Positions 1 through 52,261 of a stretch of DNA of 52,261 nt are shown here, piece after piece. Source of the stretch: Sphaeroforma arctica JP610 (lineage: Eukaryota). The notes below the pieces were generated by a model. The model worked only from the letters and a program-made list of their open reading frames with translations. It was not told the DNA's origin and searched no databases. The position numbers and the translations under genes are program-made. Each line of letters opens with the position of its first letter. The first letter of the stretch is position 1. Location: assembly GCF_001186125.1 (NCBI RefSeq), contig NW_014040220.1, positions 15,196-67,456 of the forward strand, written 5' to 3'.

Positions 1-121
<121 letters not shown>

Positions 122-546
122 GGTATATATATGCGACAGAATACGCCCAGGTTTTTTGTAGTCCAATCAATTGATAAAATCATGTAGCAGAATACATACC
201 CCGGATCAGCAACAGATACTGCACAGACGCACATGTTTCAGCCTTAAGCGCGCACGTGCAGGCATGCCAGCACCTACACACACACACATACATGTCGATA
301 TATACACAGACTAAGTACCCGTGTGTGATTGTATATTACAAATACACGTGTGTGACTGTATATTACAAATACACGTGTGTGATCATTTCGTACAAGTACG
401 CCTGGACACACACATCCCCCCCTCCCCCACACACACACAAACACCCTTACCTGGAAGGCCTGTTTAGGGTCTCCGTGATACTTATGCAAACAGTTCAGCA
501 GATTCTTCTCAATAACCTAAAAACCCTAAACCACACACACCCTTAC

Positions 547-5017
<4,471 letters not shown>

Positions 5018-5970
5018 GGTGTTGTTTGTGTGGGTGTAAGGATCAAGCGTTCTTGTGAGTGTATGTATATCGTAGTTGTGTGGACCTTGTTGCTGTTTAC
5101 ACGCAATGTATAGTTACACAAACAAATACGTACCCCAACTATACATACGATAAATACATCTGTATTTATGTGTAAATATATCACACATTACTATGTGTAC
5201 TTAGATATATCACACATCAATATGTGTACATCGTAATAAATATCTCAGACATAGCAGCCACACATGAATCCATGAGCACTGTATTAATTTCCAGAAAACT
5301 AGGACAATTTGCCGGCCCCAAATAGCCTATAAAAATACTTTTTTTTTCAAAATAATAATAGACCCCACCAGATTTGATATTTGAGATTTCACATGGCGCA
5401 GCCGGAAAGCCATTGTGAATATATTTGGTGTAATCAATTCTAAAAATAGAATACCCTACTTCAGAGTTGTATGACTCAGTACTGTACTCAAATAACTCAA
5501 TCCTTTATAAGTGGAACTTATATTCAGGCCAATAGCGCCGTCCCAATATAAACGTTTATCGTAGCCGTATATTTTTTTCAGAGCTGATACGTTTCAATGC
5601 AAAACGTATTGATGTATTTATGTAAATAAATAATGTATGCATGTCTCGGCAAATACGATCGCGTGGACGTGCTGCCCACATTGCTTTTTTATATTTATTT
5701 GTTCAATAGGAGGCTATGATTTGAATATTAGACGGTACACATATTAAACGAAGGGCGTGTAAGTGATTGTATAGCTTAAATATACGATTCAATAATAGGC
5801 AAGCAAGTAGTACAGGTTGGCTTGTGTCTCTGTAGACAAGTCTGCATATCACTTACGAAGAAAGTGTACATACACAACCACAACAATATACGTGTGAGCT
5901 CTTATCGCATTCGTTTATCTCGTCCGATTAAACCGCACGCATCTAGACACCCTCACAGCCTACCGCCGAG
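5018..5970. promoter_or_regulatory. Probable bidirectional promoter/5'UTR region between divergent PUS7 and MPP-alpha
   Basis: About 950-bp AT-rich spacer between two head-to-head ATGs. Positional inference only. Confidence 0.5.
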
Positions 5971-6541
5971 ATGTCCTCAGCCCTTCGCAGTCGTATACTG
6001 CAGCCGCTGGCAGTGCAATGCCACGCACTCGCCTCAGCAATCGCACGTCCCCATACACATCACAGTAGACACACAATCAGTTCATCACCTGCACTACTCA
6101 GCCCATTCAAACGTACCCTAAGCACCTTGTTCACATCCGATCGCACAGTCGAGAGTGTGTCTGGCGAGCCAGAGAAAGTGTCTCTGAGCAAGCCGTTGAG
6201 GGGGTTCGAGAATCCCAAGTATGCTGTGGTTGATCTCAGCAGACCCCCAACCACCCAGATTACACAGTTAGACAATGGGTTAGCCGTGGCTAGTGAAGAC
6301 TCACCGGGAGCCTTTGCGGTCGTGGGGGTGTCTATGGAGGCGGGTACAAGGTTCGAGGAGAAGGACGCTACCGGCATATTCCACTTTCTGGATCGAATGG
6401 CGTATAAGAGTACTGTCAACCATAGCCAGGTATGGGAGGATAGTCAGAAGCACTCGCACAGGGAGATATCGTGCTCGTCAATTTAGATTAGTGTAGATAT
6501 ACAAACATTGTTGATATGTATATGTATGTATGTATGTATAC

Positions 6542-6595
<54 letters not shown>

Positions 6596-9500
6596 GTGTG
6601 TGTATGTANNNNNNNNNNNNNNNNNNNNGTTATAGTTATATATATATATACTATTTAATATAGTTATGTATTTGTATGTATGTTTGTATGTGTATGTATA
6701 CCTGTCTATTCCTATATTTATATCTATATTTTTGTATCTATATCTATTTTTACACCACTGCATCAGTGTCATGCTATATACATAACTACCATCCACTGAA
6801 GTATGTATTTAATTTGCCTGAACGTGTACAAACGTTTCACAGGTGCTGGTTTCTTTTTCCGTACATATGGAACAGGATGCATATAAACGTGTACAAATAG
6901 ATGCTTCAAATGTGTACTATTCCTGGAAAGAACCTGCACAAATGTACATACCCTGCTTATTACTGTGCTGTACACATGTGATTTGGAACAGCATACACTT
7001 ATTTATTTGATGTTTCTTACAATGTCTACTCAAATTGTGTATATAAATATATATATATATACATTATATTCGTGTGTGTGTGCGTGCATAATTTTACACG
7101 CGTGTTGAATCTACATAGATATTTATAGATATTGACAAGTTAGCTTCAACGTGGGCTTATTATATATATGTGTGTGTGTGTATCTATATATTTATATATA
7201 TAGGTATATATGTATATATGTTATATGTATATATGTATGTATATATATGTGTGTGTATATATATATGTGTATATGTATGTATACATATATATATGTGTGT
7301 GTGTGTGTATCTATATATATATATATATATGCTATATGTATATATGTATGTGTATATATATATATGTGTGTGTATGTATGTATGTGCGTGTGTATATCTG
7401 AAGTGCATGCATCGACACATGTACATACTGAACTGTAGCGTCCGCCTGCAGTGACTATATATCACTTATATATCACTGCCGCACCTACAACTTAAAACAT
7501 GCAGTAGTCCACCCTCTCATAACAAAAGTATCTGAATCACACCTTCTTTTCAATATCCTAGACCCCTATGTCTTCTACATACAATCCACCTTCGCATGAC
7601 AAAGGTATCTGAATCACACCTTCCTTTCAATATCCTAGACCCCTATACCTTCTACATACAGTCCACCTCCTCATAATAAAGGTATCTGAATCACACCTTC
7701 CTTTCAATATCCTAGACCCCTATGCCTTCTACATACAATCCACCTTCTCATAACAAAGGTATCTGAATCACACCTTCCTTTCAATATCCTAGACCCCTAT
7801 ACCTTCTACATACAGTTCACCTCCTCATAATAAAGGTATCTGAATCACACCTTCCTTTCAATATCCTAGACCCCTATGCCTTCTACATACAATCCACCTT
7901 CCTTTCAATATTTAAACTACGTACTCTCCATCGTCACAGCGTGAGCTGGTTGCTGAACTGGAGAAGCTCGGTGGCAGTGCCTTCTGCCAAGGCTCGAGAG
8001 ACTGCATGGTGTACTACATGTGTGTGTTCAACAAGGACGTGGATCGGGCTATGGAATTGTTGGCGGAGAGTGTGTTGAACCCTGCTTTGGCCCAGGTGTG
8101 TATGTGGACGGTATAGGCTGTGTGAGTTTAGGGGGGTTGATACATGCGTGCATATGTATATGTGTGTTTTATTTTAATTGGGTTGATTGCTGAGTCGTAT
8201 GCCAATGTCTTTTCCGATATACTTTTATGATTCGAACTTTACGCACAAGTATGTGTTTGCCTTGCCCTTGAAGCATAGCTGCATACGTACCTGCTCGCAT
8301 CAGCGTATGTATGTGAGTGGCAAGAGATAGCTACCTACTAGGTATGTTGTGTATATGAGTGGCAAGAGATAGCTACCTACTGTAGGTATGTTGTGTATGT
8401 GAGTGGCAAGAGATAGCTATCTACTGTAGGTATGTTGTGTATATGAGTGGCAAGAGATAGCTACCTACTGTAGGTATGTTGTGTATGTGAGTGGCAAGAG
8501 ATAGCTACCTACTGTAGGTATGTTGTGTATGTGAGTGGCAAGAGATAGCTACCTACTAGGTATGTTGTGTAATGAGTGGCAAGACATAGCTACCTACTGT
8601 AGGTATGTTGTGTAATGGTGGCAAGACATAGCTACCTACTGTAGGTATGTTGGCGTATGCTTCTATGCACGTCAGTCTATGTGTATGTTTGTGCGTGTAG
8701 TTATCAAGACCCACTACACTCAACACAGCCCAACATTATCTGGGCCTCGTTGTTTAATGATAGGTTTTACTCACCGCAGCTGAAGCTCTGTAGCATTTGT
8801 GTATCCATGCCATGTAGCCAATGTCTGTTTCTAGGCTATATTTGTATGCTCTATTTGAACAACCGAGCCAGACAAACCCTGAACCTTAAACCCTAGAACC
8901 CCATCCAGCTTGCTCCTATACCTATCTACCATACTCATCCCATAGTCTCCTGACAACCGTCCTACCTTTGCAGAGCGAGATAGAGGAACAGAGACAGCTG
9001 GTGCTGTTTGAGAAGGAGGATATGCTGCAACGGCCCGAAATCGCAGTCACAGAGCTGATGTACGAAGCCGCTTACTCACAGTCAAGTATGGGACAACCAC
9101 TGATCTGCCCAGACGACACCATCAACGCAATGACTCCCGAACTACTGCACAAGTACCACAAGCAGGTGTGTGCGCATTACGCAACTGTATATCTATGAAT
9201 GTATATATATGTGTGTGTGTGTGTGCGATAAAAATGTGCCCGTGTTTCAGAAGGTAGAGTGTGGTGTGGGCGACAGTTGAATGCATGGACCTGATTGTTT
9301 GGTTGATATGTGCTGTTGGCGTATAGCTCTGTGCATGCGCTCACTTTTGCATTGATATATACGTATGGATTTTTTCCCACTCGCGTCTATCAACATGCAG
9401 ACAAATAGACTGGTATCCGTGTTCCCACACTCATGCACATACATTCACTCACTCACTCACTCACTCACACATACCGACTTATGCACATATACACACTCAC

Positions 9501-12500
9501 ACACACGCACATACCCTTCCATTCCCAGTACTACATCGCTCCCAGGATGGTGGTAGCGGCCGCCGGCGTTCCGCACGAGAAACTGCTGTCACTGACCAAG
9601 CAGCACTTTGCCAACGTACCCAGTGCACCCGCCACACCTCTGCCCGAGTTTGCGCCTCAGACGTACGTAGGCGGGGCTTTGCAGAAGCACAGCGCCGATC
9701 TCAAGCACGCAAACGTTATCCTGGCGTATGAGGGCCTTCCCTGGGACCATGACGATATATATGCACTGTGTACGCTGCAGATGCTGATGGGTGGGGGTGC
9801 CTCGTTCAGTGCGGGTGGGCCGGGCAAGGGCATGCACTCTAGGCTTATGACCAGGGTGAGGGGTGGTGTGGGTGGGGAGGGTAGGTAGAATAGAGCAGGT
9901 TTAGGATTTTAAGGCGAGTTTAGAGTATGTGTTGCATGCACTAGGCTTATGACCAGGGTGTGTGGGTGGGGAGGGTAGGTAGAATAGAGCAGGTTTAGGA
10001 TTTTAAGGCGAGTTTAGAGTATGTGTTGCATGCACTAGGCTTATGACCAGGGTTTGGGTGGGGAGGGTAGGTAGAATAGAGTAGGGTAGAGTATGTGGTG
10101 TTGTATTGTATGCACAGTGGTTGGATATAGTACGATTTATGTGTTGTGTTTGGGTATGGAAGAAGTCGCACTATATATAGCGGTTGAGTATAGTTGGAGT
10201 TTTGTTGTGGGTGTACAGTTATTGTACCGGTGTCCGTAGTGTATAGTACAATATGTATGTAGGAATTGCATATAGCATATGCATATGTTTATTCATATTT
10301 ATTTATATATATATCTATATTATTTATATGTAGATGTATATTTATATGTATATGTATGTTGTACGTATTGTCCGTGTACGAGTGTACTCGAGAGTGTGCG
10401 TGGGCACTGGATGTGATGATAGCCGACCAAAGACCCCCCACTGATAAGTACTTAACTAGTCAGTGTAATGGTGTTGTTTGCAAATAAACAGAGTCTTGTG
10501 GTTTGCACAGACGCCTTTGATAGCCCCCCATGTTTTGTGAATTGACCTTGCCGTCGTCCTGCTATAACTAAGGTACTCCTCTCGTGGTGCGTTGTGGTGC
10601 GTTGGCTAGTATATTCACGCTGCCGTTACATCCGTTCAGCCCAAAGGAAGCTTCATACCAAGAATGGGCGCCAGTTGGTATAACTATCCTGACCTTCCCA
10701 TCGCCACCACACTATGTTGCTCACATCCCGTCCCACTATTGACCGTGCAGGTGCTAAACCGGTACTACTGGATTGAGAGCTGTATGGCGCAACTCACCAG
10801 CCACAAGGACACAGGCTTGTTCTACATGCACGGCACCTGCGACGACGAGAATGTGCACAACCTCATGCGGGTAAGCAACAACATGGCTTATGTGACATGT
10901 AACGTTATACATGGCAGCAGCAGACTATGCAGTGCTGAGCCACGCCCACTGTTGTATAGGGGCACGCGTAGCCATAGCCGTATCATGCAGAGTGTTGTAT
11001 TGATTTGATAACAGAGTGTGTTGTATTAATAACAAAGTGTGTTGTATTGACTTAATAACAAAGTGTGTTGTATAAATAACACAGTGTTGTATTGGGTTAT
11101 GACCAGAGCGTGTCTTGTGACCATTGTGCCTGGGCAAAGCATCTAGTCGCTTGTCCGTTGGTAGTTACACGCATCTGCAGGTACCGCTGGTGTTGACTAC
11201 ATCCCATGGGCATAATGAATGTGATGTCCAGTAGCCGTAGTAAGCTCTCACTAGTGTGTACTTAGTACCATACAGATTGGTTGTGTGTCAGTGTGTGTGT
11301 CAGAATTTACCTACTGAAGTATACTCCAGCGCCCATTTCTCACATCACTTGTGCCTGTTTGCCCGTGACAGTCCGAACTTCCGTGTCTCTCACATAGGTG
11401 TTGTACTCTGGCGTTTGTGGAGCGATTGTTCCGTGTGCTCGTATTTAACTACTATATAAATGTGTCTGTGTCTGTTTTTGTGTGCGTGTATGCGTTGTGT
11501 ATGTATATATATGTCTATCTATATATACATATATTTATACTATTGACACGTGTCTGTGCTTATTTCTGTAGGTGATGGAAGAAGAGTTCGAAGGCATGGC
11601 CAGCGCTGTCACAGATACCGAACTGTCGCGTGCGCAGAATCAGCTGAAGTCGCATCTGCTCATGAATTTAGAGTCGAGGTAAGTTATTGTCTGGGTACCG
11701 TTGTGTGCCTTACACCCTGTCCGTTGGGTTTGTTGTGCGACTTGTTCTATTCATACATCTTGATCGTCTTAGTGTTTAGAAACCCTGAAACCCTATACCC
11801 TTGATCGTCTTGTGACCCTGGCCAATAAAGGCGTTAGGCTTTGTATTAGGCCAGTATATTACAATTGCGTTTATAATCATGTATGTCCGTGGCTTGCACC
11901 TACTCTTTGGACTCATGATATGAGTGTACACTCTTGGATAAGTCCTTAATAATCATGTATGTCCGTGGCTTGTACCTACCCTTTGAACTCATGATTTGAG
12001 TGTACACACCTGGACAAGTCTCCATTCGCTGTGTATGCGGCTTGACCTGCTGGATTCGTATGGTCTTTCATACGTGTTGGTTCAATTGCCCAATAGTATG
12101 TTAAGTTATAGCCCATTAGTATGTTAAGTTATAGCCCATTAGTATGTTGAGCTATAGCCCATTCATACGTTAAGTTATAGCTCATTAGTACGTTAAGTTA
12201 TAGCTCATTAGTACGCTAAGTTTTTTTTCAGTACGTGATTAGTACTGCACACACCTCCAGGCGCATGGATAGCCTCTCTGCATGCCATAGGTGGCACTTG
12301 GTATGCTGCATCGCTCTTGCACGCATAAACCTTCTCCTCACTACACCAACTCGGTATTCATTCATTCGCTTGTCCTTGTTTGCCATCGCCGCATTCTCCG
12401 CAGAGTGGTCCAATTCGATGACATCAGCAAACAGATCTTAACCACCGGCAAACGCATCCAGCCGCTGGAGCTCTGCCGGCACATCGATCTGGTAACGAAG

Positions 12501-12965
12501 GAAGATCTCGGGCGAGTGGTACGTTGTGTTGCTTTTTGCCGCAGACGTTTGGTGGGATCAAATTGTTTTCTCTATTCAAACGTGTCATGTTTTGTTTGCT
12601 AGTGGAAGATAGTGTATACTTAAGCTGTTGGGAAGCGCACAGTCTCGTTTAAATTTCGTTCTTATCGCACACTGTGGCCAACACCACCGGTATACACAGT
12701 ACAAAAGACCCGTATATCAATTTACTTTACTATACAATAGTATTGATTTATCTAAATCCATATTGATATTGATTCGATATTGATTTTGATCTGTATTATA
12801 TATATATATATATGTCCAGCTCATGTGTTGCTTCCATCAAACCAGAATATCTACGTTTATATTTTACCGCTTCAGGCTCGCCGAATGCTAGCAGGAAAGC
12901 CCACTTCCGCCATTTATGGTAATCTGGACAAGATGAGCCCCAGTGTTGTCGCCCAGACATTTTAG
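5971..12965 (+). CDS. PMPCA: Mitochondrial processing peptidase alpha subunit (peptidase M16 family), 8 exons
   Basis: GT-AG exons in consistent phase: 5971-6429, 7940-8095, 8974-9165, 9529-9855, 10751-10870, 11572-11678, 12404-12518, 12876-12965. Arg/Ser-rich presequence, [13 protein letters not shown], degenerate zinc motif HFLDRMAYK, diagnostic glycine loop [37 protein letters not shown]. Confidence 0.96.
7507..7910. repeat. Intronic minisatellite, 77-bp unit x~5 with alternating A/B variants
   Basis: gtatctgaatcacacc at 7528, 7605, 7682, 7759, 7836. Confidence 0.92.
8308..8651. repeat. Intronic minisatellite, about 44-bp unit x8
   Basis: gagtggcaagagatagctacctactgtaggtatgttgtgtat repeats. 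Confidence 0.92.
9839..10081. repeat. Triplication of MPP-alpha exon 4 end plus donor and intron start
   Basis: ctaggcttatgaccagggt...gggtggggagggtaggtagaatagag occurs three times. Confidence 0.85.
12094..12222. repeat. Intronic minisatellite, about 23-bp unit
   Basis: tagtatgttaagttatagcccat repeats. Confidence 0.8.
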
Positions 12966-15900
12966 GATGAACATTCAATACGTTCGGAGAAGTGCAGATG
13001 GAGTGCAGATCAATGCGAGACCATGAAAGTGTGACGGGTGAATGGTTGCCTTATTGGCAGCAGAGGATGGATAGTCCTGTGTACTACTGTAGCTCTCGTT
13101 ATTAGCCTCTCTCTCGTCTCAGCGTTCGACACCTCGTGATCACTACAGCGCCGACACTATTGTGTTGAAGTTCGTTTATATAGCGACTTGAAACGTGGAC
13201 AATGTAGTACTGAATACAGAATCATGTTGGTCCTCTCACTGCGGGTGTTAGGAACCATAGCGGTTTTCTCGAGTTGGCGTGGTGTGACCTGCGAGAAAAT
13301 ACGGTTTCCGAACCTGCCACTGAGTGGAGTATGCTCAGGCTGTTAGCGCTAGAGAGCATGCCTGCATCGTAATCGCATTAAGAGACGGTTGATCGTAGGC
13401 GCTGTATATGTCGTGAATTGTACCACAAAGGAGCACTGTACTACCGCAACATCATTTGGGCTAATATTATTCAGTATGACAGAATGATCACTGGATCTTC
13501 CGTATGCGCGACAGCTGGAGCCTTTGTTGACGCCAAGTTGTCAGGGGAGTGACGAGGTGGGTGCATGACATCGACACGACCAGCACAGGCTACTGCGCTT
13601 TGGAGAGCGGCTACTTCAAATTTCTAGTAAAAAGCTACACCAGAGATCAGGCAATAGTTCTGGGTTGGGCAGTATTCTGTGAATATAAATAGGTTTGTTA
13701 ATTAGCGCGTTGATTGATCGGCTTGATAGGTGATTCACGTGTTGTGTTTCTCTGAGGTACTCGGATATGTGTCAGTGCTCTACGGTCTCCTTGTCTTCTC
13801 TACGATCGTACGCTGTCGCTTATATTCGATTTGGGAACTGCATGGTGCTCTTATGTGACCTAATGTACGTCAATGAGTGTGCTGGCAGGTCGTACGTGTC
13901 ATACCTACGTATCCTTAAGTTTATGTTTACCCTTGCTGTACAGCAAGCTTGGATTGTATGCTAGTTTCAAATCCTATGACCCGCCAGTTGCGCTTCAACC
14001 GGCACTTTCAATACTATGATGACTTCTACAGTGAAACATAGAAGCTATAGGTAAACTTGCCGCCGATCGCGAACTCAGATACGAGTGCTAGAATAGCACT
14101 CCGGCTTTTGTATTTTTTTTTACCCCATGATTAAAGAAAGCAATATGAAGATAGATATCGCATCCTTCGAGGTACGCGTATTGGTTAGTCGCGACGGTTG
14201 CGGGGATTTCATGACACACCCGTACGACCCCAATCCGCAATAATATTCACCTCGATAGCTGTAGATGTCGGATAAAAGGTCAGCATATAGACTCAATATT
14301 GCACCCAAAAGTTTTAGGTTGTGCTGACTTCACTTGTTGCAGTCGAAGTGTGTGTTCTTCTCAAACGATCTATTGCGATCAGCCCGGGTTATGCCTTTAC
14401 ACAGTTATCTTTTGATGTAGCAATTGTATCTTCTTGTGTGTAATACTCTTGTTTCTAGTCTATGTATCGACTATTTACGTCAGTCTGCGACTGATAATGG
14501 ATTATGTTTGTTTGATTCTGATCTTCAATGCTAATCTCTCCTTTTTAAGGCTGTGATCATAGTGGTATGTGTTAATCTTACGTTGGATATGCGTGTGTGA
14601 GCGTGTGGTCCCTGTTGTGGGGATGTGATGTAACGTATCTTTCGTGACATGTGCTTTATTCATCTGCTATATTCTTGCATGTGTTGTTCCTTGATTTAAG
14701 TCATGAGCGTGTTTTGATGAGATGGTTTGCGTGATTAGAGATGCCTGATTTGTCAGTGATTGATTAGTTCGAACCCGTTGACATTTGCTTTGTTTTGTAT
14801 GAAGTGGTGAGTTTAAAATATATTTTGTGTGCTTCTCTGATTTTGGGGAAGACTTCTGAATTCCATTCGATATGATTGCATCAGATGTTTGAACTCTGTT
14901 GGTGTGTCTTTATTCTTTTGTATCTATATACATATATTCTTGTCTTTGTTCCCTCCTTTTGATGGGTTATGGTTCACCTCTGGAGTTGAGGGACCTTCTT
15001 TGTTGTCGGTTGGCGGTGGTGTTTGGATATTCCACCTCTGATATTGAGGAATATGATCCATGTATAATGATTGATGTATGATTTGTTGGCTTTTTACGCG
15101 TTTCTAATTTTGTCACTGGTCTAGGCCTCGTTTGTATGGCATTATTCCACTTGTGTTGTGAAATTATGTCGCTGAATGTTCGGAGCGTGTCTGCACTTCA
15201 TGTAGTTTTGTGTAGTGTTTGTACTTTTGTTGCTCATGAGTTGTTTGACTGTATGATTTCCAGATCGCGTGTGGACACCGCCTTCTTCTTTTTGTGGTTT
15301 GTGTTATGGAGTCTTATAGACTTCTTTCTTAACAGTCTGGTAATGTCGTGGTAATCTAACGTAGCAGGACTGCCTACTAGAGGGTAAATAAGAACGTAGA
15401 TGTTGAATTTGACTATGAGCATTTGTACATGTACTTAGATGTTGCATTTAGACTGCTGAGTGCTGTGTGCACCTTTCCTTGTCTGAAAACCTTAGTTGTT
15501 CCTGCGCCCTTAAGCTCAATAAGTGTGATGTGTTATCCTTGTTCTAACCGCATTGGATGTCTTCCCTGCTATACGATCTATGCTTCCTACATTTAAATGG
15601 GCTGGTTATTATGGATGTTTCTGGAGTTTAAGATGGTTTTGCTTCCTATAGGAATCACTAGCTGATTGTCGTAGACTATTTTACACTGTGTTATTGACTT
15701 TTTAACACCACATAAATTCAGAAAAGAAGTTATTACAATGAATTACAATGACACATTTGTAAATTTTCACTCCCCAACATTGATATTGTTCTTATAGAAA
15801 TATGTTTGTGGGGTTGTACACTCGGGATTACCTATATACGCTTACCTTAGGGTACGCCTAAACTTCTTTGCCTAGAACACTGAAATAAAACACTTTGTTG

Positions 15901-16552
15901 GGTACTTACTTGATACAACCATGAAACTCTTGTTGGGTACCTGGGTTATCAGGCGTTGGTTTCTGTCAGAGATGTTTCTTTTTCCTTCTTTTACTCTTTT
16001 GACTGGTATTCTTTCTGCCTTGCCCTTGGTCTTCCGTGTCGTTAGAGGATAGCTTCCTCTGACCCGTTGAGTGTCCCTTCTTCTCTTCTTGACCCCGCTC
16101 CGTGGCCTAAGCTGTTTCTAGTCCCTTTTTAAAATATTTTGTACCTTAAATTATCTAAGGCCCTGATGTATAACAAGTTTGTTTTCCTATTATTTGACTT
16201 ACCGTGGTAAGAATATTGTTAAAAATGTATAGTTTGAGAGTAACCGAAAGATACGACCAAAGGAAACAGTAGACCTCTTCTTAAGTGCGAATCTCTCAGC
16301 TAAGTAAATTCCTAGGCTGAAGGACTCGCATTGAGTCTTTATTTGTGTTTAGTATTTTCTACACTCGACTTAATTTTTACTTAAGTGTTTCTCTCACACG
16401 CGGGAGCCCCGGTATCATCTATCGGTATTTCCGCTATATTTCTGATCGCTCTATCAGAAATATTGGATCCTAAATCCAAAACTCAGAATTTGCTAATCCT
16501 GGGTTTTGGGTTTAGGATTGGCTTTTCTGATAATCTGGTCCCTGGGGGCTAC

Positions 16553-17561
16553 ACTATCAAATCATAGTCTGGCGAAGTGATACAGACAACTGCCTTTGTG
16601 ACCGTGGTCCATTGATCAGTGAGGGTAAATACGGACCATGTCACGACACCTAATTTCTCTTTCGCCAGCTAGTTTTAACATAGTAGGCTCTGATTTACGA
16701 GTTACATCAGTTATCTTACAGAATCTCGATGATATACATGAAATTTGCGAGCCCGGAACCAACAACGTTTTATTCATGCCCGTCAACTCGTACATCTAGA
16801 ATGACACGCGCATCTTGCGGCCTGGCTTGCTCGATCCTCCCTTGATATATTGCTAGCGTCGCCTCTTCTTCCACATTAAGCATCCGAGCTGTGAAATCAG
16901 CAATTTTCTTGTCATTCTCCAAAATCTCGTCAATCGGTGAATCCGTCCCCTTCATGCCACGTAGACACTGATCATCATCATCGTCATCATCGTCCTTCCG
17001 GTCCTGACTTCGCGTGGCCATCGCCTTTGTAGTCTTGGACGTCTTCAATCGTTTGGCAGACGGCGGCTGGTATCGAACTCTGGTGATGATTGACTCTCAT
17101 CCCCGCTCGAGCTTTTCGACTTATCTTCCACCTTAAAATTCCTCTTGTTGATCTTTTTCCGCTTCTGGTATTTATCAAAAGCGGACGCCAACTTTTGTAA
17201 CGTTCGCATGTATTCGTCGGTGTCCGGATCCGAATTTGATTCTACTTCCTCCGATTCCGATTCCAAGGCCACTTGTCATTATGGTGTCCGGCTTTACGGT
17301 TCTGGTTCAGGTTCCGGTTGTTTCACCTCCTACAGTGAGTCCTTCTTCAAGCTTTTCTCACCCTTCTTTTCTTTGGACTTATTAATGACCTCGTCACTGG
17401 TCTCCTCCTTTGACTTCCTAACTTCTTGGACTTTTAAGTACCCTTCTGTCCTTCGGGCGCTTTGGGAGGTAGAGCCACCGCCATTAAAGTTTCGACCTTG
17501 TCGTCCGCTGAGGAGTCGGGGGTCAAGGTGGTTTTGGAACTCGTCACCATAGGTTGGCTCT
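16553..17561 (-). mobile_element. Internally deleted Ty3/Gypsy fragment (gag N-terminal part fused to aspartic protease), related to the element at 38419-47353
   Basis: RVILDVRVDGHE...SQISCISSRFCKITDVTRKSEPTMLKLAGEREI...TTVTKAVVCITSPDYDLIV matches the protease at 43182-43553. Confidence 0.85.
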
Positions 17562-17811
17562 TGTCAAGACAAATCCAACACTGTCATAAATATTACGGAT
17601 GTTACAAATACAATATCAGTTCGGTACCAAGTATTGTACACAAAGATAAACTGACACCTGCCATAATGTCATAAGAGTTATGACACAGAACAGAAATACT
17701 TTGCACTTACGTGCGAACAATATACTTATAGATGGCTAAGTGAAGGATATATATAACCCTTACTTTACGATGAAATAAAGAGATACGTTACATGATTCAA
17801 TAGTTCTAACA
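17562..17811 (+). repeat. Copia 5' LTR (TG...CA)
   Basis: Direct repeat of 24000-24217. Followed by gattatgggcct (17812-17823), resembling the copia-type half-tRNAiMet PBS GGTTATGGGCCC. Confidence 0.88.
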
Positions 17812-17971
17812 GATTATGGGCCTATTAGCTTACTATTCTTCTTCATCCCCTACACGTATCTGTCTTTACTGTGTCACAACTCTCTTCTCTATTTCGCTGT
17901 CAGTTTGACATTGGCTCCGCCGGTCCATCTTTCTAGCTTCGAGTTCACATGCAGTCCATCACCACTCCTCC

Positions 17972-19281
17972 ATGGCTCCCCTCGCAATCGAAGTCTTCAC
18001 TCTTCCTTCCGAGTTTGCATTTCTCGATGAGGCTCCAACATTCCACGCACGTAACTGGCCAGGATGTCCCATTTACACCAGTCTCCATGCAGCCAACACT
18101 CATCTTCTTAGCATTACTGACATGCTCAAGAAATTTGGTTATGACATACCAGTGTCTACTGCTCAGGTTCTCGCGCATCTAGTTGTCTCTCGTTCCACCG
18201 CCAACCGTCTCAAGACACAAAATGACCAAACCTTCACTGACGCCACACACGACAAGCAAAAGGCCGTCGATGCTGAGTATGAGCTTAATCAAGCTCACAA
18301 TCTCCACGCAAGTGACCTCCGCGAAGTAAACATCCTTAAAACTCGCCTGGATGCTTCCCTCGCCAAACTCGCTGACACTGAGGCTCGCTAAGACGATTTC
18401 CTTATCAAACTCGCTAACACTGAAATTCTTCTTCAGTCTGCCCTTCAAGAAAATCGCCGCAATTCTGATCCTCACACTCGCCGTACTCCCATGACTCTCG
18501 CTGAAAAGTATAACATCACCCCAGCCAGGCCTACTCGATCTGTCACTGAATACCCCAAATACAAAGACTCCTACAAACGCTCTCAGCTTAAGGACCACAC
18601 TGATTCCGGCAACTGAATCGTCGTGCTTCGCATAGAGTTGGAGCATTATGGCGTTCTCCACCGTCTCCATCCTCAATGCAACGACCCTACTGTCGGCAGC
18701 GGACCAGACATGGCTGCTGACGCCAAATGTTGTCGCGTCCTCATCGACTCTATTGCTGAACCCCTCATCAACTCTGTCTAAAAAATCACTTTTCTAAACC
18801 CCCTCATACGTTCTTCCAACACATCTGTACCACTACCAACACCGACCGTCATGGCCGATTCTGGACTGCGTTGAAAGTACTCACAAGCTTTACTGCCACC
18901 GGTCCCCCCGACACTACTCTCCAGGCTCTTGAATAAATTCGGCAACGTCTTCTTTATGTCGGTGAAGTGATTTCTGACAAATACCTTACTTGTGCTTTGC
19001 TCTACAGTCTTGGTGACGAATACAACTGCTTACGTTCCGATAATTTTACCGTGACTTGTATACTCTGTCTATCGATGACGTATACACGAAAGTCCTGAAA
19101 TCTATCTCCGGTCTGTCTGCTTTCAAAACCCACCCTGACACCACTCAACCTCCTGTCAACAACGTCCCTCGTCGCAAAAATTGCATCATTTGTAACAAAT
19201 CTGGCCACAGTATCTTCGGTTGTCCTGACTCAATTTGTCGCCGATGCGGTTCTTCAACCCACAAAAGGCAATAAATGTCCT
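17972..19281 (+). pseudogene. Copia gag (disrupted) with two zinc knuckles
   Basis: CIICNKSGHSIFGC and CRRCGSSTHKRQ*C at the C-terminus. Confidence 0.8.
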
Positions 19282-19344
19282 GTCGACCGCACTACTTTAT
19301 CCTGCACCAAGGGTACTCGCACCGGCCACAATGCCACCGCTTGC

Positions 19345-22300
19345 ATGAGTTCTCATCGAAGCCACGGGGACCACTTTGCCATACTTTCTTCCTCCACTCT
19401 ACCTATTCCACATCAGCACACTATCCTTCCGCCTTCACACCACTATCGCCTTTACAGTACCATCTACCACACTGGACCTACATCTCCCTCCTTCGCCAAC
19501 TCTCTCATTGACTCCGGTGCTATGATTCACATCCGCAACACCACCGCCGGCGTCACAAAACTTGAAACCGGTCTTTTTGTTGTGGAATTCCCCGACAAAT
19601 CCCAACTCGCCCTCACTCATTGTGGTCACCTCCCAGGTCTTGGTGCCGTGCTTGTTATGCCTCAAGCAGATAAAGACATCCTCTCTATCCGTCTCTTACA
19701 ACGCCATGGGTTTACCATTACTTTTCCGGCCCAACGCGACGAGACTCAACCCACCGAGTGCAAACCCTAAACCCTAAAAACGACAACGTACAACACACCC
19801 CAGACACCAACGGCCTTTACAAACTTGCCACCTTTACACCCACCACTCTCGCCGACTGGCATGATATCTCCGGACACACACATCCCCGTATGCTCCGACG
19901 TACGTTACAGAATAATAACATCGACACTTATACACAACGCAGTGACAACACTGACAATTGGAAACTCAATCCCGTTTTATTTCAAAAACATGTCGTCCAG
20001 CCTTTTGGCAACGTCGACGTCGATCTTTTTGCTAGTACCAACAATGACCAGATGTCTCTTTATTGTAGTCTCGACCCTGACACACCTCTCCACGACGCTT
20101 TCGCCCAAACTTGGAATCAATCTGAATCTTATCTCTATGGTAATATTCCTTTCACCAAGAAGGTCTGAACCGCTGCGCTGAACAAGCTCGACGCCGAAAA
20201 CGGCTGCGTCACTGTTATTTTTCCGTTATCGCCCAACAACGTTTGCTTTTAACAGACACTCCGTCAACTTCATTTCCATTTTGAGGTCATCCGCACTTCC
20301 TCTGATATTTTTCTCCGCAATGGTGACGAAGTCGTCGGTACTCCACGTTGGCGCTACATTTGCGTCGCTCGTCTCGGGAATGTCGCCCATGCTGTACCCC
20401 ACACTGCCGAACTCTTGACTGCTCAAGCCGATGTGATCGCTCATCCTCGTGACGAAACATTTTGCCAGCCTTGTGTTCAAGGCAAAATGCGCCGCCGACC
20501 TATTTCTCACACCCAGAAAAACTCTTGTACCCGCCCACCCGTGGGTACCGTTTTCCATATTGATCTTGAAACAGGTCTTCCAGCATCCGTCACTAGTTGC
20601 ACATCCATCATTAAATACGTGAACGCTAACTCTGGTATGCCCTTTGTATATCCCTTGAAGACCAACGATGAAGCCGCCTCTACACTCGACTAATTTTACA
20701 CTGATATTGGCAAGGACAAGCTTTCTCGCCTTCGCGAACTGGAGTGTGATCGTGGTGGTGAATTCACCCCTCGTGTCTTTAAAGCCGTCAACACGGCCCA
20801 GCACGTTCAAGTCTTGTTTAACCCCACGAACTCCCCTGCTCCCCACGGCCTTGTCGAACGCACCAACAGCACTATCAAAGATATCATGCTCAGCTTACTT
20901 GCCCATTGCAAACAGCACTCCCAAATGTGAGCTGAAGCCATACGTCACGCTACCCTTCTGCGAGCCAATCAACACAACAAGCGCAATCCAGACAACAAAT
21001 CCTCCTGGGAATTGTTCTATGGTGCCAAACCCGACGCCCGCTTAAAAACTATCCACGTCTATGGATGCCAAGCGGCTTACATCAACCAAGACCGTTACAC
21101 CAAACTCGATGATCCTGCCAACATAGGCGTTTACCTCGGTCATGACACTCACTCCAAATACTACGACGAGTGCCGCATCCATAGTGTCAAAACCGGTCAA
21201 ATATGTCACTCTCGTGACGTCAAGTTCAACGACTGGGTGTTCCCCACCTGGTCAACCGTTGGCACCACACCTCTTCCTAAATTTATTACTCCACCCCAGG
21301 ACATCCCAACCATCCGCGAGCTCACCAACGCCTGTTCTGTTATTGCTTCTAAACAAGTTCCCCTTCTCTCTCCCACCGCTCAGTCCACCATTCACAGCAT
21401 TTCCTGCTATCCGTCCCCCTCTCACTCTGCCGCCCACACGTCTCATTCTCACACGGTCAACTCCGCTCAAGTCTCCACACCAACTCCAACTATTCATCCT
21501 TCAGAGGCGGACTCCGATCCAGGGGAGGCCTCGAATTCAGAGGAGCACTCCCACTCAGCGAAGAACTCACACCGAAGAGAGGCTTCCAACCACGGCTTTA
21601 ACCATGCAGATTCCGACGATGACGACTCCGATATTCCCACCGCCTTCTCCAATTCTGATTCCGCCGATGACTCTGATGATGGCGCCCCCGACATCCCCGA
21701 CCCACCACGCAGCCACACGTCCACCCCCCACTTGGAAGATACAGTCAATACCGCTCTTCGCTATCACATTGCTCGACACCCTTCTTCCCGCACCCTCAAA
21801 GGTCTTCTCCTCCCCCCCCCCCCCCCCCGGCCACCAATTCTGATCCTCTCAACCCACCTCTTCTACCCTATAATATGCGTATGACACGTCAACGTGCCAA
21901 ACAGATGGCAGCCCACAATATTCACGCCCAAAACAACATCACTGTCCCCCTACCCACTCCTTCCCCTTCAGTCTCCACCCCGCCACATGTGCACTGGTCG
22001 TCTGATCTTGAAAACACAGGCCTTCCCCTTAGTACTCGCCACTCACCTCTTGATCCCACTCGTCCGTTTGTCACCTCTACCAAAGAAATCGCACTCAAGC
22101 TGAAATACACCAACGCGGTTCATCACCTTAAACGCGCCAAGCGCGTCGACCAGGCTTCTAAACAACTCCGTCGCGCTCTCGTTACTCGAGCCCGTTTTCT
22201 CATACATCATATCGTCCACTCCATACAATCCAAATCACCACCCCGACTGGTCCTCTATCCGGAACCCTCTGACGACATTCCTATCAAAATCCATACCCCC

Positions 22301-23880
22301 CCTCCCCCCCCCTTCTCAATCACCACCTATTATTATACAATGCTACTGCTCACATAATATACGCCGCGTGGGAAGTGGTCCAATAAAACCCCCTTACCTT
22401 TGCTACTATTCGCGCCGCCCTTCGCAGCGACGACGCGGACCTATGGCGCACTGCTATCGAGCGTGAACTCGCTAGCCTTGCTAACTCTGGCACTTACGAT
22501 CTTCTCAAACCTGACGATATCCCAGACGACGCGTTTATCGTGTCTAGTAAATGGGTCTTTACAGTCAAGCTTATCGACGGCATTGTCGAATAAATACAAA
22601 GCCCAGCTCGTTGCCCGAGGTTTCTCCCAGACGCAGGGCATAAACTATGAGGAGACATTTGCTCCCACGTGCTTCCACGAGACTTTGCGTACTGTCCTCG
22701 CCGTTTTCAGGTTTTGTACTGTCCTCGCCTAAACCCTGAAACAAATGACGTTGATACCGCCTATTTCTACGCTGACCTTGACGAACCCATTTACATGCGC
22801 CCACCCTCCATATCTGCTTCGGTTGGTCTTCCAGACGATTACATTTTATCCCTTAAGAAATATCTCCTCCTCAAATCTAAATTTCTCGGCATGGGCTTCT
22901 CTCAAACAGATCCATGCATGTTTATTGTAAACGATCCTGACATCTCTTGTGTCGTTCTCTTGTATGTCGACGACATTATTATCTGCGGTCGTCATCCTTC
23001 CGACGTTCCTACCTTCAAGACTAAGATCCAATTCAGCTACAAGGATATGGGAAAGACACATTGGTTACTCAGTGTTCGGGTTTTTAACCACTGACCAGTC
23101 AATTAGCCTCGTCCAAGACAACTATGTCAAGGACGCACTCCACACTTTTGACCTCCAAGATGCCCACATTGCCCCCACGCCAGCTACACAAGACACTGTC
23201 TGCAGCAACGACGGCCCAAATACCCATGCGCCTACCGTGAATTGATCGGCACCCTACAGTATTTATCTGTTCTCGCCCGCATTGATGTTAGCTATTCTAT
23301 CAATAACCTCACACGCTATATGACCAACCCATCTCTCACACATTGGATTGCCGCTCAACGTAACCTCCGGTATCTTAAGGATACCCCCACTCTCGGACTT
23401 ACCTATCGCTACCAAGATGGGCCGCCCATCGCTGACGCCTATGTGGACTCTGATTATAACGCTTGCCCTGACACACGTCGTTCCACCAGCAGTTTCGTAC
23501 TTCGTATAAATGGCGTTCCTGATGTCTGGAAATCAAAACACCAGAAGACAGTTACTACCAGCACAATTGAGGCTGAATACTACGCCGCTTCCGAAGATGG
23601 CAAAAAAATAAATTTCTGTGGCTTCGCAACATACATAATGAAATCGGCTTCCCACAACATACCCCCACTCCTCTCTATTGTGACAACAAATCAGCCATCC
23701 ACGTCATCACTGACACCGGTACCATCAAATACCTTGAATATGTAGACATTCGCCTTCATCACATCCGTGATTTACAATCCCAAGGTGTTCTCCAAATCAG
23801 GTACACAATCTTGCTGATATACTTATCAAAAATACACCCCGTCCTACTCATTCTCGTCATACAGGCAACATGCTTACCAT
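19345..23880 (+). pseudogene. Copia pol (PR-INT[MTase insert]-RT-RNaseH), disrupted
   Basis: Motifs spread across ORFs 19345, 19758, 20415, 21012, 22400, 22669, 23242. Confidence 0.92.
19953..20378 (+). other. Dam-like N6-adenine DNA methyltransferase domain within Copia pol
   Basis: DNWKLNPVLF...DVDLFASTNN...YCS...DAFAQTW...YLYGNIPF...LNKL...VTVIFP...DIFLRNGDEVVGTPRWRY. One frame, with stops at 20166-20168 and 20250-20252. Confidence 0.85.
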
Positions 23881-23999
23881 CGTGCCTTCCACCTCAGTTT
23901 CCATTACCGGTAACAATCTAGGGGAGACGGTACAGTAAACTGTCAGTCAACTGCAGATTGTATCCTCTATACATATGCACACTGATGGTTTTAGGGTAG

Positions 24000-24217
24000 T
24001 GCCAAGACAAATCCAACACTGTCATAAATATTACAGATACAATATCAGTTCGGTATCAAGCATTGTTCACAAAGATGAACTGACACCTGTCATAGTGTCA
24101 TAAGAGTTGTGACACTTAGAACAAATATACTTTACACTTACGTGTGAACAATATACTTATAGATGACTAAGTGAAGGATATATATAACCCTTACTATAGG
24201 ATGAAATAAAGTTATAC
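24000..24217 (+). repeat. Copia 3' LTR, truncated at its 3' end
   Basis: tgccaagacaaatccaacactgtcataaatattac... matches the 5' LTR up to about gaaataaagttatac. Confidence 0.85.
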
Positions 24218-24402
24218 AAGTGCAAGTGAACAATCCAGTACTTCTTGCCGCGCCTGCATCCTTAAGTACCAACAACACAGACTACAAGTAAAGTAATACC
24301 GACAACAATATACACAATCTACATCACGAATGGTATACTCTTCAGCTAAGGAAGTTAATGGGGACCAGAGACGTCGTCAACCTGCGGTGATCACAAGGGA
24401 GA

Positions 24403-25905
24403 TTGGACTGGACACTGTACCGCTTCCTGACGATACGAAACCGGAAGAGGTGGATCAGAGATGTGAATGATTGCCAGCGTGCGTCTAGCGGTATATCAGA
24501 ATTTCCAGCCAAAGTAAAAGGTCTCTCAACATTTGAACATTTCTTCCCTATGGAATGGGCTAAGAACAATCTCATATCTATTACGAACATAAATCTGAGG
24601 GCACTAGGAAAAGCGGAGATGGACTACAATGAGTCCATGGTGTAGCTGGCTATATGTATATTAATATGCCTATCGTTAGATACAAGTCCTACTTAGTTAC
24701 GCAACAAGAAAAGGATGATAAAGGCTATGGCATACGGACTTTGTGGCCAGCATGGTATGATAATATGGAGAAGTCATTCTTTGCTTCTGACAAAATCTGT
24801 ATTGATGAAACAATGATGGCGTGGGACGTACCCACTGCCTACGCCAACATACACGTGCCTCGCAACCCCAAGCAATACGGCAACGAATGGAAAACAATAG
24901 CCTGCTGTGAGACCAATATAATATTCAGCGTTGATTTGGTCGAGGGGAAGAATAGGCCAGACTACTTGCCACTTTTAAAGTTTAGCGAGCATCTGGCTAC
25001 GGTTACGGTTGTGCTACGATTATGCCAGTATATTGTTGGTTCTTCTAGACGAGTCATAATGGATTCCGGGTTCTGCGTTCTCAAAGTATTGTACTACCTA
25101 CTGACAGTCGGACATAATAACATCGTTATAATTAAGAAGAACAAATCTGGCCTAAGGGATTGCCAGGAGATCGTATGAAGGACCATATGATGGATCGCCC
25201 TTTGTTTGATGTCCAAACACTGCAAGGAAAGTTCAACTATGTTGGTGAGAAGGATGAGAGCTTGAAGTTTTATTTACTGGCTTTCAAATTACTATATATA
25301 CATGCCTATGTGTATGGTAGCGTTCGCCGCGAGGGACACACATTATACCGTTACACAGCAGGGGTAGGGTATGAGATGCAGTACCCGAAGGTGTATTCAG
25401 ATTACTATAATCAAGGTAGAGCCGCTGTAGATATTAATATTAATCTGAGGAGCAACACGCTATCTATTGAAGAAGGTATATTTACACGTAGTTGGGAGCA
25501 GCGAACATTAAATTTCTTCATCGACATTACCATCACTAATTCAGTGATGCCAAGCAAGCATCTACATATCAACAGCAAGACTATTCCAGAACATCATCTC
25601 CTATTTGTTTTAGGGTTTAGGGTTTAAAAACTTATCATGACGGCGTTTCACTCCGTCGTCGGGCCGTAGCTGAATCCGAATGCAACTTTAGAGAACGAAA
25701 AAAGAATGAAGGTGCATATAACATCAACAAGCGAAAATTCAATGAGGTACGTACCAGCTCGCAATCAATGGTATGCACTGGGGCCGGTTGCAAGCTGCCG
25801 AGAGGTAAGAGTAGACGCAAAACGTACTGTGTATGTTCGCCCTGGAAAACTGTATGTACTGATTGTTATATAGATCATAAGCTACAGAAGCTTGGGCACT
25901 ATTAA
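24403..25905 (+). mobile_element. piggyBac-like DDD transposase pseudogene
   Basis: ICIDETMMAW, PRNPKQYG, VVLRL, RRVIMDSGF, YNQGRAAVD, TRSWEQR, and a Cys-rich tail CTGAGC...KTYCVCSP...CTDCYIDH. Frameshifted. No TIRs recognised. Confidence 0.85.
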
Positions 25906-26639
25906 GAATTTTTGAAATCGCATACATGCGATGGTTTTGTACATCTAATAAAAAAATATCTCCATTCACAGCATCTGATTTAAGATTTCGAACTTTAGTG
26001 ACTATACATAATCTAACAACATACAAGGTCTGAGAGTATCAACCGATTCGTTACACTGTTACAAACACAACGACACCTTTAACATCTTCATACGTACAGT
26101 AACACTCATGATAGTGTGTATTTTGTTAGTGTACACGTTTGTGTATAGTGACTCGAAGTACTTTTTGACAGTTCTGGTGTATACGGTTGCAATTCAACAA
26201 CGGCTACACCGACGAACCAAACTGTTCAGGACGAGCCCTTCAATTGCCGCAAAAAAAATCTTGGAATATATTAATACACGACAAGTTATATTAAAAGCCA
26301 ATCGTACACAAACGTGTATTTAAATCTACATTTTGTTCACCTGTATTTTTTTTGTATTGTTTAATTTTTTGTGCATTGATAGTGTTCACATTTGACAAAA
26401 CACGTAGTTATGGGGTAGGATACGATGGACATAGATGGAGAACACTGGCCGTGTCCTGTACGAACACATCGAGAGAAAAAGGAGACAATGCACTACGTGT
26501 TTGAGATGCAAGGGTTTTTAGGTTTTAGGGTTTTAGGGTATTATATGTGTTTTAGACCCAGTAGAAAATCGATACATTGGCGACCATTGCTGTTGTTTGA
26601 AGCGAGTGCACGCAGACCCGACGATCAGAGGCAAATAAC

Positions 26640-29600
26640 GAGTGCAAGCTACAGCGACTCCTTTGCCAACTATACGCACAACTCGAAATACAGCACCAGT
26701 GAACTATAAAGAAGTTGACGAGATTACGGTTGTTTCTGAAGCAAAGATTGCCGAACATGATTATAATCGAGAACGTATTGACGAACTATATGGCGTATTG
26801 AGTGTTAAAAGCCCAGTCTTTCAAGTACAATATAACGTACGAATCGCTTACAAATAACAGGCCCAAAGCTACCAAACAACTCATAGGACATATCAGAGCG
26901 CTGGTTAAATCTGTAGTTCAAATAGTATCTCCTGTGAACAAAAGAGTATCTGATTTACTCTATAAACAAGGGATTCACTAGGGCTCTGAAGGCGTCATTG
27001 CAGACAATGAGAAACTTGTCAGAAATATTGCAGACGTTTGTGTTAGATCACCGGACGAGGAAGTAAAGAGAGCTTTCAGAGCTCTACTTTTCGAACAGAT
27101 ACACAATGAATACATGACTAAGGCCATGAGTGGAATTAAAGTTAAAGAAGAGCTACAGGCGGCTGTGGAAAGATAAAGAACGGTGGCTGGTTCTGATGAG
27201 GAATTCAAAAATGATACCCTCGAGATTCCTGACACAAAGTTCACGACAAGCGAGCGCATCAAGGTACTTTGTGACTGGAATTAAATCAATCAAGGACATA
27301 GCTTGAAGAAAAGAGTAATATAATCGCCCGGGGTATGTTACTGTGATTGAAATGTATGTTAATGATGATAATTTATAAAATTTTGTTTAATGTTCATGAC
27401 TGAGTTGATTTTACTATAGTTGATCCTGTACTCTTGTATCACAGGTGTCAAAGAATAGTTTTCTATATGCTTTAGATTGGCTTGCTGGGTCCGATATGAC
27501 GTCCGGCTATGTTGTGGTGTTTGCGGTCAGTCTCGGTTGGTACAGCGCGCCTGAAAGATATCCGTACATGCTGCGTAAGTATAGTAAAACAATGAATTGG
27601 GACAAGTACAACAAGCACTGCGGAGTTGACACACCACTTGCACATTTGGGAACCGCGAAACGAAAGACAGCCGAGGGGTTTGCAATCCTTAGCACACCCA
27701 CTAGTACTCAAGGAACACCCTTACATCCAGCTGCTACACCTAATACATCTCTCCGAGCAGACGGCACAGTATTGCAACCAAACGGAGGGTACAAACATAT
27801 TGGATGTATACATTTCTTCAAGATGCTTGAGTTGGTGACGAAAAAAAATCAAACATCAAGCTGGGATATCATACTACTGCACTACTTTCATTTCACAGAC
27901 TGATTTCTTGGAAACATTCACAAAGGCATATGACGCATTCACAAAAGAGGTAAAACATTTACAGACTTTTTTAAAACGCGACTATAGAAAGCACTGCAAT
28001 ACTAAGAACGATGAGTGTGATGATGATATATCACACTGCATGACTGCATGCAGCATGCTTTAGGCGGAGACAAGTGTACCAAAGCGCACGAAATCCGATG
28101 TAAAGATTGTACGAACATAATGACTATAATACCTGCGATAGAACCGTCTGTGCGTGAAAGCTTAATGAATAAATCACATAGAATGCGAGTCGATGCAGGA
28201 TCAGCACAACTAGCGGCCGGCAGCACGGAACCAGTGAATATAGAGATTCCAGAGTTGATGGTACGAGTGATGAGCCGGTGTGGACAGAGCTCATCAACAT
28301 GCTGCCGCCACAGATCGGAGATAATGTTCAACTAGCTAATGGTATGGATTTTGCAGAGCTAGTACCTATACTTCCTGTGCTTAAAGAGTATAGACTCTGA
28401 AATCATAATGTTTAGAAATCACATGGCCATAGGCTCCTGGCAAGACAAAATCAAGAATTCACTAGACTCTGAGAGTCTGCTTGTGATTTTAGATCACAAG
28501 CAGAAGATTCTATCATAATGGTATCTCGGAGATATGATCAAATACTTTGGCAAACGTGGTCACAGTTTATTGAGTGCAGCGATCATGGAAAGGAACGAGA
28601 AGAATGGGAATATATATCCTAAATACCTTGATATGGTCATGGACGACCATAATCAGAACAGCGCCAGTGTTCAATCCACACTTGAAGGTCTCATGTTGCA
28701 CATAAGTAAGAAATATCCTACTACAAAAGCTTATTACGATACTGAGTGATAACGCAGGGGCCTTCTCCAGCGTCGAGAACTTCCCGAGAGTTACAGTGAA
28801 CAGGGAAGGATTTAAGGATAGAGCGCTGGATCTTTACCGAAGCCCTGCAGGGCAAGTCAATATTAAACGCGCATTTCTCGTTTGTGGCCCAATAAATATC
28901 TAATTGGATAATGTATATGAGAGATATAACTAATCTCGAGGATATCTATCATGCACTTGTGTGTTGGGATGACAACAAGAAATGTGGTACTCGGACAATT
29001 TGAAATACGACTGTCGCATACGCTAATGTGCGACGCGGCGCAAAGAGTACTACCAAAAAGGATGACGCAGCAGCACAAAAGAAGATTAGGGATGGGGTAC
29101 AAAAGACATATGAAGTTATATTCAACGAAGATACTGAGGGATTGACGTTTTACACACAAACCGATATTCTGCCTTGGTTTGTGCCCTACACGTGTACCTT
29201 CAAGGAAAATTACGTTTTGCAAGAATTTGAATGCGAGATTTCATCGCCGCCCAACACAAATACAGTTTTCGTCAAAGGCACAGGAAAGAAACACATGTAT
29301 GTTCAGGCACTACTTGAACACGTATCAGGTACCAGTGTAGTCCAAGAGGTAAATCCCACTCGATCAGCTGCTCAGGTAGCCGCTCTAATTGCTGATGGTG
29401 GTCCTTCTGCTGTCAATGTTGATTTGGCCCCAGTGTTAACCAGTAACCCACCGCATATGAAGGACAGGATGGGAAACCGATACTGTAAAAAGAAAATCCC
29501 GCTTATCTGGTGAGAGTACTAGGCTCGATACCGAGCAGGTTGTTAAGTGCCATGAATGGTTTGTGCAAGGTGTTGGGACCGCGGACAAGATTTCAGCAGA

Positions 29601-30430
29601 GGCAGCAATACAACGTTTACGAAAGGACCTCAGTACAAATTGGAGTGCGAGCTACGCCACAACATTGGAAAGCGTAAAGAGACAGTATACTAAAAATCGA
29701 ACAGCGTTGGATCCAAAAACGAAAGCAAATCCTAACTACAAACAATGCCTCGTATGTGATGTGTCCTTCATCTCTATGGGTATCCACGCAAAACACTGCC
29801 CCGAATTCAGCGACGATCGCACTTTATCCAAATGGATACATGAGAACGCCACACTACCAGATGGAACAACTGTACGACCGATTACAACAGATACTGCTGC
29901 CTTTGCTAAAATTAAGGATAACTCTGAATGCAAACAATGCAAAGTATGTAAAGCTTACTTTATTGCAGTCGGGCACCACGCGAAGAAATCTACCGGCTTT
30001 GGTGAAGATCAACTGCAATTCATCTGGTACAACAAAGCCGCTGTCCCGGAAACTTCTTCACCGATACCTACGCCTACGCATGTGCCTGTCCCGGAAACTC
30101 CTTGGCCAATACCTACGCCTACGAATGTAAGTGCATGTGCCTGTCCCGAAAACATCCTTGCCGGTACCTACGCCTACGCTTGTGCATGCACCTCTCCCGA
30201 GAACTCCTTTGCCAATACCTACACCTACGCAGATGCCTGTCCCGGAAACTTCTTTGCCAATACCTACGCCGCCTGTGTCTGTACTCATGGCATCGCCCAT
30301 ACCAATAATACATTCTGCACACACACAACCACTTCTAAAACACACAGAACCATACACCAGATTTACACACAAGCCAAAACAAGTACCTATGAAACGATGT
30401 ATAGCTGAAGTATGTGGGGCGCTATCGTGA
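26640..30430 (+). mobile_element. Degenerate large DDE transposase, Sola3-like
   Basis: FLKRDYRKHC, CMQHALGGDKCTKAHEIRCKDC, LDHKQKIL, YFGKRGHSL, NQNSASV, LSDNAGAF, GKSILNAHF pieces across frames. The family call rests on remembered motif pattern only. Confidence 0.55.
30041..30275 (+). repeat. Coding-type tandem repeat (about 36 bp, PVPET..PIPTPT)
   Basis: tgtcccggaaact...ccaatacctacgcctacg repeated about 5 times. Confidence 0.8.
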
Positions 30431-30636
30431 GATTTTAAAAGCGGCTGAATGATGATCCGACTTTGTATGAGTTAATACACAACAAATGAATCACTAAATG
30501 AAGCGAAGGAAATAAAAACATAATTAAAAGCGAAATACAAAATCATGAAACGAAGAGAATGAAAACAAAATTATGATTTGAAACGTGAATTATATCACGC
30601 ATACACTAATTATAAATGATAATTACACGCACACGC

Positions 30637-30667
<31 letters not shown>

Positions 30668-30668
30668 C

Positions 30669-31353
30669 NNNNNNNNNNNNNNNNNNNNNNNNNNNNNNNN
30701 NNNNNNNNNNNNNNNNNNNNNNNNNNNNNNNNNNNNNNNNNNNNNNNNNNNNNNNNNNNNNNNNNNNNNNNNNNNNNNNNNNNNNNNNNNNNNNNNNNNN
30801 NNNNNNNNNNNNNNNNNNNNNNNNNNNNNNNNNNNNNNNNNNNNNNNNNNNNNNNNNNNNNNNNNNNNNNNNNNNNNNNNNNNNNNNNNNNNNNNNNNNN
30901 NNNNNNNNNNNNNNNNNNNNNNNNNNNNNNNNNNNNNNNNNNNNNNNNNNNNNNNNNNNNNNNNNNNNNNNNNNNNNNNNNNNNNNNNNNNNNNNNNNNN
31001 NNNNNNNNNNNNNNNNNNNNNNNNNNNNNNNNNNNNNNNNNNNNNNNNNNNNNNNNNNNNNNNNNNNNNNNNNNNNNNNNNNNNNNNNNNNNNNNNNNNN
31101 NNNNNNNNNNNNNNNNNNNNNNNNNNNNNNNNNNNNNNNNNNNNNNNNNNNNNNNNNNNNNNNNNNNNNNNNNNNNNNNNNNNNNNNNNNNNNNNNNNNN
31201 NNNNNNNNNNNNNNNNNNNNNNNNNNNNNNNNNNNNNNNNNNNNNNNNNNNNNNNNNNNNNNNNNNNNNNNNNNNNNNNNNNNNNNNNNNNNNNNNNNNN
31301 NNNNNNNNNNNNNNNNNNNNNNNNNNNNNNNNNNNNNNNNNNNNNNNNNNNNN
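30669..31353. other. Assembly gap (N run)
   Basis: Ns. Confidence 1.
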
Positions 31354-31993
31354 AACAATGCTAATTATATAGGTGCACACACCCATTTAATATCCACTTT
31401 CACACTATAGCAGTTCGATGCATTATATATAATTGCCAAGCAACACGCAAGGATGGCGTCTCCTTGCACGATTTGGGATCCAGTTCTTATGGGCCGCACA
31501 ATACTACTGTTAGCGAAGCGCGTATGTGTTAGGCACTTCGACGTGACTGACCTGATAATTGATAGTAATAATCATCTATGAATTAAACGAGGGCGAATGC
31601 CGTCGCTACACTTGCCACGAAGACGCCGTAGCAAATACAGAAGACTATCTTAAACCTGACAGACAAAGTGAACATACATTTATTCCTTACAACATATACT
31701 TGATAATATATGCACTGTCTTATATACACAACACTATATACTCAAAATTTGGGCTTCTTTCCCGATGCTGGACCATCCGTCATTGCAGCAACTCTATTAC
31801 TTACCGCTGCCGGCTCAGTCATTGTTTGCCGGTCAGCTATCCTCTCGTTGCTCGACTTCGGAATATTTCCACGAGTACTATAGCCGACCGATATGGGTTT
31901 CCATTACCAGTTCAATGTACCCAGAACACTTGTGCTGATCGACGTATTTTTATCGTCGCTATCTGCCCACGTGGTAAACGTTCTGCTGTACCG

Positions 31994-32838
31994 TCAGTGT
32001 ACTATCATCCTTTGGGGTTCGACGCCTTTACTTCTTGCACAGGAGGTGCGTGCCGGTAGTGGCGTTTGATATGTTAGATTGAATTTGCCAACTAATCTGT
32101 CTTTATCTGCCCAACTACCACTGGAAACGACACTGTCAGTTTGCAATGTCGGAGTTATACTACTAGGGAAATAGAGTATTCGCGAAAAGATCAAGTCTGT
32201 GCCATACGTGCTCGCTATTAGTTGCCACCCGTCAGTTGATACGCCTGCAATTTTCTTCTTTTCAATGTACTGGGACGCAATGTCGCTCAACGATCTATAT
32301 CCTATGTGTGTTGTAAACATCACACGGCTTCCTATCTTGCCAATTTTAATTGCAGTTGTTAAATCTGTACCTTCATGGGCACGCCCTTTACCCCGAGTAG
32401 CCATTGTTGCCAATGTTATAATATCGTCTTCGCCAGGCCCTGATGCTTTGGTCTTTTTCTGTTTCATGGGCTGTTTGATGGGTTCGTTCTCTATATCCTG
32501 CTGATCTTTGTCTCTAGAATACAGTTTTGGTGCAGCCATTAGCTGTCTCTTACTTGCACTAAAGATAGCTAAATTGTCACCACAAGCTTCACCTAGTGCC
32601 ACTCTAGTCATTGTTAGTTGTATAGTATTGGTACTAGGTACTGCAACAGGTAAAACTGATGCATCAGGTAATACTGATACATCATATGATACATCAGATG
32701 GTACCGATACCGAAACTGCATCATACACAACAGAAATCTGAGAAATGTTAATATGGATGATGCTTCCACGGCTTCAGGCAACCTCAATATCGGGACAGAA
32801 CCAGTTCTTGGTCTCTTTTTATTTTGATAATCGGCCAT
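31994..32838 (-). CDS. Hypothetical protein, possibly TE-associated and frameshifted (ORFs 32838-32614 and 32728-31994)
   Basis: 244-aa open frame with protein-like composition and basic NLS-like patches. No recognised domain. Confidence 0.35.
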
Positions 32839-33639
32839 CTGATTTTTTTTTTGAAATGCATACTACACACTTTCCCACGGCGTCAATAGATCGTGCATAC
32901 GGCGTGCCCAAGAATTTTTACCTCAAATATGGGTTTTCGAGTGTTTTATTATTATTTTGTACTCAAATTATGCCCAACGCCTGCCCAACGCCTACCCCAA
33001 AAAAAAAATTGATGATTTCAAAATTTATCTAACATGTACCCAAGTCGTGCCCCAAGTGGCGGACCTCATGTAGCTGCCGTTCTAAGCATTGTACCGCCTA
33101 CCTCATGGTACCTACGTGCTTGTATTTTCTCCTCATTTGATTAATCCTCTCAAACATACCTATCAATCATTAGCCGTCCATAGCTTACATTTACGATGGT
33201 GTAATACGTGAAAAACATTTGTTGGTTTTGGGTGTTAAAATAAAATAACATACATAATTATGTAGTACATCTGTATATATGTATGTACTAAAATACCTAT
33301 AAATCCAGTACTATGGATTTAGAGTTCAGTGTTTTATGTACAATAAATTTCCACTCGTGGAGATTAAGTTTGAGATCTACATTCTGCTGCGTAGTTGTAC
33401 TGAATACATTTTTTTGAGTGCTTCGATCTCATTCTCTAAACAAGTGATCGTGGTCTGTGAGACACTGTAAGTTGGTGTGTACTAGTATTTGATGGGATGG
33501 TAGCCTTCATAGTCTTCTTGATGTGTCGAGGTAAAGGATGTGCGCAGTCTTCAAAATCCTCCTTGATAAGCATCTTATTCAATAAGTATTGTTCCGCATC
33601 GTGCATCTCTTTCACTTTGATTCTAGCTAGGTGACTATT

Positions 33640-33906
33640 TCATTCTTCCATCGTCATTGGCACTGCATCATCGGTCAGTTGGTTCTATTTCTGGCTTCAT
33701 TGCAGGATATACTTCGAATGAAAGTGCTTTTCACACATCTCTGTCCAACTGCTTGCCTGCAAACTCTTCACTCCTTTCGCTGTTTGTTAGCCGTCCTAAT
33801 CTGTCTTCCACTTTTATAATTTCTCTGGATCATTGCTCGGAACTGGTTTCTGTTTATTGTTTGCAGATCTTTTGTCTGAACAGTAAGTCGCCACACACAC
33901 CGCCAT
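33640..33906 (-). pseudogene. THAP zinc-finger domain pseudogene
   Basis: Manual translation MAVCVATYC...PSNDPEKL*KW...MCEKHF...LTDDAVP gives C2CH plus P, W, F and the AVP box. In-frame stops only. Confidence 0.75.
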
Positions 33907-34348
33907 ATTGAATTTTTACGCTATGTACTAAGTACCTATACGTTGAGCTATGGCTATGTTTATAAGCTTCCCACACGTCAAATACGGCGGTGTGCACACG
34001 TGCGTGCAATACTGCAATTTGATCACAAAATCGACTAAAGCCGATTTTTTTCTACAATGTACTAATTTCAAGAAAGTTTTATTTGTCTACTACTTTTACG
34101 ACTGGTGAGTAATGATTGGTTGTAGAAACAGCCAAAGACCATAGCCTTCTAAAAAATAGACAAGCCAAACATCCTCTCCCAAATTTGGGCGGCATAGCAT
34201 TTTTTGGTGCCTAGCATAATTTTCTTCGCCAAGGAATAAACTTTGGCGCCAAATATTGATACCAGATTTCTAGTACAAATTTTAAAACACAGAATCATAT
34301 AACACACATCCACCTTACAATACGGCTATATAGGGGGTCTTCGCAGTT

Positions 34349-37300
34349 ATGGTGTCTTGCGCTGTTGCCATATGTGGCAATAGAAATGGTAGTCTATTCA
34401 TTGGCGAGAAGTTGTCTTTCCTTCGTTTTCCTGCGGCGAAAGACTACCCTAAGTACAGGTCGAACAAGCAAGGACGGCTTGCAAAACGGAGAACAGATGA
34501 ACCACTTGGATCGAAGCATGCTTCCGATTATTCAGTGCCGAGGATGGACTGACTGCAGGTGTCCACCAACTTTTGGAAAAGAAACGATCATAGAGTCTGC
34601 AGCGTTTATTTCCACCCCTCAGTACTTGTGGTAAAAGAGAAGGGTACGCATTCAGCCGTGATCGGCGCCACCCCTACCATGTATCTTAAGAAGTTGGCGG
34701 CCGATGCTGAGCCAATTGTGGAACTGTCAAGTAGACAGAGACTTCTGATGATACCTTACAGTGAGATCTTTGAATTGGATAGTTCACTAGGCAATCCATT
34801 GTCTGGAAAACGACTGCTTGAAACTAATCCAACAGCAGATCGTGCACGCAACGTGAACGCTTAACTAACGAGACTATTCACATATCACGACAGCGAGAGG
34901 ACGAAGAAGATCACATTAGCTCGTTCAAAGAAGTGATAGGCAAGCTGAGTTGGGATTGCATAAATAATGGACATGGGAGTTAAATGCTGATACGATCATA
35001 ATGTCACGGTCGATTAAATCGGAGATTGCCTCAGTTCCATTTTTACAACGTGTGCATCTAATACTTGGAAGTTCGGATGGATACATAGATATAGTCGTTT
35101 ATACTCCTTCACACACAGCCGTCAAAAATACTTGCTATAGTAACGATGAATCTTATGTTTATTCTGTTACCCATCTTGAGAAACAACTCGGCATAGCACA
35201 TAAGTACAGTACATTGCTCAAGCGGATCCGTTTTATTGAGGACACGACAGATGCACTGATACCAAGCAGTAAGCCGACTCAAACGGCAAAATCAGAATGT
35301 AATATTCCACGTGAGCGTGGGGATTATCTGCTACGTGGTGACGTCGGTCGAGAAAGAGCCGTATTTTACTACCACTTAGCCGAACAAATCGAGATGCTGG
35401 AAGTCAACCGGCACAAAGGAGATTCCCAGAAAATTCCTTTGTGTTAGCATATGCGCAACAAATGTATTCCCGTGTCCCTGGACATTACCATAGGATGAGA
35501 GAGAATATGCTTTATACCTTTCTACCGGATAAAAGGACCCTATTTTCTCGCACTAATAGTGATGCTTTACCGGCGGACTGCATATTCGCGGGTACAGGAT
35601 CCGCACATGCTGCTATATTGGGATCAATAGTTAGCGCTAAAACATCTACATCAACGATACACTACAAAGAAACGGAAATCAAGCGTAAGTTGTTCTCACG
35701 TACGTTTGTGTACGCACTTCACCTTGATGAAATCAACATTCGTCCAACGAATAATTTCAGCAATATAACCGGATTCTTTGGCCCGGCGCACAACAACCCC
35801 GATGCGCTTGCAAATCACATGCAAGTATTTCTGATGACACCTTTAAGTGGGCCAAAAACATCGCTTGCTCTTATGGCGCGACCTGTAGCTAAACAGACTA
35901 GGCTTGATTTATTTTTATACACAATGGAGGCCATATCTAAGAGTCAGGAAGCAGGAGTCACGTTGTGCCCTGTAATTTTTTTTATGGCTGTAGCGTTAAT
36001 CGGAAGGCCATGTGACTATTGGTGTTACATAATACTGATCCCGAACCACCAGGACGTCGACTTGAGTTGCCTCAGCAGCGTCTCCCGACATCTGTAAATG
36101 TAAATGGTGTAAAATTATTTCCGTTGTTTTATCTCATACACATCGTAAAGTGTATAAGAAACAATCTTGTGCGGAAAGGGCACAGATTTAGGTATCCTGA
36201 GATGAAGCGGAGTACGGGATATACTCTACCGGAAGGCACGTGTGACATAGTTTGGGTCCGTAGATTGTATAATAAGTACAAAAACAAACTATTCTCCCCT
36301 GTGCGCATCAATCGTGTTACAGTATGGCCTAGTAATCTGGAAAGGCAACAAGTGCGGCCAGCCTTGTTGATTTTCTCGACGGAGATTACAAATGCCCTAA
36401 AACGTGAATTCGGTGGTATGGCCTCTGGTACATATTTGTTCCTTGAAATGGTACAAAATTTTATTATTACACCGTTTATAGCAGTCAGTAGTACGAAAGG
36501 AAAACATAAACGGTTGCCTCGGGCGGATCTATTCAGACACCCAGCAGATCATCGTCTGAGAGAAGCTGAAAAATTAGCAGCGTGGCTGCAAGATGCTTGG
36601 TATGCCGGTCTGGCCAATGCTGATCCAAGCATTATTGTAATATCTGACGAAGAAGACGACGCCGATGAGGAGGAGGAGATTGAGGTAAGTAATAGAAAGT
36701 ATTCGTATGTATTTTATTTTTCTTTTCTAAAGGTAGGATTTTATGAGTCTCTCGGATTCGCCCCAACGAAACATACCATAGTTTCTAATAGAGCGACAAC
36801 GAAACACTAAATAAAATCCTTTCGGCGAAAACAGTACTGAGAGGATTATATATAGGCAATGTCTCAGCCTCACAATCCCTCAGAGTATTGCTGTTTTCAC
36901 GAAGCAAACCTAACTTTACTAAAAGACTCATTTCGTTATTTACTTTTATATTTTACTATACTTAGACTTAACCTAAGCGTTTATTTACTCTAAGGCGTTA
37001 ATATCCCTTTGATAGACCAAAACATACACAGTAGATAGTAGAGCTAGTCACAATACGCCGCATGCAAGTGATAACAGTGGGAGTGCCAATTCAAACACCA
37101 CTAGTGCAAATACTGAGAGCAGCACACCAATTACAAGTTCATCACGTGTAGAAAAAAGAGGCCGCAAGCCTCTGGAAGATGGCCTCGTGCGATACATGCT
37201 CCTCTCCTTAGATTTTAAGTGTGTTTTACCGGGCCGTATTAATAACGACCCGATAGAAGTGAGCTTCTCGATAGCGCGTGCCATGGCTGGTGGAAATCAC

Positions 37301-38393
37301 ACCTAGACATTTGTGCATATGTATATGCACAAAGAACTCTTAGCATCTGCGCAATATATGAGATTTGTGCAAACGCAGACGGTTATCACAATAGAGATAT
37401 GTACAATCATTTATTCGAGGGCTTAACGAAACGACAGATGAACTAGAAGGTCACAAATTCAAAACTTTGAATTACCTTTGGAAATGGCTTCTTAATTGCG
37501 GTCCCAAAGTAGCCCAAGCATCTCTTCACGATTCCACCTTCCCATATGTAGCGGAGTATGTTGCACATAAGTGGATGAAGAATTCAAGAGTGAATTGCGA
37601 CGTATGCATGGATACGGTGACGAAGGGGAAGGGATTAGATAAAGAGAAACATATGTTTATAAAGTACTCAAATAGTCTAATCGCTGAGTTAGATAGGAAA
37701 GGTCTTTCTTGGCCAACATCTCTGTAGGTGATGAGCGGACTAGTGTTAAATGTAGTAGATGTGATAATTTCGGATGAGAAAATGTTAAGGCAATTTAATG
37801 ATTCTACGAGTGCTAGTCGTGTAGGATTACGCGTGATCAATAATGTTATGTCTAAGCGTATTCAATCATGCCGTATGTTACAACCATTGAAGGGTCAGTG
37901 TGGGCACTGTGGTTCACTTAGGTTGGACACTATCGTTGCTCCAGCACTAAACACACTGTATAATATAGCATGAAATATTATGTCGTTGCTATTGAATCGT
38001 AAGTGTGTAGCCACAATGGTTACCCTAAGCATGGTTAAATCTAATAAGAAGAAAGATCGGCCAACATCGGTGCGAGGAACCGAGGATGCAACACTCACTC
38101 ACGATAATACAAAAAAGTGGACCACGGAGAAGTGTAAAGTGATATCGAGGAGTGTCGATGCACCTTTAGGTGGTGATATAGAGGCCTTACGTCAGCGCTG
38201 CATACTACTACAAAAGTTGCAAGCAGTGCAACTAGGTTCAGTGCTGGGTTTAAAGATCGACGATGCACGAAAATTGTGTGATCAATTAGATCTTACCTTG
38301 GGTACAAAGGTCGATATGGTAGAGCGCATCGCACGGACTCCCAATTCTCGTCAAGAGCACGATGCGCTGTTATCAGCACTTAGAGAAGGGTAG
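34349..38393 (+). pseudogene. P-element/THAP9-like transposase, disrupted
   Basis: THAP (MVSCAVAIC...FLRFP...RVCSVYF...GATPT), LHLDEINIRP, LANHMQVFL, HIVKCIRNNL, PSNLERQQVRPA, NDPIEVSFSIARAMAGGN. Probable intron from gtaagt at about 36685. Confidence 0.9.
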
Positions 38394-38418
38394 CGATAGT
38401 CCTAAACATACACCATTG

Positions 38419-39310
38419 TGTAAAAGTCGGTCTCCTCTAGGCTGACTATACGATATCAAGACGTTTACGTTAATAATACAATACGTTAAACGTTTAAATG
38501 CAAAATGTTAAAAATAAGTTTAGCTTCAACCCTTGATAGTGAGCAAAAGATTAGGGGATTTTAGACTAAGACTATTGTCTATATGCTCCGCTCTAATCAC
38601 TCACTACTTCGGTCTAGATTTATTTATGTTTTAGTTAATAAGACTAGATATCTTTTCATTGGACGCATATTTTACATTTCACGCCTCGAAACAACTATCT
38701 ACTCAAATTAACCAATAAAATATCTCTAAGTCCAACTTAAGAAAATAAAAAAATAAAATCAAAACACCAAGCTGATGCAGTATACATCTGCACCTAAACC
38801 CCATCACTTAGTACCTAGCTCCCCATCCCATTTAAGGCATAGACGGGCACATCTAGTTGGCTGGCTAGGAGGAATCAAAACCAGGTTGCCCTAAATTGTA
38901 ACAACCCTGATCCTGTCCTTTTCTTAGTGGATTATCTTTCTCTGAGATCATTATCGAATTATAACATAGGTTTGTACCAACAACCATTTCATGCCTGAGA
39001 CCCTCTCTCATGGTACTCCCGTTAATTAGAGATTCCCAAAGTGTCATTTTCAGGTGTCAGATTTGTATCATTCCTATATTTTGTACAATTCTAATTTCAG
39101 TGGAAAAACCAATCTATATTTGGAAAACCACCTAATTGTCCACAGTAGAGTCCCATACTCTACTGAGTACTATCACATGTTCAGAATCTTGAATATATCA
39201 ATTCTTGTTTAAACGTATTCCAGTATTATCAGTATAAACGTTAATATGATAATACGTTTATAAAATGCGTTAACTGTGCAACTACTATTAGGAACCCGCT
39301 ATTTTTTACA
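38419..39310 (-). repeat. Gypsy 3' LTR
   Basis: Direct repeat of 46651-47353 with an extra ~200 bp (about 38456-38660). Confidence 0.93.
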
Positions 39311-39484
39311 TTGCCCCCCCCCCCCCGATTTTTCAATGTTGGTTTATATGTGGTATTAGCACATCGACTCAAAAAGCTCACATGAATTGTACAAACGAAA
39401 AGAAAAGAAACGGGTTTCAATCATATAATGGCCTCAATGCTTATGTTATATTCTCTTAGACAAAGTATACTTAGACGTTATAAG

Positions 39485-39845
39485 TTACTCGGTTACTCTA
39501 TTACGTCTGGGCTTTGGTCCTTGTGGTCCCCGATGGTGGATGGGACGTCTCTTAATGACTTTTGGAGGTACGTACATTCCATGCTGTTTAAAGCTGGGAA
39601 TGTATGATGTCTGTGGATAGATCTTAACCACGTCGGGTCGCTTATTCGATGGTAAGATTGCTTCTGCATCAGCCTTATTTTTGTGTAAGAGTTTGCAAAA
39701 CTTCTTATTAAAAGCCTTTAGTACATCCGGATCATCAAATGCTGATGGTGGAATACCATACTGTGCTCCATCGGCGAACTCCGTAGCGTAATATGTCATA
39801 TCCTCATGTTTGTACTCCCTAGAATCTTTTTAAACTTGTAAGACA
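39485..39845 (-). pseudogene. Chromodomain-like C-terminus of Gypsy integrase (frameshifted)
   Basis: YKFKKIL/EYKHEDMTYYATEFADGAQYGIPPSAFDDPDVLKAF follows the chromodomain pattern loosely. Confidence 0.55.
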
Positions 39846-41058
39846 TAAGAGGTGTAGTAGCTTCACGTGTGCGACAAAGGATGATCTCTGTCGTAGGGAT
39901 TAGATGTGACCCAATATTTAAGGCACTAGAGCCGTCAACGTTGTTAAATTCATACGTTCCGCTCTTCTTATCGGCCACAGAGATCATAAATGGTCCAATA
40001 TATTTAGCCGTAAGCACAGTTGTATCGGAGTTGCGAGCCATAATGTTGACTATATCGCCTACCTCAATCTCGACTATTTTTTTGGTATCATTCCATCGTT
40101 TTTGTCTCTTCTTGAAAGCGATGTCCTTCATCTCCCTTAAACAAGGATAGACCACATCTATGGTCCGACGCATCTTCTCTAACCATGGTAACACATGATC
40201 ATCTTGAGACTCCTTGTTGAAGGGTATCTGTAATTCACTATAACGGCCCCGGAAATAGGGAGCGGGTGTTGTACCAGTGACTGAATCAGGGGATTCGTTC
40301 ATCTGTGTCTGTACCCAATTGATTGAGTACGGCCACATGTCAGCATCATCAAGTAGTGCTGCTCGCATGAACTCCTTCATTTTTCTGTGTCGTACCTCGT
40401 TTGCACCTTGTGTCTGAGGCTTGTAAGGTACACCCATCTTATGGCATGAACCCGCAACGAGTAACAATGTCGTCATGACATCTCCTGTAAACTCACTACC
40501 GTTGTCGGAACATACAATAGCTGGCCAGCCGAAATCTGCGAAGCACTTATATATGCACTCAGCCACAGTTTGTGTCGATTTGTCCTTCAGCGGATATAAT
40601 ACATTATATCTTGATGGGACATCAAACACGTGACAGACATATTTATCCTTCGTGTGTTCGGACGTGGGTAGCTCAACCAAATCAATGATAACCCGGCGCC
40701 ACGGCTCGTCTTCTGATAAGCTGCGTAAAGCTGCGTATCCGTAGCGCTTGATCCGGTTAACTTCGCAGTTGTTACATTCGTGATACACCTGAGATATATA
40801 TTGCTTGAGGTTCGGGTTTACGATTCCACACCTCGTACAATCTTTCTCAGTTCTAACCTTATCCATGTGCTTAAGAGCATGATTTTGTCTTGACCACTTC
40901 AGAATCGCCTCCTGTGATTTACTTGTTACATTGGAATCAGGAGGTGAGGATTCCACCGCGTCATCACCTGGACTCGAAGACTCGTCCTGCCCAATCTCGC
41001 CTAAAGCTTCTACATCGTGAATCCGACTAATGTTTGATCTGTCCAATAGGAAAGTCAT
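39796..41058 (-). CDS. Gypsy integrase (zinc finger, rve DDE core, GPY/F)
   Basis: NHALKH...HECNNC, PWRRVIIDLVELP, SDNGSEF, PQTQGANE, KYIGPF. Confidence 0.93.
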   Translation of the reverse strand: MTFLLDRSNISRIHDVEALGEIGQDESSSPGDDAVESSPPDSNVTSKSQEAILKWSRQNHALKHMDKVRTEKDCTRCGIVNPNLKQYISQVYHECNNCEVNRIKRYGYAALRSLSEDEPWRRVIIDLVELPTSEHTKDKYVCHVFDVPSRYNVLYPLKDKSTQTVAECIYKCFADFGWPAIVCSDNGSEFTGDVMTTLLLVAGSCHKMGVPYKPQTQGANEVRHRKMKEFMRAALLDDADMWPYSINWVQTQMNESPDSVTGTTPAPYFRGRYSELQIPFNKESQDDHVLPWLEKMRRTIDVVYPCLREMKDIAFKKRQKRWNDTKKIVEIEVGDIVNIMARNSDTTVLTAKYIGPFMISVADKKSGTYEFNNVDGSSALNIGSHLIPTTEIILCRTREATTPLMSYKFKKILGSTNMRI

Positions 41059-41305
41059 TCATCAATTGCTTAAGCAATCGAGTTTCCCTGTCAGACCGCA
41101 TTTTGTTGTAGAAGGCTTTCGCTAGTGATGCGCTCCTCTTTGATTCCTTTGAATTTGGCTGTATCTCGGTAACACGTACTGCAGGTGCTTGTGTTGTTCC
41201 AGCCTCCCGTTGAGACTTAGATGTCAAGAATGGAATCTTGATTTCTTCAACATCACGCTTGAAGGTCTCGAATTGTGTCCACTTGGTTGTTCCAACTGAA
41301 CCTAT

Positions 41306-41701
41306 TCAACATATAATAGTATGTCGCCAAGGCGTCTTTTGGACTGCACGGGTACCCTGGTAGAGAAAAGTATCTACCTTTCTATCCACATAGATCGGCT
41401 CACATTGTATCATTGAGATCAACTGTGGTAGCCATTTATCTGAGTGTCTAAGGGGACAATACAACGTGATGGCAGCATTTTGAATATGTGCATAATTTAG
41501 CAACTGTGGTATTAATAACCATGGAGGATTTGCCCAGGCATTCTCGTTAGACAAGTCAATCTGGAATCTATCTCCTTTCGGATGTTCCAGTGTCCGGTAC
41601 CTTGGTAGTTGCGCATTGTGATGGGCAGCAAACATATCTATGGTATGTGGTCCATGTATGTTGTCTGCGATCTTAAACCACCGAGGATTGACCATCCAAT
41701 C
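41306..41701 (-). other. Dam-like N6-adenine DNA methyltransferase domain within Gypsy pol
   Basis: DWMVNPRWF...IDMFAAHHNAQLPRY...DRF...AWANPPW.LIPQLL...ITLYCP...KWLPQL...DTFLYQG..VQKTPWR. Confidence 0.9.
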
Positions 41702-43188
41702 GTAACTAGCAACTCCCTAACCCTCTTATTAAAGTCTGGTACGAAGCGAGACAACATGTAGGGTAAGTGATTGTGAATACCCGGTATGTGTGTTATGCTG
41801 AAAGAAAATTTTGCGATCGTGTCATGCCATCGACTGACTAACTGTGAGTTAGGTTTCATGTCCTTTAGGTGTTGCAATGATTTCTGATCACATAGCACAT
41901 TGAAGTGTGTGCCATATAGATAATCCTTAAAATGAGTGAGTGTAGTAACAATAGCCAAAAGCTCTTGTTGCACGGTTGGGTAATTGATCTGAGACGAATT
42001 CATAGCTCTACTAAAGAACTGTACATATCTCGGTTTCCCATCAATCTTTTGATACAGAACGCCGCCGAGTGCCATGTCGGATGCGTTTGTTGCTACCCTG
42101 AATGGAATACCATCCTTTGGTGGTTGGACTACTGGTGCCTGTTGAACCACTGTTTTGAGCTGCTTAAATGCGTCATCACATTCTTTGGTCCACAGCGCGC
42201 CTAGTTTGCCTTTATGACATCTCAAATGTCCAAAGGGCTTTAAGTAACTTGCCAGGTGTGGTACTCCGTCAGATAAAAATTTGACGATTCCGCACATGCT
42301 GTTGACATCCTTACCCGCGGTAGGAGTTCTCCAGTCTAGCAAGTGTCCGACCTTCCCGGGATCGATCATGATTCCATCCCCGGATACTCGGTAACCCAAC
42401 AGTTGAATTTCGTTAAAACCGAAGTGACATTTCTTACTGTTGATCTTAGAGTTGTGCCTGTTGAGTCTGTCTAGAACCTCTCGCACAACTTTGTCGTGCT
42501 CCTCTTTGGTTTTGGTGAATATCACAATGTCATCAATGTATTCTTGTACATTGTCCATGTCCCTAAACAAGTCTTGCATAATTTGCTGAAAGAACGCAGG
42601 CAATATGTCTAACCCAAGGGGGGCACCTTTGAACGAATATTGCTGACCCTCCCAGGTAAAGGTGAAATACTTCCGATGTGGTCGGTAGATCTTCATCTGG
42701 TGGTAGCCCTGCGTCAGGTCGATAGTGGAGAATATCTTAGCTCCCTCCATGCGCCTGAGTAGTTCGTTTATCCTTGGTAAGTGAAAATTGTGTGTCGGTA
42801 TCAAAGCGTTAATTGGGCTCATATCCAAACACACCCGAACTTTCTTCAGTGTCCCGTCAGAGTTGAATTGGTCGACGGCTAAAAGCGCTAGATTGACGGG
42901 AGTCGGCTCATAGTTGACTGCGATCACTCCGTCATCTAACCATGCTTTAACCTGTTCTCGTACGACCTGCTCATAACGCCATGCAACATAGTTACGTGTA
43001 AGACACTTCAGCTTCGAGAAATCTACTCTCGTCAGGTCTAGACTAACGTATCCGTTACTGAATTTGAACTTAGCCCAGTCCGTGATCCGAATCTTGTCAT
43101 TCTCGAAAATCAAGTCCTTGAGTTTCTTTGTAAAGTGAGGGATTATCTCCTTCACAGTCTTCGAAGGTTTATATACCGGTTTCAACAA
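41638..43188 (-). CDS. Gypsy reverse transcriptase and RNase H
   Basis: RVCLDMSPIN, DLTQGYHQM, YIDDIVIF, ATNASDMALGGVLYQ, NYPTVQQELLAIV, HIPGIHN. Confidence 0.96.
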   Translation of the reverse strand: MLKPVYKPSKTVKEIIPHFTKKLKDLIFENDKIRITDWAKFKFSNGYVSLDLTRVDFSKLKCLTRNYVAWRYEQVVREQVKAWLDDGVIAVNYEPTPVNLALLAVDQFNSDGTLKKVRVCLDMSPINALIPTHNFHLPRINELLRRMEGAKIFSTIDLTQGYHQMKIYRPHRKYFTFTWEGQQYSFKGAPLGLDILPAFFQQIMQDLFRDMDNVQEYIDDIVIFTKTKEEHDKVVREVLDRLNRHNSKINSKKCHFGFNEIQLLGYRVSGDGIMIDPGKVGHLLDWRTPTAGKDVNSMCGIVKFLSDGVPHLASYLKPFGHLRCHKGKLGALWTKECDDAFKQLKTVVQQAPVVQPPKDGIPFRVATNASDMALGGVLYQKIDGKPRYVQFFSRAMNSSQINYPTVQQELLAIVTTLTHFKDYLYGTHFNVLCDQKSLQHLKDMKPNSQLVSRWHDTIAKFSFSITHIPGIHNHLPYMLSRFVPDFNKRVRELLVTIGWSILGGLRSQTTYMDHIP

Positions 43189-43553
43189 AGTTCAATGTTA
43201 GTAGGTAAGCCTGTAATTGTGATACCTAATGACAATAAATCACCCATACCTACTATGAGATCATAGTCTGGTGAAGTGATACATATGACTGCCTTAGTAA
43301 CTGTAGTACGTTGGTCCGTCAATGTAAACCTAAGATCGATTGCCATTTCTCTGCAAGTGATCTCTCTTTCATCAGCCAATTTCAACATAGTTGGCTCTGA
43401 CTTGCGAGTAGCGTCTGTGATCATACAGAATCTAGAGCATGTACATGAAATTTGCGAGTCCAGATCTAACAGCACTTTTATTTCATGTCCGTTAACTCGT
43501 ACGTCAAGAATTACACGCTCGTCTCGAGGTGCTTCCTTTTGTCTTAGTGACAA
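43182..43553 (-). pseudogene. Gypsy aspartic protease (DLD in place of DxG, frameshifted from RT)
   Basis: VRVNGHEIKVLLDLDSQISC...YDLIVGMGDL. Confidence 0.8.
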
Positions 43554-43559
43554 GACCCG

Positions 43560-45064
43560 GTATGTTTGTCACTTAACTTCAACTTTTGGTTTCACCTTCC
43601 ATGTATGCTTGTGGTAACCTCCAGTCCCGGTACAGTCGGCACACTTCTCGATAAAGTGCTTACTCTTTTCTGCGTGCCTTCCATTCCATCTGCCATTCGG
43701 CTCATGTCGGGTCATTCGTCAATTGCAATCAATCTCACTACAGTTTTTGACCTTCCTATGCCTGGGCTTAGGGTTGCCTACCGGCGGTCAATTTCTGTTG
43801 GTCTGGTTACCCTTAGGGATGACATTGATCTTGTTGCCTTCAGAACCATTGATATTTTTGTTCTTATTGCCACCCTTGTCACCCCCTTTGTGTACTTTCT
43901 GACCTCCAGTAGTGGATTGAGAGTCTCGACTATTGCCTGATCCTCCGGTAAGATTGCCGCTGACCTTCCTCTGAGCATTAGTGACTTTCACCACGGAACT
44001 AGGGCATTTGGTAGACATCTGTTCCGCTCTCGAGTAAAATTCAGCCCAGGCTAAGTCCTCTAGCTTCATTATACCGTAGGTAGGTCCCTCAATGGAGATC
44101 TCTCGTACCTTGTCCGGGTAAGATTGATGCATATCGGCGTACAGAATCTCTTGATATCTCCTATGTAGGTTTGACCAAAACATTGTCTGCACCCATAGTA
44201 CACAGTGACATGTGTGTGTCCAACTCTAATAAGTAGTGGGATACCGGCGTTCCTTCTTCCGGTGGTATCATGATCGATACAAACAATTCCGGTCGAGGGT
44301 CCGTCGAAAATAAGTGGACGATCATCTCACTCTGCTTTTTCCACGTTTCCAGCCTAGTGATCGCTTGTTTCGCCTTCTCTAACTTGTTATACTTGTAAGA
44401 GAACGGCTTAAAGCTCTGCTGCGCTGCTTCGAATCATAGGTTCTTCCATAGATTGGCTGTAAGCATAATCTGTCCAAACTCTTTCAAAGACCTAGATAAC
44501 AACGCCAGACTGCTAGTATCGATTGTATCCTTTAAGTCATTTTGATCAGATCTGTATGTCGTTGGTAATTTACCTATGTCGTTTACAAATTCCTTGCCTT
44601 CCACAGCCTTCTCGGTCTGAATCACTCTTATTTCTGAATCAATCTTAGTACAGAAAGACTAGCGGCATCAATCCTACCTAGATCCATCGCCTCGAGTGAA
44701 GCTGCCTCGGTCTTGTTCATTTGAACAGTGAATTCAACAATTTCAGATTACTACTGGAGTGATCTAATCCCTTCTTGTCTGTTTGCATCTGACCATGCAG
44801 TCAGTTATCTGACTTATCCTTTGATCCATCGATCTGTTTAATATTAATGAGCGCTTCGGATGGGACAGCATCTTTTGTCGTCATTGGGATAGCCGCTGGG
44901 GGCGAACTGTCTCCCGATGACGACGAGAATTTTCTAGCTTTCACCTGAACAGGTTTAGGCTCTTCGGTCGGTTTGTCCTTCTGAGATACCTCTGGGGCGC
45001 TCTGTGGATTTCCTTTCAGTAATGGATTTGGATTAGGCTCCTGTTCAGATGCCATTCGCGACAT
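43560..45064 (-). pseudogene. Gypsy gag region, disrupted
   Basis: Lies upstream of PR. CADCTGTGGYH zinc-knuckle-like motif. Similar to 50826-52110 and 16770-17272. Confidence 0.6.
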
Positions 45065-46650
45065 TGCTGTTGCGTTCTATCCAGGGAAAATTGAGCTTCG
45101 GGTGATGAATATCGGAGTCTGTTTGCCTCTCCACTGTCTGACAACATCTCAAACGCCAATATAGCTTGATAGAGTGCCAATGGGTTGATATCAAGTCGGG
45201 AAGATCTACAAGAAGATCCCGAATTGCGTAACAAATTAAGAATGCAAAATTTCCATCTCTCTTAGGGATAATATTATTTATTTCAAAAATGGCAAGTATG
45301 TATGATACAATGTATGAACACATGGTATGGCTCTCATAGTCGCTCTTCCAAATACCTCCGGCAGTATCTTTTGAAATTGACGGAAAAGTTTGCATGCTTG
45401 CTTACCTTCGTCAGTTTTCATTAATTTTAGCCGATTGATTGTAATATTTAGTATCCCTAAACAAATCGTACCCAAACTTTCTTACCGCTGCATTCATCAC
45501 ATACCTCGGTGAGATGGTACCATCTGGGTTGGTCTTCAATACGTCCGGAAAGTACGTTCCATACGTATTTCAAAACACCCGTGCCCTGTTGGCCCGCTGT
45601 CGGATCAACTCTCGTTGACCCTTCTTCTGAAGATCAATCTGTGCCTGGTATGAATTGTCCAGAGCAAAGTTCTGTCGTCAAGTCGGTCGGAGTGATGTTT
45701 TGGGTATACGCAGGAATTGTAAGGCAATCCTGCTGTCAGAATCGTCGTCTCGACGGTGAAATGTCTGGTCCACATCATCTGGACCTATATCCACGAATCA
45801 CAGTTATTCTTCCGATACGTTGATTTGGGGCTGATCCAACAGTGCTGTTGGCTCATCCTCCGAGTCATCCTCCCCTGTTTCATCATGACTTCGATCCTTC
45901 GCTGCGGTTTGCTTTTTCTTCCGCTGCTTAGGGATAATATTATTTAGGTCTCAAATCATGTAGCATTGGTTGGTAGTCCTTCAAGAAGGCTCTCCTATCT
46001 CTTGCTATCATGTGATAAGTAGGATCTCGCTTACGTGCTTTGCGCGTATCCATTGGTGAAGATGGTACATCTGATTCCAGTGCCTGTCGCACTTCTTCTG
46101 AAGTTGAATTATCTGAGGATTGCGTTTTCTCGGCGTTTCCCTTTCGAGATTTCGCATTCTTCGCAAGTGGTTTCTGTGGCTCCGTAGTCACATTACTTCC
46201 GGATTCACATCACCTCCCATGGTTATAACCGATATCGCCATCGACTGTATCACCTACGCAGCAAATTCCGCGAACGACTATTCCAAGCCGAAATCCGGTC
46301 GTCTCAGAACCTACTACGGTCGTATCTCACTTTACATGGACCAGCGGAAGGGCTGCTACGAATCTTCGACCGCATCTGGCGTTATGCCGCGGATATACTT
46401 GACATTTTTGAAATAAATAATATTTTCCCTATACCCGAGTCAACCAACTTCTTTCGTTTTTGTTTAGTCAGAGTTGGTACTGGTTGTCTCGGTGTGATCT
46501 CAGTTACGTTAGAGTCCACTGATGATGCCGGGGGTGTTTTCTGCTTCATCGCCTACAGTAAACCAATTTATTTTGCAGCCTTAGTTACATTCGCTGCCTT
46601 ATTGTTTCCTTTCGTCATAATATCGATAGCGTATTATAGACTTAAAAATA

Positions 46651-47353
46651 TGTAAAAGTCGGTCTCCTCTAGGCTGACTATACGATAACAGGACGCATAT
46701 TTTACATTTCACGCCTCGAAACAATTATCTAATCAAATTGACCAATACAGTATCTCTAAGTCCAATTTAAGAAAATAAAAAATAAAATCAAACCCCAAAC
46801 TGATGCAGTTTACATCTGCACCTAAACCCCATCACTTGGTACCTAGCTCCCCATCCCATTTAAGGCATAGACGGGGGTACATCTAGTTGGCTGGCTAGGA
46901 GGAATCAAAACCAGGTTGCCCTAAATTCTAACTCTGATCCTGTCCTTTTCTCAGTGGATTATCTTGCTCTGAGATCATTATCGAATTATACCATAGGTTT
47001 GTACGTACCAACAACCATTTCATGCCTGAGACCCTCTCTCATGGTACTCCCGTTAATTAGAGATTCCCAAAGTGTCATTTTCAGGTGTCAGATTTGTATC
47101 ATTCCTATATTTTGTACAATTCTAATTTCAGTGAAAAAACCAATCTATATTTGAGAAACCACCTAATTGTCCACAGTAGAGTCCCATACTCTACTGAGTA
47201 CTATCACATGTTCAGAATCTTGAATATCTCAATTCTTGTTCATGTCCAATACGTTAAAAGTATTCCAGTACCAGTATAAACGTTTGTATTTATTAATACG
47301 TTTATAGTATACGCTAACTGTGCAACTACTATTAGGAACCCGCTATTTTTACA
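46651..47353 (-). repeat. Gypsy 5' LTR
   Basis: Direct repeat of 38419-39310 with TG...CA ends. Confidence 0.93.
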
Positions 47354-47911
47354 ATGGGAACCGAAACAAGTCTTATTTGAAACAATCTTATTTATATATC
47401 TTATTGTTTACTTTATTAAAATAAGTCGCTAGGCACCAATTTTCGCCACGCCTCTTGAGGATGTTAGGCTTATTCAATTTTCAGAAGGCTATGCAAAGAC
47501 GCAAAAATGTGTGTGACTCTGATCTACTCTTGAGGTTTAACGATGTAGCAGAGACTAAGCCAATCACCAGAGTTGCGAACTAAAGTATACTCTTTAAAAA
47601 AACCCACCAAAATATAAACCCTAAACCCTAACTGTACACAGACAAATAAATGACAAAAATTGAGCCGATTCCGTTCAAAAAAATAAACATAAAAATAAGC
47701 GTTATCTTAAATATTATCCTTTGGGTTTACGAATAGGTACATTTTCTGAGGCAGCCAAACTGTCTCGAATTGTCCTATTTTTCACTTTGTGTGAGATGTG
47801 AATAGTTTCAAATCGCCTTTTCATGAAAAAAGGTCCATTAATCAAGTGCAATTTAGAAAAAATTTATGGTCGATTTGCCCCGGATATACTTTAAAACGCT
47901 TAAGCTTAGCT

Positions 47912-47963
47912 GAGTCTGGAGTCTAGACTCTGGAGTCTAGACTCTGGAGTCTGGAGTCTGGAC
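47912..47963. repeat. Short tandem repeat (gagtctg/gagtctagactctg)
   Basis: Seen directly. Confidence 0.7.
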
Positions 47964-50825
47964 CTGACCGAGGAACACATACAAATAAAAAAGTGCATAT
48001 TATTATTTTCAACGTTTTATATACGTATTTATTATTTTAGGAAATACAAAAATATGTATATAATTAAAATTAGGAATACTATTCTTTTATATATTTTTTG
48101 CCATATTTATGAAAAATATTTGGCATATTTATTTCATATTCATCATATTCCTAAAAAATATATTTCGTGCATGTTTCATATTTATTATTTTTCCAAAAAT
48201 ATATATGTTACATATTTATTATTTCTCTTGTATAATTTCCTCATATTTGTTTTTTCTCCTATATTTCCATATATTTAAATACTTCATACTACAAGGTATT
48301 GACATAGCTTGCTATTTAGTATGTGTGACGATAGTTGATACTAAAAGTTAAAAACACATTGATAAACAGTCCTTGTGTATGCACAACACATATGCACAAC
48401 GTAGCATAGTAATCTACCAAGGCTGAGTCATAGAACTCGACAGAGATCATTTAGCAGTGAAGCAGGAAGATGTACAGATTAAGGTGCACTTGAATACTGT
48501 GCACTAGGGTGGCATATGTGAGCATGTGGGCTTATATTGTCACTGTATATAAGTCAAATAAACTAACAATCTATGTGTTGCTTGTCAGTATTTCAACACC
48601 ACAAGAGTATAAAACTGGATTGATTTTTTTTGCCGCCTTTTTTTGTTCGAAAAAACAATCAATTTTTAAATTGGTAACAATTTGCCACCTTATTTGAAAA
48701 AGGTGGTCAACATGCATCGCGCGGAATCAGGATAAATTGCAACTGACGCTATACTACTGGTACAATAGCTCTGAAATTGGTAACATTGCTCAAGGACAAT
48801 ACTAATGATAGGTGTGAACAATTATTTGTATGACTATGAATTACAAAGTTCACAATGTCGCTTCTGGCAGGATATGTGACAAGTGTGGACTACGTCGTCT
48901 GTGACCAGGATGCGCTCAGGAGACAAAATATCGAACTAGTATGTATTGTGAAAAAGCGTTTTTCGGTTATCACCCGACTACAATAGTGTCAAAAAGAGTG
49001 TCCAACATGTGGGTTTGTAATTTTTGATGTTATTTCCTCCAATTTGGTATAGTTCAAATTACAGGGTCTTTCACGCATACTTGCGAAGTTACACAACTAT
49101 ATATATGGACACATATGTCCATGAAAACACACATATATATATACAGACGATAANNNNNNNNNNNNNNNNNNNNCAAACATACATACATATATATATATAC
49201 ATATATATATATATAGATGAGAAATATGGCAAATTTTAGAAATATGCCATACGTACAATATACAAATTTACGAAATATATTATATAATATAGTATATGAA
49301 AGAAAATGTTTATGCGATATTTCACATCAGCTATAATTCAGCTACTATACACGTGTACAATTCCCTTAATATAGCTACAAACTACAACCACTCTGCCTAT
49401 ATAATTATTCCAATATAACTACAAAATATAGTCAATATGCCTATATAAATCCTTTGATAGAACTGCAAAATACAGGCTATATGCCTATACAATTCCTATA
49501 ATACAGCCGTGAAATACTATATATTATATTTCGTGTTGTACGAATGGCATATTTTAGAAATATGGCATATTTTAGAAATATGGCATATTTACGGCATATT
49601 TTTAAATATGGCATATTTCATTTTTTTTTATATACCAAATATTATTATTTTTGCCATATTTCTGAAATCAACACGCGTACTACTTATTATTTTCCAAATT
49701 CCATATCGTATTTCATATTTTATATTTAACGTTTTCAGTGCATACTTAATATTTTAAAAAATAATACGCCAATTTTTCGCCATATATATAATCGAAAATG
49801 TTTAGCTCTGGTGTCCTTGAACTCTGGAAACATGATTTTTGAAATTCCGATTTCTAGATGTTTCAAAAAGAAAAAGAGTACATATGATGCTGGTTTCTTA
49901 TTTGTTTTTTTTAAATATTTAAATAGATACTAACAAGTAATTTTGTTTTTTTTAATAAAAATAAAAATAAATATTGACAATGACGCAGTCTCATTGTCTC
50001 AATTCTCAAATTTCCAGTGAGGCGTGACCCCGGTGAGCCCAGTGGCAGTACTGAGTACATATGACATATGTGTGCTGTCCACTGTACCCAGTTCCCACTG
50101 GCCACTGTCCAGTGACACTGTGGTGGAGTCCTCTCACTCCTTTGGTCTTCCGGTGCCGCACTGCTTTGCAGCCTTTGCCCTTTGGGCCATATTCACAGCA
50201 AGAACGCGCGAGACGACGGACTCTGGAGACGAACAGTACATTTGAAAATATAGTTTAAAAATACATAGTTTTTTTATTTTATTTAAAAAAATACGTACGA
50301 AAACGTATCTACGAATTGAAGCCTGGTCCTAATATTTAAATACTCTTTTGAGAGTCTGAAGAGCCACAAACCTCAAAAATCTCAACGCAAGAAAAAGAGA
50401 AGTTTTTGTTTTTCTATACTATTAAAATTTCTATAAAAAATGTAAACAAAAACTTCCTCAGCAATGTTATGTACATACATACTGTGCCAAACGAATGTCT
50501 TCATACGGCACTGGTGACAATAAAATTAATAACCACCTCAGGCTCAGTTTCCTACCCGCCTCATACTTTTTCGAGTTTACTTTGCCTTTTTAAGATGTAA
50601 TTAGCGTGATTTTACCCCATTTATTGCACTGTTGCATTAGTTCTTTGTCGGCCTCAGAAGAGAGGCCGACGTATTTTAGACACGAATAGGGATAATATTA
50701 TCTATTTCAAAAATGGCAAGTATGTATGATACAATGTATGAACATATGGTATGGCTCTCATAGTCGCTGTAGTGGTTCAGGAGAGATTGATGGGAAGAAG
50801 TGGTCAGTAAATTCCCGTTTGAAGC

Positions 50826-52110
50826 TTGGGCCAAATGAGTCGACAATGGAAGATATGTGCCGAGTCTATGGACTTTACACGGGGTAATAAACACTCCCGT
50901 ACACGTGTTAACGATGTCGAACTTAATCGCTTCGATCGCACCGCCTTACACCAACCCGCAGGGGATTTTCCCTCTGACGAGGTGACCGAACCTAATAAAT
51001 CGGTCGACGATTACACCATTAAGACAGAAATCACCCAAGACAAGCACCGTGCCGATGACGTATCGTATTTTGTTAATATGATCGCGATCAAGCAGAAACG
51101 CATCGATCAGCTACTTCAGGTCCAACGTGGACAAGACCACAGGGATAACCAGAAGTACAAGGAACAGATCAGTCGACTTAAGTCGAATTGAGATGCCAAC
51201 AGAAGCAGGTCGAGTTTGTAAACAACCATGACCTCGACACGCTAACCCGTACGCTTAATGCGGTTACGGACATGCTGGAGACGAATGATGTCGCTCCCCA
51301 GCAATGGATTTCTGCAATGCAGTCGTTTGACCCTACTGGAACAAGTTATTTGATCCTGCATCGACACCAGCATGAGCTAGACACTTGTCGTGACTGGCCA
51401 GCTGTGTGTTGGTTGGTTACGTCCTTATTAAGCAAGGACATGCGTAGTCCAGGACTGAGTTCAATCTTAACTGAACCAGTTGAGAATACTCTTATTAGGG
51501 TTACATTCTGAAACTTGATGCTGACCTTAAACGTCCAGATATAACAAAGGACACGGCTCAGCGATGGTACGAGTTCCCGGTTATGCATGTTTTCTGTAAG
51601 AACATAGGGAACAACGACCGTGAAAGTCTGTACTCCGAGTTGCGATGTAAGTACACAACTGAGGCTCGAGACAAGGGGCATGAAACAAAGTTTTATCTAT
51701 CCCGACTTACGTGGGAACAGTTTTATGACACTGTATTCACTCTTTTCCCCGCATACCGAGTAATCTCGAAGGGAAAGGCGGTAAATAAGAAACCACGTGA
51801 GCTCCCTGATCAAGGAAAGGATACCTCTCACGCCAGACGTCAGATGATATGCCTCATCAGACGCGTCCTAACCAGACACGTGCTCGCGACCATACTCAAT
51901 CAACGTGACCCAATAAACGGGCACGCGCGGAGTCGAAAGACAAGGAACCTCCATATAAGGAGATTAAGAAATGTGTCGACGCACAGTGTGTTTATGTCAT
52001 GTACCCAAATTGACCCCTAACGAATATTGGAACGGAAGCATGCACCCACCTGTACACACTTTCTTACTAAGTGTGACAAGTGTGAGAAGACCAATGGCTG
52101 TAAACTTCGA
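50826..52110 (+). mobile_element. Degenerate gag of another Ty3/Gypsy-like element
   Basis: YLSRLTWEQFY matches MKLEDLAWAEFY, and RKHAPTCTHFLTKCDKCEKTNG matches RHAEKSKHFIEKCADCTGTGG of the 38-47 kb element gag. Confidence 0.6.
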
Positions 52111-52261
52111 TGGAAATTACTAGGTTTCAAACTATATTAAACTAAAATACAATTTAGTCGGTTAGGATTTAGCAGTGGTAGTTTGTGTAAGAATGATCGG
52201 GACTGCCTCTTGTTAAGAGCCTAAATATCCTCGATCACACAGGGCGTACCTCTAGCTGTTC

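What the first reader, a model, noticed from the sequence alone, without database searches (positions are those of the whole stretch)
19857..41701. Homologous Dam-like adenine methyltransferase domains in both a Copia and a Gypsy LTR retrotransposon
Seen: two ~140-aa domains (19953-20378 +, 41701-41306 -) align motif by motif. DNWKLNP..F/DWMVNP..F, DLFASTNN/DMFAAHHN, DAF/DRF, YGNIPF/WANPPW, TVIFP/TLYCP, and a distinctive tail DIFLRNGDEVVGTPRWR/DTFLYQGTRAVQKTPWR. Established: this motif series (SAM-binding DxFA, catalytic NPP[YFW]) is the phage Dam-like amino-methyltransferase domain known downstream of RNase H in DIRS1-type tyrosine-recombinase retrotransposons. It is not a standard part of Ty1/Copia or Ty3/Gypsy pol. 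Inference: the same MTase subfamily was captured separately, at different pol positions, by two integrase-type superfamilies in one genome. This suggests selection for retroelements to mark their own cDNA (6mA or 4mC), for example to mimic active host chromatin or evade silencing. I cannot confirm whether this is already published.
Basis: partly seen in the sequence, partly recalled or inferred. Interest (0 to 1): 0.9.

Follow-up and report, generated by a model that had tools for sequence, protein, structure and literature searches.

The report
Copia integrase with embedded adenine methyltransferase
Two decayed jumping genes here each carry an adenine-methyltransferase-fold domain: the Gypsy one matches a design published in 2026, while the Copia one has the domain inserted inside its integrase zinc finger, a layout I did not find in print and one that likely lets the element mark its own DNA as it integrates.

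Summary
Observation confirmed. Both LTR elements are real, broken, and carry a Dam-like (PF05869-type) domain. The Gypsy element (RT-RNaseH-Dam-integrase) fits the DAM-LTR class of a May 2026 preprint, which names an ichthyosporean Gypsy lineage; this scan also noted Gypsy-Dam on other DNA. The Copia element is the new part. Its domain lies in frame between the HH and CC halves of the integrase zinc finger (195 aa apart; 16-50 aa in 106 ordinary relatives). It is not one-off debris: two more copies at about 85% identity carry it, synonymous changes are in excess (16 of 31, P about 0.01), and four Sphaeroforma arctica gene models at 47-56% identity show parts of the same layout. A confident model (pLDDT 87) is a Rossmann amino-methyltransferase, nearest solved match the RNA-cap enzyme CAPAM/PCIF1 (Z 9.8), then T4 Dam (7.8). 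The catalytic motif is NIPF, not NPP[YFW]. The preprint's main text never mentions Copia. Activity, substrate and donor are untested; a special kinship of the two domains is unresolved. Verdict: new variant of a known kind, interest 0.55.

The parts
17562..17786 (+). Copia 5' LTR (starts TG)
   Evidence: direct repeat with 24000-24217, 198 of 216 aligned bases identical
19182..19521 (+). Copia gag zinc knuckle (CIICNKSGHSIFGC) and protease motif (DSGA), in different frames
   Evidence: read from six-frame translation; positions counted by hand; Retrotran_gag_2 upstream only E 0.17
19857..19877 (+). HH half of the integrase zinc finger (WHDISGH)
   Evidence: relative SARC_07328 has WHDRLGH and matches the first half of gag_pre-integrs weakly (E 0.16) ahead of its Dam domain
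19953..20378 (+). Copia Dam-like methyltransferase domain, in frame with integrase; DLFAS 20022-20036, YGNIPF 20136-20153; stops at 20166 and 20250
20379..20462 (+). linker between Dam domain and CC half, conserved in three S. arctica relatives
   Evidence: alignment A3
20463..20486 (+). CC half of the integrase zinc finger (CQPCVQGK)
   Evidence: aligns to residue 55 onward of PDB integrase chain 7z0h_W (that this chain is Ty1 integrase is recalled)
20553..21245 (+). Copia integrase DDE core and SH3-like domain; stops at 20691 and 20928
22390..23804 (+). Copia RT and RNase H, frameshifted
   Evidence: RVT_2 hits; tblastn of Copia pol P0023
24000..24217 (+). Copia 3' LTR
38661..39313 (-). Gypsy 3' LTR
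   Evidence: 614 of 644 aligned bases identical to 46691-47356
39808..40941 (-). Gypsy integrase
   Evidence: rve E 1.7e-11; tblastn of P0003/P0004
41306..41701 (-). Gypsy Dam-like domain (DMFAA 41638-41624, ANPPW 41533-41519), one frame off RNase H in this copy, stop at its end
   Evidence: in one open frame with RT and integrase in P0003 and P0004
41701..43523 (-). Gypsy protease, RT, RNase H
46691..47356 (-). Gypsy 5' LTR

Best explanation
A Copia retrotransposon lineage carries a Dam-like methyltransferase-fold domain inside the zinc finger of its integrase, which likely travels with the integrase onto the new DNA copy and would methylate adenines there, as proposed for the Gypsy DAM-LTR class to which the neighbouring element belongs. 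Shown: both domains, their positions, the fold of the predicted model, other copies, and selection on the Copia reading frame. Inferred: (1) protease cuts upstream of the HH motif, so the domain stays part of mature integrase; (2) integrase holds it on the cDNA and target DNA; (3) it lays 6mA; (4) host AMT1 maintains the mark and keeps the new insertion in transcription-friendly chromatin. Both copies in this window are broken and make no intact polyprotein.
For: In-frame position between HH and CC, 195 aa apart against 16-50 aa (median 28) in 106 of 150 relatives that have both motifs. Two further contigs in runs of the same organism carry the domain with flanking integrase sequence. 16 of 31 listed differences are synonymous against 9.8 expected, P 0.0098; 18 of 31 at third positions, P 0.004. 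GNIPF is unchanged in all three copies and in SARC_02258; SARC_07328 reads LYGNI up to a break in its gene model. Four S. arctica proteins on four contigs, 47-56% identical, cover HH-Dam, Dam-CC-core or Dam-linker. Model pLDDT 87.4; fold matches CAPAM, T4 Dam, E. coli Dam and phage Dam; 30 of 30 Atlas feature hits are PF05869 clusters. NIPY lines the active site of Erm adenine methyltransferases (PMC9386465, one passage), so N-I-P-aromatic can be catalytic. The preprint reports more 6mA and expression on DAM-LTRs in S. arctica; S. arctica lacks detectable 5mC (PMC12344493, passage).
Against: No activity was measured. The preprint's E. coli expression of DIRS, DAM-LTR and adintovirus domains raised no 6mA. 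Iyer et al. hold the DIRS domain likely inactive and PCIF1-derived (PMC4738411, passage). The nearest solved structure is an RNA enzyme. Motif IV departs from the NPP seen in most relatives (NPPF/NPPW/NPPP in 32 of 52 non-Copia rows). The selection test pools unpolarised differences from three copies over 121 bases only. One sister copy has lost or replaced about 100 bases at the domain's C-terminal end, and a joint 19945-20814 of unknown content in 3 of 4 runs may be a Dam-less relative. No intact full-length Copia-Dam polyprotein was found. That the split zinc finger refolds was not tested.
Confidence: 0.45

Rival explanations
1. The domain is kept as a non-catalytic module: it binds nucleic acid, SAM or a host protein (for example 6mA chromatin or RNA polymerase II) and steers integration or packaging.
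For: Motif IV altered to NIPF and very long branch (2.56 changes per column); negative E. coli assay; Iyer et al. view; many relatives have non-catalytic first residues (FPP, CPP, HPP); a place inside integrase suits a targeting module.
Against: The Asn, second Pro, aromatic residue and the DxFA SAM motif are conserved across Copia lineages about 50% apart; NIPY is catalytic in Erm enzymes.
Confidence: 0.3
2. The domain methylates RNA (m6A or cap-adjacent m6Am on the element's transcript or primer, or the RNA strand of the hybrid) inside the particle rather than DNA.
For: CAPAM/PCIF1 is the top solved match in three searches: Foldseek E 6.7e-5, top six rows; VIA Z 9.8, rmsd 3.3, 136 aligned, above T4 Dam 7.8; best PDB sequence hit of the 57-row profile, though only E 0.25. 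It would explain the negative DNA assay.
Against: No PF05869 phage enzyme appeared among the solved matches, so CAPAM may be nearest by default; against predicted viral structures phage DNA N6-adenine methyltransferases rank first (E 2.9e-6). The domain is about 140 aa and lacks the rest of CAPAM. A place in integrase points to DNA.
Confidence: 0.2
3. The Copia domain is neutral debris from a nested DIRS or Gypsy insertion.
For: This copy has four stops in the integrase frame; Pfam score is weak.
Against: In frame, same position in at least two sister copies and four distant gene models, conserved linker, synonymous excess; no donor RT, LTR or recombinase sequence around it.
Confidence: 0.05

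Closest known systems
DAM-LTR retrotransposons, ichthyosporean lineage (Fernandez-Moreno et al., bioRxiv 10.64898/2026.05.21.726589; whole main text read, supplements not seen)
   Same: Integrase-type LTR element with a PF05869-like domain in pol; Gypsy organisation without a Pfam chromodomain; lineage reported in S. arctica; same self-marking hypothesis.
   Different: All LTR lineages there are Ty3/Gypsy-like; 'copia', 'ty1', 'PF07727' occur 0 times; the screen used RVT_1 and E 1e-5, which Copia-Dam (RVT_2; Pfam E 0.001-0.011) would miss. No insertion inside an integrase zinc finger is described; motif there is NPP.
DIRS1-type tyrosine-recombinase retrotransposon MT domain (PMC4738411 and PMC5890265, passages)
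   Same: Same domain family and motif order; several DIRS-like domains are the best pairwise scorers for the Copia domain.
   Different: Both elements here have direct LTRs and a DDE integrase; no tyrosine recombinase was found by Pfam.
CAPAM/PCIF1 cap-specific m6Am methyltransferase (PDB 6IRV, 6IRX)
   Same: Nearest solved fold; FAS and NPPF motifs align with the family profile.
   Different: 11-14% identity; only the catalytic core is shared; cellular RNA enzyme of about 500+ aa.
CopiaMBD of arthropods (PMC6673714, passages) and KnitGypsy-Dnmt3 (PMC5890265, passages)
   Same: LTR elements that captured an epigenetic domain into pol.
   Different: Methyl-CpG reader or cytosine methyltransferase, not an adenine methyltransferase.

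Membership tests
Ty1/Copia (element A) | Direct LTRs | tested here: met
   no target-site duplication seen by eye
Ty1/Copia (element A) | Order protease-integrase-RT-RNase H with RVT_2-type RT | tested here: met
   the 7 non-Sphaeroforma top hits that carry a name or were scanned by Pfam are Copia-type pol or unnamed plant/algal proteins
Ty1/Copia (element A) | Compact HHCC zinc finger (gag_pre-integrs) | tested here: not met
   both halves present but 195 aa apart, against 16-50; this is the variant feature
Ty3/Gypsy (element B) | Direct LTRs and order protease-RT-RNase H-integrase with RVT_1 | tested here: met
DAM-LTR (preprint) | Dam domain in pol of an integrase-type LTR element | tested here: met
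   both elements
DAM-LTR (preprint) | RT groups with Ty3/Gypsy | tested here: not met
   met for element B by Pfam, not met for element A (RVT_2); no RT tree built
DAM-LTR (preprint) | NPP catalytic triplet | tested here: not met
   met in B (NPPW), not in A (NIPF)
Ichthyosporean DAM-LTR lineage | Dam domain falls in that clade; no chromodomain | tested here: inconclusive
DAM-LTR (preprint) | Raised 6mA and expression on insertions | not testable with these tools
   no modification data
Amino-methyltransferase, Rossmann fold | Class I SAM-dependent fold with motif I and motif IV | tested here: met
   model of the natural homologue SARC_02258, pLDDT 87.4
Amino-methyltransferase, Rossmann fold | SAM-dependent methyl transfer | not testable with these tools
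   needs an assay
DIRS1-like | Tyrosine recombinase, inverted or split repeats | tested here: not met
   DDE integrases and direct LTRs

The most novel reading that the evidence does not exclude
A Copia integrase has evolved into a two-activity enzyme: an adenine methyltransferase built into its zinc finger writes 6mA on the cDNA or target site at the moment of integration, so each new copy arrives marked as active chromatin; Copia and Gypsy lineages in one 6mA-using protist reached this trick separately, possibly by passing the domain from one LTR superfamily to the other.
Probability: 0.3. Interest if true: 0.8.

Novelty: new variant of a known kind. Interest (0 to 1): 0.55.

Why it matters
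It extends adenine-methyltransferase capture to the second large LTR superfamily, which strengthens the case that 6mA-using hosts select for it. The position inside integrase gives a cleaner test of where and when the domain acts than Gypsy or DIRS layouts. It shows that an integrase zinc finger can tolerate an insert of about 165 aa. If these families were missed by the published screen, they would sit in that study's 'no-Dam LTR' control set for S. arctica (inference), which can be checked on existing data.

Tried and rejected
No genome is held for this window, so genome-wide copy counts and dN/dS could not be made. Word-index searches found no relative of the Copia domain (0 of 78 and 0 of 91 candidates); the full HMMER search did. 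No Copia-Dam in JGI metagenome contigs by the Copia query (56 pattern matches, none confirmed) and 0 of 80 Dam loci fetched with a Gypsy/DIRS alignment had a Copia RT hit; those patterns were not Copia-derived, so this is weak. No phage tblastn match and none in viral contigs. First model on 6 rows was poor (pLDDT 57) and is not relied on. No RNA holder listed among runs: no evidence on expression. Donor of the Copia domain: unresolved; the tree held 58 domains, after dropping loci under 105 aa and near-duplicates, and had no phage outgroup. The idea that Dam always sits next to integrase in LTR elements was dropped: two earlier notes report it between protease and RT. A chromodomain-like tail in the Gypsy family could not be tested beyond Pfam. 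No tRNA genes in the window. Literature searches for a Copia-borne adenine methyltransferase (listings and abstracts starts) gave none; one search was off target; most subscription papers and the preprint's supplements were not searchable.
Full report
Observation. On a profile of five other Dam-like domains the Copia domain scores 59.6 bits, the best of 2000 shuffles 9.3; on a 52-row profile without any Copia row it scores 68.9. Only these two places in the window match the profile clearly. Pfam Dam gives E 1.5e-5 for the Gypsy and 0.011 for the Copia domain; 5 of 6 rows of alignment A2 match PHROG 111, DNA methyltransferase, the Copia row being the miss.

Element B is a Gypsy element on the minus strand, LTRs 95% alike, with protease, RT, RNase H, Dam, integrase. 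It has frameshifts and stops, but two unnamed relatives (69% and 63% in the domain) hold RT, RNase H, Dam and integrase in one frame. This matches the DAM-LTR class of bioRxiv 10.64898/2026.05.21.726589 (whole main text read), which lists an ichthyosporean Gypsy lineage in Sphaeroforma arctica, reports more 6mA and expression on these elements, proposes self-marking of reverse-transcription intermediates, and found no activity in E. coli. I found the paper before looking at earlier scan notes, which also point to it. This half is known.

Element A is a Copia element on the plus strand, LTRs 92% alike, order gag, protease, integrase, RT, RNase H. One frame runs from 19674 to 21884 with four internal stops and no frameshift. 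In it, WHDISGH (19857) is followed after 25 residues by the Dam domain (19953-20378), a 28-residue linker, CQPCVQGK (20463) and the DDE core. The CxxC aligns with the CxxC at residue 55 of the PDB integrase 7z0h_W. In 106 of the 150 best HMMER hits that have both motifs the HH and CC halves are 16-50 residues apart, median 28; here 195. So the domain is inserted into the spacer of the zinc finger.

Is it a family? Contigs of four public runs of one organism (some may be the source of this DNA, so they show copies, not independent occurrence) hold the window copy and two others at about 85% identity that run from upstream of the HH motif into the Dam domain, one of them on into the integrase core. 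Over 20070-20270 three contigs of similar depth lie in each of two runs. The stop at 20166 is private to the window copy, GNIPF is unchanged as protein in all three, and 16 of 31 listed differences are synonymous against 9.8 expected from the same spectrum (P 0.0098). Against this, one sister lacks or replaces about 100 bases at the domain's end, and one joint of unknown content skips 19945-20814. A full HMMER search of 1.84 billion representatives returned four hits at 47-56% identity, all S. arctica JP610 gene models on four contigs: SARC_07328 (WHDRLGH, first half of Dam, integrase core), SARC_05500 (second half, CNPC, core), SARC_02258 (nearly whole domain with YGNIPF, linker) and SARC_08604 (second half, core). 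The other 146 of 150 have no Dam domain; 6650 proteins passed E 0.001 and only the best 150 were seen. The layout is therefore old enough to have diverged to about 50%, and in the data seen it is limited to this species. The window's host is likely S. arctica or a close relative; that is an inference from these hits.

Fold and motifs. A model of SARC_02258 on a 57-row alignment has pLDDT 87.4. Foldseek ranks CAPAM/PCIF1 first (E 6.7e-5); VIA-align gives CAPAM Z 9.8 (rmsd 3.3, 136 aligned), T4 Dam 7.8, E. coli Dam 7.7; among predicted viral structures phage N6-adenine DNA methyltransferases lead. The Atlas gives PF05869 for 30 of 30 feature hits and TM 0.67-0.74 to eukaryotic clusters, several with RT domains. 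Motif IV is NIPF. Erm enzymes use NIPY (PMC9386465, passage), so catalysis is possible but unproven. Iyer et al. place the DIRS domain with PCIF1 and think it inactive (PMC4738411, passage).

Kinship. The Copia domains form one clade (100/100) on a long branch. The quick tree put them beside the RNaseH-Dam-integrase Gypsy clade (SH-aLRT 86), the careful tree did not, and the AU test does not reject the union (p 0.255). Pairwise scores favour several DIRS-like domains over the Gypsy ones, while the tail (FL..G...W+..+.++G) looks most like the Gypsy rows by eye. The claim of one shared subfamily is open.

Mechanism. Because the domain lies downstream of the first integrase motif, processing should leave it in mature integrase (inference from Ty1/Copia processing, recalled), which binds cDNA ends and target DNA. 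The simplest use is to lay 6mA on the new copy, in a host where 6mA marks active genes and 5mC is undetectable (PMC12344493, passage). I give this 0.45, a non-catalytic binding role 0.3, RNA methylation 0.2, debris 0.05.

Novelty. Gypsy-Dam is published as a preprint. Copia-Dam was not found: the preprint has 0 occurrences of copia, ty1 or PF07727, used RVT_1 and an E 1e-5 cut-off that these domains miss, and seven literature searches listed nothing on it. Its supplementary figures and tables, which I could not see, may hold such sequences among unclassified DAMs. Verdict: new variant of a known kind; interest 0.55.

Noticed in passing
window 24633-25627 +: piggyBac-like transposase remnant (DDE_Tnp_1_7, E 2.6e-20) just after the Copia 3' LTR.
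   Followed up: no
window 16553-16815: 75% match to the Gypsy protease region 43252-43524; likely a fragment of a related Gypsy copy.
   Followed up: no
window 39600-39900 - and P0003/P0004 after integrase: Short conserved stretch after the Gypsy integrase that resembles a degenerate chromodomain by eye; no Pfam Chromo hit.
   Followed up: partly
window 34260-38393 + and 50823-52020 +: Runs of overlapping ORFs of 100-260 aa with no clear Pfam match; possibly another decayed element.
   Followed up: no
window 2431-3108 - and 9409-9888 +: Host gene exons: TruD-type pseudouridine synthase and M16 peptidase.
   Followed up: no
L028, L029, L032, L043, L071, L073, L074: Marine metagenome Gypsy-like elements with the Dam domain after the integrase; L001 has it between RNase H and integrase.
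   Followed up: partly
P0005, P0009: Dam-integrase element with an Agenet/Tudor-like domain between Dam and the integrase zinc finger.
   Followed up: no
window 30669-31353: 685-base assembly gap; two 20-base gaps at 6609 and 49154.
   Followed up: no

What the first reader, a model, noticed from the sequence alone, without database searches (positions are those of the whole stretch)
19857..20474. Copia MTase is inserted in frame inside the integrase HH-CC zinc finger
Seen: GLYKL...DWHDISGH (His codons at 19860 and 19875) and CQPCVQGKMRRRP (20463-20474) are in the same frame, with the whole MTase-like domain between them. There are two point stops and no frameshift. Established: in Copia these halves (WH..LGH and CxxC..GK) are normally only a few tens of residues apart. 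Inference: the mature integrase would carry a tethered MTase able to modify cDNA ends or target DNA at integration. The catalytic motif reads NIPF instead of NPPF, so it may be a variant, decayed, or binding-only.
Basis: partly seen in the sequence, partly recalled or inferred. Interest (0 to 1): 0.85.

Follow-up and report, generated by a model that had tools for sequence, protein, structure and literature searches.

The report
Methyltransferase inside a Copia integrase
A broken jumping gene, likely from a single-celled relative of animals, carries a domain predicted to fold as an adenine methyltransferase in the middle of its integrase's zinc finger; distant family members share this layout, which would let new copies arrive chemically marked as active DNA.

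Summary
In a decayed Ty1/Copia LTR element, about 167 extra residues lie in frame between the His-His and Cys-Cys halves of the integrase zinc finger (His2 to Cys1: 196 aa, against 29 in 5 of 5 ordinary Copia proteins). The insert is a Dam/DIRS-type adenine methyltransferase: Pfam PF05869 E 0.003; model pLDDT over 90; nearest solved fold PCIF1, Z 10.1. It is a family trait, not a one-off. Two further copies lie in the same organism's runs, and seven Sphaeroforma arctica proteins (26-48% identical) match it; SARC_09551 holds HH-MTase-CC unbroken with 195-aa spacing. NIPF is shared by 3 of 3 copies and by an intact Gypsy DAM-LTR, so it is not decay. Trees lean towards capture from a Gypsy DAM-LTR; one lies in this window. 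DAM-LTRs were described in a May 2026 preprint, but only as Ty3/Gypsy, so this is a new variant. Catalysis, substrate and zinc-finger closure are untested. The scan had noted a Gypsy DAM-LTR and Copia cytosine methyltransferases on other DNA, not this layout.

The parts
17562..17811 (+). 5' LTR (first ~70 nt apparently missing)
   Evidence: 198 of 216 aligned bases match the 3' LTR, K2P 0.089; ends in CA at 17811
17812..17822 (+). primer-binding-site-like motif
   Evidence: follows the LTR end; likeness to the copia half-tRNA-Met site is recalled, not tested
17972..19340 (+). gag, broken, with Cys-His knuckles near 19180-19330
   Evidence: translation; no Pfam hit
19378..19761 (+). aspartic protease (DSG motif near 19510); frameshift to the integrase frame near 19760
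   Evidence: tblastn to P0012 and P0007
19809..19952 (+). integrase N-terminal half: GLY motif, WHxxxGH (His 19860, 19875) and the canonical His2-Cys1 interval
   Evidence: weak gag_pre-integrs match E 0.055; aligns with canonical Copia; similarity to canonical interval reached by 3 of 200 shuffles
19953..20381 (+). Dam/DIRS-type N6-adenine methyltransferase domain; DLFAS at 20022, NIPF at 20142-20153; stops at 20166 and 20250
20382..20462 (+). 27-aa linker, predicted helix
   Evidence: same length in P0008 and P0010; helix with pLDDT 83-93; no significant likeness to the canonical interval (75 of 200 shuffles) or to Gypsy post-MT sequence (49 of 200)
20463..20486 (+). CxxC-x-x-GK half of the zinc finger
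20541..21245 (+). integrase core with D(20562), D(20748), E(20856) in D,D(35)E spacing, then SH3 domain; two more stops
   Evidence: aligned to canonical Copia; SH3_retrovirus E 7e-10
22373..23804 (+). Copia-type reverse transcriptase and RNase H, frameshifted
   Evidence: RVT_2 E 2.5e-7 and 7.4e-8; tblastn to canonical Copia E 2e-41, no hit from two Gypsy polyproteins here
23920..23927 (+). polypurine tract
   Evidence: sequence
24000..24217 (+). 3' LTR (aligned part; probably begins near 23928)
41288..41716 (-). second Dam-type methyltransferase (NPPW) between RNase H and integrase of a neighbouring Gypsy element; likely kin of the donor
   Evidence: (Dam E 1.9e-5)

Best explanation
This is a dead copy of an old family of Ty1/Copia retrotransposons whose integrase holds an adenine-methyltransferase domain between the His and Cys halves of its zinc finger; the domain was likely captured once from a Gypsy DAM-LTR and would likely travel with integrase and methylate adenines in the element's own new DNA. 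Shown: layout, family-wide sharing, kept motifs. Predicted: methyltransferase fold. Inferred: a single capture at the Cys knuckle, with a new linker and the downstream CxxC serving as the Cys pair. Inferred: because the domain sits inside the N-terminal domain, protease processing cannot separate it from integrase without splitting the finger, so it would be packaged one-to-one with integrase and enter the nucleus with the cDNA. Inferred: 6mA laid on reverse-transcription intermediates or fresh cDNA would be kept by host AMT1 and mark the new insertion as transcribable, the model proposed for Gypsy DAM-LTRs. My odds: family-wide layout 0.95; methyltransferase fold 0.95; Gypsy donor 0.65; active on the element's own DNA 0.5.
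For: Two further copies at about 85% identity cover the domain core, and one contig bridges HH side, domain, CC side and integrase core. Seven of the 150 hits shown are S. arctica proteins of this layout, whole or in part. HH lies just upstream of the domain in P0007, P0010 and P0012, and CxxC-GK just downstream in P0008 and P0010; spacing is 195 aa in P0010 at 26% identity. Differences between copies favour third codon positions: 12 of 22 (p 0.033) and 13 of 22 (p 0.012), like the integrase core, 13 of 21 in a partial list. All 5 Copia rows covering them keep DLF and the motif-IV Asn, whereas 23 of 60 rows in that alignment have Phe there. Model pLDDT over 90 for residues about 50-210; best matches PCIF1 (Z 10.1, rmsd 3.0, 137 aa) and phage N6-adenine methyltransferases. 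In the 36-row tree all 3 Copia domains lie in a starred set (98/94) with 8 Gypsy-labelled rows. Holding the 3 together gives lnL 13.2 higher in the 72-row set. A Gypsy profile beats the best of 8 DIRS profiles for 5 of 8 Copia rows. The preprint reports 6mA in S. arctica and more methylated, more expressed DAM-LTR copies.
Against: No activity has been shown for any retroelement DAM; expression in dam-minus E. coli gave no 6mA. Iyer et al. judged DIRS domains likely inactive and PCIF1-derived. The motif varies within the family (NIPF, NPIW, NQP). The free 72-row tree splits the Copia rows and puts the window's domain on a long branch among DIRS-labelled rows (97/69, bootstrap unsettled), and 3 of 8 Copia fragments score higher on some DIRS profile. 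One copy is 33 nt shorter inside the domain's first half and 99 nt shorter in the later part, both in frame, which suggests the domain can erode. Every copy seen is broken or a fragment. The host is inferred from named relatives.
Confidence: 0.5

Rival explanations
1. The domain is a non-catalytic nucleic-acid or SAM-binding module that helps integrase hold cDNA or steers it to a chromatin type, for example 6mA-marked or transcribed regions.
For: Iyer et al. 2016 call DIRS domains likely inactive; negative E. coli assay; position inside integrase suits a targeting role; motif varies among subfamilies.
Against: Motif-IV Asn and DLF kept in 5 of 5 Copia rows; NIP/AIP-aromatic motifs are active in Erm enzymes.
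Confidence: 0.25
2. The enzyme methylates the element's RNA (genomic RNA, cap-proximal adenosine or the RNA strand of the hybrid) inside the particle, and its place in integrase only secures packaging.
For: Nearest solved structures are PCIF1 and the rRNA enzymes KsgA and ErmC'; lack of activity on E. coli DNA.
Against: Nearest viral models are annotated DNA N6-adenine methyltransferases; DAM-LTR insertions carry more 6mA in DNA.
Confidence: 0.15
3. A tolerated passenger: the domain was gained by template switching with a co-packaged Gypsy RNA and was kept only because its frame must stay open for integrase, RT and RNase H.
For: Frame constraint alone removes stops; one copy shows in-frame shortening; long branches in the trees.
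Against: Fold, DLF and Asn are kept across 25-48% identity; third-position bias equals that of the integrase core; spacing stays 195-196 aa.
Confidence: 0.08
4. A secondary insertion of a DIRS or Gypsy fragment into this one copy, or an assembly chimera.
For: None beyond the decayed state of the copy.
Against: Contigs from 4 of 4 runs laid match the window with 0 differences in overlapping pieces across the region; other copies and distant proteins share the layout; no flanking repeat over 6 nt.
Confidence: 0.01

Closest known systems
DAM-LTR retrotransposons, ichthyosporean lineage (Fernandez-Moreno et al., bioRxiv 10.64898/2026.05.21.726589; whole main text read, figures and supplements not seen)
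   Same: LTR element with a PF05869-type DAM domain in pol; likely the same host group (Sphaeroforma); the domain groups with Gypsy DAMs, including one in this window.
   Different: All lineages in the main text are Ty3/Gypsy, defined by RVT_1; 'copia' and 'Ty1' occur 0 times. Here the backbone is Copia (RVT_2, PR-IN-RT-RH), the domain lies inside the integrase zinc finger, and the motif is NIPF or NPIW rather than NPP.
MT domain of DIRS retrotransposons (PMC3783388, PMC4738411; passages read)
   Same: Same domain family: DW-L-P, DLFA, DAF-W, Y-N-P motifs; 32% identity to a DIRS pol.
   Different: In DIRS it follows RNase H in an element with a tyrosine recombinase and no DDE integrase.
PCIF1/CAPAM cap-specific adenosine N6-methyltransferase (6irx, 6irv)
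   Same: Best structural match, Z 10.1, rmsd 3.0 over 137 aa.
   Different: 15-18% identity; cellular RNA enzyme of about 480-500 aa in the solved chains, against a bare 140-aa core here.
Retrotransposon-borne cytosine methyltransferases (de Mendoza et al. 2018, PMC5890265; passages read)
   Same: A DNA methyltransferase captured into a retroelement ORF and kept under selection.
   Different: C5-cytosine enzymes in LINE, DIRS and Gypsy; that paper states Symbiodinium Copia lacks a DNMT.
Canonical Ty1/Copia integrase (P0158-P0162)
   Same: GLY-WHxxxGH, CxxCxxGK, D,D(35)E, SH3.
   Different: His2-Cys1 spacing 29 aa against 195-196 aa; no methyltransferase match (best E 0.07).

Membership tests
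Ty1/Copia LTR retrotransposon | order gag-PR-IN-RT-RH | tested here: met
Ty1/Copia LTR retrotransposon | RVT_2-type reverse transcriptase | tested here: met
   Pfam E 7e-8; tblastn to Copia E 2e-41, none from two Gypsy polyproteins
Ty1/Copia LTR retrotransposon | two direct LTRs | tested here: met
   198 of 216 identical; ends incomplete
Ty1/Copia LTR retrotransposon | PBS, PPT, 5-bp target duplication | tested here: inconclusive
   PPT and PBS-like motif seen, PBS identity recalled; outer ends too damaged to read a duplication
Ty1/Copia LTR retrotransposon | integrase with HHCC ligands and D,D(35)E | tested here: met
   all ligands and the triad present; spacing of the finger is not canonical (196 vs 29)
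DAM-LTR (Fernandez-Moreno 2026) | DAM (PF05869) domain in the pol of a non-DIRS LTR element | tested here: met
   E 0.003 here and 1.2e-5 for P0010, both weaker than the preprint's 1e-5 cut; fold agrees
DAM-LTR (Fernandez-Moreno 2026) | Ty3/Gypsy RVT_1 backbone of the five described lineages | tested here: not met
   so not a member of those lineages, though it works like them
DAM-LTR (Fernandez-Moreno 2026) | Asn-Pro-Pro catalytic triplet | tested here: not met
   NIP in 3 of 3 copies and P0006; NPI in P0010; Asn kept
DAM-LTR (Fernandez-Moreno 2026) | domain inside the retroelement DAM clade, near LTR-borne DAMs | tested here: inconclusive
   starred with Gypsy rows, split; no prokaryotic outgroup
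DAM-LTR (Fernandez-Moreno 2026) | host with AMT1 and raised 6mA and expression of the insertions | not testable with these tools
   no genome held, no methylation data
N6-adenine methyltransferase (active enzyme) | Rossmann-like fold with SAM-binding and motif-IV loops | tested here: met
N6-adenine methyltransferase (active enzyme) | methyl transfer to adenine N6 | not testable with these tools
   needs an assay
DIRS retrotransposon | RT-RH-MT pol with tyrosine recombinase instead of DDE integrase | tested here: not met
   DDE integrase, direct LTRs, RVT_2
Integrase HHCC zinc finger (functional) | His and Cys pairs close on one zinc | tested here: inconclusive
   both halves low confidence in two models

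The most novel reading that the evidence does not exclude
A Copia lineage took an adenine methyltransferase from a Gypsy element and fixed it inside the integrase zinc finger, making a single-chain integrase-methyltransferase that writes 6mA on its cDNA or insertion site as part of the intasome, so that each new copy is born with the host's active-gene mark.
Probability: 0.35. Interest if true: 0.85.

Novelty: new variant of a known kind. Interest (0 to 1): 0.62.

Why it matters
It extends adenine-methyltransferase capture from DIRS and Gypsy to the Copia superfamily, apparently by LTR-to-LTR transfer, and puts the enzyme at a site where it cannot be cut away from integrase. That points to a role in the pre-integration complex and gives a compact natural fusion for testing what retroelement DAM domains act on, which is still open. 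It also bears on the 2026 preprint. These domains score under its Pfam cut-off and its classification used RVT_1, so some S. arctica elements counted as DAM-free LTRs may carry one; its public Nanopore data can test this. It also suggests that the integrase zinc finger tolerated a 167-residue insertion over long evolutionary time.

Tried and rejected
No genome is held for the window, so copies came from protein searches and laid contigs. Word-based search of longer proteins with the insert region found nothing among 596 candidates. The profile search of longer proteins gave only 5 canonical Copia proteins among 3046 candidates; this is weak evidence of absence. Pattern scans found no relative in metagenomes (94 and 98 candidate stretches) or viral contigs (1); these reach close relatives only. 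PDB sequence searches gave no significant hit. NCBIfam gave only weak TIGR01712 hits, E 0.02-0.11. The 520-aa model from 12 rows was unusable (pLDDT 44). The profile-profile comparison was circular and is not used. Complex prediction of the two zinc-finger halves was not available, so there is no verdict on closure. The idea that the post-MT linker duplicates the helices before the insert was not supported (88 of 200 shuffles). The idea that the insert begins with DIRS RNase H residues was dropped, since those residues align with canonical Copia. No RNA holder was listed. No tRNA gene in the window. The Atlas feature search for P0010 gave no usable hit; its structure search gave DIRS/RT-linked MT clusters. 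Literature searches for a Copia adenine methyltransferase (listings seen) found none; subscription journals and the preprint's supplements were not visible and could hold it.

Full report
Observation. The reading frame that starts GLYKL at 19812 carries WHDISGH (His 19860, 19875) and CQPCVQGK (Cys 20463, 20472), with two stops between them (20166, 20250) and no frameshift. Five canonical Copia polyproteins have 29 residues from the second His to the first Cys; here there are 196. The extra sequence is a methyltransferase core (about 19953-20381) and a 27-residue linker.

The element. LTRs at 17562-17786 and 24000-24217 are 198 of 216 identical, K2P 0.089. Between them lie gag, protease, integrase with an intact D,D(35)E triad and SH3 domain, then RVT_2-type RT and RNase H. 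RT matches canonical Copia at E 2e-41 and neither of two Gypsy polyproteins. The copy is dead: stops and frameshifts occur throughout.

The insert is a retroelement adenine methyltransferase. Pfam Dam matches at E 0.003, under the cut-off. A DIRS pol aligns at 32% over 111 aa. A full phmmer scan gave 341 proteins at E<=0.001, of which 150 were shown; Pfam on 33 proteins and my profile identify them as DIRS- or Gypsy-borne MT domains. A model from 35 rows, with X at the stops, has pLDDT over 90 for the domain and 83-93 for the linker helix, but low confidence for both zinc-finger halves. Its best matches are PCIF1 (Foldseek E 9e-5; VIA Z 10.1, rmsd 3.0, 137 aa), then KsgA, ErmC' and T4/E. coli Dam, and phage N6-adenine methyltransferases.

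It is a family trait. Contigs from 4 of 4 runs laid show the window's copy plus diverged copies. One 1268-nt contig bridges the HH side, the domain, the CC side and the integrase core; it is 33 nt and 99 nt shorter at two places, both in frame. Two copies at about 85% identity cover the catalytic region. Neither differs at the N, I or F codon of NIPF, and one has a silent change in the Pro codon. Both have a sense codon at the first stop, and one shows a sense codon at the second. Listed differences (22 of 26 and 22 of 27) fall at third positions in 12 of 22 and 13 of 22 cases, similar to 13 of 21 in a partial list for the integrase core; this is a codon-position count, not a dN/dS. Seven of the 150 hits are named Sphaeroforma arctica JP610 proteins. 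P0010 (SARC_09551, 26%) has protease region, HH, domain and CC unbroken with 195-aa spacing. P0007 and P0012 have HH before the domain; P0008 has the domain's end, CC and integrase core; P0006, P0009 and P0120 are shorter pieces. These are gene predictions on decayed copies, so their gaps may be artefacts. None of the other 143 shown had HH or CC next to the domain by my patterns. The host is therefore likely Sphaeroforma, an ichthyosporean; this is inference.

Insertion point. The sequence between His2 and the domain resembles the canonical His2-Cys1 interval (3 of 200 shuffles), and the linker does not (75 of 200). P0010 reads CEAW and P0012/P0120 read CNDY just where the canonical CEAC lies, directly before the domain. 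I infer that the capture happened at the Cys knuckle. The downstream CxxCxxGK, kept in 3 of 3 rows that show it, likely supplies the Cys pair, since the upstream Cys is lost in the window and P0007.

NIPF. It occurs in 3 of 3 DNA copies, in P0006, and in the stop-free 1208-aa chromodomain Gypsy protein P0011. Erm enzymes use NIPY and AIPY in the active site (PMC9386465, PMC8906542, passages). All 5 Copia rows keep DLF and the Asn. The motif is thus a variant compatible with catalysis, not proof of it.

Origin. The same window holds a Gypsy element with a Dam domain (NPPW) between RNase H and integrase, the published ichthyosporean layout. From 157 stored proteins I kept 78 domains by coverage and dropped 6 fragments under 100 aa. 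In the 72-row tree P0010 groups with Gypsy rows (99/85-93), while the window's domain and P0006 sit on a long branch among DIRS-labelled rows, with bootstrap unsettled. Holding the three Copia rows together gave a tree 13.2 log units better, p-AU 0.72. In a 36-row set (3 Copia, 11 Gypsy-labelled, 22 of 57 DIRS-labelled; long rows left out) all three lie in a starred set, 98/94, with 8 Gypsy rows. Six of those 8 are Gypsy by Pfam, one by window context, one assumed; the DIRS label is a default for most rows. A Gypsy profile beat the best of 8 DIRS profiles for 5 of 8 Copia rows; the three misses are N-terminal halves. A Gypsy donor is favoured, not proven.

Mechanism. From established Copia biology (recalled), protease releases integrase from the polyprotein, and integrase carries the cDNA to the nucleus. 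A domain inside the N-terminal finger would stay on integrase. The preprint on DAM-LTRs (whole main text read) reports 6mA at active genes in S. arctica and more methylated, more expressed DAM-LTR copies. It proposes methylation of reverse-transcription intermediates maintained by AMT1, but found no activity in E. coli. I adopt that model at 0.5. A binding-only role (Iyer et al., PMC4738411, passages) gets 0.25, RNA methylation 0.15, and a passenger 0.08. Whether the finger still binds zinc is open.

Novelty. Adenine methyltransferases are known in DIRS (PMC3783388, passages) and, since May 2026, in five Gypsy-type lineages. That preprint's main text never mentions Copia or Ty1, classifies by RVT_1 and uses E<1e-5, which these domains miss. 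Six searches showed no Copia case or zinc-finger insertion; the preprint's supplements were not visible. The scan's notes held nothing by sequence or place, one Gypsy DAM-LTR and, in the 8 of 43 notes shown, Copia elements with cytosine methyltransferases. Verdict: real, family-wide, a new variant of a known kind; interest 0.62.

Noticed in passing
window 38661-47240, minus strand: Ty3/Gypsy element with LTRs near 38661-39209 and 46691-47240 (89-98% alike in pieces) and a Dam domain with NPPW at 41716-41288 between RNase H and integrase: the published DAM-LTR layout, decayed.
   Followed up: partly
P0040, P0044 (unnamed assemblies): 2100-2400-aa Gypsy-type polyproteins with protease, an Exo_endo_phos endonuclease, then Dam, then RT, RNase H and integrase; a LINE-like endonuclease plus Dam upstream of RT is an odd layout.
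   Followed up: no
P0039, P0017: Dam domain near the N-terminus, apparently ahead of a protease-like stretch (read by eye).
   Followed up: no
P0010 residues 187-190; P0012, P0120: A Cys (CEAW, CNDY) is kept right before the methyltransferase at the canonical first-Cys position, offering an alternative zinc ligand.
   Followed up: partly
window 20008-20083 and 20257-20460, contig of 1268 nt: A second copy is shorter by 33 and 99 nt, both multiples of three, as if the insert eroded while the integrase frame was kept.
   Followed up: no
window 21260-22370: Long Ser/Pro/His/Asp-rich stretch between integrase SH3 and RT, about 370 codons, with C-runs and frameshifts.
   Followed up: no
window 17562, 17787-17811, 23928-23999, 24218 on: The two LTRs do not share their outer ends: the 5' LTR lacks about 70 nt present after the PPT, and the 3' LTR diverges about 25 nt early; no target duplication could be read.
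   Followed up: partly
window 24633-25627: piggyBac-like transposase remnant (Pfam DDE_Tnp_1_7, E 3e-20) right of the element.
   Followed up: no
window 5947-9888 (+) and 4124-5113 (-): Exons of host genes among long TA/TG microsatellite introns: a peptidase M16 (E 1e-8) and a pseudouridine-synthase-like exon (recalled, not tested).
   Followed up: no
window 35342-36810: Two ORFs with a P-element/THAP9-like transposase motif (recalled, not tested).
   Followed up: no

Follow-up and report, generated by a model that had tools for sequence, protein, structure and literature searches.

The window analyzed here, the whole stretch of 52,261 nucleotides from Sphaeroforma arctica JP610 (GCF_001186125.1 NW_014040220.1:15196-67456), contains on its minus strand an LTR retrotransposon of about 8.9 kb (Table 1). 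Its LTRs are direct repeats that differ by 29 substitutions over an alignment of 638 bases. Pfam models are matched in the order RVP_2 (weak), RVT_1, both Gypsy-type RNase H models, Dam, and rve, which reads as PR-RT-RH-Dam-INT. This bears out the original prediction of a methyltransferase domain between RNase H and integrase of a Gypsy Pol, and the DDE integrase, direct LTRs and polypurine tract that it named are likewise present. A candidate target-site duplication is imperfect (CCAT versus CAAT), no primer-binding site of the TGG type was found by eye in the element, and the single gag fragment scanned with Pfam gave no match. A fragmented peptidase M16 gene is found elsewhere in the window.

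Table 1 Features of the minus-strand element and the Dam-like domain of the plus-strand Copia element, in window coordinates
Feature	Position	Strand	Details
5' LTR	46651..47353	-	TG...CA; without ~200 bp found in the 3' LTR at 38464-38660
gag region, broken	43632..44700	-	C-terminal zinc-knuckle-like motif CADC 43643-43632; 5' limit approximate; three-frame translation
Aspartic protease-like ORF	43185..43568	-	RVP_2 E=0.002 (weak); active-site motif altered (LLDLDS); frame differs from RT
RT and Ty3/Gypsy-type RNase H	41702..43188	-	YIDD 42540-42529; Pfam RVT_1, RT_RNaseH, RT_RNaseH_2
Dam/DIRS-type N6-adenine methyltransferase-like domain	41309..41701	-	131 aa; starts DWMV; DMFAA 41638-41624; NPPW 41530-41519
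TGA stop	41306..41308	-	absent from most other copies
Linker, poorly conserved	41027..41305	-	92 codons, Dam frame; ends TAG 41029-41027; shorter than the P0002 and P0003 linkers
Integrase ORF	39799..41058	-	HHCC-like finger 40881-40765; D-D-E core (40689, 40509, 40407 regions); rve E=1.7e-11
Integrase C-terminal region	39488..39829	-	one more frame break; tblastn with P0002 and P0003
Polypurine tract, G13	39314..39326	-	3 nt before the 3' LTR
3' LTR	38419..39310	-	TG...CA
Copia Dam-like domain	19953..20366	+	138 aa; VDLFAS, motif IV NIPF; two stops; integrase frame

A dead copy of a repeated element

A domain of about 130 residues with intact DMFAA and NPPW motifs had been proposed, and this is what the locus holds. 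The frameshift leading into it had been placed directly after the RNase H end HNHLPYMLSRF (41775-41743); here a correction is needed, as the RNase H frame runs 13 residues past ...LSRF, matching the intact relatives discussed below, and breaks only at ~41702. On the other side the linker is indeed in frame with the Dam-like domain, but the integrase, towards which it was thought to lead in frame, is back in the RT frame, and a second break falls between linker and integrase, between 41048 and 40941. Further breaks occur between PR and RT, which share a frame in the relative P0003, and in the integrase tail, and two acidic positions of the RNase H are altered (ATNASD, LPYMLSR). These further breaks, together with the changed motifs of protease and RNase H, make the window copy a dead element. 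Programmed frameshifting around the Dam-like domain was considered and rejected, since the RT frame has stops across the domain and the relatives are in frame.

Host contigs from four runs give a view of the other copies. The TGA that had been noted after the domain is replaced by another letter in 45, 22, 25, and 21 contigs of the four runs, comprising ~99% of the summed contig depth, which is not taken as copy number. Other letters also dominate at both altered RNase H sites in all four runs. A 228-base contig over the domain end reaches a depth of 17,626, compared to 71–76 for the other listed contigs of the same run, which points to many copies, though it is not a copy count. An in-frame copy at window-level identity is weakly shown in the host, because just one contig in one of the four runs differs in length at the junction of RNase H and Dam.

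Identity and conservation of the Dam-like domain

The Pfam Dam model (PF05869) matches the domain with E=1.5e-5 and 25.2 bits, below the curated cut-off of 28.1, while a profile made solely from 35 DIRS-like domains scores it at 93 bits (E=5e-30), the top of the six frames of the window. The similarity is therefore beyond chance. Features of fold and sequence expected of an N6-adenine methyltransferase are present: a predicted Rossmann-type fold, motif I, and [NDS]PP[YFW].

Pairwise identities among the window copy, P0002 and P0003 are 63–69% for Dam, 63–73% for RT, 74–77% for RNase H, 57–63% for the integrase core, and 25–30% for the linker. Judged from these sequences, the Dam-like domain is conserved at the level of the RT and appears to be under constraint. 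The catalytic residues were also predicted to be retained in the lineage, which holds for six of the seven RH-Dam-INT rows, where NPP[W/F] is present, but not for P0003, which has CPPW. Among the 35 DIRS-like rows NPPF is found in only 16; the Asn of motif IV is replaced in 19 of them, with motif I nearly invariant. Retained motifs alone do not demonstrate activity.

A search with domain and linker among longer proteins returned four matches from 552 candidates, namely P0002 (1376 aa), P0003 (1400 aa), the Dam-integrase fragment P0004, and a Chlamydomonas DIRS protein. P0002 and P0003 are ~50% identical and encode RT-RH-Dam-INT and PR-RT-RH-Dam-INT, respectively, in a single frame; neither showed a match to a chromodomain. 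When P0003 was used as query, seven of the best 120 of 1274 matches carried a Dam domain. Within these best 120 it lies between RNase H and integrase in four (P0003 itself, P0002, P0021, and P0022) and in front of the RT in three (P0045, P0055, P0126). The Pfam Dam E-values in P0002, P0021 and P0022 range from 7.4e-6 to 2.9e-14. Contiguous RH-methyltransferase-integrase ORFs thus exist in four database proteins, in each of which RT-RH-Dam-INT is read in one frame, as expected for the methyltransferase-bearing Ty3/Gypsy lineage that had been proposed. From metagenomes, 80 loci were kept from 138 relatives. Two are Gypsy-type with RH-Dam (L001 and L052), and the RTs of most others score better with the DIRS query. 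L001 has an RT identical to that of P0021 and is not independent; L052 ends within the Dam domain.

Placement between Ty3/Gypsy and DIRS

For comparison we used 44 Gypsy rows, taken from the 112 Dam-less matches of one search, and 35 DIRS-like rows, consisting of 34 de-duplicated loci with Dam and a near-full RT in one ORF plus P0017. The DIRS label is partly verified: 8 of 20 tested neighbouring ORFs match tyrosine-recombinase models and none matches rve. With leave-out profiles of these rows, the window RT scores 172 bits as Gypsy versus 104 as DIRS, and its RNase H 131 versus 24. The RNase H further reaches 105.6 bits with PF17919, and the best PDB sequence match of the RT/RH part is the Ty3 RT/RH (211 bits). 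The element shows several features of Ty3/Gypsy: direct TG...CA LTRs, a polypurine tract, the order PR-RT-RH-INT with a DDE integrase of Gypsy type, and a Gypsy-type RNase H. No tyrosine recombinase was found among the seven element ORFs scanned with Pfam, and the repeats are simple direct LTRs, not inverted or split ones.

RT trees were calculated from 89 rows (quick) and 49 rows (careful) and are unrooted; three plasmid records and one phage record, candidates for an outgroup, were left out. The DIRS rows stand apart on a 100/100 branch with the window RT outside, and the RH-Dam-INT group branches deep, between DIRS (100/100) and canonical Gypsy (100/98). The Dam-less Gypsy row P0044 likewise branches deep. 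For the RT, the median path is 2.4 to Gypsy versus 3.36 to DIRS. With two Copia rows, which align poorly, as the root, the group joins Gypsy at 71/25, and its union with DIRS is not rejected (p-AU 0.158). The RT phylogeny that had been suggested for confirming a Ty3/Gypsy placement accordingly never nests the group in DIRS, but it gives the rooted position on the Gypsy side low support.

Five of the six RH-Dam-INT rows form one clade in the RT tree (96/93), and the group is also one clade in the Dam tree (97/86 with six rows, 90/79 with L052). There, the seven rows are grouped among DIRS domains, away from the elements with an N-terminal Dam. The domain also occupies the place known from DIRS, as had been pointed out: it follows RNase H by 15 residues in P0002 and P0003 and by 5 in P0017. 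One old capture of the Dam domain, followed by co-descent, would fit both the RT and the Dam tree. Altogether, we regard it as very probable that the element is a dead member of a multi-copy Ty3/Gypsy LTR retrotransposon family and that its intact relatives encode a single PR-RT-RNase H-Dam-integrase Pol.

Predicted fold and structural neighbours

An AlphaFold2 model built on an alignment of eight rows (mean pLDDT 85.7) predicts an adenine-methyltransferase fold. Its top match among solved structures is PCIF1/CAPAM (Foldseek TM 0.67–0.72). VIA-align also places PCIF1 first of 48,161, with a Z of 10.8 and an rmsd of 2.6 over 124 aligned residues, ahead of T4 Dam with a Z of 8.3–8.7. The match spans only PCIF1 residues ~495–647, at an identity of 12–14%. 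In the comparison with predicted viral structures, the highest ranks go to phage proteins named as N6-adenine methyltransferases and to unnamed entries (TM 0.67–0.78, E down to 2e-8), and viral PCIF1-like proteins come below them. PCIF1 may come first only for want of a close phage Dam among the solved matches. The PCIF1_WW model is weakly matched by three of the eight aligned members (best E 0.015), and sequence searches of the PDB with the Dam-like domain found nothing relevant.

A Dam-like domain in a Copia element

The plus strand of the window carries a Ty1/Copia element with LTR-like repeats (17562-17786 and 24000-24217, 87%). Its order is PR-INT-RT-RH, and tblastn with a Copia polyprotein, an SH3_retrovirus match, and YVDD and RNase H motifs in frame place it with elements of the gag-PR-INT-RT-RH type. 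The integrase frame contains a further Dam-like domain (Table 1), which lies within the zinc finger of the integrase and separates its His half from its Cys half (WHDISGH at 19857 and CQPC at 20463), the two being 195 residues apart. The usual spacing in Copia integrase fingers is roughly 20–35 residues. With the profile from DIRS-like domains alone this Dam-like domain reaches 52 bits, but with Pfam only E=0.016. In the Dam tree it stands apart from the Gypsy domain, on a long branch of uncertain position.

Host contigs identical to the window cover the domain over its full length and also its N-terminal junction. A second copy, 82–87% identical and with the same order, is present as one 1268-base contig in three of the four runs and as a contig of 864 bases in the remaining run; the net changes in length amount to 33 and 99 bases. 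Searches for relatives returned weak negative evidence: with the Copia segment as query for longer proteins, 3758 candidates yielded one match, to a plant Copia protein that lacks Dam, hence no intact relative; for three Copia queries at 1e-4, none of 84 loci; and for the Copia RT in a scan of viral contigs, no match. The literature searched holds no report of a Dam domain in a Copia element or inside an integrase zinc finger. We consider an architecture with Dam inside the Copia integrase finger to be probable.

Relation to known systems

The Gypsy-Dam design is already published. Fernandez-Moreno et al. (bioRxiv 10.64898/2026.05.21.726589, May 2026) described DAM-LTRs in five lineages, among them an ichthyosporean lineage that lacks a chromodomain and a Chloro-Ochrophyta lineage in which Dam lies between RT and integrase. 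They infer several Dam transfers from DIRS and report that DAM-LTRs have more 6mA and expression than other LTRs in two ichthyosporeans. Such domains expressed in dam-minus E. coli led to no gain of 6mA. As mechanism they propose methylation of reverse-transcription intermediates and then the action of host AMT1. The main text of the preprint makes no mention of Copia/Ty1 or PCIF1. The window element is a further member of this class, a Ty3/Gypsy LTR element whose Pol includes a Dam domain of DIRS type with an NPP motif. It resembles the ichthyosporean lineage in that its relatives P0002 and P0003 match no chromodomain, and the Chloro-Ochrophyta lineage in the location of Dam. Its Pfam E-value lies just above the limit of 1e-5 used in the Dam screen of the preprint.

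With DIRS1-like retrotransposons the element shares a homologous domain and, as far as PMC3266345 outlines the DIRS domain order and P0017 exemplifies it, the order RT-RH-MT. In contrast to them it has a protease, a DDE integrase, direct LTRs, a polypurine tract, and a Gypsy-type RNase H, whereas DIRS1-like elements have a tyrosine recombinase and inverted repeats. PCIF1/CAPAM has the NPP-aromatic catalytic motif in common with the window domain, which differs from it in sequence and has neither helical nor WW domain. The phage Dam family PF05869 provides the Pfam match and the best predicted-structure matches, but the window domain falls below its cut-off and is fused into a retrotransposon Pol. 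Another DNA methyltransferase domain within a Gypsy Pol is that of KnitGypsy-Dnmt3, in the description given in PMC5890265 a C5-cytosine enzyme and of no relation to Dam.

Possible functions and competing explanations

The best explanation overall, to which we assign a probability of roughly 0.65, is that of a dead Ty3/Gypsy copy whose relatives make a Pol with Dam domain, likely putting N6-methyladenine on its own reverse-transcription product. For the self-methylation mechanism taken by itself, we would put the odds slightly below even. The Dam domain would have come from DIRS through recombination close to the RNase H end, as its position suggests. In an intact Pol it would be carried with RT and integrase in the particle, where it would methylate adenines of the new copy, the putative substrate being the cDNA or the RNA:DNA hybrid. 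New insertions might then arrive pre-marked as active, permissive chromatin, and the mark could be handed over to host AMT1, a step taken from the model of the preprint (bioRxiv 10.64898/2026.05.21.726589). Several points stand against self-methylation: the E. coli assay of such domains was negative, P0003 is intact yet has CPPW, the 131-residue domain includes no target-recognition domain of its own, and among solved structures it matches an RNA enzyme best.

Could the domain instead be conserved for something other than catalysis on DNA? A non-catalytic module that binds SAM, adenine or nucleic acid, or that acts as a spacer before the integrase, would agree with the CPPW of P0003, with the frequent loss of the motif IV Asn next to a nearly invariant motif I in DIRS-like rows, and with the negative E. 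coli assay; the passages of Iyer et al. on DIRS1 domains (PMC4738411) also judge these likely inactive. We nevertheless find this rather unlikely, as NPP[W/F] persists in all but one RH-Dam-INT row across deep RT divergence and 6mA is enriched on DAM-LTRs. An RNA methyltransferase of the PCIF1 kind would act on the transcript of the element, at a cap-adjacent or internal adenosine, for protection, translation or packaging, and not on DNA. It is suggested by the leading solved match in both Foldseek and VIA-align, by the weak PCIF1_WW matches, and by the PCIF1 clade to which the same passages of Iyer et al. assign the DIRS1 domains, and it would account for the negative DNA assay in E. coli. 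However, predicted phage Dam-family structures match equally well or better, the DNA of DAM-LTRs is enriched in 6mA (bioRxiv 10.64898/2026.05.21.726589), and the helical domain that PCIF1 requires for cap binding, as stated in PMC8287941, is missing, so that we see little chance for this function. Similarly doubtful is a wider proposal in which two independent captures in one genome, behind RNase H in Gypsy and in the integrase finger in Copia, brought in a PCIF1-like writer on the element's own RNA or RNA:DNA hybrid instead of dsDNA. Such a writer would account for the lack of 6mA gain in E. coli.

The origin of the architecture also allows different readings. RH-Dam-INT elements could represent a deep lineage near the common ancestor of DIRS and Gypsy, with DIRS later swapping its integrase for a tyrosine recombinase and no capture by Gypsy from DIRS. 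The intermediate position of the group in the unrooted RT trees would fit this, as would the tolerated union with DIRS on rooting and the DIRS-like place of Dam after RNase H. Against this, the RNase H is clearly Gypsy-type, the best rooted tree puts the group with Gypsy, albeit weakly, and the Dam-less P0044 also branches deep; moreover, the Dam domains of the group sit among those of DIRS, and the preprint infers several transfers from DIRS. We hence deem it improbable. The frame breaks that flank the domain in the window copy might further suggest that a DIRS fragment was inserted by chance into one Gypsy copy, or that the assembly is chimeric. This is hardly credible: P0002 and P0003, which are intact and have the same junction within a single frame, refute it, and it also conflicts with the many host contigs that cover the domain and with the lack of a tyrosine recombinase in all seven scanned element ORFs.

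Implications

For a substrate test of the methyltransferase domain in DIRS and LTR elements, this family offers intact polyproteins with NPPW (P0002, P0021) and, in P0003, a naturally occurring CPPW variant. The match to PCIF1 names substrates untried in the published E. coli assay. The Copia case, if true, would mean that one more superfamily has captured Dam, and that it did so at a new site, inside the integrase.

A Dam-like domain in a Copia integrase

The decayed Ty1/Copia element carries its Dam-like domain in frame within the HHCC finger of the integrase, and this element order is common to a second, diverged copy. No report of such a domain within a Copia integrase finger was found in the literature searched.

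Features in the window
Feature	Position	Strand	Remarks
Peptidase M16 gene exons	5947-6483, 9409-9885	+	
Protease relic, same family as the main Gypsy element	16552-16820	-	~75% DNA identity to 43252-43524
Decayed Ty1/Copia element	17562-24217	+	Dam-like domain at 19953-20366
DDE_Tnp_1_7 transposase relic	24633-25175	+	DDE_Tnp_1_7 match
Short repeat	45263-45344, 46395-46431, 50687-50768		Three copies in the window

The Gypsy-family protease relic lies close to the Copia element on its left side, and to the right of it no continuation of the relic turned up. Adjoining the Copia 3' LTR is the DDE_Tnp_1_7 relic, of a piggyBac-like type. Elsewhere, the DNA between the two peptidase M16 exons is rich in microsatellites and minisatellites.

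The 5' region of the main Gypsy element

A tRNA primer site is normally to be looked for directly after the 5' LTR; here the 8 bases at this place (46643-46650, minus strand) form the complement of bases 3-10 at the start of the LTR. This complementarity may be a hint of self-priming, or else be due to chance. Two copies of the short repeat, one of them inverted, lie within the 5' region, and one further copy (97.6%) is found outside the element.

Dam and chromatin-related domains in other elements

In the Gypsy Pol proteins P0045, P0055 and P0126, Dam lies ahead of the protease or RT, and all three stand apart from the RH-Dam-INT group in both the Dam and RT trees. P0055 also has a chromodomain, and a chromodomain match occurs in a very long overlapping ORF of the DIRS-like metagenome locus L019 (L019:2-4411). 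Among RH-Dam-INT relatives, P0010, P0004 (a Dam-integrase fragment) and P0021 have an Agenet/Tudor-like match between Dam and integrase, that of P0010 (E=4e-6) lying above the cut-off. This segment is possibly a chromatin reader beside the methyltransferase.
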